IMG/VR virus record: IMGVR_UViG_3300032038_000015
Coordinates: 1-64,000 of that record
Source: a virus
Taxonomy: Duplodnaviria > Caudoviricetes
Length of the DNA: 64,000 nt
Direction: 5' to 3' (one strand)
Part shown: positions 1 through 64,000 of the stretch, piece after piece
How positions within the stretch are numbered: the stretch's first letter is position 1
Layout of the letters: each line of letters starts with the position of its first letter
Translations under genes and position numbers: made by a program
Notes under the pieces: generated by a model
Told to the model about the DNA's origin: nothing
The model's database searches: none
What the model saw: the letters and a program-made list of their open reading frames with translations, nothing else

Positions 1-445
1 TTTCTGTTGGAAGTTTTTTAGTTAAATTGTTTCCAGACGGAATTCCTTTATATGTTACATCTTTAAAAAATCCATCTTTAATTTCAGTTCCCTTCACTCT
101 ACTCATATAATCCCAAAAACTACTTATAATATGTTTCCTAGTTTCTAATGTTGTAGGCGACATTCCATTCTGTTCTTTAGTTTTTAGATATAATGTAATA
201 TCTTCTGCCATAATATCGGTAAAATCCGATGGCTCAATATCTGAAACATTTGTTTTATCAATAAGTTTCTCTTCAATAAACCAATTGAGCAAATCTACAA
301 TGACTCCAAGATAATTCAACGCACCTGCCTTACTCTCTATTTTAACAGTGAAATATTTTCTCATATATATAGGAAGATTTAACTCATCCAACTTCCTATT
401 AAGTTTTTCAGCATTTTTGTTTTGTACTTCTATTTTGTAACACAT
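1..445 (-). CDS. Tyrosine recombinase (XerC/XerS-like), N-terminal part; runs off window
   Basis: Own translation MCYKIEVQNKNAEKLNRKL...AEDITLYLKTKEQNGMSPTTLETRKHIISSFWDYM matches the core-binding (SAM-like) domain pattern; catalytic residues lie outside the window. Confidence 0.65.
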   Translation of the reverse strand, partial: MCYKIEVQNKNAEKLNRKLDELNLPIYMRKYFTVKIESKAGALNYLGVIVDLLNWFIEEKLIDKTNVSDIEPSDFTDIMAEDITLYLKTKEQNGMSPTTLETRKHIISSFWDYMSRVKGTEIKDGFFKDVTYKGIPSGNNLTKKLPTE

Positions 446-450
446 AGCAA

Positions 451-720
451 TCACTCCTTTGTGTAATCTGCTATCGCTTTTGCAATAGCTTTAGAAGCTC
501 TTTTACTTTTTAATGATCTCTGAATAGATTCAGTATTCCAAAACACATCGCTAAGTCCAGCTAACTCACCACCGCAATTCCAATTCGGAATACTAAAGAA
601 TCCTCCATTTACATATTCTCCGAAAATCACACTATAATAATTTCCATTGTATTCAACACCTATGTGGTGAATATTTTCAACATAAGTATCACCATTATAA
701 CTGATTTTATAATTTTCCAT
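451..720 (-). CDS. Hypothetical protein
   Basis: ORF, RBS gaaagg before ATG 720. Confidence 0.7.
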   Translation of the reverse strand: MENYKISYNGDTYVENIHHIGVEYNGNYYSVIFGEYVNGGFFSIPNWNCGGELAGLSDVFWNTESIQRSLKSKRASKAIAKAIADYTKE

Positions 721-736
721 GTTATGTTCCACCTTT

Positions 737-1012
737 CTACATATTATTCTCTACTTTATCTGTATAATAACGTGGTCTAATTCGTTGAGCATAATCCAAC
801 GTTTCCAAATAATCATCACACCATCGAATTTCTATATTCTTTGTAATTTCTCCGTTACAACCTTCGTTAAAACATGTTAAGTCTTTGATATGTTTTTTCT
901 TACGTTGGTTTCCATTTCTTTGAATTCCACTTCCTAACTGGTTGATTTTCATGCAATGAAGACATAAAAATCTTGATGCTCTTTTTGGATTTCCCATATT
1001 CATATTCATCAC
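737..1012 (-). CDS. Hypothetical Cys/His-rich (zinc-binding) protein
   Basis: CLHC...HIKDLTC...C, RBS gaggtg. Confidence 0.7.
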   Translation of the reverse strand: MMNMNMGNPKRASRFLCLHCMKINQLGSGIQRNGNQRKKKHIKDLTCFNEGCNGEITKNIEIRWCDDYLETLDYAQRIRPRYYTDKVENNM

Positions 1013-1230
1013 CTCGTTTTTTCAATAAAAAAGAAGCAGTTTATTCTGCTTCTACTTTTATTTACTCCAAATATTTATATTTTCCAGTTTCAACCAACTT
1101 ATTTATAAGTATTTCAAGGAAATTAACACAGGATTCATATGTCTTTCCTTCGAAAATAACTTCGTCAATAGCCGTATTTTTTACATACCAATCTATCTTG
1201 TTATCCTTTTGAAAGCAATTTTTCTTTGCT

Positions 1231-1749
1231 TTATAAATTTTCTATCATCTTTTTGATTCGTTCAATCTCTTCATTTGTATGTGGTGTGCCACCTGCATTC
1301 ATATCAACATACCACTGAAGAATTTCTCTTTTAGTCTTCAGACTATTTCGATATACATTAACATGGTATTCAGGTAATGGATTATAAGTAGCAATATATC
1401 TTGTAAAACTGAACTCATCAAAAAATTGTCCAAATGCTTTTAACTTATTATGTACAAAATTTTGAAGAGCCGTAGTTCTTTGCAACCCATCGACACAAAC
1501 ATAGTCATTTGTATCAGGATTCCAGTTAAAATAAAAATCTCTTCCAGATTTTCCACCTTTTAAAATAAACTCAACATATTTACTTTGCTGAATCTCTGTC
1601 CAAACATGTCCTCTCTGAAAACCAGGGTTCATATTTAGATTATATTCTTTTATTTCATTCTCAATAAAATCAACATAAGAAACAAAACCGAAACATGTTG
1701 GATTTACTAATTCATATTCTGTAAATTTCGGAACTTCATTCCATTTCAT
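1231..1749 (-). CDS. Stand-alone DUF262 (ParB/Srx-like, GmrS-type) domain protein
   Basis: PGFQRGHVWT and VDGLQRTTAL motifs; RBS ggaggtgg before ATG 1749. Confidence 0.8.
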   Translation of the reverse strand: MKWNEVPKFTEYELVNPTCFGFVSYVDFIENEIKEYNLNMNPGFQRGHVWTEIQQSKYVEFILKGGKSGRDFYFNWNPDTNDYVCVDGLQRTTALQNFVHNKLKAFGQFFDEFSFTRYIATYNPLPEYHVNVYRNSLKTKREILQWYVDMNAGGTPHTNEEIERIKKMIENL

Positions 1750-1780
1750 ATTACCACCTCCTTTTGTCCGAATAAAATCG

Positions 1781-1954
1781 TCAATTCTTGTTATATTTTT
1801 CTGCACATCCTTTACAGTAGAATTGATCCTCGCTTCCATCGTAAAATCAATCGTCATAACTACCTTTTACGCATTTTATGTTACCTGTCTTTTCTTGCTG
1901 TTCTGTTAGAATAAATTTCCCACATTTACAGCACATAATATCCCATTGCTCCAT
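1781..1954 (-). pseudogene. Small zinc-finger protein with internal TGA
   Basis: MEQWDIMCCKCGK...YDD*FYDG...CKGC; stop at 1847-1849. Confidence 0.55.
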
Positions 1955-2134
1955 TTATATCACCTCTTCCAATCTTCCGAGCAAATCATTCTTTACTTCG
2001 ATTATGGCATTTAACCTGCCTTTAATCTGTAAATCATATGGACTATCAGTATTTTTTAATAAATCCTCAAGTCTGTCAATTTCTGTATCAAGCTCACTAA
2101 TATATTCTCTTATCTTTTCTCTCATATCTGGCAT
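1955..2134 (-). CDS. Hypothetical coiled-coil protein (59 aa)
   Basis: MPDMREKIREYISELD..., RBS aggag. Confidence 0.65.
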   Translation of the reverse strand: MPDMREKIREYISELDTEIDRLEDLLKNTDSPYDLQIKGRLNAIIEVKNDLLGRLEEVI

Positions 2135-2146
2135 ACAAATATCTCC

Positions 2147-2332
2147 TTATAAAATCTTCTTTGCCTTTTCTTTCAACTCTTTTATTGTAGTAGCGTCAAA
2201 TTCCATTCCATTATCAAGTGTGACAAAATAATGTTGAACGCTTCGATTTTTCTCATAATCAAAATCGGCATCAACATCTACTCTCACGACTCTATCTCGA
2301 ATTCTTTTAGGTAAATAATCTTTTATTTCCAT
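2147..2332 (-). CDS. Hypothetical protein
   Basis: ORF with RBS, co-oriented. Confidence 0.65.
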   Translation of the reverse strand: MEIKDYLPKRIRDRVVRVDVDADFDYEKNRSVQHYFVTLDNGMEFDATTIKELKEKAKKIL

Positions 2333-2381
2333 AATATCACTCACTTTCTATTTGCCAAGGAAAGTTAAATTTCTTTGCCTT

Positions 2382-2657
2382 TTACTCACGAAAATTTTTA
2401 GCCCATAAGATACTTCCATCATTATTGCAAGTTAATTCAATCCCATATTTTGTTTTAAACCATATGTCAAGCCATTCAAGGAAGTCTTTTGTAACATTAA
2501 TAATGTAGCTACTAACACAATTCATATTTGGCAATGCAACCTGCATTTGTGGAATACGTGAATATTCTGTTGCCCCCTCATATTCATATCTGAATGGGCA
2601 ACCCTTAACCGCTAATTCGTTATTCAATTCCATTACCATTTCTCTTGTTATCTTCAT
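2382..2657 (-). CDS. Hypothetical protein
   Basis: RBS ggaggt before ATG 2657. Confidence 0.7.
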   Translation of the reverse strand: MKITREMVMELNNELAVKGCPFRYEYEGATEYSRIPQMQVALPNMNCVSSYIINVTKDFLEWLDIWFKTKYGIELTCNNDGSILWAKNFRE

Positions 2658-2690
2658 ACTATTACCTCCATTCTTAACCACATAGTAAAC

Positions 2691-2879
2691 TTAGATTTCA
2701 ATATCCGTTTTACCTGTCAGATAATCACCAAATTCTTTATCTGACATATTATCAATAATTTCAATTTTCTTCTCAACATTTGGTTTACATTTTTTATGAA
2801 TTTTATCTCCATCAAGTCCAAACCACTCAAACTCTTCATTGTCTTTAACTTCTTTTTCACATACAAAACATTTATACAT
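2691..2879 (-). CDS. Hypothetical zinc-finger protein
   Basis: CFVC...HKKC, RBS aaggag. Confidence 0.65.
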   Translation of the reverse strand: MYKCFVCEKEVKDNEEFEWFGLDGDKIHKKCKPNVEKKIEIIDNMSDKEFGDYLTGKTDIEI

Positions 2880-3082
2880 TTTTATTATTCTCCTTTCCAT
2901 TCCACAAGAAAACTTGGATTCATTGGAAATTATTTTCCATTTGCTACCATAGGTAACTGGCTATGAACCTCAACCTCTATCCAATCTCTTTCGATTTTGG
3001 ATTACCTTTATATTATACACTACTTTATTTGAACTGGAAAGTATAAGACAGTTTCCATCACATATACAGCGTGGAAGTTATC

Positions 3083-3301
3083 TGACACTCCAACGGCTAA
3101 AGCACGTTGGGTTCTTATATACATTCACTTCCAAATATACTCGAAAGCATATAAGACTAATGAATTTCTATAAGACTTTCACTACCAAAGATACCATTGT
3201 ATCCATTAACGATAGCATAAGGCTCGTGTCAAAACCTATTTATATATTTCTCCACTTAAATTGCTATACTACTAAAGGAGTGGGCTTTCCGCACGTGTCT
3301 T
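3083..3301 (-). mobile_element. Non-autonomous IS200/IS605 derivative (ends plus TnpB reRNA remnant, no ORF)
   Basis: On - strand: TTAC target, left end gcggaaagcccactcctttag, right-end hairpin cccaacgtgctttagccgttggag ending gtgtca. Confidence 0.65.
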
Positions 3302-3306
3302 GTAAT

Positions 3307-4017
3307 TTAATTCTCTTCGTAAATCCAATTCTGAATGAATCTCATTGCATCTTCAAAGTAAATAGGATTCAGATCCTTGTATGAACTGCCACATCCAAAT
3401 TTACTCTTCAATCCATTCCAAAGATTTATAAAATAACTTTTTGAATTTGCCTTATACTCTTTTGAATGAGCACCTCCAAGCAAATGATTGATTCTATCTT
3501 TCGCTGCTTTATAAATTCTCTGCTGCTGTCTTGTTGTAAGAGTCATATTATCTACTACCTGATTCAGTTTCTCTGTCTGCTCACCTAACATATTTTCCAT
3601 ATTGTTAATCTGAGCATATACAATTTTCATATCACATCCCATATCTTCAAGCATTGTTTCTACCTTATTAGATTGAGTTGCAACATAACCACCTGTCTTT
3701 CGGATTGATGGAAGAACCTCTGATGTTACCCAAATTCTAAATGGCTTCGCAATTGGCTTTCTACTTCTAAGTACAAGTGTATAAAATCCGCTTTCGCTTA
3801 TGATATTTGCCTCTCCCTGACGACCTAAGTTAAACTTAGCCCGTTCAAAATCCTCCAATCCATCCATTGCCATTGTTGGATTTGTCGTTCCAAGAATATC
3901 GCAAACATCTTTTGCTACAAACCAAGGGTTTCCATCAATCACAATAGTTCTAATCTGTCCGAAATTTTCATTGTTAAAAATTTCAATTTCATTTCTTGTT
4001 TTTAATACATCTTTCAT
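3307..4017 (-). CDS. Phage antirepressor, BRO-N plus ORF6C domains
   Basis: FGQIRTIVIDGNPWFVAKDVCDILG...ISESGFYTLVLRSRKPIAKPFRIWVTSEVLPSIRKTG; C-terminal YKDL...AMRFIQNW. Confidence 0.9.
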   Translation of the reverse strand: MKDVLKTRNEIEIFNNENFGQIRTIVIDGNPWFVAKDVCDILGTTNPTMAMDGLEDFERAKFNLGRQGEANIISESGFYTLVLRSRKPIAKPFRIWVTSEVLPSIRKTGGYVATQSNKVETMLEDMGCDMKIVYAQINNMENMLGEQTEKLNQVVDNMTLTTRQQQRIYKAAKDRINHLLGGAHSKEYKANSKSYFINLWNGLKSKFGCGSSYKDLNPIYFEDAMRFIQNWIYEEN

Positions 4018-4185
4018 ATTGTATCTTCCTTTCTTATATAAATTTGTTGATAGTCTTTTATAGTTTTATTCTCTATTTGCTCGCAGACTATCGAGAGTAT
4101 TCCAACTCCATCACGACAGCTTTTACAGATAGCCAATCTGCTATTCAGTTTTCAAGGTACGCAATTCTTGTTTGGAAAATGTGAC

Positions 4186-4291
4186 TTGAATAAGTCCAGA
4201 AAATACGATATAATATGTAATGACTAGGACTTCGGTTCAAGTTGTGATTGAGTGTAGCGAAACTTTCTCAGGGTGTACGCTGCACTCTTTT
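4186..4291 (+). ncRNA. Putative antisense sRNA in antirepressor leader
   Basis: TTGAAT-17-TATAAT (4186-4214), then hairpin gagtgtagcg...cgctgcactc plus T-run. Confidence 0.45.
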
Positions 4292-4460
4292 ATTTTCCAT
4301 TATTATCAGACCACATCATTCCAAGAACAAATTTATCCTCGATATAACCTTTCATAAATCGCTCAAGTACAACACTTACTGGCAATTTATCTTCTTTGCA
4401 TTTGTCTTTGAATTTCTGTAGGATCTCTGAATCAATGGAAGTGTTAAATTTTGTTCTCAA
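4290..4460 (-). CDS. Ribbon-helix-helix DNA-binding protein (56 aa, TTG start)
   Basis: MRTKFNTSIDSEILQKFKDKCKEDKLPVSVVLERFM; RBS aggaggtg. Confidence 0.7.
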   Translation of the reverse strand: MRTKFNTSIDSEILQKFKDKCKEDKLPVSVVLERFMKGYIEDKFVLGMMWSDNNGK

Positions 4461-4701
4461 TCAAATGCACCTCCTTTGATTTCCTATATCTTAGCACTTA
4501 TTATTGAATATGTCAACACTATTTCAACACTTTTTTGTAAAAAACAACCGCCAGTATTTTTTTTACTAGCGGTTTGTGTTTATCTATATACTATATATTG
4601 TGGTTTACATCTCATTCAACCACAATATATTGATTAAAATTTCCAATGAAACTATTATTTCTTAATTCTCTTCTTCCACATCTGTTCTATCATTTATCTT
4701 A

Positions 4702-5040
4702 TCATTTTTCAATTATAACAAAATCCACACAGGTTTTATAGACATCGTAATCAACTGCTCTAAAGTTACAGAGATGTCCGTTCTTCTCTACATCAAAAAT
4801 AATCCATTTACAGTCACTTGCATCTTCCCAAGGCTCAAATTTAACAAATTTTCTAGCGAAATCATTCGCTTTCATCCCATAATCTTTTCCGTCTAATAAT
4901 AAAGACGGAATTCTATCAAATTCTTCCTGTGTCATATAATAATATGTGTTATAAAACCCTAAATCTTCTGAACAACTTTGTCCAAAACTATTTCTATAAT
5001 AACTTATTGCTTTACATTTCTCTTTTTTCATATCAATCAA
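4702..5040 (-). CDS. Hypothetical protein
   Basis: ORF with RBS. Confidence 0.65.
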   Translation of the reverse strand: MIDMKKEKCKAISYYRNSFGQSCSEDLGFYNTYYYMTQEEFDRIPSLLLDGKDYGMKANDFARKFVKFEPWEDASDCKWIIFDVEKNGHLCNFRAVDYDVYKTCVDFVIIEK

Positions 5041-5157
5041 CCCTTTCTATTTTACTCCATTATACCAATTTCCAATCACAAAAGCCACTGAAAAATAGTG
5101 AACTACCCACGAGCTAAAGCTCGTTTATTCTTCTTCGTCTTGTATTATTCATATAAA

Positions 5158-5784
5158 TCACCTATTCCTTCCCCATAAGTCATCTAATACTTTCTGATCA
5201 CTTGGTAGATTCGAATAACTAATTCCAATAGTCTGCAACTTATAATATTCTTCTTTTGTAATGTCGATTCCATAATCGCCTTTAACAGTTTCTCTATAAC
5301 CGAATTTATCCTGGCATTCAGGTCTGAAGTACCATTTCTTATAAATTGGTTTATCTCCATGTTCCCATGCAAAAAGACAAGTAATTGTTCTACCAGTAGC
5401 AATTTCCGTTGTAACTTGTCTACCAAAATAAGGATTGTACTGCATATAAGCTAATTTGCCTCTTTCAATTGCATCTTGCTTTTCATGTTCACTCATCGCA
5501 AATAACTGTTGTGTACCTCTACCATAAGAAGTGTTATACACTTTACTGCTATTCACACCAACAGTAGAATATAACTTAACTCCGTTTCTATCGGTTGTCT
5601 CAACTCTTTTTACTCGCTCGCCATTGATATAATCATTACATAATCTGTCCATGTAATGAACGTTTCCATCTTTATCAACTGTACGAGTAATTTTCTTCAT
5701 ATCATAGTTATCTTTAGCTGCCTTTGCAGCACTTGCTCCATAAATACCTAAGAACGCTAACAGTCCACCGAACATATTCATCAA
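5158..5784 (-). CDS. Membrane-anchored hypothetical protein
   Basis: N-terminal hydrophobic segment FGGLLAFLGIYGASAA. Confidence 0.75.
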   Translation of the reverse strand: MMNMFGGLLAFLGIYGASAAKAAKDNYDMKKITRTVDKDGNVHYMDRLCNDYINGERVKRVETTDRNGVKLYSTVGVNSSKVYNTSYGRGTQQLFAMSEHEKQDAIERGKLAYMQYNPYFGRQVTTEIATGRTITCLFAWEHGDKPIYKKWYFRPECQDKFGYRETVKGDYGIDITKEEYYKLQTIGISYSNLPSDQKVLDDLWGRNR

Positions 5785-5802
5785 CCTCTTTTCTCTTTTA
5801 TA

Positions 5803-5955
5803 TTATTTTCTCCACTTTTCCATTTCATCAACTGATTTCTTATTTAAGTTGTTATACATATCTTGTCGCTTGCGTGATTCTTCCTTTTGGTTTGCTTTCC
5901 AAGGAAGATAAATACATAAATACATTGCTACTAAAAATCCGATTAACTGCGCCAT
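5803..5955 (-). CDS. Small single-TM membrane protein (50 aa)
   Basis: MAQLIGFLVAMYLCIYLPWK..., RBS ggaggt. Confidence 0.65.
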   Translation of the reverse strand: MAQLIGFLVAMYLCIYLPWKANQKEESRKRQDMYNNLNKKSVDEMEKWRK

Positions 5956-6026
5956 AATGATTACCTCCGTTTTTCTTTAATTATATCATGTGTTGCGTCC
6001 TATTAAAAGGACAGAAAATTTCCGTT

Positions 6027-6257
6027 TCATCCTAAAATCAAATATAACATGGTTTGTCTTACAAAATATTCTAACTGTGGTGTATTTGTAAATAATTTAA
6101 GTAATTCTGGATTTGCTAAATCAGTCATACATTTTTCTACAACTTTATCATAGATTTTTCTATTAGTGTCATTTCTATAAATACTTAAATCATGCAGATG
6201 TAAAATAAATTCTGTATAATCTCTCACCTTTGTTTCTGCCGTTTTTAATGTGTACAT
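6027..6257 (-). CDS. Hypothetical protein
   Basis: ORF, RBS gaggt. Confidence 0.7.
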   Translation of the reverse strand: MYTLKTAETKVRDYTEFILHLHDLSIYRNDTNRKIYDKVVEKCMTDLANPELLKLFTNTPQLEYFVRQTMLYLILG

Positions 6258-6274
6258 AATATCAACCTCACTTT

Positions 6275-6472
6275 CTATTCAAATAATTTATCAGCTACAT
6301 AATTTACTTCTTCGTAAATATCTTCTATTAATGCATCTTCATTAATAGTATCAATATTATCTTCACACCACATTCTGAAATCTGTATATCTGTTTGTCTT
6401 ACAGTATTCTAAGTAACTTCCCAACAAGCCATATACCTTTTCTTGCGTTTCATTCATATTATCAATCTCCAA
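6275..6472 (-). CDS. Hypothetical acidic protein
   Basis: ORF, co-oriented. Confidence 0.65.
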   Translation of the reverse strand: MEIDNMNETQEKVYGLLGSYLEYCKTNRYTDFRMWCEDNIDTINEDALIEDIYEEVNYVADKLFE

Positions 6473-6481
6473 TCTTCCGAT

Positions 6482-6763
6482 TCATTGTTCTAATTTTCTT
6501 ACAGTAAAATAAATTGCTGCACAATATTTGTCTCCATCTACGAACAGATTATTTATTTCAACACCCAACTCTCTGCCAACACAATCCATAATATCATCCT
6601 CATTATATTCAACATCAAACGCTGGACTATATAAGAATACTTCTTTTGTATCTTCTTCCATATTAAATATAAGACTTGAATCATCCTTTTGTTCCTTCAT
6701 AAATTCCAATAAACAATCAGATGTTGTTGTAAAGCATTTTCTCTCAAAAAACCTTGAATCCAT
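6482..6763 (-). CDS. Hypothetical acidic protein
   Basis: RBS aaggagg before MDSRFF. Confidence 0.7.
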   Translation of the reverse strand: MDSRFFERKCFTTTSDCLLEFMKEQKDDSSLIFNMEEDTKEVFLYSPAFDVEYNEDDIMDCVGRELGVEINNLFVDGDKYCAAIYFTVRKLEQ

Positions 6764-6815
6764 AGCTGTTCCTCCTTTCATAATCCAAGTAAATCATCGT
6801 TTTATTGGTTGTAAA

Positions 6816-7295
6816 TCAACCGCCATTTTCAACTGATTTGTATTCCACCACTAAATCTTCATCAGTTACAACATGAAGATATTTTGCATATAGTTCACAC
6901 AAAGTTTCTTCTGTCAGATTCTTTTCCTTATCTGACATATTCTTCAACTGCCAAGGATAAATTGGTGGGTAAATCAAATATGCTGCACCATCAAAATCAG
7001 TACATACATATAATTCAATTCCTTCCACCTCTTTAATGACTTCATACATAATTTCTGCAAGTCCACCATAATTATTTTCGCAACACTCTTCCACATAAGA
7101 TTCTAAAATATCATATGTTTCCGTTATCTGTCCATCACAATAAGTATCTATATATTCTTTAACTCTCTCATACAGATTTGGTGCTAACTGAATCAATTTC
7201 ATCAACTTAACCAAGTTGATTTCTTCTTTTAAATCATCTGTACAAATTCCATATCCATAATCATGCCATGTGTTATAACTCATATCATTCACCAT
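6816..7295 (-). CDS. Hypothetical acidic protein
   Basis: ORF, ~155 aa. Confidence 0.75.
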   Translation of the reverse strand: MVNDMSYNTWHDYGYGICTDDLKEEINLVKLMKLIQLAPNLYERVKEYIDTYCDGQITETYDILESYVEECCENNYGGLAEIMYEVIKEVEGIELYVCTDFDGAAYLIYPPIYPWQLKNMSDKEKNLTEETLCELYAKYLHVVTDEDLVVEYKSVENGG

Positions 7296-7411
7296 TTCCT
7301 TTCTAATTCTGCCAAATATGCTAACAAATTATCTTCAGTTCCGTCTGCAATCTCATAATCCTGCCACCAATCATGTATTGTTTCCCTGAGTATTGTAAAT
7401 CATCGATTCAT

Positions 7412-7812
7412 TCTACTATCGTTCCATACGGTTTAGCCGCGTCTCTTATAGTCTCAATAGACTTATACGGAACACCTCTCAATATAAGACCACCGCTATA
7501 TCTTCGGTTTTCTCATACGGATGCCTCCTTTCTAAAATCCATATCGTTCCACGGACACTAACGGAGTGTCCGCATCGGTGATAAGCCTATGATATGGCGT
7601 AAAACAATCTCCTTAGACTGGGTATGGTCTTGGCAGTGTTACAAGCTAGGAGTTCTCTGTAAAAGAGATACCTGTAAGTGCCATGTGTCTCAAATAAAAA
7701 GTATTAGGCGACCATATCCATATGTCTCTGCTCAACTAAACTCAGAAAATATATATTTCTATTTCTGAGTTGCTTTTACAAGCCCACTCCCTTTAGGGGG
7801 TGGGTAGTTGAC
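7412..7812 (-). mobile_element. Non-autonomous IsrB/IscB-type element: omegaRNA with deleted nuclease ORF, interrupting a small gene (7289-7828)
   Basis: - strand gtcaactacccacccccta aagggagtgggcttgtaaaagc...ttagttgagcagagac...; RBS plus MRKPKI*; ATGA at right flank. Confidence 0.7.
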
Positions 7813-7839
7813 ACACTGGCATCTCCATATATATTCTCC

Positions 7840-8286
7840 TTAAATTCCTACTTTTAAATGTATAGCGTTAGTTTCCCATTCTTCGACTAAGCAATTGACA
7901 ATATCTTCTGGAATATCTACATTTGCAAATCTTCCATCGTTTACCCAATCATAAGTTGCACTCCATCTGTCACTATGCAGCCATTTGCTTTTACCTATCC
8001 ATTTATAAAACTGGTCTCTTTGGAACTTGCACCACTCATAAAACATTCCTGTTTTTTCAATAAAGTCATTCGCTTTGTTTACCATTTCCATATCAGCTAC
8101 AGGAAACCATCTCTTTTCAATTTCTGGGTAATCTCCATTCCAACCATCCCATTTTGAATAGATGATGTCTCCATTCCCATCGTGGACTTCACAATCTAAT
8201 TTTAGTGCTTCTCTTACTGCATCTTTTAAATTGTCAATATTGTCTGCTTTTTTATTTCCATACCAATCATAACATGTATATTTCAT
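7840..8286 (-). CDS. Hypothetical protein
   Basis: ORF 148 aa. Confidence 0.75.
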   Translation of the reverse strand: MKYTCYDWYGNKKADNIDNLKDAVREALKLDCEVHDGNGDIIYSKWDGWNGDYPEIEKRWFPVADMEMVNKANDFIEKTGMFYEWCKFQRDQFYKWIGKSKWLHSDRWSATYDWVNDGRFANVDIPEDIVNCLVEEWETNAIHLKVGI

Positions 8287-8331
8287 TTATGTCACCATCC
8301 TTATTCTTTTTATTCTGAAAGAAACTTTTTT

Positions 8332-8463
8332 TTACTCTTCTTTTTCTTCCACATCATAAGTACAATCAATTCCGTTACTATCAAGCCCTGCACTAACTGC
8401 TCTTTCTACATCTTCTACTGATGAATTATCATATACTTCAATAGTTACTATAATTGTTTTCAT
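8332..8463 (-). CDS. Small acidic protein (43 aa)
   Basis: MKTIIVTIEVYDNSSVEDVERAV..., RBS ggagtg. Confidence 0.55.
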   Translation of the reverse strand: MKTIIVTIEVYDNSSVEDVERAVSAGLDSNGIDCTYDVEEKEE

Positions 8464-8469
8464 ATAACA

Positions 8470-8799
8470 TCACTCCATTTCTTGTATATATCTTTCCAAA
8501 GTCGCTCTTGCTGCTTTAAAATACTGGTCAATATTTCCATGAATACTATACCAATTTCCATGATTTCCACCGTTTGTATCATATTCCATTATTAGTTTTT
8601 CTCCTATGTAGGAATCGGGAATAGGAACAAAATCTTCAAAACACGTTTCTTTTAAATATGCATTTGCAATTTCATAATTCTCTTTTGTTTTCAAATCCAA
8701 AATATACGATGTTTCTGTATCAAGACCAATTTCATCGCTTAACGCATATGTCGGAATTGACTTACAAATTTCATCAAATTTCTCTTCTAATGTTTTCAT
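8470..8799 (-). CDS. Hypothetical protein
   Basis: ORF, RBS aggag. Confidence 0.7.
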   Translation of the reverse strand: MKTLEEKFDEICKSIPTYALSDEIGLDTETSYILDLKTKENYEIANAYLKETCFEDFVPIPDSYIGEKLIMEYDTNGGNHGNWYSIHGNIDQYFKAARATLERYIQEME

Positions 8800-8812
8800 A
8801 TCTCATCACTCC

Positions 8813-9157
8813 TTAATTAAAATCAACCATGACAACTTTATGTTCTCTCAATGCATCACAATACCACATGCTACTATCATCACTTGTATATTCTTCCTGT
8901 AAGAATTTCAACACTTCATCGTCTGTTCTGAAATCTTCAGTTCGCTTTATCAAATCGAACAACCAATCCTTTTCGACTACAACAATTACTTCATCAAAGT
9001 CGCTTTCTTCCTCTTCATCTGTATCTGCGTTATATCCAAAGTAACCATCACAAACACAAAATGAAATTAAATCTCTATGCTTTTCGTAGTCTTGATATTT
9101 CGCTTCTGATACTTCCTTTAAAATTCTTTCTCTTACTTTATTCATAAAATCAACCAT
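8813..9157 (-). CDS. Hypothetical acidic protein
   Basis: ORF, D/E-rich. Confidence 0.7.
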   Translation of the reverse strand: MVDFMNKVRERILKEVSEAKYQDYEKHRDLISFCVCDGYFGYNADTDEEEESDFDEVIVVVEKDWLFDLIKRTEDFRTDDEVLKFLQEEYTSDDSSMWYCDALREHKVVMVDFN

Positions 9158-9308
9158 CCTTTCCGTTTGAAATTGCTATTTCTTACTAACAACATTCCAT
9201 ATTTCCATACCAAAACCATCGCACACCATCATAGCTTGCATATATATCATTATCTTTACTCTTAAAATATATTGGATAATCATTGTTTTTCATTTCCATC
9301 ACTCCAAT

Positions 9309-9497
9309 CTACTTAAATAATGTATGCTTTCCATCTGCATCACGTTTCCATTCGTAACCTACAAATTCAAGGGCTCTCAAAGCTCCATTGTAATAACTCA
9401 TATCTTGTGGTCTTGCATCTTCCATATTTGCAATCATCCACCGTTCATCTAGCCATTCTTCCGTCTGCTGCTTAATTACTTTTGGTGTTCTCTTCAT
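9309..9497 (-). CDS. Hypothetical protein
   Basis: ORF, RBS ggagtg. Confidence 0.7.
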   Translation of the reverse strand: MKRTPKVIKQQTEEWLDERWMIANMEDARPQDMSYYNGALRALEFVGYEWKRDADGKHTLFK

Positions 9498-9513
9498 TTT
9501 CCATCACTCCAAT

Positions 9514-9816
9514 CTATGCTTCATAATCAAATTCGCTTAATCCTGTATCAGTTACATATGCCTGTACAGCTTCAACATATGTTCCTTCAAAGTTTCCATT
9601 CTCTGTATTATAACTGCTTGACTCTTCTTCAGTTTCACAATCATAATGTAAGAAAATATTCGTGATCAAGTTTTCCATTGATGTTTTTGGCTCGTATTTC
9701 TGCTCTCTAATCCACACTGCCATATAATCGTAATCACACCATTTTTCTTTTGGGTATTTACTATAATCTTTTTCTTCCGTCCATTCACCTGTCCACTGAT
9801 CTACCATATTATTCAC
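9514..9816 (-). CDS. Hypothetical acidic protein
   Basis: ORF. Confidence 0.7.
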   Translation of the reverse strand: MNNMVDQWTGEWTEEKDYSKYPKEKWCDYDYMAVWIREQKYEPKTSMENLITNIFLHYDCETEEESSSYNTENGNFEGTYVEAVQAYVTDTGLSEFDYEA

Positions 9817-10117
9817 TCCAATCTTCTAATAACTCATACACTTCGTCTTTATTGTCATACATGTACTGATTAAACGCTTCGTAATCTCCATCTTTATCAG
9901 GAAATTTTTCAATAAATCTTTCCCACATTGCATCTGACACCACATTTTCATTGAATAATTTTCCATTGTATTCAAGTTCTGCATCTGCCCATTCTCCGTG
10001 TGAAATATACCCAATATCTTCAATTCCGCAATAGTTTGGATATTCTTTCATCGGGAAGCTTGCTACACCATTTTTTACTACAAAATCTCTTTCTATTGTG
10101 CTTGTCATTTTAATCAC
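9809..10117 (-). CDS. Hypothetical acidic protein
   Basis: ORF. Confidence 0.7.
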   Translation of the reverse strand: MIKMTSTIERDFVVKNGVASFPMKEYPNYCGIEDIGYISHGEWADAELEYNGKLFNENVVSDAMWERFIEKFPDKDGDYEAFNQYMYDNKDEVYELLEDWSE

Positions 10118-10338
10118 TCTCCCTTTAATGTAAGTAATGATTTAACAAATTCTTCCGCCTCTTCTTTTGTATCAAATTTCCAACCACCAAAATGTGAGCC
10201 AATAGGACTCATTGTATATCCTTCAATATGCCATTTGTCATTTACAAAACTTGGCTCTGTTATCTTTATCCGTTCAATCCTATTAATATTGATGAACTCA
10301 TCATAATCTGTTCTTATAAAAGCGTCTCTTGTCATCAT
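10114..10338 (-). CDS. Hypothetical protein
   Basis: ORF. Confidence 0.65.
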   Translation of the reverse strand: MMTRDAFIRTDYDEFININRIERIKITEPSFVNDKWHIEGYTMSPIGSHFGGWKFDTKEEAEEFVKSLLTLKGE

Positions 10339-10343
10339 AATTC

Positions 10344-10547
10344 CTACACCTCCATTTCAATTCCAAATTCATCGTATAAAAGTTTCTCAAATTCAGGATC
10401 TCTCTTTAAATATTCTCTTAAAAATAAATCAGGCTCGCATGGTGCAAGTCTGAAATGTAAATCTTCTCTTATGTCATCATTCATATAAGTTGCAATTGTG
10501 TCCATAAGCTCCTGTGTAATATTAAATTTCCGTCCATATCTCAGCAT
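10344..10547 (-). CDS. Possible AcrIC5-like anti-CRISPR protein
   Basis: YMNDDIREDLHFRLAPCEPDLFLREY resembles the recalled AcrIC5-family motif MDxxIREELH..LAPC...EF...Y. Confidence 0.5.
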   Translation of the reverse strand: MLRYGRKFNITQELMDTIATYMNDDIREDLHFRLAPCEPDLFLREYLKRDPEFEKLLYDEFGIEMEV

Positions 10548-10592
10548 AATTATTTACCTCACTTTCTAAATAAACAGTTCTTTCTTTTGGTT

Positions 10593-10898
10593 TTATACTG
10601 TTGGTTTAGCTTTTCTTACGAAACCAATTTCCTGACACATATAATTTAACCAACTTGTATTATGATCAGCCAGTTTCTTTGTTTTCCTATATACTCCATT
10701 TTTATCTGCTTGTTTATTTTCAATACATCTTATCAATGTTTTATAATCATCAATAGGCACAATTTCCGCTGTAATTTTTGTGAAGCGATTAGTTGCTTTA
10801 TAAACATTGTTTCCTAAAGACTCAATCTTACATAAAACCTCATTTTCGTCTGTATCTGTTCTAGTCCAAATATTATTTTCTATTTTATCTATTATCAT
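10593..10898 (-). CDS. Hypothetical protein
   Basis: ORF. Confidence 0.7.
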   Translation of the reverse strand: MIIDKIENNIWTRTDTDENEVLCKIESLGNNVYKATNRFTKITAEIVPIDDYKTLIRCIENKQADKNGVYRKTKKLADHNTSWLNYMCQEIGFVRKAKPTV

Positions 10899-10910
10899 AA
10901 TTGCTACCCC

Positions 10911-11405
10911 CTATCCAAAAATCGGTTCTCTTATAACGCTAATACTTCTACATCTTTTCAAATCTACAATGCTTGTAACAGTTTTTCGTTTTGCTTTACT
11001 TTCTCCATATGGATTAAATTCACCCTCAGTTACTTCATATCCAGTCTCCAATATACAATTTTTACTCTGAATATATCTTTTCCATTCCTTATAACATCTT
11101 AATGCGTCATATAAATCATCTGGATCATATCTAAGCTGCTGTGTATAATAAAACTCGTTTGAGTCTTTCTTAAAGAAACAAATACATTTTCCTACAACTC
11201 GTGGTTTCTTTTCTTCTGCTCGTAATGCTCGTTTTAATTCAATCAACAACTTTTCGTTCTCTCCGCATACTGCCAAATATGCCAAGCGACTTCTTACTTC
11301 TTCAGGAAAATTTATATGTTTTCCATTTATGGAGAATCCCACTGATTCAGGTGCATATTTATATCCACACCAATGAAAATTTTCATGCTTTCTCATTTCA
11401 ATCAA
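10911..11405 (-). CDS. Hypothetical protein
   Basis: ORF. Confidence 0.7.
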   Translation of the reverse strand: MIEMRKHENFHWCGYKYAPESVGFSINGKHINFPEEVRSRLAYLAVCGENEKLLIELKRALRAEEKKPRVVGKCICFFKKDSNEFYYTQQLRYDPDDLYDALRCYKEWKRYIQSKNCILETGYEVTEGEFNPYGESKAKRKTVTSIVDLKRCRSISVIREPIFG

Positions 11406-11655
11406 CCTCCCATCTATAACCTGTTTCTTTACTATTTGTAATTTTTGCTACTTCATATTTACAAGTCATTCCTTTATAAGAATGTTTTTCAATCCATTCA
11501 TTTGCTTTCTTTTTAGTATCGAATACCAAGATATTTCCTTCGTCCATATAACCAAATTTTGTTGTACCTTTTGACGCAACCATATTCCGTAATATACCGT
11601 CAATTTCTATGATTCCATAATATTCTTTATATGTTTTTGCTTCTGCTAGTCGCAT
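11398..11655 (-). CDS. Hypothetical protein
   Basis: ORF, RBS aaggag. Confidence 0.7.
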   Translation of the reverse strand: MRLAEAKTYKEYYGIIEIDGILRNMVASKGTTKFGYMDEGNILVFDTKKKANEWIEKHSYKGMTCKYEVAKITNSKETGYRWEVD

Positions 11656-11722
11656 TTCACATTCTCCTTCCTAATAAATAAGACAGACACATTTGTTTGC
11701 GTCTGCCTTATTATTCTCTGTT

Positions 11723-12211
11723 TTACCACCATTCCTCGTCTTCTTCATCATCATCAGATTCCCAACCTTGATTCGGATCGCTTAACGATGGTTCCACATC
11801 TTCGTATTCCATTTCTCTTGTAGTAATTTTAATTGGGTACTCAAGAGCTGCGTTATCTTCATCGTAACAAGCCATTACAATTCCAAGCCAACGAAGTTCG
11901 CAATCAATTTCTTTCCCATCATAATATGCCTGTAAGTTTGTAACATCATTTTCACTTGTACTACATTTCCAATTTCCATCCTTAATTCTACGAATGATTT
12001 CAGGAATCATTTCCTTGTTCCATTCTGGAATTAAATCATAAATATCATAATCATATCTGCCAAATCTTCCATATCCATCATAACAACTTTCGTAAATTGC
12101 CTTTCCGTATTTCTTTTGAAATGGTTTCGGTACAAGCAAATATGTATCTGCTCTTTTATTATCAATTACTTGTTTGTTTGTATCGCTGTAAATCCAACTG
12201 AACTGTCCCAT
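11723..12211 (-). CDS. Hypothetical protein (MGQFSW...YDGYG motif, acidic tail)
   Basis: ORF with RBS. Confidence 0.75.
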   Translation of the reverse strand: MGQFSWIYSDTNKQVIDNKRADTYLLVPKPFQKKYGKAIYESCYDGYGRFGRYDYDIYDLIPEWNKEMIPEIIRRIKDGNWKCSTSENDVTNLQAYYDGKEIDCELRWLGIVMACYDEDNAALEYPIKITTREMEYEDVEPSLSDPNQGWESDDDEEDEEWW

Positions 12212-12265
12212 ATTATCACCTTTTACCTTTCTAAATTTTCACTATAAATTACAATTTCCTTTGCT

Positions 12266-12802
12266 TTAATTCCATGCGTCATCGCCACAATTTAACTTCA
12301 CATCAGTGAGTACATAGTCCCAACTTGTACCATAATGTGTTACGCCCCATAAATACATATCAAGTGCTTCATTATAATACAGTGGATCATCTGTATATTC
12401 CTTAATAATATCAGCTCCGTTTTCATCCACAATGTACCACTGAAATACTTCTGGTGGATAATCTTGCTGATTCTGCAATTCGTCAATTCGTGACTGCATT
12501 TCATCGATTTCGCTTTCAAGCACCTTGTAATCATTAGACTTTTCATCAAGTTCTTCCATTTTCTCTTCTGTGTCAGAGATTTTATTTTCAAGTTCTTCGA
12601 TTTCATCAGAGTTATCAATCATTCCGTTTTCCTGATTCCAATATCCAATTCCATTTGAATCTGTGATACTCATAATGTCATTGTTTAATACTGCATCAAA
12701 TGCCTTTGCAAGTGTCCTATAATCAAGATAACCCTGTTCCTTTGCGTAATCACTTACTTCGTTTCCATAAAAATATGTTCCTGCTAATTTTCTTCTACTC
12801 AT
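12266..12802 (-). CDS. Highly acidic protein with coiled-coil insert
   Basis: ORF, RBS aggagg; C-terminal WGVTHYGTSWDYV. Confidence 0.75.
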   Translation of the reverse strand: MSRRKLAGTYFYGNEVSDYAKEQGYLDYRTLAKAFDAVLNNDIMSITDSNGIGYWNQENGMIDNSDEIEELENKISDTEEKMEELDEKSNDYKVLESEIDEMQSRIDELQNQQDYPPEVFQWYIVDENGADIIKEYTDDPLYYNEALDMYLWGVTHYGTSWDYVLTDVKLNCGDDAWN

Positions 12803-12916
12803 AATTCGTTTCCTCCTTGTAATAAAATAGGCAGCTAGGTATTTATTCTCCTAACTGCCTTTGCGGTTGCGTTATTTTTGTTTAGTTGCTAAACCAAGAA
12901 ATCTTAGTTTACTTTA

Positions 12917-13132
12917 CTATCTAAATGTTCCTATTTTGCAAAGTTCACTTGTATCGACTTTTTCGATTTCTTCATAAAGCTTTTCTAATTCACCTGCTAA
13001 TTCGTTTTTGCCTATTGCTTTCAATCCATGCATTAAATAATATGGATAATTACCTAAATCAAATCTTGTTTTTATATTTGCCTTATGGTCACGCATAGCA
13101 GATACCATTTTATCTAACTCCTGTGGTGTCAT
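12917..13132 (-). CDS. Hypothetical protein
   Basis: ORF, RBS ggagg. Confidence 0.7.
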   Translation of the reverse strand: MTPQELDKMVSAMRDHKANIKTRFDLGNYPYYLMHGLKAIGKNELAGELEKLYEEIEKVDTSELCKIGTFR

Positions 13133-13169
13133 TTAATCGCCTCCATTTCCCTAGTAAATGCGAATTTCT

Positions 13170-13421
13170 TTACTCTGTATCACACAACATGTATCCCATA
13201 CCTGCTAATATATCTGGTGCATTATCATAATTGATTTCCTCAAAATCTTCTTCCATCCATGATAAAGTTCCCTTGCAGTCGCATTCAGGACAAGTATCTT
13301 CTCCATGATTTATCAGTATTACCCTTCCACAATTATTACATGCTACAAAATCACAACATTCACTTTTATTTTCGCTTGTAACTCTGTCTAATACAATGTT
13401 TTTATCCATTTTATTCACCAT
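13170..13421 (-). CDS. Zinc-ribbon protein
   Basis: CNNC...CPEC. Confidence 0.7.
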   Translation of the reverse strand: MVNKMDKNIVLDRVTSENKSECCDFVACNNCGRVILINHGEDTCPECDCKGTLSWMEEDFEEINYDNAPDILAGMGYMLCDTE

Positions 13422-13590
13422 TTACCTTTCTTAAAATCCACATGAAATATCCATTTCTACTTGCATTTCCTCCACTCGCTCAAATATTACTTTACCGCTT
13501 CCAGTGCAATGTAATATTTTCTATTCTGTCTCCATGATACCAATCTTTAAATTTAATTTTTAAATACCAATATTTTTTCATTTAATCACC

Positions 13591-14055
13591 TCACAAAAAT
13601 TTATCAAAATAATTTTCATTTCCCATGTCATGCAACAATATAGGCTTTATACATTTTGCTTCATGGTTTGGTGTTCTTCTGTACGCTGAATAGTTATCCA
13701 TGAACAATACAAACCCACATCTAACACCTCTCATTTTTAACAGTGTCCCGTTTTCTGTAATATATAAGTTAATATTCTCTAGTCCTCTAAATGATGTGAA
13801 GCTATCATTTCTATTGATTGCACTACTAAGTAATTCTTTTTTATTTTCTGGCATATTTTCAAGTAAAATTTCTGCAACCTGTTGATATACACTTTCTGTT
13901 ATTCTAAAACCAAACTTTTCAAATGATTTTAGATAGTTTATGCAATCATTTATTTTATAGCTTTCAAATATTATTCTCTGTTTTCCAAATCTCTCTGTGT
14001 CTGCCTTTACAACATACGTATTATTCGTTGTTTTCTCAATTTTGATGTTTTTCAT
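13591..14055 (-). CDS. Hypothetical protein
   Basis: ORF, RBS aggaggg. Confidence 0.7.
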   Translation of the reverse strand: MKNIKIEKTTNNTYVVKADTERFGKQRIIFESYKINDCINYLKSFEKFGFRITESVYQQVAEILLENMPENKKELLSSAINRNDSFTSFRGLENINLYITENGTLLKMRGVRCGFVLFMDNYSAYRRTPNHEAKCIKPILLHDMGNENYFDKFL

Positions 14056-14203
14056 ATATTATACCCTCCCTTCTTCAAACAAATAAATATCAATAATTTC
14101 ATAACGTCTACCAAAACGCAATTTCATTTCGTCTCTAGCATCTTCTTTAAATTAAATTCACCTGTACAACCATTTCCAGCATCATATAAGCATTTATATA
14201 ATC

Positions 14204-14401
14204 TCATTTCATCACCTCCAAGTTATTCTCCTTTATAAGTCTTTCCCTTACCATTCTGTTCAAGTCCTTATTAACTGCTATGATTTTATGAGAAGTCCTG
14301 TTCATATAGATAAAATGACTCCCTTTACATCGAGTAAATTTGTATCCATTCCGTAATAGAATGGGTTCAAATTCTCTTAGTTGCTTTGTCTTTCTATACA
14401 T
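14204..14401 (-). CDS. HicA-family mRNA interferase-like protein
   Basis: ILLRNGYKFTRCKGSHFIY with catalytic GSH, 65 aa. Confidence 0.7.
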   Translation of the reverse strand: MYRKTKQLREFEPILLRNGYKFTRCKGSHFIYMNRTSHKIIAVNKDLNRMVRERLIKENNLEVMK

Positions 14402-14464
14402 ATTGTTTCACTTCCTTCCTATTTGTATAAAAATAACGGCTTGCTTTCGCTTGCCGTTTAGTTA

Positions 14465-14620
14465 TTAAACTTCTTCAAATACTCCTGACTTGAGCATATC
14501 AGAAATCCAACACTCGAAATCTGGATATTCTGCTTTGTCTGCCATATCTCTATAGACCTCCTGCAACTGTTCTTCTGTGAACGTTCTGCCTTTTAGTGGT
14601 TCTTCATAAGTGATGTACAT
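14465..14620 (-). CDS. Small acidic protein (51 aa)
   Basis: MYITYEEPLKG...WISDMLKSGVFEEV, RBS aggag. Confidence 0.65.
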   Translation of the reverse strand: MYITYEEPLKGRTFTEEQLQEVYRDMADKAEYPDFECWISDMLKSGVFEEV

Positions 14621-14638
14621 TACCAACCACTCCTTTCT

Positions 14639-14818
14639 TTAAAATAATGAAGCTAATATGTGTGCAAAGCTTTCATTTTTCTTTTTTCTTTTTCTTCTCT
14701 TGTTTCTCTTATATCGTTCTTCAGCATATTCCATTTGAGAATATGCAATTTCTGCTTCTGGTCTTGTGTCTATTATTTCAAGACCATTGTAAGCCTGGAA
14801 CACGATTGCCTTTTGCAT
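14639..14818 (-). CDS. Small protein with basic C-terminus (59 aa)
   Basis: MQKAIVFQAYNGLEIIDTRPEAE..., RBS aaggag. Confidence 0.6.
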   Translation of the reverse strand: MQKAIVFQAYNGLEIIDTRPEAEIAYSQMEYAEERYKRNKRRKRKKKNESFAHILASLF

Positions 14819-15109
14819 TTATATTCTCCTTTCTGTATTAAAAAAGCGATGCTAACTGTCTTGCTAACATCACTTTAGATAATCCACTTGTGCGGATTCC
14901 TAATTTCTTTTTCTGGCATATATATTATCAAAATTATTAGCAATTTGAAATAATTTTAATTCTTTCTTTAAAGCTTCATTATCTGTAAATGTAAACATTT
15001 GTTATCACTCTCCCTTCAAAGTTTTACACTTACAGTATAAATCTTTGTGCTTACATTGTCAAGTTTAGCAGCTAAACTAGATTTCAGTTTAGCCACTAAA
15101 CATTTGCCT

Positions 15110-15316
15110 TTATCCTTCCATGCCAAATATAATATAAGCATAGATATTTCCTCTAATTTCCGTTGGGATATCATTTTGCCTTTCAATTATATCGTCAATG
15201 GTCTTATATCCATTTTGACGCAGATACTCCAATGATTCTTTACGTACTTTTAGAGTCTCTATGCTTTGCCTTCTGACATTTTCTGGGACTTTATGAACTA
15301 TTGCTTTTTCGGACAT
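15110..15316 (-). CDS. Hypothetical protein, possible RNAP alpha-CTD-like fold
   Basis: SIETLKVRKESLEYLRQNGYKTIDDII; RBS aggagg. Confidence 0.55.
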   Translation of the reverse strand: MSEKAIVHKVPENVRRQSIETLKVRKESLEYLRQNGYKTIDDIIERQNDIPTEIRGNIYAYIIFGMEG

Positions 15317-15469
15317 ATTGTGTCCTCCTTCCTATTTTTAGGCACACTGTATCTATCTACAATGTTACCATAAAAACAACCTCCTTTCAATTTCCGTTTC
15401 GCTTCTGCTCATCGGTTACGGACTTACACCGTAAGACGGAAGGCAGATTGTTAGTCTGCCTTTGTAATA

Positions 15470-15841
15470 TTAAGAATAAAGTGAGATGGTATCCCATGCA
15501 TCCCATACTATAGGCATATCATCATCAGATAATTTTTTAAACTGCCTTACAAATGCAGGTAAACAAATTAACGGAAGATTGTGGATGATCGGTCTATCTT
15601 CTGTAAAAATGCTTCCATCTGCATTTTCCATATCAAGAGGGAGCCAAGTTTCTCCGTTTACTGTAAATAATGCAACTTCAATTACTTCATCGCACATATT
15701 AAATTCACCACCGCATACAATATCAAGCGTACAATTATCGCACTTGATTGTAAAATTGCTTCTTTTGCTTTTCATTGAGGCTTCTTTTAAAATAGCAATA
15801 GCCTCATTCATAGTGCAATTGTTTAAATTTTTCTTTTCCAT
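15470..15841 (-). CDS. Hypothetical protein
   Basis: RBS aggaggt before ATG 15841. Confidence 0.7.
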   Translation of the reverse strand: MEKKNLNNCTMNEAIAILKEASMKSKRSNFTIKCDNCTLDIVCGGEFNMCDEVIEVALFTVNGETWLPLDMENADGSIFTEDRPIIHNLPLICLPAFVRQFKKLSDDDMPIVWDAWDTISLYS

Positions 15842-15860
15842 GATTATACCTCCTGTAAAT

Positions 15861-16319
15861 CTAATATCTTTGAAAATCGTGTAATGGATTTTTTGAGCAC
15901 TCATAATCCGTAATTGTTTTATCAGCACAATAATTTTCTTTGTCAAGTCGAATACCAGAACCGCCAGACTTATGTTTTCTTGAATGTTTCATCATGTTTT
16001 GAATACTTTGTGTATGTCTATCATGTTTAGTTACTAAACTCTTTTGCAAATCCTCTTCTTTCCACCAGTGGCATTTTGTCCACCACAAACGCATAGTTGT
16101 AGCCCACTGGCAGATATTGCGTGTCGTTTCTGAATTTTCACACACTTTGATCCATCTTGAGCCATCAAACCTACGCAGTTCTAATTCATTGTCATTCTCA
16201 GGCTTGCCGTGAACCGTACAAAACCACCAACCTAATTCATCGCAACCATACCACGCATTGAGTGGAATGTGCTGTCCCCAGATGTATTCGTGGGCATTTT
16301 CGCAAACTGAAATATTCAT
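15861..16319 (-). CDS. Hypothetical protein
   Basis: ORF. Confidence 0.65.
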   Translation of the reverse strand: MNISVCENAHEYIWGQHIPLNAWYGCDELGWWFCTVHGKPENDNELELRRFDGSRWIKVCENSETTRNICQWATTMRLWWTKCHWWKEEDLQKSLVTKHDRHTQSIQNMMKHSRKHKSGGSGIRLDKENYCADKTITDYECSKNPLHDFQRY

Positions 16320-16321
16320 AA

Positions 16322-16681
16322 TTATACCCCCCTAATTTTCACGCCATTGGAAATACATTCCCAAAAACGCAAATAAAAATGTGATGTCATTGACCACTTA
16401 TACCAATTCCATCTGTCGTTACAATATTTTTCATAAGTATCTATATTAGTGCAATAGAGTGATACAGATTTTCTATCATCGTATAAATCTGCAATTTCAT
16501 ACAATGAAAAGCCTAGTTCAAGTGCTTCTCGTACATCTTGATACATTTTTTGTGCCATATAAGGTGATACAGTTGTACCACGCAAAAGGAAGATTTTATT
16601 ATTGTATTTAAATAAAAACATAGCAAGACTTTTGCCAGTTAATATTTCATAACTTGTTGTATTTTGTGCATATAATTCCAT
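16322..16681 (-). CDS. Hypothetical protein
   Basis: RBS aggaggt before ATG 16681. Confidence 0.7.
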   Translation of the reverse strand: MELYAQNTTSYEILTGKSLAMFLFKYNNKIFLLRGTTVSPYMAQKMYQDVREALELGFSLYEIADLYDDRKSVSLYCTNIDTYEKYCNDRWNWYKWSMTSHFYLRFWECISNGVKIRGV

Positions 16682-16936
16682 AACGCAAAACCTCCTATTC
16701 TGAGAGAACCGCATCTATTGCGGTTACTCCGTACTTTATTTCTACAATGTGCATAGCATCCGCTTCAGACTGGCATTGTTTATATTGTTTTGTGGTTTAG
16801 TCGCTAAACAATTTTGATTATTGTTTTTTTTGTTTAGTCACTAAACTGTAAAACAATAAAAAAACGGGTAACAATACCCGAATGACATTACAAAAAGGGC
16901 GGAATTTCACCGCCCTGGTTTTTGTGTTAGTGCTAA

Positions 16937-17593
16937 TTATTTTGCAAGTGTGGCATTTTCAGTAAGCCATTTTTCAAATACAGCTTTATTTACTGTATAA
17001 TCCTTACCCTGATATGTGAGTACCGCAGTTTCTTCTTCCTGGCTTTCTTCCTGGCTTTCTTCCTGGCTGTCGCTGTCTGTGTCGCTGTCTGTATCGCTGT
17101 CTGTCTCACTGTCTGTATTATCAGAAGAAGGTTTTACATAATCTTTTACCATTGTAGCAAGTGTGCTAGCAGACAAGTCCATTAAATCGTCGAATACATA
17201 ACCATCGAATACTTCAGCATTCTCAAAAATGTCAATAATTTTATCATATGAGAATGGATACCGAGCAGTTGCAAAGTCGTTGAAATAATCATTTTCAATG
17301 ATTAAATTCATAGCCTTTATCCAACGGCTTAAGGTTGCTTTACTCCGTCCGACTAGTTTGATATAATCATTTTGTTTAATAGGTTTGTCGCAAGTTGCTT
17401 CACCGTGTACGTTGCCCTTATTATCAGTGTATTCGGGAATGGTTACGCCTGTACCGTATGCACAAAGTAAAGCAATGTTAAATGCTGACTTTTCAACTGA
17501 CTCAAGCCGTGACTTCACGTTATTTATTGTATCGTTTGCTGTCATACCGTTTACAGTTACATTAATGATTGAATTGTTTTTTGTTGTACTCAT
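16937..17593 (-). CDS. First early gene: HTH-containing protein with acidic repeat linker
   Basis: KQNDYIKLVGRSKATLSRWIK HTH-like; SDTD/SQEE 12-bp repeats ~17030-17118. Confidence 0.7.
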   Translation of the reverse strand: MSTTKNNSIINVTVNGMTANDTINNVKSRLESVEKSAFNIALLCAYGTGVTIPEYTDNKGNVHGEATCDKPIKQNDYIKLVGRSKATLSRWIKAMNLIIENDYFNDFATARYPFSYDKIIDIFENAEVFDGYVFDDLMDLSASTLATMVKDYVKPSSDNTDSETDSDTDSDTDSDSQEESQEESQEEETAVLTYQGKDYTVNKAVFEKWLTENATLAK

Positions 17594-17715
17594 AATTAAG
17601 TACCTCCTTTTTATTATTTTTTTGATTTTTTTGTTTAGTGACTAAACTTTTTTGATTTTGTTTAGTGGACTAAACTTTTTTGTACATTACCACATAGCAT
17701 GATTGCCATGCTTAC

Positions 17716-17940
17716 ATTATAAAGGCTTATACTTTATATGTCAAGTATTATTTTTATCTTTTTTGGAGTGCCCAAACACTGTTTATCTCACACAAGATAT
17801 TTTATTCACTTGACTTGATACAAGTATAACAGATATTCTTTTACTTGTCAAGTGTTATTTTCTAATTTCTTAAAATTCTTAAAAAATTATTTATTCTCTT
17901 GACTTGTTTAAAGTATATCATGTTATTAGTTTAAAGTCAA
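17716..17940 (-). promoter_or_regulatory. Three tandem sigma-A early promoters
   Basis: TTGACA-17-TATAAT (17744-17716), TTGACA-17-TATACT (17851-17823), TTGACT-17-TATACT (17940-17912), each with an A/T-rich UP element. Confidence 0.85.
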
Positions 17941-18725
17941 GTATTATTTTTCAAAAAGTTCGATAAAATTATTCCGCTCTGCTAGCCCCCCAGTCTGATT
18001 TTATCTAACTTTTGTTCTATCTGAAAAGAATGTCTAATATATATCTATTATCCACCGTTTTGACTAACGGGGGTAGTTAAAACTAACTAATAGCCCTGGA
18101 AATGCAGCAAACCCTATAGCTGATTCATCCACAGACTTTCTTCAAAATTTTACTTTGTCGATATCCTCAAAATCCCAACAAAACCAAGCAAAATCACAAT
18201 TTCCTCCACCCTAAACCACTTATCGTACCTCATATCGTCAAAACACACTAAAATCAACCATTTCAGCCATTCCCCAACCCAAAAATCAAATCCTCATCCC
18301 ACCAAAAATCTACCCACAATTCCAAAATCTTCCTTATTTATAAGCACTTTTACCGATAACGATTTTTCCAGCAAAAATTACAAATTATATCATCTATATC
18401 AATACCACACTCACCATATCAACTCCCATCTCATACCCCAATCTCTAGCTTAAATCTCACGAAATCGACCAAATTCATTTCAAAATCCATCCAATGATAA
18501 AATCCTTACCTAAATATAAAACTTCCTTATTTCTCTTTCAGAACAAATATAACCCCAATATAGGGGGCTACCATAAAACTATACGCAAAACTATCAAGAC
18601 AGTAATCGCACTGTCTTATTTTTTATGCAAAAAAAACAAATCAAACAGAGAATATATAAACAGAGAATATATAACAAGAAACTTGTAAATCGAAATAATA
18701 TAAGCACAAGAAAGGATAGAGAAAT

Positions 18726-19572
18726 ATGAATACACAAACAGCATTACAAGTAACAGATTTTAATTTCTATGGAGACAACGCAACTGGTGAAATCTATACT
18801 GCAATCAATTCAGTATTAAAAGGAATTGGCTTTAAAGATGAACAGGTGAGATACCAACGCTCAAAATGGATAAAAGATAAGACTTTATCTAAAGGAGTGT
18901 TGAAGTTCAACATACCTACTAATGGTGGATATCAATTAACAGAGTGTATTTCTGTACACAAATTACCATTAGGACTTGCAAAAATTAATATTACAAAAAG
19001 GTTAGAAAGAGATTATCCAAATATTACAGAAAAACTTGAATTATACCAAGACAAATGTGCAGATGTATTAGCTTCAGTATTTATAGAGCGCAAAACTGTT
19101 TCAGATATAAATATGCAACCTATAACAGAAGCCTTAAGTACAATAACCAATACACTCACCACTCATCGCACTGACAATGACATCAATGTAGCAAGAAATA
19201 AATATTATTAAAGACTCTCAAGAGGATAAGTCAAAATTATCTAAAAAGAAATGGTCATACTGGTCAACCAAAATGTATCCAAAATATCAGCTCTTAACAG
19301 ATTATTTCCATATCACACACAAAGAACTATATAAAAATCTATACAGAGAATTACAGAATACATATCCTGATATAGATCTTAATCAAGAAGTAGATGATTA
19401 TTGTTATGAAAACAACCTTGAATCAGCCTATACATTAGATGTAATAGAACACAATATAACTCTACGAAAATTATTTGAATCAATAGTGGATAATCTTCTG
19501 GAAAAGTACAATCTATCAGACACTTATAACATTAATACAAGAATACCAACAATATTTGACGAGGCATCCTGA
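18726..19572 (+). pseudogene. P22 Ant N-terminal-type antirepressor, split by frameshift (18726-19211 and 19273-19572)
   Basis: FNFYGDN..TGEIYTAINSVLKGIG...KLELYQDKCADVLASVF; continuation in another frame. Confidence 0.6.
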
Positions 19573-20400
19573 AATGGATGTCTTTTTAATGCCACTAATT
19601 CTCTTCTACTACAATCCATCAAATTCTTTATACCCAATCCTTTGATTAAATCAAACGAAATTACATCTAAAATCAATCAGAACTACTTCAATGGACAATT
19701 TGTTGTCTAAGAATAAAATCGTCTTATTTTTCTCTCAGAGCGAATAAACCCATAATACATACACCAGTATGATTTTATAAAACATATAACCTTATTTATT
19801 CTCTCATGTATTCAAATAATCCACATACAAAACAGATTATAAACAGAGAATAAACATATATGTTATTTCATTGAACTAAATCAACGCTGAGATAATTTTA
19901 AGCAAATTTACTCTCACACCATTATAAGTTATCACCTAATACATAAAAATCAAAAATTACTATCAAAATCGCTAATTCACTCTAATAATTACCATATGAA
20001 AATTATAATCATATATCAAACAAAAAATATAATGTGTGCGCAAGCACAAGATGTAGTCCCTTGATAGGGACGGTCTTTTCGCAGCGTAAGCAAGAAAAGA
20101 ACATCTTTAGGGTAGATAGACGACAGCAATATAAAATAAGCGAATAATATATCAAATCTCTACTATTACAGATACAAAAGAAATTATTCTGTGAAAAATA
20201 AGTGATGGATATTATTCAATATGGTAAAAAAAATGATGAATGTAATGTAGAGAATAAATATACATAAGTTTTACTTTCTTTGCTACCATCCTTTTCTACT
20301 AAGCTACACAACGCAATCAAAGATTGCTGTTTCGCTAAGTGAAAAGCCTACGCCAAAGAAAGTAACAAAGAAAGCGTAAAAAATCACTTTTAATATGAGA

Positions 20401-20539
20401 TAAGCCTTGAAAAATAAGGGTTTTGGACACTTTTTAGGCATAAGAATCATGCAAACCTTCACTATAATATATATATATTGTGAAGAACCGCATGATTCTT
20501 GAGATAAAAAATGGCGTTTAAGCCTTGAAAAATAAGGGA
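20401..20539. repeat. Direct repeats around a palindrome (possible origin or recombination site)
   Basis: taagccttgaaaaataaggg at 20401 and 20520 flanking aagaatcatgc...cttcac...(TA)n...gtgaag...gcatgattctt. Confidence 0.6.
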
Positions 20540-20600
20540 AAATCGGTGTAATTTTTTGTAAAATTTCACATCATTATCTGATAATTTGAAAGGAGTAAAT

Positions 20601-21755
20601 ATGAACACAAAAATCGAAATTGAAACTGGTATTATTTCTGAGCGTGAGCTTGTTGAATTATACGGAAGCGATGCTCAAAAAAAATCCTATATTGAGAAAG
20701 GTAAATTCATAGGTGCATATAAAACTGCTCTTTTTAAAAAGCTTAACAAATATTGTATTATAAAACCTATCAAGAAAAAAAACCAAACAGAGAATATGTA
20801 CGATATACAAGAAGTGTATAAATATCCTCTTCCTACCAACTATGATAGAATGCAGAAATCTCTCTATAAGTATATTGTTCCACTTATTCTTAATAGTCTT
20901 ATCAATGGACATGATAAAAATAATAGTATTGAAATTACCGTTGGCAAATGGGCTAGAGAGATAAATATGGTTAATCATAATTATAATCTTGTAAAATACA
21001 ATCGGGAAGACAGTAGCAAAGAAACGCAAATTTGTATTGATACAATTAATGAGTTTTATGATAAAGCAGATCATATGATTAATTATTATATTAGCAATGC
21101 ACTTGAATATTTAAAAAATGCTGGTCTTATTATTTGGCGTGAGGTTAATCAGGTCACTCTTGAAGAAAGTGATAATAAATCTATCATTGACTGCAATGGA
21201 AACGTAGAAGTAAATGTTAATCTCACTACTCATCAAGCTACAAAAGAGGAAATGGAATATTATGCTAGTTGTATTTCTATAGCAGATAAAGAAGCTGAAA
21301 TAGAAAATGCAAGTGAAAGATATTACAGTAAAAAGACAAAACGTTTTCAAGAAGTTCTAAAGAGGGAATTATATAAGAGAAGGATAAAATATATCTATAG
21401 TGCATATGAAGCATATTATATTGATTTGGATAAATGTGAGGCTTTATTATCTCATTTTAACGATGCTAATTCTCAAGAACTTATTGATAACTTCAACAAC
21501 GAGTTCTCTTCAATGATTATCAAAAATGCAGGTGAACGTTTTGAGAAGAACGCAATGAAATATCTTTACAATGATAAAAATGAATACCAATTGTCTTTTG
21601 AATCTCTTTGTGAAATTACAATAGATAATAAAACTGAATACTTTGGCAAAAGAATAAGAGAAAAAAGTAATGATGATAATTATAATTTACAAATCACGCA
21701 TAAGAAAGGAAATACTACTAATGGAATTAAACAAGACACAACAAGAGGCTATTGA
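20601..21755 (+). CDS. Hypothetical protein, possible replication initiator
   Basis: ATG 20601 with RBS aaggag; lies between ori-like repeats and helicase. Confidence 0.6.
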   Translation: MNTKIEIETGIISERELVELYGSDAQKKSYIEKGKFIGAYKTALFKKLNKYCIIKPIKKKNQTENMYDIQEVYKYPLPTNYDRMQKSLYKYIVPLILNSLINGHDKNNSIEITVGKWAREINMVNHNYNLVKYNREDSSKETQICIDTINEFYDKADHMINYYISNALEYLKNAGLIIWREVNQVTLEESDNKSIIDCNGNVEVNVNLTTHQATKEEMEYYASCISIADKEAEIENASERYYSKKTKRFQEVLKRELYKRRIKYIYSAYEAYYIDLDKCEALLSHFNDANSQELIDNFNNEFSSMIIKNAGERFEKNAMKYLYNDKNEYQLSFESLCEITIDNKTEYFGKRIREKSNDDNYNLQITHKKGNTTNGIKQDTTRGY

Positions 21756-23583
21756 CTATATCAATGGGAATATGGCTGTTATTGCTACTGCTGGATCAGG
21801 AAAGACAACAGTTTTAACAAAAAGAATTGAGAATATGGTACATAATCATGGTATACCATCATCTTCTATTCTTGCAATAACATTTAGTAAAAAAGCCAAA
21901 GATAATATTATAAATAAGCTTAAAAAACTTAATGTTTATAATGTAAATGTCGAGACTTTCCACTCTCTTGCCTTGAAAATAATTAAATATGAATATGGTG
22001 CAAATACTTATAAGGTATGGAATTTGCAATGGGAAAAGGAAAAATGTATTACTGACATCTGTACCTCATACGGATTATGTTCAAAAGACGATGTGCCCTT
22101 TAATGAGATTTATGATTTTATAGCTCGTCAAAAGAATGCAATGATACAGGATGCATCTAAATTGATTTATTCGAAAAATGAACCATTTTCACATAAAGCC
22201 ATGAAATTCATTTATAAAAATTATGAGGAGTTTAAGAGAACTAATTCATATATTGAGTTTGATGACTTCTTAAATATGGCAAATAAAATCATAGATGAGA
22301 ATAAAAATACGAAAGAGTTTTTACAAAACAAATTTCAGTACATTTTGTCTGATGAGTTTCAAGATATTTCAATGTCTCAAAGCCTATTGTTAAAAAAATT
22401 GAATAATACAAATACTTTTATTGTTGGTGATCCACTACAAGCAATTTACTCGTTTAGAGGTGGTGATAGTAAATATATCTTAAACTTTGATAATGATTAT
22501 GTTAATTCTCATATAATTAATCTAAACATCAATTACAGATGCAGTTCAGATATTGTTAATACTGCAAATGCTCTTGCTGATGATGTCTCAGACTCAAAGC
22601 ACAGATATTATGTGAAAAGCGTGGCTAATAACCCAATCAATAAGAAACCAGAATATAATATATTTCTGTCCGAATATGACGAAGCTGAGTGGATTTCAGA
22701 GAAAGTCAACAGTCTATTAGGAGAATATACATATAAGGACTTTGCGGTTCTGGCTAGAACTAATGGACAATTAACTAAAGTGGAATCGGTATTCCATAAA
22801 ACGCAATTACCATTTAATGTAGTTGATGGTAAAGCACTCACTGAACTTCCAGAAATAAAAATATTGATATCTTACTTAAGGCTATCTATGTATGAAAACG
22901 ACAATGAAGCATTCGAATATTTATATAATAAGCCGAATAGATGGCTTGACAAAAAGTTTTTGCGAGAAGTTCATGATAATAGTTTGAAAAAGAACATCTC
23001 TTATTATAATGCTATGATGACAATAGACAGACGAAACTGGCGATTTAAAAATGGCATAGACGAGATATATGAAGTAATCAATTATCTACAGAATAAGAGA
23101 TTTCAGAATGTAGGAAAAATGATTTCTTATCTTAGATTTAGGCTCAATATAGATGATTATGTGTCAAAAGGTAAAGTGGCTGATGATGGTAAATGTGATG
23201 AACAAATAGAAAATATGAATGCTTTTGAAAACATTGCATCCCAATATACTAACCTGAAAGAATTTTTAAATTATCTGAATGATATAGATAAAGAGCTTAC
23301 TTCTAAGAATATAAATAGAGTTAATTTATCAACTATACACCGTTCCAAAGGACTTGAGTATCCAGTCGTTTTTATAATAGGCTGCAATGAAGATTTGCTA
23401 CCACACGAAAAAAATGACAATGTTGATGACGAGAAGAGATTATTTTATGTTGGTATCACAAGAGCAGAAAAGGAACTGTATATATCTTCTACTACTTCTT
23501 ATAATTCAAGAATCTATCTTCCTAGTTCATTCATAGAATCAATCAAATCCACATTAAAAATCAATAAAGTAGAGAATAAATAA
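21721..23583 (+). CDS. UvrD/PcrA-family ATP-dependent DNA helicase
   Basis: ATAGSGKTT, DEFQD, VGDPLQAIYSFRG, NYR, TIHRSKGLEY, EKRLFYVGITRA. Confidence 0.95.
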   Translation: MELNKTQQEAIDYINGNMAVIATAGSGKTTVLTKRIENMVHNHGIPSSSILAITFSKKAKDNIINKLKKLNVYNVNVETFHSLALKIIKYEYGANTYKVWNLQWEKEKCITDICTSYGLCSKDDVPFNEIYDFIARQKNAMIQDASKLIYSKNEPFSHKAMKFIYKNYEEFKRTNSYIEFDDFLNMANKIIDENKNTKEFLQNKFQYILSDEFQDISMSQSLLLKKLNNTNTFIVGDPLQAIYSFRGGDSKYILNFDNDYVNSHIINLNINYRCSSDIVNTANALADDVSDSKHRYYVKSVANNPINKKPEYNIFLSEYDEAEWISEKVNSLLGEYTYKDFAVLARTNGQLTKVESVFHKTQLPFNVVDGKALTELPEIKILISYLRLSMYENDNEAFEYLYNKPNRWLDKKFLREVHDNSLKKNISYYNAMMTIDRRNWRFKNGIDEIYEVINYLQNKRFQNVGKMISYLRFRLNIDDYVSKGKVADDGKCDEQIENMNAFENIASQYTNLKEFLNYLNDIDKELTSKNINRVNLSTIHRSKGLEYPVVFIIGCNEDLLPHEKNDNVDDEKRLFYVGITRAEKELYISSTTSYNSRIYLPSSFIESIKSTLKINKVENK

Positions 23584-23611
23584 TATGTAACTAACTAAAA
23601 GGAGAGAAAAT

Positions 23612-23806
23612 ATGAAACAAATAATTAAACCAAAAACACGTAACTCACTAAATAATACATATGTTGGAATTTATCAATCAGATTTTGATACTCAAAATGA
23701 TACTACTCATAATATTGCATCGCGAATAATATCTGATTGGAAATTTGATAATTCGTGTAAAAGAAACAATATAAACAGATTGAAAGGAGTCAAATACTAT
23801 GCTTAG
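23612..23806 (+). CDS. Hypothetical protein
   Basis: RBS aaggag. Confidence 0.6.
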   Translation: MKQIIKPKTRNSLNNTYVGIYQSDFDTQNDTTHNIASRIISDWKFDNSCKRNNINRLKGVKYYA

Positions 23807-24029
23807 ATATACAATTTTATCAGATAATACATTGCAATTTTCCATTTCAGGTGATTATAAAATTATTGCAATGGCAAACTACAAGAAAAACGAAAGAAAA
23901 TTTTATACTACTTTATTCTTAGCAAGAAGTGATATTTCTACTTGGAATAATATTATGGAATTATCTGCATACGATATTGAACATCCACGTCACATTAAAA
24001 CAGAATTGGCAGTATATAGAACAGTTTGA
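23799..24029 (+). CDS. Hypothetical protein (possibly frameshifted; alternative frame continues to ~24105)
   Basis: RBS aaggag. Confidence 0.5.
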   Translation: MLRYTILSDNTLQFSISGDYKIIAMANYKKNERKFYTTLFLARSDISTWNNIMELSAYDIEHPRHIKTELAVYRTV

Positions 24030-24111
24030 GTATGAACAAAAGTGTTTTGATAAAGGCAATGATTTTTACGAAAATGAAAGATTGAAATATCAAATGGGGG
24101 TGTGAATTATT

Positions 24112-24345
24112 ATGAGTTGTGAATATTGTTTTAAAATTGGTGGAAAGCACGATTATCGTTGCCCTAATTATATTTATCCGAAAGCAAATAAATGTTGTTC
24201 GTATTGTGGTGAAGGAATATTAGATGGTGATGAATATATTGAAAATGACAATGGTGAATGTATGCATTTTGAATGCGTTCCTAGTTTAAGAGGGTTAGTT
24301 GAATTTTACGGACAAGATGTTAAGACTATGTATGATCTGGAATAA
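24112..24345 (+). CDS. Zinc-finger protein
   Basis: CEYC..H..RCP and CSYC...HFEC. Confidence 0.7.
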   Translation: MSCEYCFKIGGKHDYRCPNYIYPKANKCCSYCGEGILDGDEYIENDNGECMHFECVPSLRGLVEFYGQDVKTMYDLE

Positions 24346-24489
24346 AAGTTACAAAATAGAAATTTCATTTGGAGAATATATAAGTGGAGGTAAATTTATA
24401 TGAGCGAATACAACAAAGAAGAATTAGAGTCAATGGCTGACTTAATTACAGATTACATTTATTTGATTAAGGCGGTGATGTTATAATAA

Positions 24490-27099
24490 ATGAGTGAATA
24501 TGGAATTAAAATAAAGAACATAGAAGCTGCAACATTATATGAATATAATAAAGGATTGCGTGATCATTATGAATATAAGGATGCTTTGTTTGTAAATAGT
24601 TTATTTAAAGATTTTATGTGTGAAAATAAATTAAAAGTCTGGAATAATGAATCTACAAGAGATTTAATATGTCTTGAATTTAATTTTGGTACACGTTCAT
24701 ATGAAGATGAAATAAAACATATTCGTAAAATTGCAAAGTCTGCACGTATTGATTATAAAAAGGCAATAAGCTCTAAAAGTAAAAAACTTATACAGGTTCA
24801 AAAGAATAAAAAGAAAAAAATTATGAGCTTATATAATTTTGCAGTATCTCATAAAACTGAATATTTTTCTTTATCTGCTGATGATATAAGAAAAGAGTTT
24901 TATAACAATGGCGTTAATGTAGAATACATAACAAGAAAGAAAAATGGAGAAATCCTTAAAACTGAAATTATCCATTATAAAATGTTATATAGAAGCCCTG
25001 GAAAAGCAAAAAAAGGAACATGTATGTTTATAAGGAATAAGTTGTATAATAAAGCACTAAATTACCTTAGAATGGGAATAAAACTTCCAAAGCGTAATGC
25101 TGACATTGTAGGAATTAGTGCCTACTCTTCTCTGATATGTAGTGGAATTGTTGGAAAAGTTAAAATCAACCCAAAAAACATTCTTGTTTTGAAAGATGTT
25201 GATAGATATTTAAATACAAATGTTATATCAGTTGAAACTGATAATGAAAAACATTGTATTGCAAAACTTATTAAAAATTATAAATTAAAGAACACTATGT
25301 TTGATGGACAAGCCCTGATTGATTCATCTATTTTTCCAAGTTGGGGACATGGATATATTCTTCTAAGACATCACTTCTGCAAAATGGCTGCGTTCTGTAG
25401 CAATATTCAATTATTTTTCCGTGATTATTTTGGTGACGACTACTATTCTGCTACTGTGGAGGATATGTGGGGTAATAAGCATTATGTAAAAGACATAGAA
25501 TTAATCACAACAGACAATGCTATGAAATGGATAAAATACAAGGTGTCATATGATTATTGGTGCAATAAAGTTTATGAAAATGACTGTATGTTTGGCATTG
25601 TAAAAACAGCACATCCAAGTAAACTTGGCAATGTCCAAAGAATGAGTTATCAAATGGTAAATTCTCTCAATATTGATATTATGGACGAGGTATGTGAAGA
25701 AAGTATTAATTATATAAATAAATTAAAAATAGATAATGGTTTTTTCTTAGAGTATTTAAAGAAAAATATTAACTTTTCGAATGATTATGAAGTATTAATC
25801 GCTCTGTGTGAACAAAATCGTGATTTTATGAGAAGTTCATATTTTAGAGAGCGAAAGAAATCCATTATAATGTCATATGTTTTAAACTTTAAAAGCGGAA
25901 AGATTATTCAAAATGCTGACAATCTTGTAATTGTTGGTTCGCCATATGCAATGCTTTTATATGGTGCTACTGGTAATCCTGATATGGTTGATTTAGATGA
26001 TACATTCACAACAGAAGGATCTGCTATTCAATGTTACACAAGCAGATTTAATGATAATGAATATCTCGCAGAATTTAGAAGTCCTTTCAATGGCAAATAT
26101 AATCTTGGTTATTTGCATAACGTATATGATGAAAGGTTTAAAAAATATTTTAACTTTTGTGACCAAATTATTGCAGTCAATATGAATGGTACAGATTTTC
26201 AAGACCGCAACAATGGGAGTGACATGGACAGTGATAGTATTTATACTACAAATCAACCCAAAATAGTAAATCATGCTAAGTGTTGCTATATCAACTATCC
26301 TACTATCGTAAATAATATTCCTAAAGATTCAAATATATATGACAACACAATGGACGATTTTGCAACTTTGGATAATAAATTAGCTGCATCACAATCTGAT
26401 ATTGGTGAGTCAAGTAATCTGGCTCAACTTGCCCAAACATATGATTGCACATTTAATGAACAAATATATAAAGATTACATTTGTGTACTAAGCGTATTGG
26501 CGCAAATTGCCATAGATTCAGCGAAACGATTATTTGATGTTAATGTAGCATCTGAAATACGAAGAATAAAAAAGGATATGAATGTTGATAAAAACAAGTA
26601 TCCTGCATTTTGGAAAATCATCCGAAGAGATTTTAAAGAGAATAATATTAATTACGATCTCGTGTGTCCAATGAATTATCTATATAATCTTAAACTTGAC
26701 CAGTTCAGGTCAAATCAATCAACTATTCCAATTGAATACTTTTTTAAGAAATTTGAACTCGAAAAAAACAGAAAGACTTGTAAAAAGGTAGAGGAAATTA
26801 TAGAAATGTATATAAACAAATTTTCTTCTATGTATATGTCAGATAACGATGATTCATATTTTCTTTTAAAAATGGATTTTGACAATATGATAAACGATAT
26901 TACAAAAGTTTATGTATCAAAAAATTATATTGGATTATTCAGTTGGTTAATTGATAGAGCCTTTTGCATTTCTCTTGCACAAAAACAAAATCAATATAAA
27001 TTAAAGTCAAAAATTAAAAAAAGACGTTCAATTTTGATAAAAGCTTTATATGATATCAATAGTGCAAATCTACTAAATTGTTTCTCGAATAATTGTTAA
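24490..27099 (+). CDS. yonO: YonO-like single-subunit (double-psi barrel) DNA-dependent RNA polymerase
   Basis: 869 aa; RSP motif and catalytic loop DRNNGSDMDSD (DxDxD); QIAIDSAKR; position at head of late region as in SPbeta. Confidence 0.85.
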   Translation: MSEYGIKIKNIEAATLYEYNKGLRDHYEYKDALFVNSLFKDFMCENKLKVWNNESTRDLICLEFNFGTRSYEDEIKHIRKIAKSARIDYKKAISSKSKKLIQVQKNKKKKIMSLYNFAVSHKTEYFSLSADDIRKEFYNNGVNVEYITRKKNGEILKTEIIHYKMLYRSPGKAKKGTCMFIRNKLYNKALNYLRMGIKLPKRNADIVGISAYSSLICSGIVGKVKINPKNILVLKDVDRYLNTNVISVETDNEKHCIAKLIKNYKLKNTMFDGQALIDSSIFPSWGHGYILLRHHFCKMAAFCSNIQLFFRDYFGDDYYSATVEDMWGNKHYVKDIELITTDNAMKWIKYKVSYDYWCNKVYENDCMFGIVKTAHPSKLGNVQRMSYQMVNSLNIDIMDEVCEESINYINKLKIDNGFFLEYLKKNINFSNDYEVLIALCEQNRDFMRSSYFRERKKSIIMSYVLNFKSGKIIQNADNLVIVGSPYAMLLYGATGNPDMVDLDDTFTTEGSAIQCYTSRFNDNEYLAEFRSPFNGKYNLGYLHNVYDERFKKYFNFCDQIIAVNMNGTDFQDRNNGSDMDSDSIYTTNQPKIVNHAKCCYINYPTIVNNIPKDSNIYDNTMDDFATLDNKLAASQSDIGESSNLAQLAQTYDCTFNEQIYKDYICVLSVLAQIAIDSAKRLFDVNVASEIRRIKKDMNVDKNKYPAFWKIIRRDFKENNINYDLVCPMNYLYNLKLDQFRSNQSTIPIEYFFKKFELEKNRKTCKKVEEIIEMYINKFSSMYMSDNDDSYFLLKMDFDNMINDITKVYVSKNYIGLFSWLIDRAFCISLAQKQNQYKLKSKIKKRRSILIKALYDINSANLLNCFSNNC

Positions 27100-27339
27100 T
27101 TTTTACTCAAAAACGGCAATTTTTAGGGACACCTAAACAAATTTTATCGCTTAAAACCCTTGTCTTTAGGGCATTTTTCACAATTCCGTTAAGTTGCATA
27201 ATGAGGAGAAAGGGTTTATTTATCCAAGTACCTCTCCGCTTTAGATGCAAATGCGGAATAAAAATATGCAACGATCGTTTATATTAAAAAATAAAGCCCT
27301 CTTGATTGAGGGCTGTGCCGAAAGGCTAAAAACAAACAT

Positions 27340-27957
27340 AACAATAAACATTTCACTATGGTTACAATCAACTCAGTGTAGATTGGTTAATCACCATGCT
27401 GAGAATACGTGGATACTGCCAGAAACAATCATTGGGATACTTATGATTGGTTTGGTCTTATATGCTGTGAAGCTTATAAGATAAAAGGGAAACCCTAAAA
27501 TGTAAGCGTATGTACTGAGAATATATGTAGTAAAAGGCTATGTCTTGTCGCTGACGCAATAGAGAGTTGCACTGCAACGCATAATCCCGATGCCTATAAC
27601 TTGGTAACTTATAGGAGTTAAGTAAGGAAATACCACAATAAGTCAGTTTGCTGTGAGTATTCAGAAATGAGTACAATAAGACAAGTTCAATGAGCGAGTA
27701 GTCCAAGGCAATGAAAGTATAGTATAATGCAAGTAAGTAAATATAAAAATACTTAAACGATTTTCTGAATGATGGATGAAAGTTAGGAGTAATCAATCTC
27801 CTATACACATGATGAGACTAATGTAGACTCGTGGGATAAAAAGTTTATAGATGACGGTCTGTAAGCTCAGATTTATCTCTGTATTGGCTGAATATTATTG
27901 CGTATATTTGAGGCAACCCGAAGGGGTGTTTGTGGTCATAGTGAAGTGTTTATTGTT
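27340..27957 (+). ncRNA. Large structured ncRNA, ROOL-like
   Basis: 28-bp terminal helix (27340-27367 with 27930-27957, G-U wobbles only) enclosing many hairpins; directly upstream of a tRNA. Confidence 0.75.
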
Positions 27958-27961
27958 TTTT

Positions 27962-28038
27962 TGGGAATTAGCTCAGTTTGGTTAGAGCGATGGTCTTATA
28001 AACCATGTCTGTCACAAGTTCAAATCTTGTAATCCCGA
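27962..28038 (+). tRNA. tRNA-Ile(UAU)
   Basis: D arm gctc/gagc, anticodon arm atggt-ctTATaa-accat, T arm acaag-ttcaaat-cttgt; one acceptor mismatch, no CCA. Confidence 0.8.
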
Positions 28039-28069
28039 CTACTCTTCCACTGTTGCGTGGAAAATATAA

Positions 28070-28345
28070 TTCAACTACCCACTGCCTTTTAGGCGGTGGG
28101 ATTGTATAGTAGCAATGCTACGGAGCAATCCCAAGTTGAATAGCCTAAGTTCTTCGAGAACTACGTTACCTTGGAATATATAGGTACTTCGGAACGTAAT
28201 ACCTAATTCCGAACACTACGAACTACAATTAAACAGTTCTGTGAGGTAAGAGCAGTGTTGTAGTCATACAAAACCCAAGGATAACATTGGCTAAGGTATG
28301 CAAACCGCTTTTCGGAGCGAGTAATTAAAACCTTTACGGTTTTGG
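28070..28345 (+). ncRNA. IscB omegaRNA (HEARO-like)
   Basis: tcaactaccc...gttgaatagcctaag...ctacgttacc...aacattggctaagg upstream of iscB. Confidence 0.8.
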
Positions 28346-28360
28346 AAAGGAGAATGTGTA

Positions 28361-29599
28361 ATGGTTTACGTACTTAACAAAAACGGACAACCTTTAATGC
28401 CTACGGAAAACCATGCTAAAGTGCGTGTTCTCTTAAAACAAGGCAAAGCAAAGGTGGTAAATAAGTGTCCGTTTACAATACAACTGTTGTATAGTAGCAC
28501 GAACTATACACAAAAAGTAACATTAGGTGTAGATAGCGGAAGTAAACATATCGGTATTTCAGCCACTACAAAAGACAGGGTTCTTTTCGAGTCCGATGTA
28601 GAATTACGAAACGATATAGTGGATTTGCTTTCTACTCGCAGGGAATTACGACGTTCCCGCAGAAATCGCAAACTTCGTTACCGTAAGCCACGGTTCAATA
28701 ATCGTAGACGTAAAGATGGATGGTTAGCACCTTCTGTAAGACAAAAAGTAGATTCGCACCTTACGATGATAGCAAAAGTACATAAGATACTTCCAATATC
28801 AAATATTATAGTAGAGGTAGCATCTTTCGATATACAGAAGATTAAAAATCCCGATATTAACGGCACAGAATACCAAAATGGCGAGCAGTTAGACTTTTGG
28901 AATGTACGTGAGTATGTATTGTTCCGTGACGGTCATACCTGTCAATGTTGCAAAGGTAAGTCTAAGGACAAAATCCTTAATGTACACCATATAGAAAGTC
29001 GTAAGACAGGTGGTGATGCTCCGAATAATCTTATTACGCTATGTGAGACTTGCCATACTGGGTATCACAATGGAACTGTAAAACTTCCTAAAACGATACA
29101 CAGAGGAATGTCTTTCAAGGATGCTACTTTTATGGGTGTCATGCGGTGGGCTTTGTACGAGAAACTAAAAACTATATATCCGAATGTAAGACTTACTTAT
29201 GGATATATCACTAAAAATACTCGTATAGAAAACGGTTTACCGAAAGACCACTACATAGATGCAAGATGTATTAGTGGTAATCCTAATGCTGTTAGCAACG
29301 GAGAAATTTTCTATTACAAGAAAGTCCGTAGCCACAACAGACAGATACATAAGTGCAAAGTCTTAAAAGGCGGTATCAGAAAACGTAATCAAGCTACATA
29401 CTATGTGATGGATTATCGAATGTACGACAGAGTTTCGTATCAAGGTAAGCCTTATATCATATTTGGTCGCAGAAATAGCGGTTTCTTTGATATACGTACC
29501 TTAGACGGTACAAAAGTAAACAAAGGCTCTATTAGTTACAAGAAACTTAGACTAATAGAACCACAAAGTAACTATATAGTAGAAAAGCGCACCGCTTAG
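28361..29599 (+). CDS. iscB: RNA-guided endonuclease IscB
   Basis: PLMP, RuvC-I GVDSG, RRxRR bridge helix, RuvC-II VEVASFD, HNH HHI...NLITLCETCH, RuvC-III HYIDA. Confidence 0.95.
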   Translation: MVYVLNKNGQPLMPTENHAKVRVLLKQGKAKVVNKCPFTIQLLYSSTNYTQKVTLGVDSGSKHIGISATTKDRVLFESDVELRNDIVDLLSTRRELRRSRRNRKLRYRKPRFNNRRRKDGWLAPSVRQKVDSHLTMIAKVHKILPISNIIVEVASFDIQKIKNPDINGTEYQNGEQLDFWNVREYVLFRDGHTCQCCKGKSKDKILNVHHIESRKTGGDAPNNLITLCETCHTGYHNGTVKLPKTIHRGMSFKDATFMGVMRWALYEKLKTIYPNVRLTYGYITKNTRIENGLPKDHYIDARCISGNPNAVSNGEIFYYKKVRSHNRQIHKCKVLKGGIRKRNQATYYVMDYRMYDRVSYQGKPYIIFGRRNSGFFDIRTLDGTKVNKGSISYKKLRLIEPQSNYIVEKRTA

Positions 29600-29691
29600 G
29601 CGGTGTGCGGAAAGCAGGGCGGCGTTCCTCCCATCAGCTAAAGCTAATGGGTTTCCCGCCGAGGTTCAATTTATGAAAGAAGTGAATAAAA

Positions 29692-29865
29692 ATAATTAAG
29701 ATTAGTAAATCTGAAATGGAATATCTTGTACAAAACGGTGTAAGATTTGGTGAAAATGGTATTCTCCATACAGTAGCCAGACATCGTAGGACGTATTATC
29801 TAACAGAATCGAAAAGATGTTTAGAGATGTTAAAAAATTATCGTTCTAAAGTAAAAATCGTATAG
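29692..29865 (+). CDS. Small phage protein with non-canonical (ATA/ATT) start
   Basis: IIKISKSEMEYLVQNGV...YYLTES; upstream in-frame TGA at 29683; RBS aagaagtga. Confidence 0.5.
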   Translation: MIKISKSEMEYLVQNGVRFGENGILHTVARHRRTYYLTESKRCLEMLKNYRSKVKIV

Positions 29866-29868
29866 CCT

Positions 29869-30177
29869 ATGGAAGAAAATGATTTCAGAATAGACAGATT
29901 AAAAGATGGAACATTTCGAGTAACAAGAACTGATATTGATGGTGATTATCATACACATATGAAAAGTAAGCAATTAGCTAAAACTGTTATTCATAATGTT
30001 TGCTATGGTAAAATTCCACTAAATTCACGAGATTATACATTAATTAGTATGTATAGATTGAGCAATGATGAAAAATATTGTAGTAAAATTCAGGAAATAT
30101 TAGATACTCGAAAACAAAAAGGAAAGAAAAATAATTATTATAATCCTAGCAGAAAACATTCTGGTGGGAATTTTTGA
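29869..30177 (+). CDS. Hypothetical protein
   Basis: ORF with HTH(M) motif. Confidence 0.7.
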   Translation: MEENDFRIDRLKDGTFRVTRTDIDGDYHTHMKSKQLAKTVIHNVCYGKIPLNSRDYTLISMYRLSNDEKYCSKIQEILDTRKQKGKKNNYYNPSRKHSGGNF

Positions 30178-30196
30178 TTTTTGGAGGAAAAAGGAA

Positions 30197-30424
30197 ATGG
30201 CAGCTAGTAAATTAAAGTTCACAAGAACAACTACAGACAAATTAACAGTAAAGGCAGGTACACTCTCAGATGATTGTACTACTATTAACTACACAGATGA
30301 GAATGATATGGAGCAGGAAATAAAGGTAACTGATCTGCTTACTTCATTTAAGAATCAGGTAATTGATTTTACTGTTGCATTAAAGACAGATGAGGAGCTG
30401 GATGTTCCGTCTAATGAAGAGTAA
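30197..30424 (+). CDS. YonK-like small protein
   Basis: Size, acidic tail, position before phosphoesterase. Confidence 0.55.
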   Translation: MAASKLKFTRTTTDKLTVKAGTLSDDCTTINYTDENDMEQEIKVTDLLTSFKNQVIDFTVALKTDEELDVPSNEE

Positions 30425-30442
30425 TAGAGAGTTGGTGAATGA

Positions 30443-31654
30443 TTGTTTAATATTGAAAAATTCAAAGAAGAACTTTCAAAATATGGACTAACTCTTGAAA
30501 CATATGACAAGATTATCACAGATATTGATTCAAAAATTGATGGTGAAAATGACTACGATTGGTCAGAAATCAAGGATAAATATGGGATTAATTGTAACTC
30601 AGACACTATTCGTAAGTCCTCTTCTACTCCATTTGGAGGTAAGATGAGAAGTGAGTATGAAAAGTATAAGGCTGGATTAAATCAGAATGTGTCTAAGAAT
30701 AGTGAATTGGATGTAAAAATTCAAGAACTAAGACGAGAGAAAATAAAACTATCTGATGCTAGAGTTGAATATAATAAACTCATTAGGCAGGAGGCTCGTA
30801 AAGAATCATATGCTGATATGGTTAAAAGAATCATTTGCGAAAATGTTGAACCAATGAATATTCCAGTACATTATACGTTATTTAACAGTTCAACAGATTT
30901 ACTTGTGCATTTAACAGATATTCATACTGGAATTGAGATACATAATTGGAAGAATGATTTTGATGAAGATATTTTAAAGAAACGAATTGAAAAATTCACT
31001 TCTGATATTCTTGACATCCGTGGAATGTATCAATCTGAAAACTGTTATCTTGTAATTGGCGAAATTCTTAGTGGAATTATTCATAATAATCTTCGATTAC
31101 AGAACAATATGGACTTAATGGAACAGTTTAAATACATTTCAGAACTGATTTCTGCTATGCTAATTAGATTAGCAAATCATTTTAACCATATTTATGTATA
31201 TACAACGCCTGGTAATCATTCTAGGATTTCCCCTAAGAAGGAAGAAGCTTTAGATGGCGAAAATATGGACATACTGCTACCTTTTTATTTAAAGGCAAGA
31301 ATGCAGAATGTAAAAAATATCACTATTTGTGATAATACAATTGAGCCAGAAATTGCAATGTTTAATATTCGTGGAAACAATATATTTGCTGCTCATGGTC
31401 ATAAAGATTCACCAAGTAATGTTGTGCAGAATTTTACAATGATGTTCAATATTAAGCCAGACATTGTATTGCTTGGACATAGGCATACTAATGCTATGGA
31501 AACAGTATATGATACAAAAGTGATACAGTCAGGGTGCGTATCAGGTGCGGATGCATATGCGATGTCAATTCGCAAGACAAATAAACCAGAACAAACAGTA
31601 TCGGTTATAGGCGATAATGGATTGATTTGCTTATATGACATACAACTTGACTAA
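30443..31654 (+). CDS. Metallophosphoesterase (YonJ-like)
   Basis: TDIHTG, GNH, HGH, GHRH motifs. Confidence 0.85.
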   Translation: MFNIEKFKEELSKYGLTLETYDKIITDIDSKIDGENDYDWSEIKDKYGINCNSDTIRKSSSTPFGGKMRSEYEKYKAGLNQNVSKNSELDVKIQELRREKIKLSDARVEYNKLIRQEARKESYADMVKRIICENVEPMNIPVHYTLFNSSTDLLVHLTDIHTGIEIHNWKNDFDEDILKKRIEKFTSDILDIRGMYQSENCYLVIGEILSGIIHNNLRLQNNMDLMEQFKYISELISAMLIRLANHFNHIYVYTTPGNHSRISPKKEEALDGENMDILLPFYLKARMQNVKNITICDNTIEPEIAMFNIRGNNIFAAHGHKDSPSNVVQNFTMMFNIKPDIVLLGHRHTNAMETVYDTKVIQSGCVSGADAYAMSIRKTNKPEQTVSVIGDNGLICLYDIQLD

Positions 31655-31763
31655 ATTAAATAACAATTGTAGTCCACTGTTCGGCTCAGTTTGGAGTAAT
31701 TGTGGAAGCAGATATTCACAGCTACAATTAATATATTATTTTGGCTGACGAAGCCACATTTGA

Positions 31764-33241
31764 GGTATTCAACAGTTTGATATAACTTATAAGGCTTTCG
31801 ACTGTGTTTCGATTATGTCTTTTTAGATTGAACTGTACTTTCAATCTTCTACTTCAAAATAAAGAGAATATAAAAGTAGGAGGTGAAAATAAAACATGAT
31901 AAAAACAATTCGAGTGATGTTGCTACCAAACAATAAGCAGAAAACTAAATTGTTTCAATATGCTAATACTGCTCGTTTTGCTTATAACTGGGCTTTAGGA
32001 AGAGAAAAAGAAAATTATAAGGCAGGTGGGAATTTTATCTCTGATTGTGATTTAAGAAAAGAATTTACACAGTTAAAGAAAAAAGATGAATATTCTTGGT
32101 TAAATAATATATCTAATAATGTAACAAAACAAGCAATAAAGGATGCTTGTAATGCATATAAGAGATTTTTTAAAGGATATTCAAAATTTCCGAAGTTTAA
32201 AAGTCGTAAATGTTCCACTCCGTCATTTTATCAAGATAATGTAAAAATCCAATTCACTGATACACATGTCAAGATAGAAGGGTTCTCTTCCTCTAAAAAG
32301 AAAAATAAACAGAAATTGAATTGGATTAGATTGGCAGAGCATGGACGCATTCCTACTGACCATAAATACACTAATCCTCGTATCAAATATGATGGGATAA
32401 ACTGGTATATTACTATTGGTATTGAATGTGAAGATTCTGCTACTCTTCCATCAAATGAAGGTATTGGAATTGATCTAGGAATTAAGGATTTGGCAATATG
32501 TTCTGATGGCAACAAATATCAGAATATAAATAAAACTCAAAAAGTTAAAAAGTTAGAAAAAAGAAAACGCAAGTTGCAGCGTTCTATATCAAGAAAATAT
32601 GAGAAAAACAGGAAAGGGGGAAGTTACTGTAAAACAAGTAACATTATAAAAAGTGAAAAAGAACTTTTAAAATTAAATCATAGACTAACGAATATTCGTC
32701 AGAACTATTTACATCAAACAACATCTGAGATTATAAAACGAGAACCAAGTTTTATTTGTATTGAAGATTTGAATGTAAAAGGAATGATGAAGAACAGACA
32801 TTTATCTAAAGCTGTTCAGCAACAATGTTTTGGAGAATTTAGACGACAAATTGAATATAAATCAGCATGGAATAATATTTCAGTAATCATTGCGGACAGA
32901 TTCTTTCCGAGTTCTAAATTGTGTAGTTGTTGTGGAAGCATCAAAAAAGATTTAAAGTTGTCAGATCGTATTTACATGTGTAAATGTGGAAATATTATTG
33001 ACAGAGATTATCAAGCAGCTTTAAATCTAAAAAGATATGGAGAAAATGTGATGAAACAATCTGTAGCATAACACTTTCAAGTTAATACAGATATGTACGG
33101 ATACGTTAGTTCGGAATTTACGCCTATGGAGTGTACAAGAACCTGTTAGTAGATATTGTAAAAATACAAATCAAAAGCATACACTTTGAAGTAGGAATGA
33201 AACATAAAAGTTTATAACTTTTTATAAGTTTTCAGTAACGG
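31764..33241 (+). mobile_element. IS607-family element lacking tnpA
   Basis: GG cores at 31764-65 and 33240-41; right ~170 nt nearly identical to 61381-61550. Confidence 0.8.
31896..33071 (+). CDS. tnpB: RNA-guided endonuclease TnpB
   Basis: GIDLG, IEDL, CSCC/CKCG zinc finger, DRDYQAALN. Confidence 0.95.
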   Translation: MIKTIRVMLLPNNKQKTKLFQYANTARFAYNWALGREKENYKAGGNFISDCDLRKEFTQLKKKDEYSWLNNISNNVTKQAIKDACNAYKRFFKGYSKFPKFKSRKCSTPSFYQDNVKIQFTDTHVKIEGFSSSKKKNKQKLNWIRLAEHGRIPTDHKYTNPRIKYDGINWYITIGIECEDSATLPSNEGIGIDLGIKDLAICSDGNKYQNINKTQKVKKLEKRKRKLQRSISRKYEKNRKGGSYCKTSNIIKSEKELLKLNHRLTNIRQNYLHQTTSEIIKREPSFICIEDLNVKGMMKNRHLSKAVQQQCFGEFRRQIEYKSAWNNISVIIADRFFPSSKLCSCCGSIKKDLKLSDRIYMCKCGNIIDRDYQAALNLKRYGENVMKQSVA

Positions 33242-33305
33242 GAGTGTACCTTATATGGATGCTACCCTCTTTTACTATGTAAATTTCTAAGAAAGGAATT
33301 TTCTT

Positions 33306-33680
33306 ATGAAAAAATATGAAAAGCCAATTATGACTATTATTGAAAATCAATCAGAAGGTATTTACATGGCAAGCGGTTGTTACACAACTACTGCTACTAT
33401 CCATCAAAGACCTGAAATTGGTAGAGGCGATTATCGTATTCAGATAAACGGAATACATAATGCTGACCATACTAAAGAGTCGCAGATTTTAACAATTAAT
33501 TTCAATATGCCAGTTGAATATGTTGGTTCTAATGGAAATCTGATTAGTGGAAATGATTCTACGGTTTTACAGATTAAACTGAACTATCATCAGAATCCTA
33601 ACGACAATATCGGAATTGGCGACTTAATTGTAAAGGCAGATAGCGGATTAAGTATTGTTGGTGTAAATATTACTGATTAA
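33306..33680 (+). CDS. Putative exported beta-rich protein with leader peptide
   Basis: MKKYEKPIMTIIENQSEGIYMASG leader. Confidence 0.65.
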   Translation: MKKYEKPIMTIIENQSEGIYMASGCYTTTATIHQRPEIGRGDYRIQINGIHNADHTKESQILTINFNMPVEYVGSNGNLISGNDSTVLQIKLNYHQNPNDNIGIGDLIVKADSGLSIVGVNITD

Positions 33681-33739
33681 AAAATATACCGAAAAGGTAA
33701 GAACAAAAATATTAAGGAAAATAAAGGAGAAAATTAAAA

Positions 33740-34027
33740 ATGGTAAAGAACGACGTATTAAGAAATGTAGCAGGTAAATTAGAAGGATGTTCGCAGAAGG
33801 ATATTGAAGCTGTTCTTTCGGCTTATGCTGAATTTGTAATTGAGACTCTTTCAAGTGATAAGACAGAGAAAGTTCCCATGATTGGAATTGGTAGCTTTAC
33901 TGCAAAGCATGTGAATGAGAAGTCTGGAATTGTTCAGCTTGGGGAGAACAAGGGTTCTACATGGCATAAAGATGCTGAGGATCAGTTAGTATTTAAGATT
34001 TCTAAGTCAGTTAAAACACTTGCATAA
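33740..34027 (+). CDS. HU-family DNA-binding protein
   Basis: MVKNDVLRNVA...KVPMIGIGSF...LVFKISKSVK. Confidence 0.85.
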   Translation: MVKNDVLRNVAGKLEGCSQKDIEAVLSAYAEFVIETLSSDKTEKVPMIGIGSFTAKHVNEKSGIVQLGENKGSTWHKDAEDQLVFKISKSVKTLA

Positions 34028-34038
34028 TCTGAAAGGTC

Positions 34039-34605
34039 GTGATTATTATTAAAACATTACATTTTGAAGACTATGAAAATTTTGCTTGTGCTGTTGCAGA
34101 TGCATATGACAGAGTAAAATCTGATGATGAATATAATTCAGTAGATGTTGTTGCTAAATATGAAGATGCAAAAGAGATTATTCGTGAACTTGTTGGAATA
34201 GGTTATGGTATTGCATTTATTGATGGGTTTGGCGATCCTGAATGGGACGGTTATGATGATGCTTTCGTTGTCAGCTTATTAGATGATGAAATTTGGTGTG
34301 AACCTGTAAAGCGAAAAGACGGTTATATCTTTGTTGAAGCTGATGTTGTATATATTTTTGACGATTGTAATTCTAAGATTATTCCAAAGATTGAATCTGA
34401 TGAGGTATATGAAGTAGAAATTGGCAATGAATATGATGATTGTGATAGTGATTGTAAAAATTGCGATTGTCATAATGTGGCTACTACTTCTTCTACTTCT
34501 TACGAAGTTAATGGCAAAGAAGTAACAAAAGAAGAATATGATAAGGCTGTTGAGGATATTTCAGGCTTTCTTAGTTTTGTAAATAAAATCTGGGATATCA
34601 TTTAA
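34039..34605 (+). CDS. Acidic hypothetical protein
   Basis: ORF, CDxDCxNC motif. Confidence 0.75.
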   Translation: MIIIKTLHFEDYENFACAVADAYDRVKSDDEYNSVDVVAKYEDAKEIIRELVGIGYGIAFIDGFGDPEWDGYDDAFVVSLLDDEIWCEPVKRKDGYIFVEADVVYIFDDCNSKIIPKIESDEVYEVEIGNEYDDCDSDCKNCDCHNVATTSSTSYEVNGKEVTKEEYDKAVEDISGFLSFVNKIWDII

Positions 34606-34656
34606 GTTGTTTAGAGTGTGTGGAGTGTGTGGTGTATATTGCACACTCTTTTTGTA

Positions 34657-34703
34657 TGGGCGAGATTAGGTTCTTCGTTGTGGTTCGATTCCACAGTCGT
34701 CCA
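34657..34703 (+). ncRNA. tRNA-like minihelix (acceptor stem plus T arm only)
   Basis: TGGGCGA/TCGTCCA stem; tgtgg-TTCGATT-ccaca T arm; only ~15 nt where D and anticodon arms belong. Confidence 0.55.
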
Positions 34704-34932
34704 TTTTTGATGTTTCTGTGAATGGAAACAGAGAATGTGAATATAGGTTGAACGGATAGTTCAGTGAAGAGTTTTATAGAATGGCATTGCTCTCCTATCT
34801 CTACCTTCGTTAGTGAAACGCATGTATAGGGTATGTTCCTATCGCACTAACTAGCGGAGAGGTACACGTTGTGAAACGTCAGTAAATCCTCTCCTTTTAC
34901 TAGAAAATATTTTTAGAAAAGGAGAAATTTAA

Positions 34933-35220
34933 ATGGATGAAATTATTTTAAAAGAAGAAAATGGTCAAGTATTGGCAAGTAGTCGAGATGTTGCTGAAAA
35001 GTTTGGAAAGAAACATGCTGAAGTTCTTTATTCTATTGAAGGACGTGTAGCATGGGACAAGACAAAGGGTAAAAATGTTGTAAAACATAATGGTTTGTTA
35101 ATGGGTGGTCATGACCAACTATTAAAAATGTTTATAAAAAATGAGTATATAGATTCTAAAGGTCGTACTCAATATGAATATTTAATGAACCGTGATGGTT
35201 TTTCTCTTCTTGTCAAGTGA
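34933..35220 (+). CDS. Rha-family phage regulatory protein (truncated)
   Basis: SSRDVAEKFGKKH...YLMNRDGFSLLV. Confidence 0.8.
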   Translation: MDEIILKEENGQVLASSRDVAEKFGKKHAEVLYSIEGRVAWDKTKGKNVVKHNGLLMGGHDQLLKMFIKNEYIDSKGRTQYEYLMNRDGFSLLVK

Positions 35221-36239
35221 CGAAACATTTTGGAACATTACAGAATCTATTAAAAAAAGCTGGTATTCAATCAACTACTAATCCAAACTTATTCAATAGA
35301 GAGCAATTATCGGATGAAGAAATGTTGGAAAATTATAAGAAGTTTGTTGAAGAACATTTGAAAACACATATGTTTTTACCAACAAATGATGATTTAGATA
35401 AATGCCAATCAATTCAGTGTACATCAGTATATATCAGTAGATTTGGTTCGTTTAATAATGTGAATAAACTTATTGGATATGAGGGATACAATAATAAGGT
35501 ATTAGAAGAAGACATGATTTTCAAATATAAGAGGGCTTGTAAGGAATATGGGACTGTGTTATCTAGCAGAGAGATAACAAAAATATCCAAAGCTACAAAT
35601 AATTATATTTATTCAACAGAAGCATATCTTAATCATTTTGGTACGTTACATAACTTACAAGAATTATGTGGTTTTGATAAAACAATTCCAGGTAGAGGTG
35701 CAACGAGAGAAGAACTTATTGAGAAATTACAATGGCTAGGTGATGTTTTAGGTCGTAGACCACTTGAATCTGACTTAAAATTATATAAAAGAATGCCATC
35801 TGGTAATGCATATTTTAAGGAGTTCGGAAGTTTCAGAAAAGCACTTAATGAAGCAGGATTTAAAAAACAAAAAATATATGAAACAAAAAACGGTACAAAA
35901 TGTCGTTCTACGTATGAGTTAAAATTAGCTCAAGTCTTAGAATCTTATAATATATCATTTGAAAACGAAGTTCTTTATAAAGATGTAATTCCCAATTTTA
36001 AGCGAAAATATAGATTTGATTTTGTCGTGGAGTTAAACAATCGAAATTATTATATTGAATTATTTGGTATTGAAGGTAACGAGTTATATGAAAAGCGAAA
36101 GCAGGAAAAGATTCAAATTTGCGAAGAAAACAATATTCCATTAATTCAATTATATCAAAGTGATATATATTCAAAAACTAATCAAGAAATTTATGAAACA
36201 TTATTTAATTATATAGAAGATTTGAAAGAAGTGGCGTAA
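35217..36239 (+). CDS. Homing endonuclease (HNH-associated repeats plus PD-(D/E)xK-like C-terminus), probably N-truncated
   Basis: Repeated Y..xFGS/T units; RSTYE...RFDF...YIELFG. Confidence 0.75.
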   Translation: MTKHFGTLQNLLKKAGIQSTTNPNLFNREQLSDEEMLENYKKFVEEHLKTHMFLPTNDDLDKCQSIQCTSVYISRFGSFNNVNKLIGYEGYNNKVLEEDMIFKYKRACKEYGTVLSSREITKISKATNNYIYSTEAYLNHFGTLHNLQELCGFDKTIPGRGATREELIEKLQWLGDVLGRRPLESDLKLYKRMPSGNAYFKEFGSFRKALNEAGFKKQKIYETKNGTKCRSTYELKLAQVLESYNISFENEVLYKDVIPNFKRKYRFDFVVELNNRNYYIELFGIEGNELYEKRKQEKIQICEENNIPLIQLYQSDIYSKTNQEIYETLFNYIEDLKEVA

Positions 36240-36277
36240 CTACTATTGTTATCTCACTTCTTTTTGTTTGAAAGGAA

Positions 36278-37309
36278 GTGATTGTATTGGACGGAAAGAT
36301 AGCAAATAGAACTGATGAGATTACGGAAGATGAATGGTTGGAAATAAATAAAACTAATAGAGATATGGTTCAAGACTATCTCGACAACCAATCCGATCTT
36401 TCTGTAAAAACTCGACCAGCGTATCGTTCGGGTTTGAGAATATTTTTCAAATATGTACATGATTATCTTGGGGACAAGGATTTTACACAGATTAAAAAGA
36501 AAGAATTTCAGAAATACCTGAATTGGCTAACGAATCGTGGCTTGTCAGATTCTGCTATTAAATTTAAAAAATCATGTGTAAGTGCATTTTGTAATTATGT
36601 AATGATGATGTATGAGGATGAGATGCCAACCTTCAGGAATTTCACCATCGGGTTAAAAGTGGTAAAAACTGGATATGTACATGAAAAAGTACCTCTTACG
36701 CCAGATGAATATGTTGCATTATGCGAAGAATTAGAAAGACGTGAAGAATGGCAAAAACTTGCATATGTTGTATTTTCTTATAGTACAGGATGTCGAAGAG
36801 CTGAAGCTAGACAGCTTCTTAAAGAAGTTGTTGATTATCCTGCCAAAGAAAAGAAAATTAAAATTCTCGATGAAGATGGCAAAGAGGTAGAAGCTATTTC
36901 AAGACAATATCAAACACATACCATAAGATGTAAGGGTGCTTCGATTCAAGGTAAACAAAGAAAGCTTAAATTTGGGGAAGATGCAATGCATTGGCTTAAA
37001 AAATGGATTGAAGTACGTGGAGATGATGATTGCCCTTATATGTTTGTTGTAAAAACTAAAGATGGTTCAAAGGTGCGACAGATTGGATATAGTGCATTCA
37101 ATGATTGGTGTATAAATGAATTTTCTGAAATTGTTGGTAGGCGTAGTACGCCACATAACTTCCGACGGAGTAGAGCGACCAATCTTGTATGTTATGACCA
37201 TCGTGCATTGGAAACAGCACAGAAACTTTTGGGACACGAATCTTCCGAAACCACTCAGATGTATGTGATTCGTGAAGACACTGAGGATGCCGATGAAGCT
37301 TTCGTCTAA
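36278..37309 (+). CDS. Tyrosine recombinase/integrase
   Basis: STGCRRAE, KG, HNFRR, LGH..SETTQMY catalytic set. Confidence 0.92.
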   Translation: MIVLDGKIANRTDEITEDEWLEINKTNRDMVQDYLDNQSDLSVKTRPAYRSGLRIFFKYVHDYLGDKDFTQIKKKEFQKYLNWLTNRGLSDSAIKFKKSCVSAFCNYVMMMYEDEMPTFRNFTIGLKVVKTGYVHEKVPLTPDEYVALCEELERREEWQKLAYVVFSYSTGCRRAEARQLLKEVVDYPAKEKKIKILDEDGKEVEAISRQYQTHTIRCKGASIQGKQRKLKFGEDAMHWLKKWIEVRGDDDCPYMFVVKTKDGSKVRQIGYSAFNDWCINEFSEIVGRRSTPHNFRRSRATNLVCYDHRALETAQKLLGHESSETTQMYVIREDTEDADEAFV

Positions 37310-37376
37310 TACTTAACGTCTAACACTTCGTCTAATTCCCTCTTGCACCACATTTGAATATGTGTTACAATACAAA

Positions 37377-37495
37377 GGAATTAAAGATAACAAATAAAAG
37401 ACACTATCCGTAAAGCAGAACGGTTGTCTTGAAATCAAATATTGGAAAGAACGAATCTAACCGCCATCAGTTTACCAGACCAGGGTGGTTATTTT
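37377..37495 (+). ncRNA. Putative type I antitoxin RNA
   Basis: TTGCAC-17-TACAAT (37343-37371), convergent with toxin; hairpin taaccgcc...gggtggtta. Confidence 0.55.
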
Positions 37496-37599
37496 CTTGC
37501 GTTCTCACCAATCTCATATCCAATCTTATATGCTGATGTACATAAAATACTAGCAATTCCTAAAGCATAATAAACAGTTTGTAATGAAATTGTTATCAT
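37489..37599 (-). CDS. Type I toxin-like hydrophobic peptide (36 aa)
   Basis: MITISLQTVYYALGIASILCTSAYKIGYEIGENARK; RBS aaggagg; TTGACA-17-TATAAT at 37736-37708. Confidence 0.7.
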   Translation of the reverse strand: MITISLQTVYYALGIASILCTSAYKIGYEIGENARK

Positions 37600-37920
37600 T
37601 TGCAAGTGTCCTCCTTTCATAAATTCCTCGAAAGGTTTCTATGTAAACAGAGCTTGTACTCTCTGGTGGAAGACAACCGCTCTACCGTCTTAGATAGTGT
37701 TGATGTTATTATATATCATCTGACGCATTCTGTCAAAATATTCCAAGTAAGTATAAATTTGAACAAGAAAGCATAGTAACGTGATATTCGAGCCGAGAGG
37801 TGACGACAATGTAGCGAACAAATAATAATCAATAAGCATAAATGGATTGCGAAAGTTTTCTAATTTAAAACTGCGTATGTACAGTCCAATATCAGCTAGT
37901 TAGTGCTTTATGCTGAACAT

Positions 37921-37992
37921 TGGGGTATCGCCAAGTGGTAAGGCACAGGAATTTGACTCCTGTATTTGTAGGTTCAAATCCTACTACCTCAG
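37921..37992 (+). tRNA. tRNA-Gln(UUG)
   Basis: tggggta/tacctca; cagga-atTTGac-tcctg; gtagg-ttcaaat-cctac. Confidence 0.85.
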
Positions 37993-38026
37993 TTATGATT
38001 AAAAGGAAACGAAAATAAAGAAAGGA

Positions 38027-38320
38027 GTGTATATAATGGCATATTTACAGGTTACTGAAAACGACTTGGAAATTGGTGATGTATTAAGTATTACAAGTGA
38101 TAATGGTAAAACTTTAAAAGCCTTGCAGATGCTTATTGGAAATCAGACAAAAGCAAGTATGAGTATTGATTTTGATAACAATTGTCTTGTTTTTAAAGTA
38201 AATGACACAGATATGAATTTACCACAATTACAGTGTAATTTGTCAAAGTCTACCATTAAAAATATGATTTGCGGATTAAAAGAATTTTACAATTTATTAA
38301 GTGAGGAGGCAACAGAATAA
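38027..38320 (+). CDS. Hypothetical protein
   Basis: ORF, RBS aaggag. Confidence 0.75.
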   Translation: MYIMAYLQVTENDLEIGDVLSITSDNGKTLKALQMLIGNQTKASMSIDFDNNCLVFKVNDTDMNLPQLQCNLSKSTIKNMICGLKEFYNLLSEEATE

Positions 38321-38796
38321 TGAAATTAGCACAGAAAACAGAAATTAACGAAGACGTAATCACAGTAAGTTTAAATGTTGAAGAATTGGGTGATAGCGTA
38401 AGAGATGCTGACACAGAGAAAAATCAGTTACATAATTTCGTAAGATATATCGAATATAACCAGATTGACTTCTCTGGGAATTTGAAACTTTCAGATACAG
38501 GAATTCCTGTGATTGTTACTGATGAGCCAGACGGTTCTACTATTGAAAAGGTTACAATCTCTGATTTAGTAAATAAAAAATATATCCTCGATGAGAATTT
38601 ATCTATTACACTTTCTATTGATATAAATAAAATTCCTACTACTTCTCTTGGTACAGTGTTTAATACTCCTGAAAAGTTAGGACAGGCAATGGCAGTTCTT
38701 TTCTTGGAAAAAGTGAAAGCTGCAATCACAACAAAATTAACAGAAATTAGAGCATTAGCTAACGATTTTGAAGCAGAAACTTCTGTTGTATTATAA
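38320..38796 (+). CDS. Hypothetical protein
   Basis: ORF, coupled to upstream gene. Confidence 0.75.
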   Translation: MKLAQKTEINEDVITVSLNVEELGDSVRDADTEKNQLHNFVRYIEYNQIDFSGNLKLSDTGIPVIVTDEPDGSTIEKVTISDLVNKKYILDENLSITLSIDINKIPTTSLGTVFNTPEKLGQAMAVLFLEKVKAAITTKLTEIRALANDFEAETSVVL

Positions 38797-38823
38797 TATA
38801 TTATTAAGGAGTAGTGTTAAATT

Positions 38824-39006
38824 TTGAAAAAGAAAATTGATAGAGAATATGGTACTCAAGATAGAAAAGAGATGTTTTATCTGATTGATAATGGCATCTC
38901 TTTTTTGTTTGCAAAAACCGATGAAAATGGAATAACTACTTGGAAGTTTAAGAAAAGTAAAGCTTTGTTTGATTTATTAAGTAACTATTATTCAAACAGA
39001 GAATAA
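38824..39006 (+). CDS. Small hypothetical protein
   Basis: TTG start, RBS aaggag. Confidence 0.6.
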   Translation: MKKKIDREYGTQDRKEMFYLIDNGISFLFAKTDENGITTWKFKKSKALFDLLSNYYSNRE

Positions 39007-39032
39007 ATATTTGAATAAAGGAGTAGAGAATT

Positions 39033-40194
39033 ATGGGTTTGATTACTAACGAAGTTGAAATAACATTGAACAATAGAACTATAAGATGGTATGAAAATAA
39101 AGGATATGAAATTCCTAAGTATTATAATAAAAAAACGTTGTAAATATATTATAAAAAGCGGAACAAAAATCAAGGTGAAAGTTGAAGACTTAACAAATGG
39201 AAGTAACGCCATTGTAAATTGTATATGTGATGAATGCAAAACTAAAACAGAAATGACATGGTATACATATAGAAAAATTAATCATAATGGCAAAACATAT
39301 TGTAAGCCTTGTGCTTTAAAAATTTTTAATAGTCGAGAAAACCATCCATTATGGAATTTTAACAAAACAGATAAAGAAAGAGAAATAGGAAGAAAGTATC
39401 CAGAATATCATATATTTACTAAAAATGTAATGGCTAGAGATAAATATATTTGTCAATGTTGTGGTGAAAGGGCAACGGATGTACATCATTTATATGGATA
39501 TGCCAATTATCCAGAATACAGATTAGACCAACAATATGCCTTAGCTCTTTGTTCAAAATGTCATAACGCATTTCATAATTGGCATTTAATGAAATATGGT
39601 GCAAAACAAAAAGGCAATAATACTAAAGAGCAATTTGATGAGTGGATTGGACAAAGTAAAATAATAGATGGACAATATGATGGAGATCTTCCAGAGTCCA
39701 GATGGGCGTATTGTATAACTGATAATAAAATAATAGAAAATATACCAGAATACGCAAAAAAGAACAATTTAAATTCTTCTAATATATACAGATGTTGTAA
39801 TAAAAAACAGCCTATGTATAAAAAGAAAATATACATATGGTATGATATATACAAACAAATGAGCAATAACCAAATTCAACAATATATAAATAATTGTATG
39901 CATAATACTAGAATAAAAAGTGTTGTATGTATCAACTATAAATTATTATTTGATTCTGCTAAAGATGCTCAATTGTATTTTGGAGTATGGAATAGTTTTA
40001 TAATAAAATGTTGTAAAGGAATTTTTGAATATGCTGGTATATTAGAAACAGGTGAAAAATTAATATGGAAATATTCTTTCGATATAAAAGATATTTCCAA
40101 ATACACATATATAAATAGAAATGAATGTAAGAAGCTTGCTGAAATTCGTGCATTGAATAATACTTTTGAAGGAACTACAGAATATACTCTGTAA
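39033..40194 (+). pseudogene. HNH homing endonuclease with NUMOD-like repeats, frameshifted at A7 run 39129-39135
   Basis: MGLITNEVE...YENKGYEIP frame joins the CQCCG..VHH...LCSKCH frame. Confidence 0.7.
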
Positions 40195-40228
40195 AAAATA
40201 ATGGGTGGTACTCTTCCACCCTAAATAT

Positions 40229-40299
40229 GGGGAATTAGTCAAAAGGTAAGACAATGGATTTTCATTCCATGAGTATCGGTTCGAGTCCGTTATGCCCTA
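40229..40299 (+). tRNA. tRNA-Glu(UUC), imperfect
   Basis: atgga-ttTTCat-tccat; ggttcgagtcc; mismatches in acceptor and T stems. Confidence 0.65.
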
Positions 40300-40507
40300 T
40301 TTCGTGCGGTAAACCTGATGTCGAAGGATTTTGCTGTGGTGTACATACGGTTCTATCCCTGGTGGCTCATCACTATCCTACCGCCCTATACAGTTATAAT
40401 CAGTTTGGCGACTGATTGGTAAATATTAAAACTTTTTAACCGACTTTCTATGGTCGGTTTTGTTATATAAAAAATCGACTAAATAAAAAGAAAGTGAGGA
40501 ATAAAAA

Positions 40508-40732
40508 ATGATTTTATGTTCAGAATATGGCGGTCAGCCAAATACAATTATCTGTAGTTTCGTATGTGACTCTGTTGATGAGGTAAAAGATTTGCCGACA
40601 ACTAAAAAGCTAGGAAGCGGTTCGTTTTCAGATTTCAACCATTATGCAAATATTGGTTCGACAGTAATTATTGGTAATAATGGTGCAACAAAGGTAATGA
40701 TGTTATTCAGTTCTGGCTGGCAAGATCTATAA
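40508..40732 (+). CDS. Small phage protein preceding fibre gene
   Basis: FVCDS.DEVKDLPT...GS motif. Confidence 0.7.
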   Translation: MILCSEYGGQPNTIICSFVCDSVDEVKDLPTTKKLGSGSFSDFNHYANIGSTVIIGNNGATKVMMLFSSGWQDL

Positions 40733-40751
40733 GAAAGGAGTGGCTATATAA

Positions 40752-42896
40752 ATGGATGGAATTACAGCTTATGCTCTCTCAAAGAAAGTAGCTACTTCTG
40801 CTGTAAGTGGCGTTAAAAGTATGTCTGTTGATGGACAGACACTTACGATCAATACAAAGGATAGCGGAGTCCTCAAAATGGTATTCCCCACTCCTAGCAA
40901 TGGTCGTTCAGTAACAGATATTGACGTAAATGACAAGAATCAGATTGTATTTACTATGTCTGATGGAACGGAAATTACAAGTGGTGTTATTCCTACTGTT
41001 AAAGGTGCAGACGGAAAACCAGGAAAAGACGGTGATCCATTTACTTATGATGATTTTACAAAGGAACAGTTGGAGGAGTTAAAAGGTAAAGATGGTGTCT
41101 CACCAACTGTAACAATTACAGAATCTACTGGAAGACATACAATTTCATTTTCTGATAAAGACGGAGTTAAGTCAATTACTATTAAAGATGGCTCACCAGA
41201 AGATATGGCAAATTATTATACAAAAGATGAAACTGACGAGAAGCTAAATTTAAAAGCAAATACTTCTGATATTCCTATAATTCCAACTAATTTATCGGAA
41301 TTAAATAACGATGAAAACTATATTAAAAACACAGCAGAAAATCTTACGAATTATTATAAAAAAACAGAAACATACTCTCAAACAGAAGTTAATACATTAT
41401 TGGCAAATATAAATAAATTAACTTCTAAGATAGTTACAGAACTTCCATCAGAAAATATAAGCGAAAATACAATTTATCTTATTGAAGTCGAGAATCAAAA
41501 AAATGTGTATATGCAGTATATGTATATTAACGGTTCTTTTGCTGCACTTGGTACGACAGCCATTGATTTATCGAATGTTTATACAAAAGGCGAGGTGGAT
41601 AAAAAACTTGAAGAAAAGGCAGATAAGACCGAAATTCCAACGATACCCACTCTTATATCGTCTTTTACAAATGATAAGGGTTATATGACCGAATTTACAG
41701 AAACAGATCCGACTGTTCCTGCATGGGCAAAAACAGAAAATAAACCAAGTTATACTGCTGCGGAAGTTGGTGCATTACCAGAAGATACTGAAATTCCTAT
41801 ATTTATAAATAAAACCGTCTTGGACGGAATTACAAGCGAAAAGATAAAAGAATGGGATGCTAAAAGTGATTTTGATGGTGATTACAATAGTCTTATAAAT
41901 AAACCAGACACTTCTAATTCGGAGGAAACTAAAACTCATATTCTTACAGATATTTATGGTGAAACTGGTGTGCACGGTATGCGTTACTTCAATGGTACAC
42001 TTCAAGTTCAAAATGAGGATAATGACTGGATTGATATTGAAACAGGTGACGGCGGTGACGGCGGTGACGGTGGTGACGGTGGTGACGGTGGTGACGGTGG
42101 TGACGGCGGAAACGATGATTTAAAAATAGTTACCTTTGCAAACGGTACAGATGAAGAAATAAAAGCTATGATAGACGCTCATTATGCAAATAAAATAAAT
42201 ATCAGAGATTATTGGGCGGTGGGTGACAAACGTACAGTACATTTATCTGCAATGTCAGCTACAGGAGTAGGCGAAAGTCATAGAGAGCAAGATGTTCAAT
42301 TTGCTATTGCAGATTTCGACCACGATGATTTAACCACTGCTATCAACGGACACACAGAAGCGGCTGTAACATTAACACAAGTTGATTGTTTAATGAATGA
42401 GGTAAATGCTAATTCTCCTACAAGTGGAAGTTCTAATACAGAAAATGGATATATAAACAGTACAAATACTAATAGTGGTGGATGGACTTCTTCCGCCAGA
42501 AGAACATGGTGTAATGATGTTTATTATAATGCATTGCCTGATTCTTTTAAGTCAATGGTAAAACCAGTAAAGAAACTTACTTCTGCTGGTGCAAAATCTA
42601 CGACCATAAACACAACAGTTGATAAAGTATTTTTACTTTCTGAGGTTGAAATATATGGTAAAACCAAATATTCTGTAGCTGGTGAAGGAAGTCAGTATAC
42701 TTATTATAAAACTACTTCTAATAGATATAAGAATCCAAAATGGTCAAGTTCTTCTTCTTCTAATAGTAATATCTATTGGCAACGCTCTCCTGGTAGTAGC
42801 GACTCGGCTTACTTCTGTTATGTCAGCTACAATGGCAGTAAGGACAACGACAATGCGAGCAACGCTATTGGACTCGCTTCCTGCTTATGTATATAA
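40752..42896 (+). CDS. Fibre/receptor-binding-like protein: collagen-like repeats, ETDPTVP repeat, C-terminal DUF6273-type domain
   Basis: KGADGKPGKDG; GGWTSSARRTWC...DKVFLLSEVE...YWQRSP. Confidence 0.75.
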   Translation: MDGITAYALSKKVATSAVSGVKSMSVDGQTLTINTKDSGVLKMVFPTPSNGRSVTDIDVNDKNQIVFTMSDGTEITSGVIPTVKGADGKPGKDGDPFTYDDFTKEQLEELKGKDGVSPTVTITESTGRHTISFSDKDGVKSITIKDGSPEDMANYYTKDETDEKLNLKANTSDIPIIPTNLSELNNDENYIKNTAENLTNYYKKTETYSQTEVNTLLANINKLTSKIVTELPSENISENTIYLIEVENQKNVYMQYMYINGSFAALGTTAIDLSNVYTKGEVDKKLEEKADKTEIPTIPTLISSFTNDKGYMTEFTETDPTVPAWAKTENKPSYTAAEVGALPEDTEIPIFINKTVLDGITSEKIKEWDAKSDFDGDYNSLINKPDTSNSEETKTHILTDIYGETGVHGMRYFNGTLQVQNEDNDWIDIETGDGGDGGDGGDGGDGGDGGDGGNDDLKIVTFANGTDEEIKAMIDAHYANKINIRDYWAVGDKRTVHLSAMSATGVGESHREQDVQFAIADFDHDDLTTAINGHTEAAVTLTQVDCLMNEVNANSPTSGSSNTENGYINSTNTNSGGWTSSARRTWCNDVYYNALPDSFKSMVKPVKKLTSAGAKSTTINTTVDKVFLLSEVEIYGKTKYSVAGEGSQYTYYKTTSNRYKNPKWSSSSSSNSNIYWQRSPGSSDSAYFCYVSYNGSKDNDNASNAIGLASCLCI
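42045..42107 (+). repeat. 7x 9-bp tandem repeat GGTGACGGY (GDG linker)
   Basis: Direct read. Confidence 0.9.
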
Positions 42897-42915
42897 GGAA
42901 GGAGGTTAAAGTAAT

Positions 42916-43146
42916 ATGACAAAAAATGAAAAAATGGAAATCTACAAAGCTATAAATGATGTATCTAAAAAAGTAAACGATGTTTCATTGAAATTAGATG
43001 AACTTATCTTAAAACTGAACGATGAAACAAATAAAAGAATAAATATAAATGCAAATGCCGTTGATGATATTGCTGAAATGTTATCTACCCATGATAGCGC
43101 AATAGACGAATTAGCAACTATTGTTGTGGAAGGGAATGGTGAATAA
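42916..43146 (+). CDS. Coiled-coil protein of fibre module
   Basis: HDSAIDELA motif. Confidence 0.7.
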   Translation: MTKNEKMEIYKAINDVSKKVNDVSLKLDELILKLNDETNKRININANAVDDIAEMLSTHDSAIDELATIVVEGNGE

Positions 43147-43310
43147 TGGTTATATTCTATGTTGAAAGAGTTAAAAATGGAATGAATCTATGGATTAATG
43201 TGCCTAAGTTGTGGAATAAAAAGGTACAAACTGAATTAGTTGCACAGGGATATACTTTAAATGACGATGGTACTGTGAGTAAAGATGATGAATTCTTATT
43301 AGGTAAATAG
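43146..43310 (+). CDS. CD1375-like small protein
   Basis: FYVERVKNG...VPKLWNKKVQTEL. Confidence 0.65.
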   Translation: MVIFYVERVKNGMNLWINVPKLWNKKVQTELVAQGYTLNDDGTVSKDDEFLLGK

Positions 43311-43525
43311 TTGTCAAGAGTCTCGTGATGTAGGTTGCGAGGCTCTTTTAAAAAGAGAATAAATATATAGCCAACTATGAGAGGATTGTTACTGTTTCGA
43401 TTGCAGGTAGTTGGAATCAAGAGAAGAATAACGAGGACTGATCATCTTCGTGAATGACTGTACTCCATATCCAGTCACTCTTCTCTTCTATTATTGTTGA
43501 TATGGAGAGATTGGAGAAATGATGA

Positions 43526-45256
43526 ATGGAACAAAATTATTCAAGAAAAAGATTGACAGATGAAGAATACAAACAAAGAATTTTTAAATTGTATGGTAAT
43601 GATATAACTGTATTAGAACCATATGTAAATCAAAGAACAAAAATTTTACATAGGTGCAATATTCATAACTATGAATGGAAAGCACGTACTCGCCAAATGG
43701 CAGAAGGACACAATGGATGTAAATATTGTTCGTCAGAAAAAAGAAGCCAAGGATTAACACAAAATCTTGATAAAGTAAAAGAAAAATTAAGAAAAACATG
43801 TGGTGATGAATTTACATTAAATGATGATAATGAATATTTAGGGCATAATGAAAAAATGTATTTTACCCACCATTTACCAGATGGTAGTTCCCATACATTA
43901 TATTCTAAACCAGATAGAATTTATAAATGTAAATGTCCTGTATGTTCTGGAATGCAAGTATGTGTTGGGTTAAATGATATTTGGACTACTAATCCAGATT
44001 TGGGAAATTTATTAGCAAATCCTGAAGATGGTTTTAAATATATGCAAAATAGTAATAAACATACAGATTTTAAATGTCCAACATGCGGATATATTTGTAA
44101 AGACAAATCTATTAATCAAGTAAATAGAGATATGGATGTAAGATGTCCTGTTTGTAAGGATGGTATATCATATCCAAATAAGTTGATATTCAATTCACTT
44201 TTACAAATAAAAGATAAGTTAGATTTTTTGGAAAGAGAATATCGACCAAAATGGTGTAAATTTGAATTAAAAGGTAAAACTCGTACAGGTATATATGATA
44301 TATATTTTGGAATAAATAACAAACAATACATAGTTGAGATGGACGGAGGTTTTCACGAAAAACTTCATAGCAAAGTAAAACAATATACTTTAGATGATAT
44401 AAAATATATTGATAGTATGAAAGATAAATTAGCAATCAATCATGGAATTGAAATGATAAGAATTGATTGCTCGTATGATTACCATGATAGATACATATAC
44501 ATTCTTAATAACATTCTAAATTCTAATCTTACCAAAATTCTTCCGTTAGAATCCATTAATTTTGATGAAGCAAATATAAAGTCGCAAAAATCATTATTGG
44601 TTGAAGCATGTGATTTATGGAATAAAGGATACACAGCACATGAAATTATGTCAGAATTAAACATCGGTAAATGGTTAGTACCTTCTTATTTGAAGCAAGG
44701 TCAAAAATATGGCTTATGTGCCAATTATTCTGCACAAAATAGTAGTATAAGATCTTCTGGTACAAAAGTTACATGTGTCAATACTGGCATTTCATATTCT
44801 ACTCTTACAGAACCAGGTAAACTGTATAATATTTGTGATAAAGGGATTTTAGATTGTTGTCGTGGAAATGATTTTTCTGCTGGAAAAGACTTAAATACTG
44901 GTGAGAAATTATTTTGGATGTATACCGATGATTATAATAAATTAAGTAAAAAGGAAATTATACACTATCTCATAGATAAGAAAGTAAAAAGTTATACAGA
45001 AAATATTTCTGGCAAAGCGGTGTATTGTACAACAACAGATGAAATATTTGATAGTATCATGGATGCTGAAAGAGCTTATGATGGTAATCAATGTGGAATT
45101 AGAAAATGTTGTAGAGGAGAAATGAATACAAGTGGTTCTCTACAAGATGGGACAAGATTAAAATGGATGTTCCTAAGTGATTATGTTGAAAAGAACAATA
45201 TGACTATGGAAGAGTTTGTAACGAAACGTTACTACTCTTCTTTTTTATTGGAATAA
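43526..45256 (+). CDS. Homing endonuclease-like protein (zinc ribbons, Vsr-like EMDG..H nuclease, NUMOD-like repeats)
   Basis: Multiple CxxC; YDIYF...IVEMDGGFH. Confidence 0.75.
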   Translation: MEQNYSRKRLTDEEYKQRIFKLYGNDITVLEPYVNQRTKILHRCNIHNYEWKARTRQMAEGHNGCKYCSSEKRSQGLTQNLDKVKEKLRKTCGDEFTLNDDNEYLGHNEKMYFTHHLPDGSSHTLYSKPDRIYKCKCPVCSGMQVCVGLNDIWTTNPDLGNLLANPEDGFKYMQNSNKHTDFKCPTCGYICKDKSINQVNRDMDVRCPVCKDGISYPNKLIFNSLLQIKDKLDFLEREYRPKWCKFELKGKTRTGIYDIYFGINNKQYIVEMDGGFHEKLHSKVKQYTLDDIKYIDSMKDKLAINHGIEMIRIDCSYDYHDRYIYILNNILNSNLTKILPLESINFDEANIKSQKSLLVEACDLWNKGYTAHEIMSELNIGKWLVPSYLKQGQKYGLCANYSAQNSSIRSSGTKVTCVNTGISYSTLTEPGKLYNICDKGILDCCRGNDFSAGKDLNTGEKLFWMYTDDYNKLSKKEIIHYLIDKKVKSYTENISGKAVYCTTTDEIFDSIMDAERAYDGNQCGIRKCCRGEMNTSGSLQDGTRLKWMFLSDYVEKNNMTMEEFVTKRYYSSFLLE

Positions 45257-45274
45257 AAGGAAGGAAGTGACAGA

Positions 45275-46324
45275 ATGGCTAAATTAATACAGCCTTTATC
45301 AGAGCAAGAATTAAAGCAGGCTACATTAGTCAGTCTGCGCAAAGATTATGGTAAGCTATCCAATTTCTATCAAAGAATCATAAATGGGGAACTTACTCTT
45401 TGTCCTAAATGCGGTCAATGGAAATCCACAAAGATAAATTTTTATCAGTCAAATACGAGTCCTGATGGCGTAGAACATTATGGGTGTCGTGAGTGTATCC
45501 TTAATGATTGTACAGATTATGATAAATCTTCTGATACAAGAATTGATAATAAAGATAAAACTATTGAGACATTTAAACGTCTTGATTGGTATTTTGATGA
45601 AAAGGTATATAACGACCAATTAAAAATCTTAGCTGATGGTGTTGGTGAAAAAGTTCGTGGCACTGCTGCTCAACAGTGGATCGTGATGAGAGCTAGTCTC
45701 AATGACTATCGTTCAAAGAAGTTTGCTGATTCCGTATTTTTAGATGAAGATGAACAAACATTGCAACTTACTTCAAAAAGAAAACCACGTAAAGAAATTA
45801 TTAAATTGTTTGGATCTGGTTTTACATCAGAGGATTACTTATATTTACAAGATCAGTATGACGATTGGTGTGCGAGAACAGAGGTTGATAGCAAGAGTCA
45901 GCAGACTTATATAGTTAGAATCTGTTTTAAACTATTAGACATATATAAAGCCCAAAAAGCAGGTAAAGATACAGAAAAACTTGATAAATCATTGAATGAT
46001 TTATTAGCAGCGGCAAACCTTCAGCCCCGTCAAAATGTAGGAAATGCTTCTACTGATACACTGACATTTTCACAATTGATAAGCAAATGGGAATTGGAGA
46101 AGCCTGTGCCTACACCTGATCCAGAATTATGTGATGTATCAGGAATTGGTAAAAAAATAAGAGTGTGGTTTGGTGGTTGGTTGGCAAATGCTTTGGGATT
46201 AGATGTTCCACAGTCACAAGAGTACATTGAAGAAGTCGAAAAATATACGGTAACAAAACCTAGTGTAGAAGAAAAAGAAGGTAGTTCTGCAATATATCAA
46301 AAAATGTATGGTTCTGAGGAGTAA
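45275..46324 (+). CDS. Zinc-finger protein preceding terminase (possible small terminase)
   Basis: CPKCG/CREC; FGSGFT.EDY..L. Confidence 0.6.
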   Translation: MAKLIQPLSEQELKQATLVSLRKDYGKLSNFYQRIINGELTLCPKCGQWKSTKINFYQSNTSPDGVEHYGCRECILNDCTDYDKSSDTRIDNKDKTIETFKRLDWYFDEKVYNDQLKILADGVGEKVRGTAAQQWIVMRASLNDYRSKKFADSVFLDEDEQTLQLTSKRKPRKEIIKLFGSGFTSEDYLYLQDQYDDWCARTEVDSKSQQTYIVRICFKLLDIYKAQKAGKDTEKLDKSLNDLLAAANLQPRQNVGNASTDTLTFSQLISKWELEKPVPTPDPELCDVSGIGKKIRVWFGGWLANALGLDVPQSQEYIEEVEKYTVTKPSVEEKEGSSAIYQKMYGSEE

Positions 46325-46329
46325 TTGTT

Positions 46330-48090
46330 ATGGCTACAAGTAATAAAACAAACGCTCAGATTGAACAAGATAGAACTGCACAAATTATGAACATAGTTGC
46401 AGAACGTGCAGGATTTTACCGTGAAAATTTAGACATTTTTTGTAGGGATTACCTCCAAATAACCAACTTAAAATGGTTTCAAAAAATACTTTTATGGGCT
46501 ATGGATAAACATGATAATACACTTCTACTGGCTTGTAGAGGATTGGGAAAAACTTATATTTGCGCTTTGTTCGCAGTTTGTAGGGCGATCCTGTACCCAG
46601 GGGAACAGATTCTTTCAGTATCGGCAACCTTTAAGCAATCCAAAAATTTAATTCAGAAAATAACTGATGATTTTATGTTGAAATCGCCTTTGCTTAGAAG
46701 CGAAATTTTAAAATACAGTACAGGACAAAATGATTGTTATATTCAATTTAAGTCTGGTTCTATTATTAAAGCAATTACTGCTACAGAATCCAGTCGTGGA
46801 TTTCGCTCACATATTATACTTGTGGATGAAAGTCGGCTTATTCCACCAAATGTAGTATCTTCTATTCTTAGACCTATGAATGCCACTCCAAGACAACCAG
46901 GATATATGAAAGACCCACAGTATGCTTCTCTCGCAGAAATGCCAAAGGAGGTGTACCTTACCAGTAGTTGGTACGCCATGTCAGATTTATACTCACAAGC
47001 TAAGTCTTATGCGGCTAACATGCTAGATCCAAATTTAAGCTACTTCATAGTAGACTTGCCGTATCAAGTGAGTATACGAGAAGGACTTTTAATGCGTCAG
47101 CAGATAATGAACGAAATGACAGAAGCAACATTTTCAGACATTATCTTTATGATGGAAAGAGAGGGAAAATTCTATGGAAGTGCCGCTGATGCACTTTTCG
47201 ATTACAAAGTTTTGAATGAAAGACGAATACTTCAAGACTGTCTGTTTCCACTTGAATATTATCGAGTCAATTCACTTAAAATTCCAGAAAAGAAAAAGGA
47301 CGAAATCAGAATATTATCAATAGATATTGCATTGATGGGTTCAAAGAAAAGAGATAACGATGCAACTTGTATAACAATACATTCTGCTACTCCTACTTCT
47401 TCTAATGATTACATGGATAATATAGTATATGTTGAATCTCAAGAAGGTCTACTTGCAGAAGATTTGGGATTATTGATTTTAAGAGAATTTTATCAATATG
47501 ACTGTGATTATATTGCGATTGATGGTTCTGGTGTCGGACAACCTATAGTAGATTATTTGATATATTCGGATAGATATGATCCAGTTTATAATGTCACATA
47601 TCCTTGTCTTAACTGTGCTAATAATACTGAAATATCAGATAGATGTAAAGTAAAAACTGCCCCAAAGGTTATTTATGTTATTAAAGCAAATGCAAAATCA
47701 AATAATGATATGTATTTGGCACTTAGAGCAGGATTTCAAAATGGATATATTAATATGCTTGCTAGTGATATTAACATCGAAGAACATTTAAGTAAAATAC
47801 GTGGATATAGTAAATTATCTGCAAATCAAAAAGCGTTAATGTTATTACCATATTTACAAACAACATTGATGATAAATGAGTTAATAAATTTACAGTGTGA
47901 TTCATCTGGTGTTCTTATAAAAGTAAAGGAAAGAACTGGAATGAGAAAGGATAGAGTCTCAAGTTGCATGTATGGATACAACATCTGTCAGATTTTATCT
48001 GCTAAAAACAAACCAAAAAATAATAATACTTTAGATCTCATCAACAAACTTCCAATCCGTCAAGGTAAGCGATTTTCAATGTTTAATTAA
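46330..48090 (+). CDS. Terminase large subunit
   Basis: CRGLGKT Walker A, LVDE Walker B, SIDIA and RKDR nuclease motifs. Confidence 0.92.
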   Translation: MATSNKTNAQIEQDRTAQIMNIVAERAGFYRENLDIFCRDYLQITNLKWFQKILLWAMDKHDNTLLLACRGLGKTYICALFAVCRAILYPGEQILSVSATFKQSKNLIQKITDDFMLKSPLLRSEILKYSTGQNDCYIQFKSGSIIKAITATESSRGFRSHIILVDESRLIPPNVVSSILRPMNATPRQPGYMKDPQYASLAEMPKEVYLTSSWYAMSDLYSQAKSYAANMLDPNLSYFIVDLPYQVSIREGLLMRQQIMNEMTEATFSDIIFMMEREGKFYGSAADALFDYKVLNERRILQDCLFPLEYYRVNSLKIPEKKKDEIRILSIDIALMGSKKRDNDATCITIHSATPTSSNDYMDNIVYVESQEGLLAEDLGLLILREFYQYDCDYIAIDGSGVGQPIVDYLIYSDRYDPVYNVTYPCLNCANNTEISDRCKVKTAPKVIYVIKANAKSNNDMYLALRAGFQNGYINMLASDINIEEHLSKIRGYSKLSANQKALMLLPYLQTTLMINELINLQCDSSGVLIKVKERTGMRKDRVSSCMYGYNICQILSAKNKPKNNNTLDLINKLPIRQGKRFSMFN

Positions 48091-48110
48091 AGGAGGTGCA
48101 TTAACGAAAA

Positions 48111-49715
48111 ATGCCAAGAACAAAGAAAGCGGATGCTAATGCACCTGCTACTACAAATACAACTAAGAAGACGAACTCAACGTCCTCTTCTATTTATTCA
48201 AAACAACCTACGGCTGCTGAGATGAAAGAATTTTATGAAAAAAATAAACGTAGGATTGAAAATTTTGATTCAGCGAATGAAGCTTTTACTAACTTTAGAG
48301 ATACTTCAAAATCAACAACCTACACTACTATTAGTAACTTTAATAAAGAAGACCTTAGAAGTTATTTACAAAATATTACTTCTAACGAGGTCAATTTACG
48401 AAACCTGTCAAGATATCTCTATTATCGTTCTCAGGTATATTTCAGACTTATTGCATATAATGCCAACATGTTCTGTTTGGATGCAAGAACTGTAATTCCT
48501 GAATATGATTTGGTTGAAGATAATGATAAAGATGCAGTGAAAAAATCATATAATGACACACTAAAAGTTCTTGACAAGATGAACTTACAGTATGAATTTC
48601 TTAAAGCATATATGACATGTTTTAGAGAAGATGTATTTTATGGTTGCTATTATTTTAATCCAGAATCAGACGGGAAAACACCATTCTTTATTCTTCCACT
48701 TCCAGCAGATTATTGTAGAATTTCTGGTGTGTATACAGATACAGGTGACTTCGCATTCACAATGAATATGGATTATTTTAAAAGAAACAAAGACTTACTG
48801 GATCTTTGGGGTGAACCGTTTGTTTCTATGTATAATAAGTCACAGCAAAGCGGAGAAAGTAAATGGCAACCAATCGGAGAACAAGGTGTCTGTTTGAAAT
48901 TCCATGCTGAAGACTGGGAGACTATCGTTCCCGTGTTTAGCGGATTATTAAATTCATTAATAAACTTATTGGATCTTGAAGATATTCAAAGCATTGCAGA
49001 CCAACAGGAAATATACAAAATGATTTGGATGGAACTTGAAACATTATCTGGCGCAGATGACGTAAATGAATGGAAAGTTGATCCAGACTTAGTATTACCT
49101 TATTGGCAAAGAATGGTAAATGAAGCTTTGCCTGATTATACTTCTGCTGCTATTATTCCTGGAAAAATCAATCAGATTAGTTTTGATAGTGATAAGGCAA
49201 CAGATACAAATAAAGTAGAAAATGCTACAAAAACAGTTCTAAATACTTCTGGCGGTGCTCAAATTTTAAATTCTAGTTCTATCTCAGGATCTACGGCATT
49301 TAACGCTGCGATTAGAGCCGATACAGAGTTCGCTATTTCTATGCTTTTACCTCAAACGCAAGCTATTGTCAATAGAATTATATCTTATTATGTTGATAAT
49401 CCAAGTTTTGTTAAATTTATCGAAATATCTGTTTATACAAAAGATGCTTATAAGGATAGTATTCTTAAAGATAATACATACGGTCTTGCACCAAAATTAT
49501 TGGTAAATAGTTTAAATGGTTTCTCAGAAAGAGAAACGCTATCTCTTCATTTCTTGGAAAATGAATGTTTAAATCTCAATTTTGTTCCAGTTCAAAGTTC
49601 ACATACAACATCAAATACTGGTGATAATGAGGGAGTTAAACCTACTCTTACTGACACTGAAATTTCAGATGAGGGCGAAGCTAGTCGTGATAAAAAAGAC
49701 AAAGCTAAAGGCTAA
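48111..49715 (+). CDS. Portal protein
   Basis: 534 aa directly after terminase; LRNLSRYLY motif. Confidence 0.8.
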   Translation: MPRTKKADANAPATTNTTKKTNSTSSSIYSKQPTAAEMKEFYEKNKRRIENFDSANEAFTNFRDTSKSTTYTTISNFNKEDLRSYLQNITSNEVNLRNLSRYLYYRSQVYFRLIAYNANMFCLDARTVIPEYDLVEDNDKDAVKKSYNDTLKVLDKMNLQYEFLKAYMTCFREDVFYGCYYFNPESDGKTPFFILPLPADYCRISGVYTDTGDFAFTMNMDYFKRNKDLLDLWGEPFVSMYNKSQQSGESKWQPIGEQGVCLKFHAEDWETIVPVFSGLLNSLINLLDLEDIQSIADQQEIYKMIWMELETLSGADDVNEWKVDPDLVLPYWQRMVNEALPDYTSAAIIPGKINQISFDSDKATDTNKVENATKTVLNTSGGAQILNSSSISGSTAFNAAIRADTEFAISMLLPQTQAIVNRIISYYVDNPSFVKFIEISVYTKDAYKDSILKDNTYGLAPKLLVNSLNGFSERETLSLHFLENECLNLNFVPVQSSHTTSNTGDNEGVKPTLTDTEISDEGEASRDKKDKAKG

Positions 49716-49731
49716 ATAGGGGGATCTTAAT

Positions 49732-49905
49732 ATGAAATACAATTTTATTAAAACCTCCGACAAGGAGACAAAGGAAAAACTTCTTAAAGAAGGTTTTAAA
49801 TTGGTATCTCAAGATGGGAACGTGGCTACATTTGTAAATAATCACTCTCTCACTTTTGAAAATACAAACAATAAAATTCAGTATAGCAACATGCTTACAT
49901 TCTAA
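49732..49905 (+). CDS. Small hypothetical protein (57 aa)
   Basis: MKYNFIKTSDKETKEKLLKEGF. Confidence 0.6.
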   Translation: MKYNFIKTSDKETKEKLLKEGFKLVSQDGNVATFVNNHSLTFENTNNKIQYSNMLTF

Positions 49906-49960
49906 CCACTCTCCTATCTTGAGTGGTATATCAACAAAGAAAGGAGGAATAGGTTAAATA

Positions 49961-51607
49961 ATGCCCAAAAAGAAGAAAAGACGAATTATGTCTATTGATG
50001 AGCTATATGAGTTCTGTTTAAAGAATAATTTTGCTCATTTTGATAGTAATGAATTCGGTAAAGAACTCATGGTTCGAATGAATGGTAATTTTGAAAAAAC
50101 TTCCAAGGATGAAGATAAACATAAAGAGTCTCTTACTCCATTCGTCAGTCGTGCATTTCACGATCATGTCAATCTCAATAAATCGGAAATCTCCGAAGAA
50201 TCTTTCAATGAAAATGTCCCATCAGCAAACTTTCGCCCAATCTTAGCACATATCACTACCAACTCAGACAATGAATTAGACTTCGGTAGCCATGATTATT
50301 ATGTGACTACTGACAAAGATGGTAATGACAAAGTTGTATATGAAGAACAGCCTATCGGTGTTATTGATGGTACAAAGACTACTATTGAATATGATGAAGA
50401 CGCTGGCGTAAATCGTGCAGTTTTGCATGGTTATTTATACGATGAGTATTGTCAAGATGCAATTGAGATTCTGAATAGACGTGGAACTGTAGATTGTTCG
50501 GTGGAATTATGCATAAGAGAGTTATCTTTTAATAATGAAAACAAGACTCTTTTATTAGATGATTTTTATGTATCAGGTCTAACTTTGCTATCGAAGGATG
50601 TATCACCAGGAATGGCAGGAAGCAATTTCAAAATTGAAGATTTTGCAGTAACCACAGAAACTGCAACATTTAATACAGATAATCAATTGGTTGAAACTTT
50701 AGAGAAATTAACAAATATTCTCGAAAGCTTTGATATAAAAAATAATCCAAGAAAGGAGGAAACACGAGTGGTCAACAAGGATTTTGAGGAAGTTACTGAA
50801 ACTGAAGAGGTAACTGAGACAGAAGAAACCACCGAGGAGGAAGTAACTGTAACGAAGAATGAATCTGAAGAGACAGTCGATGAAACCTCCAAGGAAACTA
50901 CTGAGGAAGAAACTTCCGAAGAAGATACTGAAACAGAGTCTAAGAACGAAGAAACTGTCGAGGAAGAGAAAAAAGATTATTCTATTTCAGTTAAATATGC
51001 TGATAAAGAGTTTTCTATCTCATTACAGGAAAAGATTTATGCACTTTCAGATTTAGTAAACGCAACATATGCGGATTCTGATAATACATGGTATGGCGTA
51101 ATTGCTTATGAAGATTATGTAATTATGCAGGATTGGTGGTCAGGAAAATATTTTAAACAGACTTATAAAGAGGAAGGTGAAGTATTTACTCTTACTGGCG
51201 ATAGAATTCCTGTATTTGCAGAGTTTGTTACTCAGGAAGAATTAGATTCATTAAATGATATGCGTTCAAACTACGCTGCACTCAAAGAGTTTAAGGAGAC
51301 AGCAGAAAAGAATGAACTTCATGCAAAGCGTGAGGAAATTCTTGCAAATGAAAACTTCGCTTCTATCTCTGAAAAAGATGAAGAAGGAAAATTCATTAAT
51401 AAGGATTTTGAGAAACTGTATACAAATATGGATAACTACTCTCTCGAAGATTTAGAGAAGGAAGCAAAACTTATCTATGCAGATTCTAACATGAAGACTT
51501 TTGCAGCTACCACTGATAAAACTCAGAAAAAGTCAACTGTAAAAGTATTCGCCAATGTAAACAAGTCTAAGAAAGATAACCGTTACGGAAATCTTTTTAG
51601 TAAATAA
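49961..51607 (+). CDS. Prohead protease/scaffold protein
   Basis: H.N.N.S, SVE motifs, long acidic linker; between portal and capsid. Confidence 0.75.
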   Translation: MPKKKKRRIMSIDELYEFCLKNNFAHFDSNEFGKELMVRMNGNFEKTSKDEDKHKESLTPFVSRAFHDHVNLNKSEISEESFNENVPSANFRPILAHITTNSDNELDFGSHDYYVTTDKDGNDKVVYEEQPIGVIDGTKTTIEYDEDAGVNRAVLHGYLYDEYCQDAIEILNRRGTVDCSVELCIRELSFNNENKTLLLDDFYVSGLTLLSKDVSPGMAGSNFKIEDFAVTTETATFNTDNQLVETLEKLTNILESFDIKNNPRKEETRVVNKDFEEVTETEEVTETEETTEEEVTVTKNESEETVDETSKETTEEETSEEDTETESKNEETVEEEKKDYSISVKYADKEFSISLQEKIYALSDLVNATYADSDNTWYGVIAYEDYVIMQDWWSGKYFKQTYKEEGEVFTLTGDRIPVFAEFVTQEELDSLNDMRSNYAALKEFKETAEKNELHAKREEILANENFASISEKDEEGKFINKDFEKLYTNMDNYSLEDLEKEAKLIYADSNMKTFAATTDKTQKKSTVKVFANVNKSKKDNRYGNLFSK

Positions 51608-51684
51608 AACAAGAAATATAAATCATTGTAATGGCACTCAAATTGAGTGTCTTTTTTAATGCAAAAATTTAAGGAGGATAAAAC

Positions 51685-52179
51685 ATGATTCAGGTTAGTA
51701 TTGCAAAACATGCAGTAGCTTTCCCTTCTAAGGTTCTCGCAAGAGATGGTGGAAAGCATATTTATAACATTCAGTTAGCAGAAGCAGCTAGTGCTTATGT
51801 GGATAATGGCTGGTTCGTTGGCAAGGGCGATTTTATTGAGTTAGATCTTTATAAAGCAGCAGCACCTACTTCATTTGAAGGAAAGGTCGTTGGTAAGGCA
51901 AATAATGGAAATTTCTATGTAGAAGTAGTAACTCCTGGAGATGCCCTGTTTGTATACCAGGTACCAATGATCGAGGAGACATATAGCAACACATTTAAGA
52001 AAGAAAGCAACTATACAAACGCTCCTACTCAGGTAGTTAGAGCTTATGAACTCGCAGTTGGTGATGTAGTTGAAATTTCAGCAGATGGATTTTCTGGTGA
52101 CATCGCTGTTAAAGACGGTGTTGAACTCAAAGCAATTTCTGGTGTAACTGCCGCTATGCAGCTTACAAAGAAAGCCTAA
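51685..52179 (+). CDS. Capsid-associated (decoration) protein
   Basis: Position and high-expression codon bias. Confidence 0.6.
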   Translation: MIQVSIAKHAVAFPSKVLARDGGKHIYNIQLAEAASAYVDNGWFVGKGDFIELDLYKAAAPTSFEGKVVGKANNGNFYVEVVTPGDALFVYQVPMIEETYSNTFKKESNYTNAPTQVVRAYELAVGDVVEISADGFSGDIAVKDGVELKAISGVTAAMQLTKKA

Positions 52180-52204
52180 TTTTTGAGAAAGGAGAAATAA
52201 ATAA

Positions 52205-53263
52205 ATGTTAGATACAAGTGTAAAAAATCTTATGTTTGACCTCGGTGCAGGTCGTGAAATTTATGATACTGATTCTAATCGTGTAATTTCTAAGGCAGAA
52301 GCTAGTGACACAATTAGAAAGGCTTGTTTCGATTTCCTTGGACTTACTAAGGATTCTACAAATAAGCAGATTAAGAGAGCTTTAAACTCTGAGAGAGGAA
52401 CACAGTTCTTCGAGGTAATTGAAGAGATTATTGATACTCAGATTGCTCATGGACTTTCTGAGAATGAGTTCTTCAATAACTATGTTGAGTCTAAAAACAT
52501 GAAAGATGGAGATGTAAATGAATTCTGGGCTGATGATGAAGTATTACTTACTGTAAGCAAGATCAGCGGTGACGCACATGACTTATCCATTCAGCGTTTA
52601 GGTTCTGGTCAGTCTTATCATGTTGATACAGCAGTATATGGTATCAAGGTTGGTGGAGATATTCGTCTCTTCTTAACTGGTCGTAAGGATTGGGGTGCTT
52701 TCGTGGATGCGGTTGTTAAGGCTTATATCCAGAAGGTTCAGACACTCATTTCTTCTCAGTTTGCAAATGGTGTAAACCTTATTCCTGTTCCTGCTACTCT
52801 CAAGGGTACTGGTGCTTTAGCCGCTTCTACAAAGGCTCAGTTTGATGCAATTATCGAAAAGGTTGGTGCTGCTAACGAAAGCGGTGTTGTAATCATGGGT
52901 ACTAAGACAGCATTAAAGTCTCTTAATGCTCTTACAAAGGTTGATTGGGCTGATCCTGCTAATTCAATTAAGGAGTCTGTAGCAAACACAGGTATTATCG
53001 GTGGCTACGAAGGAACACCTCTTATGGAGATCCCACAGAAGTTTACTGATAAGTCTCTTGCTACTCCTATCGTTGATAATAAGAAGCTCTATATTATGCC
53101 AGCAGTTGATGATAGATTTATCAAGTTTGTTGACTATGGAGAGACTGAACTTGAAGTAAACGAAAAAGGTGCTACTAAGGATGATATGCAGTCTTATGAG
53201 GTACAGAGACGTATGGGTGTCGCAACTCTTATGACTCGTTATCATGGTGAGTGGGATCTGTAA
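52205..53263 (+). CDS. Major capsid protein
   Basis: 352 aa, strong codon bias, followed by terminator. Confidence 0.8.
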   Translation: MLDTSVKNLMFDLGAGREIYDTDSNRVISKAEASDTIRKACFDFLGLTKDSTNKQIKRALNSERGTQFFEVIEEIIDTQIAHGLSENEFFNNYVESKNMKDGDVNEFWADDEVLLTVSKISGDAHDLSIQRLGSGQSYHVDTAVYGIKVGGDIRLFLTGRKDWGAFVDAVVKAYIQKVQTLISSQFANGVNLIPVPATLKGTGALAASTKAQFDAIIEKVGAANESGVVIMGTKTALKSLNALTKVDWADPANSIKESVANTGIIGGYEGTPLMEIPQKFTDKSLATPIVDNKKLYIMPAVDDRFIKFVDYGETELEVNEKGATKDDMQSYEVQRRMGVATLMTRYHGEWDL

Positions 53264-53287
53264 GATTTACTTATAGATTGATTATAC

Positions 53288-53316
53288 GGAGGGTGGATTA
53301 CCACTCTCCTATTTTT
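53288..53316 (+). terminator. Intrinsic terminator after capsid gene
   Basis: ggagggtgg-atta-ccactctcc plus T-run. Confidence 0.7.
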
Positions 53317-53334
53317 GAAAGGAATTGAAAGGAA

Positions 53335-53874
53335 ATGGCATATACAAAGAAAACTGCTACTACTAGTAGTACAGAAAAGGTAACAAAAACTACAGAAGTT
53401 AAAGAAGATGTAAAAACATTTTCACCCGAAGATACTGTTCCATGTCGTTCATTAGTAAGTGGTGGACTTTATATCGAGGGAGCACGTTCACACATCCTTT
53501 ATAGTTGGGCTGATTGTGGAGATGTAGTTGATGTTGAATACAGAGATTTAATTTATCTCGTTAGAACTCGTGAAGATGTAAACATTTATTCACCAAGAAT
53601 TATTATTGAGGATGAAGATTTTGTTGAACAGAATAAGTCTGTAAAAGACTTATATGAGTCCATGTATGAAACAAGTGACTTAAATGAGATTTTAAATCTT
53701 CCTGTTCCTCAGATGTCAGAAACAATTAAAAAGCTTCCAAAGGGAGCAAAGGAAGCTCTTAAAGGTATTGCTTCTACAATGATTGAATCTCATGCACTTG
53801 ATTCAGTTCACAAAATTAAGGCTCTTGATGAAATTTTTGGTACAAAAATGTTACTTACATTAGTTCAGGAATAG
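53335..53874 (+). CDS. Head morphogenesis protein
   Basis: Synteny after major capsid protein. Confidence 0.6.
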   Translation: MAYTKKTATTSSTEKVTKTTEVKEDVKTFSPEDTVPCRSLVSGGLYIEGARSHILYSWADCGDVVDVEYRDLIYLVRTREDVNIYSPRIIIEDEDFVEQNKSVKDLYESMYETSDLNEILNLPVPQMSETIKKLPKGAKEALKGIASTMIESHALDSVHKIKALDEIFGTKMLLTLVQE

Positions 53875-53889
53875 TAAAGGAGGCTCACA

Positions 53890-54345
53890 ATGACGCTTCC
53901 ATACGAAACAATTTTTTCACGAACAAGAGGACGAATTTCAGATCCGAAGGAACTCTCTCTTGATGAAAATGATTTGCTTGAGATATATACAGAACGATTA
54001 AGCAATGTAATTTCTAATCCAAGAGTGCGTAGATTATTCTCTTCTCTCACACTCGATGATGAAATTCAACAGTTGGATTTTACACTGAATAATTCAGTAG
54101 ACGAAACGGCTGATATGAATTTTGTCGTAGGAATTCTTGTACTTGGAATGACGATTGAGTGGTTACAACCACAGGTTGATTCTATTATGCACACATCAGT
54201 AATGATAGGTGGCAAGGAAGAAAAGAAGCTACTTGATAATCATAAAAATATGATTGACCGTCTGGATTCCATGAAAACTGAATTGAATAAACGTATTCGT
54301 GATTACGGATATATGTACAATTCTTATATCAACACGGAGTCATAA
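53890..54345 (+). CDS. Head-tail adaptor
   Basis: Synteny, size. Confidence 0.6.
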   Translation: MTLPYETIFSRTRGRISDPKELSLDENDLLEIYTERLSNVISNPRVRRLFSSLTLDDEIQQLDFTLNNSVDETADMNFVVGILVLGMTIEWLQPQVDSIMHTSVMIGGKEEKKLLDNHKNMIDRLDSMKTELNKRIRDYGYMYNSYINTES

Positions 54346-54346
54346 T

Positions 54347-54712
54347 ATGCAATACATATATGGCAACTTCACAGACAAGCAAATCAATGAAGCAGTTCGT
54401 GCAATGCATGGTGACATTCACAAACTACTACTTTATAAAGACAAGACAATTGAAGAGAAAATATTTGAAGATGACGAAGCATTTCTCGTCTTCTTTGAGA
54501 ATGTTATGTTTAAATTAGGTGGTACAAAAACCTTATTTAATGATAATGGACTTATGGTAACTCTTATGGCAACTTTACAAGGTGCTATGGATAATTTCAA
54601 GAGTGACCATTTTAGTTACAAAAAATTCCGTAGAGCAATCTTAGATTCTCACGGATATATTAAAGCAATGTTTGAGGAGGTGGATTGCGATGCCGAGTCT
54701 ACAGACAGCTAG
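54347..54712 (+). CDS. Virion morphogenesis protein
   Basis: Synteny. Confidence 0.55.
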   Translation: MQYIYGNFTDKQINEAVRAMHGDIHKLLLYKDKTIEEKIFEDDEAFLVFFENVMFKLGGTKTLFNDNGLMVTLMATLQGAMDNFKSDHFSYKKFRRAILDSHGYIKAMFEEVDCDAESTDS

Positions 54713-55952
54713 GCGTGTCGCAAACGCCAAGAACAACGGAGCTAAAACGATTGGTCAGATTTATAAGGAACAGTCTGATTGGGCGATGGAACAGACATTT
54801 GAAAACGACATCGCTACTAGGACTTGTTATATCTACGACCATTTTCATGATGACTTCTTCACAGATGAACATGGAATCACACGTTCACTTGCTGAAGGTA
54901 TGACATACGAAAATACCAATAAGACAAAAATAGACGCAAAGTTTATTATTAAATCTTATCAGTCAATGGATAAAGATCAAGTGGAATACTATCTTATGTT
55001 TCGTCCAAGCCAGCCTGTAAGATTCAATGAAGGTGATGACCTTTATTATTATGAGACTGATTTTAGGAAACGCTATGGAGCGACATTTCCGATAGGGCTT
55101 TTCGTGGACGTTCCAGATGATAGAGGAATTTATCATAAGTGGATTGTCTGTCGTAATGAACCTGCAAATCAGTTTCCAAAATATCTGATTTTACCAGTAA
55201 ATTACGAACTTACATGGATTGAAAAATCTAATGATAAGCGCATCAAGAGACGTATGTGGTGTTGTTTAAGACAACAGAATTCCTACACTATAGGCACTTA
55301 CACCGACCGATATTTTACACATACTGATAATCAGGATAAGATATGGTTGCCAATGAACTCTATTACAGAGAAGTTTTGGTACACTTCTGAAGATTCTAAA
55401 AATATGCGTGTTGTAGTAAGTGCTTTAACAGAACATCCTACTGTATGGACAGTGACTAAGGTTGAAAATTCAATGCCACTTGGTATTCAAAAACTTACTA
55501 TATATACGGCATTTTGGAACGAGCGTACTGATTATGTCAATCTTGAAACAGGCGAAATGTATGCGAACTATTTCGATTCAGAAATTGCCCCAACAGATCC
55601 ATCTACTCCAACCACTCCCCCATCTTCTATCACAGCAAGAATTTCAGCATCCACTTCAACAATTAAAGTTGGTGGCTCTTATAAAAATCTCACAGTAAAT
55701 CTATTTAATGATTCCAATGAAGATATTACAACTGAATATGCTGATGCAACTTTTACATGGACTTGCTCTATTGATAATGAAGACTGGACTGATAAAGTAA
55801 CATGGCGAGTTGGTACAGAGTATAACCAAAAGAAAGTAAAGTTTCCTAACGACAGTTCCGTTATCGGCAAAATACTGTCGATTAAGTGTGAAATTGTTAA
55901 GGATAACTTGCCGATTGAATCTGAAATTTTACCATTGGAACTAACTGAGTAA
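54690..55952 (+). CDS. Head closure/neck protein with Ig-like C-terminus
   Basis: Synteny; PT-rich linker then Ig-like domain. Confidence 0.6.
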   Translation: MPSLQTARRVANAKNNGAKTIGQIYKEQSDWAMEQTFENDIATRTCYIYDHFHDDFFTDEHGITRSLAEGMTYENTNKTKIDAKFIIKSYQSMDKDQVEYYLMFRPSQPVRFNEGDDLYYYETDFRKRYGATFPIGLFVDVPDDRGIYHKWIVCRNEPANQFPKYLILPVNYELTWIEKSNDKRIKRRMWCCLRQQNSYTIGTYTDRYFTHTDNQDKIWLPMNSITEKFWYTSEDSKNMRVVVSALTEHPTVWTVTKVENSMPLGIQKLTIYTAFWNERTDYVNLETGEMYANYFDSEIAPTDPSTPTTPPSSITARISASTSTIKVGGSYKNLTVNLFNDSNEDITTEYADATFTWTCSIDNEDWTDKVTWRVGTEYNQKKVKFPNDSSVIGKILSIKCEIVKDNLPIESEILPLELTE

Positions 55953-55966
55953 GGAGGTGTTTTTAT

Positions 55967-56617
55967 ATGGCAGAAAAATTAGTTACAAAAAATGACTTGT
56001 TGAATAAGCTTCGTGTATATAACAACACTCCTGATGATGAAAATATTCAGTATAAGAAAAAGATTGAAAAAGCACTTATGCTTAATCCATGTCTTTTATA
56101 TGCACTTAATGAAAAATCATTAGAATCTGAACTTTTTGATGATGATGGTAATATTAACTGGGAATGGAACGAAGATACAAAAGAATATGAACCTATTGGT
56201 GAATGGGATAGATATTTTGGTGGAACATCTAACATCCGTCCTTATTTATTTATTCCAGATACTCAGACTGAGGTAAAACATTATATCTGTTATCAAGTAT
56301 CTTTTGATGAGATGCCTCGTTATCAGGATACATTAAAGTATACGAATATTACATTTACTATTTTTGTGCATGGTAACGATAGAGATGATAAATTAACTGG
56401 CATTCCAAGACATGATCTTATTGCTTCTATTATAAGAGAGAGATTTAATTGGTCGAATATATTTGGAATGCAGACACATCTTATCTCTTCTAGGGAATCT
56501 GCTACAGATAATAATTATCTTGTTCGTACTCTTGTATTCCAAGTTGTTGATACTAATGGAATTCATAGAACAACAGATGGAAAGCCTTCTATTGTAAATT
56601 ACGGTGTAAGGCGGTGA
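55967..56617 (+). CDS. Tail terminator-like protein
   Basis: Synteny; RHDLIASII motif. Confidence 0.55.
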   Translation: MAEKLVTKNDLLNKLRVYNNTPDDENIQYKKKIEKALMLNPCLLYALNEKSLESELFDDDGNINWEWNEDTKEYEPIGEWDRYFGGTSNIRPYLFIPDTQTEVKHYICYQVSFDEMPRYQDTLKYTNITFTIFVHGNDRDDKLTGIPRHDLIASIIRERFNWSNIFGMQTHLISSRESATDNNYLVRTLVFQVVDTNGIHRTTDGKPSIVNYGVRR

Positions 56618-56621
56618 TTGC

Positions 56622-57455
56622 TTGGATGTATTAGAAACATTGGATAGTCTTCAATCTGCTGCCGAAGAAGATGTTAAAAAGAAACAAGAAAAAAGTCGTA
56701 AACCAGAATACCATTTCGACAAACTTAAAATGTATTTTGGTGAGGATTATACAATAAATGGTATAACTATTTCAATTCCAACCATAGGAGATATTTTGAA
56801 TATTGGTGAGTCCAAATTTTATCAAGCAATATCTCCTTTTCTTAGTAATTCTACCTCCATTCGAGTTCTTCTATATGATGTATTCAAAAAAGACTGGAAT
56901 AAAACAAAAGATATTGAAGTGTTTTATATCTTATATCAATTGCTTGAAGATAAAGAACCGCTAAAGCTACTATTCAAAGATTTTAGTTTTGATGGATTTG
57001 AACTAATTCAAGCAAGAAAAAATGTTGACGATCCAGAATACAATCATCTTGCACTTTTTAATCAAGATAAAAATATGATTATTTATGATGATGAATACAT
57101 GGAAATTGCTGAATTTATTCGAGCAATGATGAATGTTCATCCAAAGGTGGAAAAAGCAAAAGGCAGAACAACAAAACAATGGATTTTACAGGAAGATAGA
57201 ATGAAAGCTGAACAGGATGATAAAAAGAAAGGTACATCAACTCTTTTACCACTTGTTTCGAGTTGTATAAATCATCCTGGTTTTAAATATAAGTTGGAAG
57301 AATTAAAACAAGTGAACATATGTCAATTCATGGATTCTGTAAACAGAATTCAAAAATATGAACAGGGAACGGCTGCTCTACACGGAATTTACGGTGGTAT
57401 GGTGTCAGCCAAAGACATTCCTGAAGATTTAATCAATTTTATGGGCGATATTTAA
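56622..57455 (+). CDS. Phage morphogenesis protein
   Basis: Synteny. Confidence 0.55.
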   Translation: MDVLETLDSLQSAAEEDVKKKQEKSRKPEYHFDKLKMYFGEDYTINGITISIPTIGDILNIGESKFYQAISPFLSNSTSIRVLLYDVFKKDWNKTKDIEVFYILYQLLEDKEPLKLLFKDFSFDGFELIQARKNVDDPEYNHLALFNQDKNMIIYDDEYMEIAEFIRAMMNVHPKVEKAKGRTTKQWILQEDRMKAEQDDKKKGTSTLLPLVSSCINHPGFKYKLEELKQVNICQFMDSVNRIQKYEQGTAALHGIYGGMVSAKDIPEDLINFMGDI

Positions 57456-57506
57456 TCGCTCATTTTTATTGCATAAAAATAACAATTTTAAAGGAGGAAA
57501 ATAATT

Positions 57507-58343
57507 ATGGCATTTAAATTAGGTGACGTAATCGTAGATAGACTTCAGTTTGGTTACGGTGCAAAAACCAATGGTACACCTTTGTATGCTTTAACACAGC
57601 TTACACAGGCAAATATTGATATTACTGCTGAGTCAACAGATATTAATGATAAGGATGGAAACCTTGTATACCGTAAGTATACAGGTAAGAAAGGTGAGGT
57701 TACTGCAACTAATGCATTCCTTAACCTTGCCGTTGTAGAAACTATTTCTGCTACTGATGCTGAAATCGCAACCACGGATAAAGGCGTTGTTATGCCAATG
57801 ATTCAAATTGTAAAAGCTGGTGACACACTTGATATCACTGGGTATGTTGAAGGTTCTATTCATGTAAATGCTCTTTCTACAAAGGGTTCTATGGGTAAGG
57901 ACGAATTTAAGAAAGGATCTGCTGCTTCTGCTACTGAATATGCAATTAACCATACCGATGCTTCGGGTGATCCAGATAATACACCTGCGAGTGATGTATT
58001 AGTACCACCTACCGCAGATGGTGAAACTCAGTATATTGTCAAGTATAAGAAGACAATTAAGAGCGGAGCAAAGATTACCAACTCTGGTAAAAAGTTCCCT
58101 AAGTCTCATGAGTTGTTCTTCAAGGCACTTGTAGTAGATAAGTGTGAAACTGATGTGTTAAAAGCAGCTATCATTCATATCCCTTCATTTATGCCAAGTC
58201 CTGAATTCTCACTTGCATTACAGGGTGGTGATTCTCAGACGATGGATTATAAGGGTTCTATGATGTTAAATGCTTGCTCTACAGATGGAGAACTTTTCTC
58301 TATTTACTACATTGACGAGGAAGATGACAATATTGAATTATAA
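57507..58343 (+). CDS. Major tail tube protein
   Basis: Codon bias, size, followed by terminator. Confidence 0.7.
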   Translation: MAFKLGDVIVDRLQFGYGAKTNGTPLYALTQLTQANIDITAESTDINDKDGNLVYRKYTGKKGEVTATNAFLNLAVVETISATDAEIATTDKGVVMPMIQIVKAGDTLDITGYVEGSIHVNALSTKGSMGKDEFKKGSAASATEYAINHTDASGDPDNTPASDVLVPPTADGETQYIVKYKKTIKSGAKITNSGKKFPKSHELFFKALVVDKCETDVLKAAIIHIPSFMPSPEFSLALQGGDSQTMDYKGSMMLNACSTDGELFSIYYIDEEDDNIEL

Positions 58344-58392
58344 GAACATTTAGGGCAGTTTAACTACTGCCCTCTTCTTACAAGGAGGAACA

Positions 58393-58767
58393 ATGGCAAA
58401 GAAAGAATTGAGAACTTGTGTACTTTGTGGTAAAACTTACTCATTCTGTCCTGTTTGTAATCCAGAAGACAGTTTGAAACCAACATGGTATTTTTGTTGG
58501 TGTTCAGATAATTGTCATGAGATTGATAAAGTTACTTCTGCTTTTGAAGATGGTCGAATGACTGATATAAAAGCTAAAGAAAAATTAGAAAAATTAGATT
58601 TAAGCAGAAAAGAATATTTTGGCGAAAGCTATAAAAATTCTATTGCTTCTATTATGAAAGCAAAAGCACAAGTTGGTAAGAAAGAAAATAAAAAGACAGA
58701 AACCAAACATATCAAAAATGGTATTATTACAAAAGTCGAAAATAAGGCGGAAAGTAATGTTGAATAG
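58393..58767 (+). CDS. Zinc-finger protein
   Basis: CVLCG..Y.FCPVC...CSDNC. Confidence 0.7.
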   Translation: MAKKELRTCVLCGKTYSFCPVCNPEDSLKPTWYFCWCSDNCHEIDKVTSAFEDGRMTDIKAKEKLEKLDLSRKEYFGESYKNSIASIMKAKAQVGKKENKKTETKHIKNGIITKVENKAESNVE

Positions 58768-58853
58768 TGATTTTTAAATAAGGGATTATAACATACCACT
58801 ATTCAATGTTGTAATCCCTATTTTTTACGCTATTTACGTGAGGAATAAAAGGA

Positions 58854-59075
58854 ATGATAAAAACAAATTTAAAACCGAGAAACTATTCGATACACGAAGT
58901 TGTGAGAATAGTTAATCCAAAGCAATATTTGTTGTATATCAAAAATGGCGTATATCCAATAGATATGTACACAAGTATTGACGATGATACAAATAACATC
59001 ATTTTGGCAGTTGTATTTCTTAAAGAAGAAACAACAGACGTTTATAAGAAATGGTGTAATCATGAATTAGCATAG
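58854..59075 (+). CDS. Small phage protein
   Basis: NPKQ..LYIKNGVYP motif. Confidence 0.65.
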   Translation: MIKTNLKPRNYSIHEVVRIVNPKQYLLYIKNGVYPIDMYTSIDDDTNNIILAVVFLKEETTDVYKKWCNHELA

Positions 59076-59197
59076 GACTAATTAAATGAATAGGTTGCTC
59101 AAGACAATGAGTATAAAAGTAGATGTCATACCTGTGAGTGAACGATTACGGAATCAATAGTCAGGTCGCTACTGCTATCCTATGGAAAGGAAAATTT

Positions 59198-59476
59198 ATG
59201 AACAAAATTAACTGGAAAGTTCGTTTTAACAAAGAAAATGTTTTATTTATTGGACAGGTTATTATTTCTGTAGTAATTCCAATTCTTACATATTTTGGAT
59301 TACAAGCATCAGATTTAACCACTTGGACAAAAGTATGGGAAACGTTTATACAGGCAGTAAGTAATCCATATGTCGTTGTAATGGCGTTAGTATCTTTATT
59401 TAATGCGATTACTGATCCTACTACTAAAGGAATAAAGGATTCTACGTCTGCATTATCTTATACCAAGCCTAAATAG
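59198..59476 (+). CDS. Holin (phi LC3 family)
   Basis: INWKVRF...DPTTKGIKDS. Confidence 0.9.
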   Translation: MNKINWKVRFNKENVLFIGQVIISVVIPILTYFGLQASDLTTWTKVWETFIQAVSNPYVVVMALVSLFNAITDPTTKGIKDSTSALSYTKPK

Positions 59477-59588
59477 AACTGAGGGTTAAAACAGATAAAA
59501 TAAACTTATAAAAAGTTATAAATAGTTGTTGACTTTTATAATTTTTATTGATAGAATAAAGTATAAACATTATAAGGAGATTTTAATT

Positions 59589-60188
59589 ATGAGTAAATAC
59601 TATTCTATCAATGAGTTTTCAAAAATTTTAGGAGTTTCAGCACAAACATTACGGAATTGGGATAAGAATGGAAAACTTCATCCACATCATACTTCTAGCA
59701 ATGGATATAGATATTATTCTCACGAACAATTAAATCAAGTTATGAATATAAAACCAAATCTTGATAGGATTACCATTGGTTATTGCAGAGTTTCAAGTAA
59801 TAAACAAAAAGACGATTTGGAATGTCAAATAGAGAATATGAAATTGTACTTAACTGCACAAGGAAAGCCTTTTGAGATTATTAGTGATATCGGTTCTGGA
59901 ATCAATTATAAGAAAAAAGGATTAAAAGAATTGATTAAACGAATATCTCAGAACAAGGTCGAAAAGGTTGTAGTTTTATATAAAGATAGATTATTGAGAT
60001 TTGGTTTTGAATTGGTTGAATATATCGCAAGTTTATATAATTGTGATATAGAAATAATTGACAATACTGAAAAATCAGAACAACAAGAACTTGTTGAAGA
60101 TTTAGTACAAATAATAACTGTATTCAGTTGTAAATTACAAGGAAAACGAGCAAATAAAGCAAGAAAACTTGTTAAAGAACTTATATAA
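59589..60188 (+). CDS. tnpA: IS607 serine transposase TnpA (MerR HTH plus resolvase)
   Basis: GVSAQTLRNWD, YCRVSS, DRLLRFGF. Confidence 0.93.
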   Translation: MSKYYSINEFSKILGVSAQTLRNWDKNGKLHPHHTSSNGYRYYSHEQLNQVMNIKPNLDRITIGYCRVSSNKQKDDLECQIENMKLYLTAQGKPFEIISDIGSGINYKKKGLKELIKRISQNKVEKVVVLYKDRLLRFGFELVEYIASLYNCDIEIIDNTEKSEQQELVEDLVQIITVFSCKLQGKRANKARKLVKELI

Positions 60189-60204
60189 GAAGGTGGTGAA
60201 GATA

Positions 60205-61380
60205 ATGATAAAAACAATTCGAGTAATGTTACTCTCAAATAACAAACAAAAGACTAAACTATTCCAATATGCTAATACTGCTCGATTTGCTTATAATTGG
60301 GCATTAGGTAGAGAACAAGAGAATTATAAAAATGGTGAAAAATTTATATCTGACGGAGATTTACGAAAAGAGTTTACACAATTAAAGAAAGCTGATGAAT
60401 ATACTTGGCTGAATAATGTTTCTAACAATGTAACCAAACAAGCCATCAAGGATGCTTGTGAAGCATATAGAGATTTCTTCAAAGGATATACGAAATTCCC
60501 TCGTTTCAAAAGTAAGAAGTATTCAGTTCCAAAATTTTATCAGGATAATGTAAAAATTCAATTTACAGACACTCATGTAAAAGTTGAAGGATTTGCTACT
60601 TCTAAAAAGAAGAATAAGCAAAAATTAAATTGGATAAGACTTGCTGAGCATGGTAGAATCCCTACAGATTGTAAATATTGCAATCCTCGTTTCAAGTATG
60701 ATGGATTAAACTGGTGGATAACAGTTGGAATTGAATACGAAGATTACACTACTCTTCCATCAAATGAAGGTGTTGGAATTGATTTAGGAATCAAAGACCT
60801 AGCAATATGTTCTAATGGAAACACATATAAGAACATAAATAAGTCTCAAAAGGTAAAGAAATTAGAGAAAAGAAAATGCAAGTTGCAGCGTTCTATATCA
60901 AGAAAATATGAGAAAAACAGGAAAGGGGGAAGTTACTGTAAAACAAGTAACATTATAAAAAGTGAAAAAGAACTTTTAAAATTAAATCACAGACTAACGA
61001 ATATTCGTCAGAATTATTTACATCAGACTACTACTGAGATAGTGAAAACCAAGCCATCTTATATAGTATTAGAAGATTTGAATGTAAAAGGAATGATGAA
61101 GAACAGACATTTATCTAAAGCTGTTCAGCAACAATGTTTTGGAGAATTTAGACGACAAATTGAATATAAATCTGCGTGGAATAATATTAAAGTAATTATT
61201 GCAGACAGATTCTTTCCAAGTTCTAAATTATGTAGTTGTTGTGGGAATATTAAGAAAGATTTGAAGTTATCAGACCGTATTTACAAATGTGAGTGTGGAA
61301 ATGTAATTGACAGAGATTATCAAGCAGCTTTAAATCTAAAAAGATATGGAGAAAATGTGATGAAACAATCTGTAGCATAA
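60205..61380 (+). CDS. tnpB: RNA-guided endonuclease TnpB
   Basis: GIDLG, LEDL, zinc finger, DRD. Confidence 0.95.
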   Translation: MIKTIRVMLLSNNKQKTKLFQYANTARFAYNWALGREQENYKNGEKFISDGDLRKEFTQLKKADEYTWLNNVSNNVTKQAIKDACEAYRDFFKGYTKFPRFKSKKYSVPKFYQDNVKIQFTDTHVKVEGFATSKKKNKQKLNWIRLAEHGRIPTDCKYCNPRFKYDGLNWWITVGIEYEDYTTLPSNEGVGIDLGIKDLAICSNGNTYKNINKSQKVKKLEKRKCKLQRSISRKYEKNRKGGSYCKTSNIIKSEKELLKLNHRLTNIRQNYLHQTTTEIVKTKPSYIVLEDLNVKGMMKNRHLSKAVQQQCFGEFRRQIEYKSAWNNIKVIIADRFFPSSKLCSCCGNIKKDLKLSDRIYKCECGNVIDRDYQAALNLKRYGENVMKQSVA

Positions 61381-61557
61381 CACTTTCAAGTTAATACAGA
61401 TATGTACGGATACGTTAGTTCGGAATTTACGCCTATGGAGTGTACAAGAACCTGTTAGTAGATATTGTAGAAATACAAATCAAAAGCATACACTTTGAAG
61501 TAGGAATGAAACATAAAAGTTTATAACTTTTTATAAGTTTTCAGTAACGGTAGTGCA

Positions 61558-62073
61558 ATGGACACAATTAAACAATTAACAGAATTAGATTATAAAACAC
61601 TTATTATAGGTATTGCAGTAGTTGCAGGATCATTTAAAATAGTATGTAATTTTTTCTCATGGTTCGTTTCTTATTTGGGATTGGAAACTAAAAAGATGCG
61701 ACAAAAACGAGAAGAACATGAATTACTAATTACTACTGTTAAGAATTTAGAACTTCTACAGAATAAACAAATGGAAGATGTAAGGCAATCTATAAGACAT
61801 AATGACATGATAAAAAATGAATTGCAAAATCTCTCAAAAATGTTCATAGACATGGAAATTCAAGACATTCGCTGGAATATTTTAAACTTTTGTGCAGATT
61901 TATCAAATGGTAAGGAGTTTTCAAGAGAATGTTATGATTATGTATTTAAGTTATATGATAAATACGAAAAGGTTCTTATAGATAACGGTCTTACGAATGG
62001 TCTTATAGAGCAAAGTATTGCTTATATAAGAGAAAAATATCATGATAACTTGAAATACGGAAGATTTAGTTGA
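61558..62073 (+). CDS. Membrane protein of lysis cassette
   Basis: N-terminal TM; C-terminal NG motif; precedes endolysin. Confidence 0.65.
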   Translation: MDTIKQLTELDYKTLIIGIAVVAGSFKIVCNFFSWFVSYLGLETKKMRQKREEHELLITTVKNLELLQNKQMEDVRQSIRHNDMIKNELQNLSKMFIDMEIQDIRWNILNFCADLSNGKEFSRECYDYVFKLYDKYEKVLIDNGLTNGLIEQSIAYIREKYHDNLKYGRFS

Positions 62074-62084
62074 GGTGATAATAA

Positions 62085-62879
62085 ATGGCTAATACAGCAA
62101 ATAAGGTAATAAATGTGGCTGCAAAGGAAGTTGGTTACCTAGAAAAGAAAACAAATGCATGGCTTGGCAGCAAAACTAAAAATGCAGGCTCAAACAATTA
62201 CACAAAATATGGTAAGTGGTTTGGTATGAATGGTGTGTATTGGTGTGCTATATTTGTAAGTTGGATTTTTAATAAAGCATTTGGAAAAACAAAAGCAAAA
62301 GAATTATTATGTGGTGGATTTTCTGCAAGTTGTGAAACTCTTAGGCAACAGTTTATTAAAGCAGGCAAATATACAGGCGGTAAAACTACCCCCAAAAAAG
62401 GATATATTATTTTCTTTGTAGGTTCTCGCCATAATGGAGCAAATCATATAGGTCTTGTATATAAGGTTGAGGGTGGACGAATTTATACAATTGAAGGTAA
62501 TACATCAGGTGGATCGACAGTCGTTGATAATGGTGGTGGTGTAGCGTACAAAAGTTATCTTATTGGTTATGGAAAAATCCTTGGTTATGGTAAACCGTCT
62601 TATGACAAAGATGTTTCATCTTCTATTACTTCAACAAATTCTGCATCTGCAAAATTAACTGCACCAAAACCTACATTAAAAAAAGGTGTTAGTGGTGCTT
62701 CTGTGAAAACGTTGCAGAAATGTTTGAATAAAGCCATTAAAGCAGGATTAACAGTAGATGGAGTTTTTGGTGATGATACTTATAAAGCCGTTGTAAACTT
62801 TCAGAAAGTATATAAAATTAGTGCGGATGGTATTTATGGAACGAATACTTACAAAAAATTAAAAGCGGTAATTAAATAG
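62085..62879 (+). CDS. Endolysin: CHAP plus peptidoglycan-binding domain
   Basis: WCAIFVSW, HIGLV, IEGNT; LKKG..VKTLQ..DGVFG. Confidence 0.9.
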   Translation: MANTANKVINVAAKEVGYLEKKTNAWLGSKTKNAGSNNYTKYGKWFGMNGVYWCAIFVSWIFNKAFGKTKAKELLCGGFSASCETLRQQFIKAGKYTGGKTTPKKGYIIFFVGSRHNGANHIGLVYKVEGGRIYTIEGNTSGGSTVVDNGGGVAYKSYLIGYGKILGYGKPSYDKDVSSSITSTNSASAKLTAPKPTLKKGVSGASVKTLQKCLNKAIKAGLTVDGVFGDDTYKAVVNFQKVYKISADGIYGTNTYKKLKAVIK

Positions 62880-62945
62880 TATTAGATTATGAAAGAGCGG
62901 ATTCATTTGGATTCGCTCTTTTGTTATGTAAAGGAGAGAAAGGAA

Positions 62946-63437
62946 ATAGCACAGAATCCAGGAAAGATTTTTGAACAGTCGATTAAAGATTCTGTCCCAA
63001 ATACATGTTGGATTTATCGTTTCAGGGATAATGCAGCATCGTTTGGGAATGGAAATAATACTAGATTTGCTAGTAGTAATATTTGTGATTATCTTCTATT
63101 TGATGATGATTCAAGGACGTTGTATTTGCTCGAATTAAAATCAACTCAATCAACAAGTCTGCCATTATCAATGATTAGAGATAATCAGATTAAATCTCTG
63201 CAAGAAGCAAGTGAACATAATCTTGTTGCAGGATTTATTTGTAATTTTAGAAATGAAAATAACGACACGTTCTTTATAGAAATCTGCGATTTCGTAAAGA
63301 TGATGGAGAATATAAATAAGAAGTCGTTCAATATTAACGACTTGAAAAATAATAATGCTATTCAAATAAATAGCAAAAAGAAACGAACTAGATATACATA
63401 TGACATTCAGAACTTTGTCAACGAGTCACATTTGTAA
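62946..63437 (+). CDS. recU: RecU-family Holliday junction resolvase (probable ATA start)
   Basis: GKIFE, CDY, LELKST, NQI; RBS aaggagagaaagg before ATA 62946. Confidence 0.75.
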   Translation: MAQNPGKIFEQSIKDSVPNTCWIYRFRDNAASFGNGNNTRFASSNICDYLLFDDDSRTLYLLELKSTQSTSLPLSMIRDNQIKSLQEASEHNLVAGFICNFRNENNDTFFIEICDFVKMMENINKKSFNINDLKNNNAIQINSKKKRTRYTYDIQNFVNESHL

Positions 63438-63452
63438 AGGAGAAAAAGGAAT

Positions 63453-64000
63453 ATGAAACTTTTAGAGTTTGTAGAAAAGTATAACAACACAGCAAATAAC
63501 ACATTAAAGGAACAGCTATTAAGTAAAATAAAAATCACCCCATATGTTTCAATCATTAAGAAAGATGCTTACGCACAGCTAATTGTAAATAGAACCATGT
63601 TTGAGCAGGAATCTTATGATGATAACGGAGTAACAAAGTATCGTAAAACAGATAAGATTAGAATTAATTCTGTTGCTCAGTATGTACAGTTTTGTCGTGC
63701 TGTGATTGAATTATATACAGACCTTGAGATTGATGAGGATGATAAAGGCTTTATTAATGGATATGATGCACTCAAATCATCTGGTTTACTTGATATTTTA
63801 ATGGTTGGTTCTGATAAATCTGATCCACTTATTCCTATGAGTGAATTAAGTGAATTTAAAACAATTTTAACAATGAAACAGTCAGACACTCAGTTTAATG
63901 AGACAACCACTCAGGCGTTTATTAGTAAACAGATTGGAAGGATTTCTGATTTGGCAAATGCTACTCTCACACCACTTATGGACGTTGTAAGTAAGAAGCT
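63453..64000 (+). CDS. Probable tail assembly chaperone (partial)
   Basis: Open frame MKLLEFVEKY... to window end. Confidence 0.55.
   Translation, partial: MKLLEFVEKYNNTANNTLKEQLLSKIKITPYVSIIKKDAYAQLIVNRTMFEQESYDDNGVTKYRKTDKIRINSVAQYVQFCRAVIELYTDLEIDEDDKGFINGYDALKSSGLLDILMVGSDKSDPLIPMSELSEFKTILTMKQSDTQFNETTTQAFISKQIGRISDLANATLTPLMDVVSKK

Follow-up and report, generated by a model that had tools for sequence, protein, structure and literature searches.

What are the short palindromes that recur at the gene junctions of a phage early region, and is the DNA between them mobile? The question is raised by the left end of the 64,000 nt of phage DNA analysed here (the window), which belongs to a 132-kb SPbeta-like gut phage. 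The original prediction was an integron- or pdif-like array, with sites of differing 6-bp core through which gene cassettes are captured or shuffled. All 15 motif sites that it listed are present at their coordinates, although the one at 8317 is better read as site F and the list lacked sites M and N (Table 1). Five of the listed sites (1774, 2908, 6015, 6790 and 8317) are diverged copies of family-wide sites.

Table 1. Sites of the array, associated genes and a further motif copy, in window coordinates; all site sequences are those of the coding strand
Feature	Position	Strand	Sequence	Remarks
Site Q	13444..13457	-	GAAATGGATATTTC (coding strand)	centre TGGATA recurs in relatives; head of the order
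Site P	13155..13168	-	GAAATTCGCATTTA	1 nt past stop codon of gene 13170-13409
Site O	12898..12911	-	TAAACTAAGATTTC (coding strand)	
Site C	12245..12258	-	GAAATTGTAATTTA (coding strand)	24 distinct contexts in relatives
Site I	10571..10584	-	GAAAGAACTGTTTA (coding strand)	
Site A	9169..9182	-	GAAATAGCAATTTC	flank clusters: 22 upstream, 17 downstream, 47 combinations
Site F, probable diverged copy	8321..8334	-	TAAAAAAAAGTTTC	canonical GAAACAAGAGTTTC; two centre changes; homologues of gene 7840-8286 sit in F-starting slots in relatives
Site B	6790..6803	-	AAAACGATGATTTA (coding strand)	outer bases A and A
Site G	6014..6028	-	GAAACGGAAATTTTC	one extra T, giving N7; canonical GAAACGGAAATTTC/A in relatives L070 and L129, followed by the same downstream sequence
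Site L	4648..4661	-	GAAATAATAGTTTC	followed by a terminator, not a gene
Site E	2908..2921	-	GAATCCAAGTTTTC	one arm change (arm GAAT)
Site M	2686..2699	-	GAAATCTAAGTTTA	centre contains stop codon of gene 2691-2879
Site D	2360..2373	-	GAAATTTAACTTTC (coding strand)	
Site N, diverged	1982..1995	-	TAAAGAATGATTTG	within 3′ end of gene 1955-2134
Site H, diverged	1774..1787	-	GAATTGACGATTTT	canonical GAAATGACGATTTC; arms GAAT/TTTT; follows homologues of gene 1847-1954 in relatives
Site J	1211..1224	-	GAAAAATTGCTTTC	final site of the array
Start-less gene fragment	1060..1205	-		3′ part; relatives have the complete gene
Xer-like tyrosine recombinase	2..454	-		N-terminal 151 aa, truncated by contig end
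Second tyrosine recombinase	36278..37309	+		orthologue of SPbeta YomM
Motif copy	24353..24366	+	AAAATAGAAATTTC	just upstream of YonO-like RNA polymerase gene

The arms GAAA and TTTC are inverted around a centre of exactly six bases, with a weaker extended symmetry of CCAAnGAAA...TTTCnTTGG. GAAA-N6-TTTC occurs 20 times in the 132-kb phage, against 4–11 copies at other spacings, and the same peak was found in 137 related loci (613 copies, with ~120 when the spacing differs) as well as in more distant relatives with a 31%-identical recombinase, while small unrelated phages with one gene in common have neither the N=6 peak nor the recombinase gene. The strict core is found 9 times in the window against 3.4 ± 2.0 in shuffled sequences, 1 of 100 of which reaches 9, and the loose pattern of the original prediction, DAAA-N6-WTTH, is not enriched (279 matches in the window, 306 ± 24 in shuffles). 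The expected excess at gene junctions was borne out: 12/20 of the genome-wide GAAA-N6-TTTC copies are intergenic, with only 18% of bases being so, as are 14/19 of the DAAA-N6-TTTM matches on the coding strand of positions 1–14,000 (24% of bases, p=6e-6). By iteration of a position weight matrix, 32 sites were placed between genes genome-wide; almost all belong to the leftward early and replication modules, and no two of the 32 share a six-base centre. Sites lie 0–12 nt past stop codons and just ahead of ribosome-binding sites, oriented with the genes, and 16/20 of the scanned proteins lack any Pfam family. Two inverted arms with a 6–8 bp crossover region are the architecture of core-type sites of tyrosine recombinases (dif/lox-like), and by their sequence, with short inverted arms and a 6-bp centre, the sites are dif-like, as originally proposed.

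In relatives the sites form an ordered scaffold, in which arms are shared, each site has its own centre, at least 18 centres follow one order, and the flanking genes reassort combinatorially. Along the map, the 18 distinct centres, or addresses, follow one another as Q R P O C I A F K B G / L E M D N H J; just 50/1871 pairwise address orders are in the minority, and all addresses in every locus share one orientation and are thus direct repeats. With few exceptions, a window gene and its homologues are found in one and the same slot, bounded by the same pair of sites. Identical 14-mers turn up between flanks that are unrelated on both sides, upstream and downstream flanks pair in many combinations, and an unbiased search for the 12-mers with the most diverse flanks returned the site cores along with ribosome-binding regions. 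Since the centres keep their map order while neighbouring genes swap, the copies mark the points of gene exchange exactly.

The outer bases of the 14-mer locate the crossover. Base 0 agrees with the upstream flank cluster in 456/466 cases and with the downstream cluster in only 403/482, and base 13 agrees with the downstream cluster in 467/482 but with the upstream cluster in only 388/466. Base 0 thus tracks the upstream and base 13 the downstream flank, which maps crossovers to the invariant 12-bp core AAA-N6-TTT, and no finer. The sites thus show common arms, a genome-unique centre conserved by map position and crossover within the site, which are together the properties of address-coded (heterospecific) sites. 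The expectation that gene content would change at the sites was correct in relatives. Neighbouring genes also become unlinked at junctions that lack the motif and have conserved 30–48 bp linkers of their own, so the motif is not the sole route of shuffling. BLAST alignment ends between relatives accumulate at all gene borders, and are for that reason too imprecise to serve as breakpoints. On the RNA side, assembled bovine-gut metatranscriptome contigs, which carry no start or end information, are short fragments from relatives, broken off near junctions, and speak neither for nor against any reading. At flank-located junctions, centre positions show 52 changes per position versus 36 for arms, an about equally low variation, and shared DNA in the population, including the matched flanks in the comparison of core and flank divergence, is ~99% identical, so that conservation of the centres alone is no proof of selection. 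One aberrant joint, at site J, falls outside the six-base centre: in the adjoining gene fragment, correctly recognised as start-less in the original prediction, homology to the relatives' gene starts 4–5 bp past the TTTC arm.

Two tyrosine recombinases had been predicted, and both were found. The Xer-like gene closes the array; it is cut here and full length in relatives, and its full-length homologue (L064:16028-17017, 329 aa, 92–93% DNA identity over the shared part) matches Pfam Phage_integrase (PF00589) at 1e-29. The assignment is made through this homologue, as the 151 aa in the window do not include the catalytic domain. Alignment of the homologue to XerA and XerH identified GIRESEL, GKG, HMMRH, LGHSS and NNYAN, with the catalytic residues R, K (GKG), HxxR, H and Y all present; among proteins of solved structure, XerA, XerH and XerD are its best relatives. 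There is no counterpart of the Xer-like gene in SPbeta, and no similarity between its product and SPbeta YopP. The phage further encodes an 869-aa distant homologue of YonO and, as found by Pfam, an AAA_24 protein, from the family to which Sak4-type annealing proteins belong, while a sequence search of the phage for a homologue of SPbeta YorG (Sak4-like) gave no match.

We put at roughly one half the probability that the GAAA-N6-TTTC sites are crossover joints, each specific to its position in a fixed and ordered scaffold, at which a phage tyrosine recombinase carries out the exchange. The enzyme may be the Xer-like one that ends the array or the YomM-like one, and, by analogy with Cre/lox or Xer/dif, the two partners would have to carry identical centres. 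Recombination between phages in a co-infection, or between a phage and a prophage already resident, would then be confined to sites of the same address, and genes would be swapped slot by slot with the array neither deleted nor scrambled. With a different centre at each site, neighbouring sites would be unable to excise a circle by a tyrosine-recombinase reaction. We propose more tentatively, at somewhat less than even odds, that SPbeta-like phages carry a natural system of recombinase-mediated cassette exchange, built on dozens of dif-like sites, in which only like-addressed sites of two co-resident genomes would react and accessory genes, probably including counter-defence genes, would be swapped with gene order left intact.

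Several observations run against a recombinase. Strong conservation is limited to 4–5 bp per arm, little for an element that a tyrosine recombinase binds (~11 bp in dif); the junctions with linkers instead of the motif break linkage too, and the AAA_24 protein is present; the aberrant joint at site J is not in the centre, and the shared DNA is nearly identical. SPbeta, without the Xer-like gene, nevertheless has equivalent sites: TAAAA-N6-TTTTA occurs in 34 copies, versus 0–3 at other spacings, at gene junctions directly past stop codons and with a unique centre each, the same architecture as in our phage with a different arm sequence. A literature search found no published description of such sites, those of SPbeta included.

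Could the same pattern arise with no dedicated recombinase? The palindrome might be the box of a dimeric regulator or other DNA-binding protein and, with no other sequence common to alternative genes, double as a short homology patch for general phage recombination, analogous to the PeSLs of T4-type phages, with centres kept by descent only. We consider this unlikely, though well worth weighing. Half-sites 10 bp apart centre to centre, a distance of 20–36 nt to the start codons of groups of overlapping genes that the sites head, and copies ahead of conserved replication genes would all suit a regulator, but promoter elements are absent beside the sites, and sites 4648, 12898 and 1211 precede a terminator or gene fragment instead of a gene. 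A sigma-70 promoter was rejected, with no conserved -35/-10 within 60 nt upstream and promoter-like matches not above shuffles. Nor was a phage sigma factor or T7-type polymerase found that might read the motif, in a record that is only 79% complete and in which the PF00940 control also had no match. A YonO-type promoter was discarded as well, since YonO in SPbeta reads a single late promoter (PMC5467207) and the sites are mainly in early and replication modules. Reassortment at motif-less junctions, with their longer linkers, and the Sak4-type protein keep short-homology recombination a live rival to recombinase exchange. Against it, the core in common is merely 12–14 bp, and identity of this length is below the usual need of general homologous recombination. 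Descent could suffice for the centres, as young orthologous spacers in segments so similar need no selection; this is countered by bases 0 and 13 being polymorphic and flank-linked, with the six centre bases varying no more than the arms.

An action of the motif as RNA, in which a small hairpin past stop codons would be a processing, stabilising or translational-control signal in long early transcripts, appears highly improbable. Its placement and orientation between stop codon and ribosome-binding site fit such a role, as does its location within operons driven by strong promoters at 17.7–17.9 kb, but a 4-bp A-U-rich stem is unstable, the extended arms pair inconsistently, positions 4/9 are only T..A or unpaired and lack compensatory changes, and there is no match to an Rfam family. 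Pairing counts over the 32 sites revealed no covariation, on which the hairpin was rejected, and an RNA role leaves the reassortment unexplained. We give the least credence to cassettes that leave in circular form and may enter any site, as in integrons or pdif modules. A series of short palindromes between genes, with a recombinase gene alongside and units of 1–6 genes, invites that comparison, but the genes are slot-bound, which contradicts it, and all sites are direct repeats with every centre different, so that the array is neither an integron nor a pdif-module system and this part of the original prediction is not upheld. Integron attC sites are ~60–140 bp long and fold as single strands, with attI beside intI, whereas the conserved sites here span 14–24 bp, with unpaired extended arms and no attI-like site. 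The pdif/dif modules of Acinetobacter plasmids likewise have dif-like sites with a 6-bp centre, flanking small accessory modules that vary between replicons; pdif sites, however, form inverted pairs (XerC-XerD/XerD-XerC) acted on by host XerC/XerD, and the modules move between contexts, unlike the phage genes.

For address-coded exchange by a recombinase, there is a parallel in engineered Cre/Flp cassette exchange, which uses heterospecific lox/FRT sites with 13-bp arms and 8-bp spacers. These too have common inverted arms and need a spacer match, differing spacers blocking deletion and allowing ordered segment replacement; they are man-made, whereas the phage has at least 18 natural sites with 4–5 bp of strongly conserved arm and a putative recombinase role. 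In the single-recombinase systems XerS/difSL, XerH/difH and XerA/dif, which include the closest recombinases and in which recombinase gene and site are likewise linked, the arms of difSL and difH end in GAAAA and begin with TTTTC beside the central region, like the phage site, but there is one site per chromosome, for dimer resolution, with 10–11 bp arms and often FtsK control (PMC5357621), in contrast to dozens of sites with differing centres per phage genome. The PeSLs (promoter-early stem-loops) of T4-type phages are likewise short intergenic repeats that lie among small genes in a hyperplastic region and mediate modular shuffling among relatives; they are sigma-70 promoters with terminator hairpins, and as their copies are alike, neighbouring copies recombine to give mini-circles (Arbiol et al. 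2010, PMC2839356). The phage sites have no early promoter or stable terminator stem-loop, and each copy has its own centre. The SPBRE of SPbeta is also a repeated intergenic element just before ribosome-binding sites, and it is bound by a protein of tyrosine-recombinase fold, the repressor MrpR/SroF, which binds as a monomer and lacks the catalytic tyrosine (PMC10516654; bioRxiv 10.1101/2025.11.27.690993). Its box, derived from SPbeta, is AAATACAAAWAATATGTATA, in ~10 near-identical copies at sigma-A promoters; this analogy was set aside, as the motif is unlike it and BLASTP detected no similarity of the proteins to YopR.

What puts the joints of phage mosaics exactly at gene borders has been debated for decades, with conserved linkers set against random illegitimate events on which selection then acts. 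In the present phages the joints can be seen to the base: dozens of gene neighbours that are unrelated in other respects share a 12-bp core, and the order is fixed throughout a large phage family of gut and rumen. The same architecture in SPbeta makes dedicated addressed recombination as a source of mosaicism testable in Bacillus subtilis. If true, it would provide a dedicated enzymatic cause of phage mosaicism, and if a recombinase is responsible, the sites would already form a natural set of orthogonal recombination sites.

The viral record, a single sequence of 131,991 bp of which the window covers the first 64 kb, has a CheckV completeness estimate of 79% and is that of an SPbeta-like phage, with genes for a DnaE-type polymerase, a DnaB-like helicase, a RecD2-like helicase, an intein-containing NrdD and a DHH exonuclease. 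Genes are directed leftward in 1–19 kb and 80–132 kb and rightward in between, and the arrangement of yonO, a large RNA and the late operon is as in SPbeta. Strong sigma-A promoters at 17.7–17.9 kb, which probably drive early transcription of the leftward array, read into its approximately 40 small genes, and for 16 of 20 scanned products of this array no Pfam family was found. Two RAGATH-18 RNA motifs were located within the rightward structural block (33123–33197 and 61432–61506), and outside the window the record contains the LAGLIDADG intein of NrdD, a GIY-YIG/NUMOD homing endonuclease, a Thg1-like tRNA-His guanylyltransferase and two TnpB genes.

Features of the phage record (L001 and L003 are parts of the record outside the window)
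Feature	Position	Strand	Remarks
YonO homologue, distant (single-chain RNA polymerase gene)	24490-27099		BLASTP 1e-7
ROOL RNA	27348-27946		after YonO-like gene, at head of rightward block
tRNA-Ile(TAT)	27962-28039		after ROOL RNA
HEARO RNA with IscB-type RRXRR/HNH protein	28070-29599		after tRNA-Ile(TAT)
YomM orthologue	36278-37309	plus	33% identity, 3e-53
Three tandem near-consensus sigma-A promoters	17716-17940	minus	12/12, 11/12 and 10/12 matches; divergent region
Intein, homing endonuclease, Thg1-like and TnpB group	L003:13795-17157, L001:4813-5811, L001:77-919 (genome 85795-89157, 116813-117811, 112077-112919)
Truncated DDE transposase gene	L001:19365-19991 (genome 131365-131991)		runs off other contig end
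Linker-type junctions without GAAA motif	9498-9543, 1955-1990		linkers common to many unrelated neighbour genes in relatives
AAA_24 protein	107176-108153		family including Sak4-type annealing proteins

The loose pattern of the original prediction, (G/T/A)AAA-N6-(T/A)TT(C/A/T), occurred at chance level (279 matches versus 306 expected). The strict palindrome GAAA-N6-TTTC showed a sharp maximum at a spacing of six in the whole genome, with 20 copies (12 of them intergenic) versus 4–11 at other spacings, and within the window 9 copies were present versus 3.4 expected. Enrichment at gene junctions, which had been proposed as a check, was confirmed for DAAA-N6-TTTM on the coding strand of positions 1–14000, where 14 of 19 copies are intergenic (p=6e-6). 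A position weight matrix built up from the strict copies gave 32 intergenic sites with the oriented consensus A-n-GAAA-t-N4-a-TTTC-n-T-n-n-G-G-A, located 0–12 nt past a stop codon and 20–36 nt ahead of the next start.

Reading the motif as an RNA hairpin was rejected, as the extended arms pair in just a quarter of the sites and positions 4 and 9 lack any compensatory pair, and a σ70 promoter was rejected for lack of conservation in −60 to −3. At 4648, 12898 and 1211 the site is followed by a terminator or gene fragment rather than a gene, and searches of this 79% complete record detected neither a sigma factor nor a T7-type polymerase. The motif is also unrelated to SPBRE (AAATACAAAWAATATGTATA in SPbeta), to which the recombinase-fold repressor MrpR/SroF binds; neither the Xer-like nor the YomM-like recombinase resembles MrpR. 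A second palindrome family, GTTTAG-N3/4-CTAAAC, has five copies on the minus strand (16790–16870, 15060–15100 and 12865–12885), two of which adjoin a sigma-A promoter (TTGACA-17-TATACT, 15062–15034), and looks like a classical repressor operator. The gene array further contains three long, hairpin-rich non-coding stretches (2880–3306, 4018–4289 and 7284–7839) without Rfam match, the last of which includes positions 7776–7812, spanned by one RNA-run contig of depth 186.

Relatives were collected by two protein-seeded scans as 137 loci of approximately 20 kb from IMG/VR contigs of 80–190 kb, in which the maximum at N=6 recurred (613 versus approximately 120). The array region is extremely mosaic, 5803–5955 with 5158–5775 being the sole stably linked gene pair, and exact 14-mers of the window were found again in dozens of loci with both upstream and downstream flanks unrelated; GAAATAGCAATTTC, for example, has at least 12 upstream and at least 6 downstream variants, paired combinatorially. 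In an unbiased search, all 12-mers were ranked by flank diversity, which brought up motif cores and ribosome-binding regions. The six middle bases of the sites can be read as addresses, in that 18 recurrent centres follow a single order (Q R P O C I A F K B G, the anchor gene, L E M D N H J; in the window A is at 9169, L at 4648 and J at 1211), with only 50 of 1871 pairwise orders in the minority. All sites originally predicted in 1–13457 fit this order, several as diverged copies, and two further sites had been overlooked (2686 and 1982).

Within one address the outermost bases vary: position 0 may be G, T or A, and position 13 may be C or A. The former agreed with the upstream flank cluster in 456/466 cases and with the downstream in only 403/482, while the latter agreed with the downstream flank in 467/482 and with the upstream in only 388/466; crossovers therefore fall inside AAA-N6-TTT.

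The Xer-like recombinase gene (ORF 2–454) is truncated by the contig end and the opposite end carries a transposase fragment, the assembly having probably broken in an insertion sequence beside or within this gene. A full-length homologue of 329 aa has all catalytic residues, and among solved structures its best matches are XerA, XerH and XerD. In 51 of 80 loci the gene is found 5–8 kb downstream of the anchor gene. Directly beyond it, relatives carry a MazF/PemK-type toxin gene (L064:17600–17965), in a region missing from the present record. The arms of difSL and difH likewise end in GAAAA and start with TTTTC beside their central regions. SPbeta (NC_001884; L006, L176) has 34 TAAAA-N6-TTTTA sites versus 0–3 at other spacings, located at gene junctions and each with a unique centre (for example 86074, 86886, 95129 and 113664); these are unannotated in the record, and no published description was found in the literature searched. 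The recombinase common to both phages is the YomM-like one, and the Xer-like protein has no resemblance to SPbeta YopP.

As a single mechanism, joints made by a tyrosine recombinase needing matched centres fit best, with a probability of about one half. The main rival, in which a protein-binding box provides a short stretch of homology for recombination, is less likely. Several observations call for caution, among them the encoded AAA_24 protein. Junctions without the motif also reassort and have their own conserved linkers of 30–48 bp, such as GGATTAAGCGAATTTGATTATGAAGCATAG plus ATTGGAGTGATGGAAATG, whereby different upstream proteins end in the same last 9 residues. When junctions were located via their flanks, centre positions were no more variable than arm positions, and the shared DNA is approximately 99% identical, so that conservation of the centres by itself is no proof of selection. 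The truncated gene at 1060–1205 is joined 4–5 bp outside the TTTC arm, which looks like an ordinary deletion.

We have high confidence that the sites are real and are crossover joints. The mobile cassette capture of the original prediction was not borne out: homologous genes, with few exceptions, keep their own slot in relatives, and the array undergoes allelic exchange.

Follow-up and report, generated by a model that had tools for sequence, protein, structure and literature searches.

Genomic context of the locus

The DNA analysed here, hereafter the window, is the initial 64-kb part of an IMG/VR virus record that has a length of 131,991 bases and is estimated to be 79% complete. The record is an SPbeta-like temperate phage from gut metagenomes. 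The locus of interest lies between a gene for a predicted single-subunit RNA polymerase and a long block of genes oriented in the same direction, and it is made up of a non-coding leader, a large structured RNA of the ROOL family and a tRNA gene. The features to which the text refers are the following:

24490..27099, plus strand, gene for a predicted 869-aa YonO-family two-barrel single-subunit RNA polymerase (hhalign, AF2, Foldseek)
27100..27331, plus strand, non-coding leader from the polymerase gene to the ROOL segment, about 90% identical in ROOL-less relatives
27340..27367, plus strand, 5' strand of the closing helix P1, 28 bp with 27930-27957
27348..27946, plus strand, ROOL RNA, covariance-model match to Rfam RF03087, model positions 1-574
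27602..27606, plus strand, kissing loop UGGUA of the cctataa/ttatagg hairpin, pairing with 27631-27635
27631..27635, plus strand, junction UACCA, partner of the 27602-27606 loop by complementarity and covariation
27707..27762, plus strand, variable A/U-rich linker, aligned to an unstructured stretch of the Rfam model
27763..27784, plus strand, most conserved ROOL block, TTCTGAATGATGGATGAAAGTT, invariant columns in 17 ROOLs, used as search motif
27930..27957, plus strand, 3' strand of the closing helix P1, 28 bp with 27340-27367
27962..28039, plus strand, tRNA-Ile, anticodon UAU (ARAGORN; Rfam tRNA, 55.4 bits)
46330-48090, plus strand, terminase gene
48111-49715, plus strand, portal gene, product 27-29% identical to the portals of SPbeta-like phages

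Downstream of the ROOL RNA, the same strand encodes an SbcD/YonJ-type exonuclease, homing endonucleases, a tyrosine recombinase, two more tRNAs, the terminase, the portal, structural proteins and an endolysin. Three ORFs for HNH or HNH-repeat homing-endonuclease-like proteins (35217-36239, 39091-40194 and 43526-45256) are located between the exonuclease and the terminase, and the tyrosine recombinase (36278-37309) is found in the same region, which is dense in selfish elements. There are also two TnpB-type ORFs (OrfB_IS605 / Cas12f1-like TNB; phrog_506), at 31896-33197 and 60169-61506, and each has a RAGATH-18 RNA (RF03064, about 70 bits) behind it. These pairs represent further guide-RNA elements of the IS200/IS605 family in the same phage.

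Just 3' of the tRNA there is a block of about 1.6 kb (28070-29674) that contains a HEARO RNA (RF02033, 121 bits, 28070-28305) and an RRXRR+HNH ORF of the IscB type (28361-29599). This IscB/HEARO block was absent from all the related ROOL-bearing contigs checked. In the contigs L010 and L021, the equivalent of window position 28069 joins directly to that of about 29675, and the gap of L070-L079 is shorter by 1.6 kb. The comparison reveals the occupied and the empty site of a mobile element, whose left edge falls at position 1 of the HEARO model.

Identification of a full-length ROOL RNA

ROOL has been a catalogued RNA family since 2017, with a mean size of 581 nt (Weinberg et al., 2017; PMC5737381). 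Its members are present on plasmids and chromosomes too (PMC12990946), and those from env-120, E. faecalis, Firmicutes CAG:227 and L. salivarius have been studied by cryo-EM (PMC12286853, PMC12990946, PMC12515178). The studied members build hollow multi-copy RNA cages.

When the window was compared with Rfam 15, the ROOL model (RF03087) matched with a score of 303.8 bits, the gathering score being 99.1, and an E-value of 7e-69. The match is untruncated, covering model positions 1-574 of 574, and it was recovered identically when the whole virus record was scanned. Among 4227 Rfam families at gathering thresholds, ROOL was the only one that matched 27340-27957, and the Rfam scan gave no match to GOLLD (RF02032) at the gathering threshold anywhere in the window. 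A preliminary description of this stretch, made from the sequence alone, had assigned it to ROOL and had suggested an Infernal search against the Rfam ROOL and GOLLD models as a check. The assignment was right, since the Rfam match runs from end to end at three times the gathering score, ROOL being matched and GOLLD not. The 27340-27957 region of the plus strand is a ROOL RNA gene of about 618 nt with full-length family membership; it measures 599 nt if delimited by Rfam and 618 nt if the P1 helix is counted in full.

According to the Rfam alignment, the conserved blocks are all present in the window copy, i.e., the GGGAUAC loop, CAAUAGA, AGUAG, UUCUGAAUGA..UGAAAGUU, GCUCAGA, CUGAAUA and the closing GNRA-type hairpin. 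These blocks correspond to invariant columns across the 17 ROOLs analyzed below. The window copy shares with the family its helices, conserved blocks, variable linker, kissing-loop complementarity and phage location beside a tRNA. It differs in being 45-64% identical to the other collected ROOLs, which is normal for the family, and in having a P1 of 28 bp that surpasses the Rfam helix by 8 to 11 nt, which is true of most homologues examined. Apart from its place behind a phage RNA polymerase gene and the tRNA that abuts it, this copy is an ordinary ROOL. GOLLD (RF02032) is also a large ornate phage RNA linked to tRNAs that likewise forms a multi-copy cage (PMC12286853), but its sequence and fold are unrelated to those of ROOL.

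Closing helix, predicted fold and overlapping ORFs

The closing helix P1 consists of 28 consecutive base pairs, in which the sole non-Watson-Crick pairs are U27351-G27946, G27361-U27936, U27362-G27935 and U27363-G27934. These G-U pairs would be A-C mismatches on the minus strand, and thus P1 is specific to the plus-strand RNA. P1 is present in the MFE fold of 27340-27957, and the fold energy of this 618-nt stretch is -178.3 kcal/mol, compared with -139.0 +/- 5.0 for shuffles (z = -7.8). The terminal duplex itself has a z of -5.7 against shuffled 3' arms. In most members of the family P1 is long, the terminal duplex being predicted at about 22-39 pairs (28 of them make up the contiguous helix of the window copy), with a wholly different sequence, and P1 usually reaches 5-11 nt past the Rfam model ends in the homologues. 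The closed 5'/3' helix with four G-U deviations had already been noticed in the preliminary description, and we find it in place with 28 bp. The internal hairpins listed there (aatcat/atgatt, tcttata/tataaga, agggaaaccct, cctata/tatagg, taggag/ctccta and cccgaaggg) all correspond to helices of the Rfam ROOL model.

The only ORFs that overlap the stretch are two mechanical ones, one at 27245-27484 (plus strand, 79 aa) and the other at 27458-27808 (minus strand, 116 aa, GTG start). Neither of them has a Pfam or PHROGs match at E <= 0.01. A protein-coding reading of these ORFs was rejected on this basis, in agreement with the earlier view that the stretch holds no credible ORF.

Compensatory changes and distribution of ROOL RNAs

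The conserved-block motif TTCTGAATGA....TGAAAGTT, used as a search query, yielded 25 phage contigs, and 21 of them hold a ROOL above the Rfam cut-off, nearly all among same-strand tRNA genes. The phage and tRNA-linked context pointed out in the preliminary description therefore fits ROOL. We have aligned 17 full-length ROOLs in a structure-blind manner, which share 45-64% identity with the window copy, one near-identical relative excepted. The structure tested was the Rfam model transferred to window coordinates plus the outer P1, comprising 165 pairs, 148 of which are canonical in the window copy.

Across the 17 ROOLs, 128 of the 165 pairs change on both sides, and 69.8% of the cells are paired, compared with 54.6% in shuffles. 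The covariation score was 0.467, against 0.204 in shuffles and at most 0.197 when the partners were slid. None of 500 shuffles reached any of the observed pairing or covariation measures. Of the 29 P1 columns, 27 changed on both sides. The RNAalifold consensus of the same ROOLs contains 80 pairs, 71 of them with compensatory change. In two helices, the 27785-27803 hairpin and the lower part of the 27833-27880 hairpin, the transferred Rfam structure is off by one with respect to the covarying RNAalifold register, and thus the counts over 165 pairs are conservative. The ROOL structure is maintained by compensatory change and is under selection.

Recent changes were analyzed in ten ROOL copies, 93-98% identical, taken from gut metagenome contigs. 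Thirteen pairs are variable among these near-identical copies and 12 of them are canonical in every copy, including a double change from G27385-C27395 to A-U. At the thirteenth pair, the window has a C-A mismatch and seven other copies have U-A. The 3' strand of P1 carries four substitutions in close relatives (at the partners of 27351, 27359, 27361 and 27362), all of which keep the pairing by toggling between G-U and A-U. Indels are confined to the linker (27716-27751) and to a variable hairpin (27820-27827), and most of the unpaired changes are likewise located in 27716-27751 and 27820-27827. Since the substitutions in the module preserve the structure, they point to ongoing purifying selection on the folded RNA. 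The claim of selection at the RNA level, which the preliminary description had derived from the G-U pairs of the closing helix, is hence supported both by covariation among the 17 ROOLs and by the structure-keeping changes in close copies.

Nothing matched when the ROOL stretch was compared by blastn with 50,697 deposited phage genomes, and no cultured relative was found in this way. A ROOL motif scan of bacterial genomes gave 28 loci, four of them real by nhmmer, which belong to a Clostridia MAG, a Lachnospiraceae MAG, Eubacterium ruminantium and a Ruminococcus MAG. By our own arithmetic, about 17 chance matches of the 18-base motif are expected in the bacterial collection, and therefore these loci give only a weak hint of a Clostridia host.

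Elements related to cage assembly

The env-120 ROOL is a D4 octamer held together by bridges B1-B7, and bridge B4, formed by J6/8 with L8, is conserved and covarying (Kretsch et al., PMC12286853). The solved cages are octamers in three members and a hexamer in L. salivarius (PMC12990946). In the window copy, the fourth pair of the UGGUA/UACCA interaction covaries across the 17 ROOLs (UA in 6, AU in 3, CG in 4 and GU in 2). When mapped by its position in the secondary structure, not on a 3D model, this interaction appears to correspond to the inter-subunit bridge B4 of the env-120 cage. The window ROOL is under selection for a conserved inter-subunit contact, the structural role being that described for env-120 (PMC12286853).

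The internal linker of ROOL is disordered and non-conserved (PMC12286853), and by analogy the variable linker at 27707-27762 is its putative counterpart, i.e., the disordered loop inside the cage. We have also looked for the self-complementary loop of the half-shell bridge B6 (L18). The long 3' hairpin ends in the loop UGACGG, in which no 4-nt palindrome was found.

The adjoining tRNA

Only four nucleotides, TTTT (27958-27961), separate P1 from the tRNA-Ile(UAU) gene, which confirms that a tRNA starts 4 nt downstream, at 27962, as the preliminary description had it. The tRNA-Ile(UAU) accompanies ROOL in related phages at 93-98% identity. When the near-identical ROOL segments of the window and of L070, L071, L077 and L079 were compared, the adjoining tRNA was either Ile(UAU) or Pro(UGG); the 5' and 3' parts of these two variants are common and the middle (about 27988-28017) is replaced.

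This arrangement is found well beyond the close relatives, as same-strand tRNAs flank ROOL in nearly all of the 21 other phage loci. In six loci of different ROOL lineages the tRNA starts 3-16 nt past the Rfam 3' end, so that it abuts the extended P1. The presence of tRNAs flanking or abutting ROOL on the same strand supports the co-transcription of both RNAs, already suggested by Weinberg et al. (PMC5737381), and makes RNase P the likely source of the ROOL 3' end. According to the summary of the work of Ling et al. given in PMC12515178, cage assembly is undisturbed by engineered fusions to a 3' tRNA precursor. A separate observation concerns the other end of the RNA in the L008 locus, where the 5' flank of ROOL (L008:7131-7160) has the sequence GGTTCGAATCCC, which resembles a tRNA T-arm and abuts the ROOL 5' end; no Rfam tRNA was called there.

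YonO-type polymerase gene and possible position in the late operon

The ORF upstream of the leader encodes a protein of 869 aa with no Pfam match. Comparison by hhalign of a 52-sequence alignment of its family with the SPbeta YonO protein gave a probability of 99.0% and an E-value of 4.6e-18 over 520 columns. In this comparison, the DMDSD sequence at residues 578-582 is aligned to the catalytic DNDGD motif of YonO, and D578, D580 and D582 are invariant in the 52 homologues. The AF2 model has a pLDDT of 92.6, and its top Foldseek matches are the two-barrel polymerases RDR2/QDE-1 (E 1e-12 to 1e-10) and the RNAPs of phage P32 and crAss-like phages. Judged by profile comparison and the predicted structure, this protein is a YonO-family polymerase. 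The family is very common in human-gut assemblies, where more than 3,000 matches were obtained at E <= 1e-10. In these assemblies the polymerase gene is present on contigs as long as 337 kb, and candidate variants that are more distant are on contigs as long as 789 kb.

The leader that follows (27100-27331) has no Rfam match at E <= 1 and no conserved ORF; a small ORF that starts at the ATG of CATAATG is broken by indels in the relatives, as judged by eye. It contains TAATGAGGAGAAAG...CCTCTCC and CCGC...GCGG hairpins. A G+C hairpin is located at 27295-27314, with a T-run on the minus strand only. The sole promoter-like site is a weak sigma-70-like one at 27175-27202 (TTTTCA-16-CATAAT), which occurs at chance frequency. 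Parts of the leader recur, by eye, upstream of the diverged ROOL of L016. The leader could hold a late promoter.

According to Forrest et al. (2017; PMC5467207), the late operon that depends on YonO in SPbeta has its start upstream of yonK/yonJ and of an unannotated ncRNA. The gene order in this phage is yonO, yonN (HU), a gene-free gap of 1.68 kb, yonK and yonJ, and then the terminase and the portal. The window has the same order, with the polymerase gene, an HU-like gene in some relatives, a non-coding gap, small genes, the YonJ-type exonuclease, the terminase and the portal. However, a ROOL was sought in the yonN-yonK gap and none was found, and the window leader has nothing in common with this gap beyond 9-mers, the leader motif being absent from it. 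The SPbeta gap (L081:9154-10834) holds only a DUF3800-VIII RNA motif (RF03075, 47.5 bits), on the late-gene strand. Because the gap lacks ROOL, the analogy with SPbeta is positional only.

The preliminary description placed the RNA at the head of the late operon, and this holds in part. The YonO-type polymerase gene lies directly upstream and, by synteny, the position is equivalent to the start of the SPbeta late operon. The other half fared less well, since the terminase is 18 kb downstream, and the IscB element and the exonuclease gene come before it. It is plausible that ROOL heads the late operon, judging from synteny and from the experiments on SPbeta, a distant relative.

The placement of ROOL behind this type of gene is recurrent. 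A YonO-like gene is found directly upstream of ROOL, on the same strand, in five more phage loci (L010, L012, L016, L022 and L025; in L025 it is 1.6 kb from ROOL) and probably in a sixth one, L003. The ROOLs of L012, L016, L022 and L025 are only 52-64% identical to the window copy. A small ORF, HU-like by eye, follows the YonO-like gene and precedes ROOL in L022 and L012, as yonN follows yonO in SPbeta. The ROOL papers PMC5737381, PMC12286853, PMC12990946 and PMC12515178 make no mention of a ROOL placed immediately behind a YonO-type polymerase gene.

Exchange of the ROOL segment among related phages

Fifteen contigs whose polymerase is 87-98% identical to that of the window have no ROOL in the gap. 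In these relatives the gap is occupied by different non-coding sequence followed by a tRNA (Lys, Asn or others), and the homology with the window, which spans the polymerase gene and the leader, ends at 27331. The opposite situation is observed in L010, whose polymerase gene is 66-74% identical, yet which matches the window with 97.6% identity from 27334 through the tRNA. Together, these two limits place the left junction 6-8 nt before P1. On the right side, the homology resumes inside the next gene, at about 30058, in three of the four contigs compared. The leader is about 90% conserved whatever the cargo.

Since fifteen close relatives carry other cargo at this site, ROOL and its tRNA belong to an exchangeable segment, and the existence of close relatives without ROOL indicates that it is accessory and dispensable for this type of phage. 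One of the alternative cargos is a non-coding stretch of about 345 nt that precedes a tRNA-Lys at the ROOL site in L055 (8843-9189) and also in L057-L059, with a similar layout in L060-L065. The L055 stretch has a fold z of -4.4 against shuffles and a strong terminator-like hairpin at its end, and no Rfam match at gathering thresholds.

Proposed mechanism and alternative explanations

Taken as a whole and with its inferred steps, the explanation that we consider very probable is that of a ROOL gene in an SPbeta-like phage whose RNA is co-transcribed late with a tRNA, processed and assembled into a cage. By analogy with SPbeta, ROOL would be made together with the tRNA as the first element of a YonO-driven late transcript. 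Its 3' end would be set by the RNase P cut at the tRNA 5' end, and its 5' end would result from cleavage at the long P1 or below it, with RNase III as a candidate nuclease. Once released, the RNA would fold and, with no need for protein, build a hollow homo-oligomeric cage like those solved for other ROOLs. We infer the co-transcription with the tRNA, the RNase P processing of the 3' end and the self-assembly of the cage with fair confidence. We have moderate confidence, with about even chances, that the YonO-type polymerase transcribes ROOL late, starting in the conserved leader or close to it. Our best guess for the role of ROOL is that of an abundant RNA particle of late infection, which may be tied to the tRNA supply of the phage or to translation.

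It is next to impossible that the stretch codes for a protein or for an RNA of another kind, be it GOLLD, a group I or II intron or a so far undescribed class. Nothing but its size and the two overlapping mechanical ORFs speaks for it, and these ORFs match no family, ROOL is the sole Rfam match in the stretch at gathering thresholds among 4227 families, and the four G-U pairs together with the compensatory changes show selection on RNA. It is quite improbable that ROOL acts mainly in cis as a leader of the late transcript, either as a platform for processing or stability or in antitermination for the YonO-type polymerase, the cage being incidental. The location of ROOL between the polymerase gene with its conserved leader and a long co-directional gene block would suit such a function, as would the non-coding RNA that also heads the YonO operon of SPbeta and the YonO-like gene that precedes ROOL in several divergent phages. 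However, most of the ROOLs found are part of tRNA arrays, and the flanks available for them contain no YonO-like gene, other ROOLs reside on plasmids and chromosomes (PMC12990946), and the inter-subunit contacts are conserved (covarying kissing loop; PMC12286853). Moreover, there are relatives with the same leader and downstream genes that do not carry ROOL, and thus the late genes do not need it.

The exchange data bring up a further alternative, namely that ROOL and its tRNA are passenger cargo of little or no benefit, spread by recombination at a hot spot behind the polymerase gene. The sharp left junction (27331-27334), the 97.6% identity of the module in L010 despite a polymerase gene that is 66-74% identical, the other cargo found at the site in 15 relatives and the presence of IscB and TnpB elements and homing endonucleases in the region are all in line with this explanation. 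Nevertheless, we regard it as improbable. The substitutions preserve the structure, which shows that purifying selection still acts on the folded RNA; the module contains no recombinase or transposase; and the homologous flanks, with the leader at the left end and the phrog_9079 gene (from about 30058) at the right end, explain the exchange.

Significance of the locus

Returning to the cage-forming RNA co-transcribed with its tRNA, a more specific version can be formulated, which we consider rather unlikely. In some SPbeta-like gut phages, ROOL might be the first late product of the YonO-type polymerase and a natural ROOL-tRNA precursor, whose cage would carry or handle the tRNA next to it, Ile-UAU here and Pro-UGG in sister phages. 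Rather than being a free-standing RNA, ROOL would in that case serve late in infection to store, protect or deliver tRNA.

The additions made here to the knowledge of the ROOL family are modest, i.e., the recurrent placement of ROOL behind a YonO-type polymerase gene and a clean natural series of presence and absence. The locus is a well-defined natural test case for ROOL, with a defined polymerase gene upstream and a tRNA abutting its 3' end. The near-identical sister phages that carry other cargo are natural deletion controls, and other copies differ in tRNA identity only.
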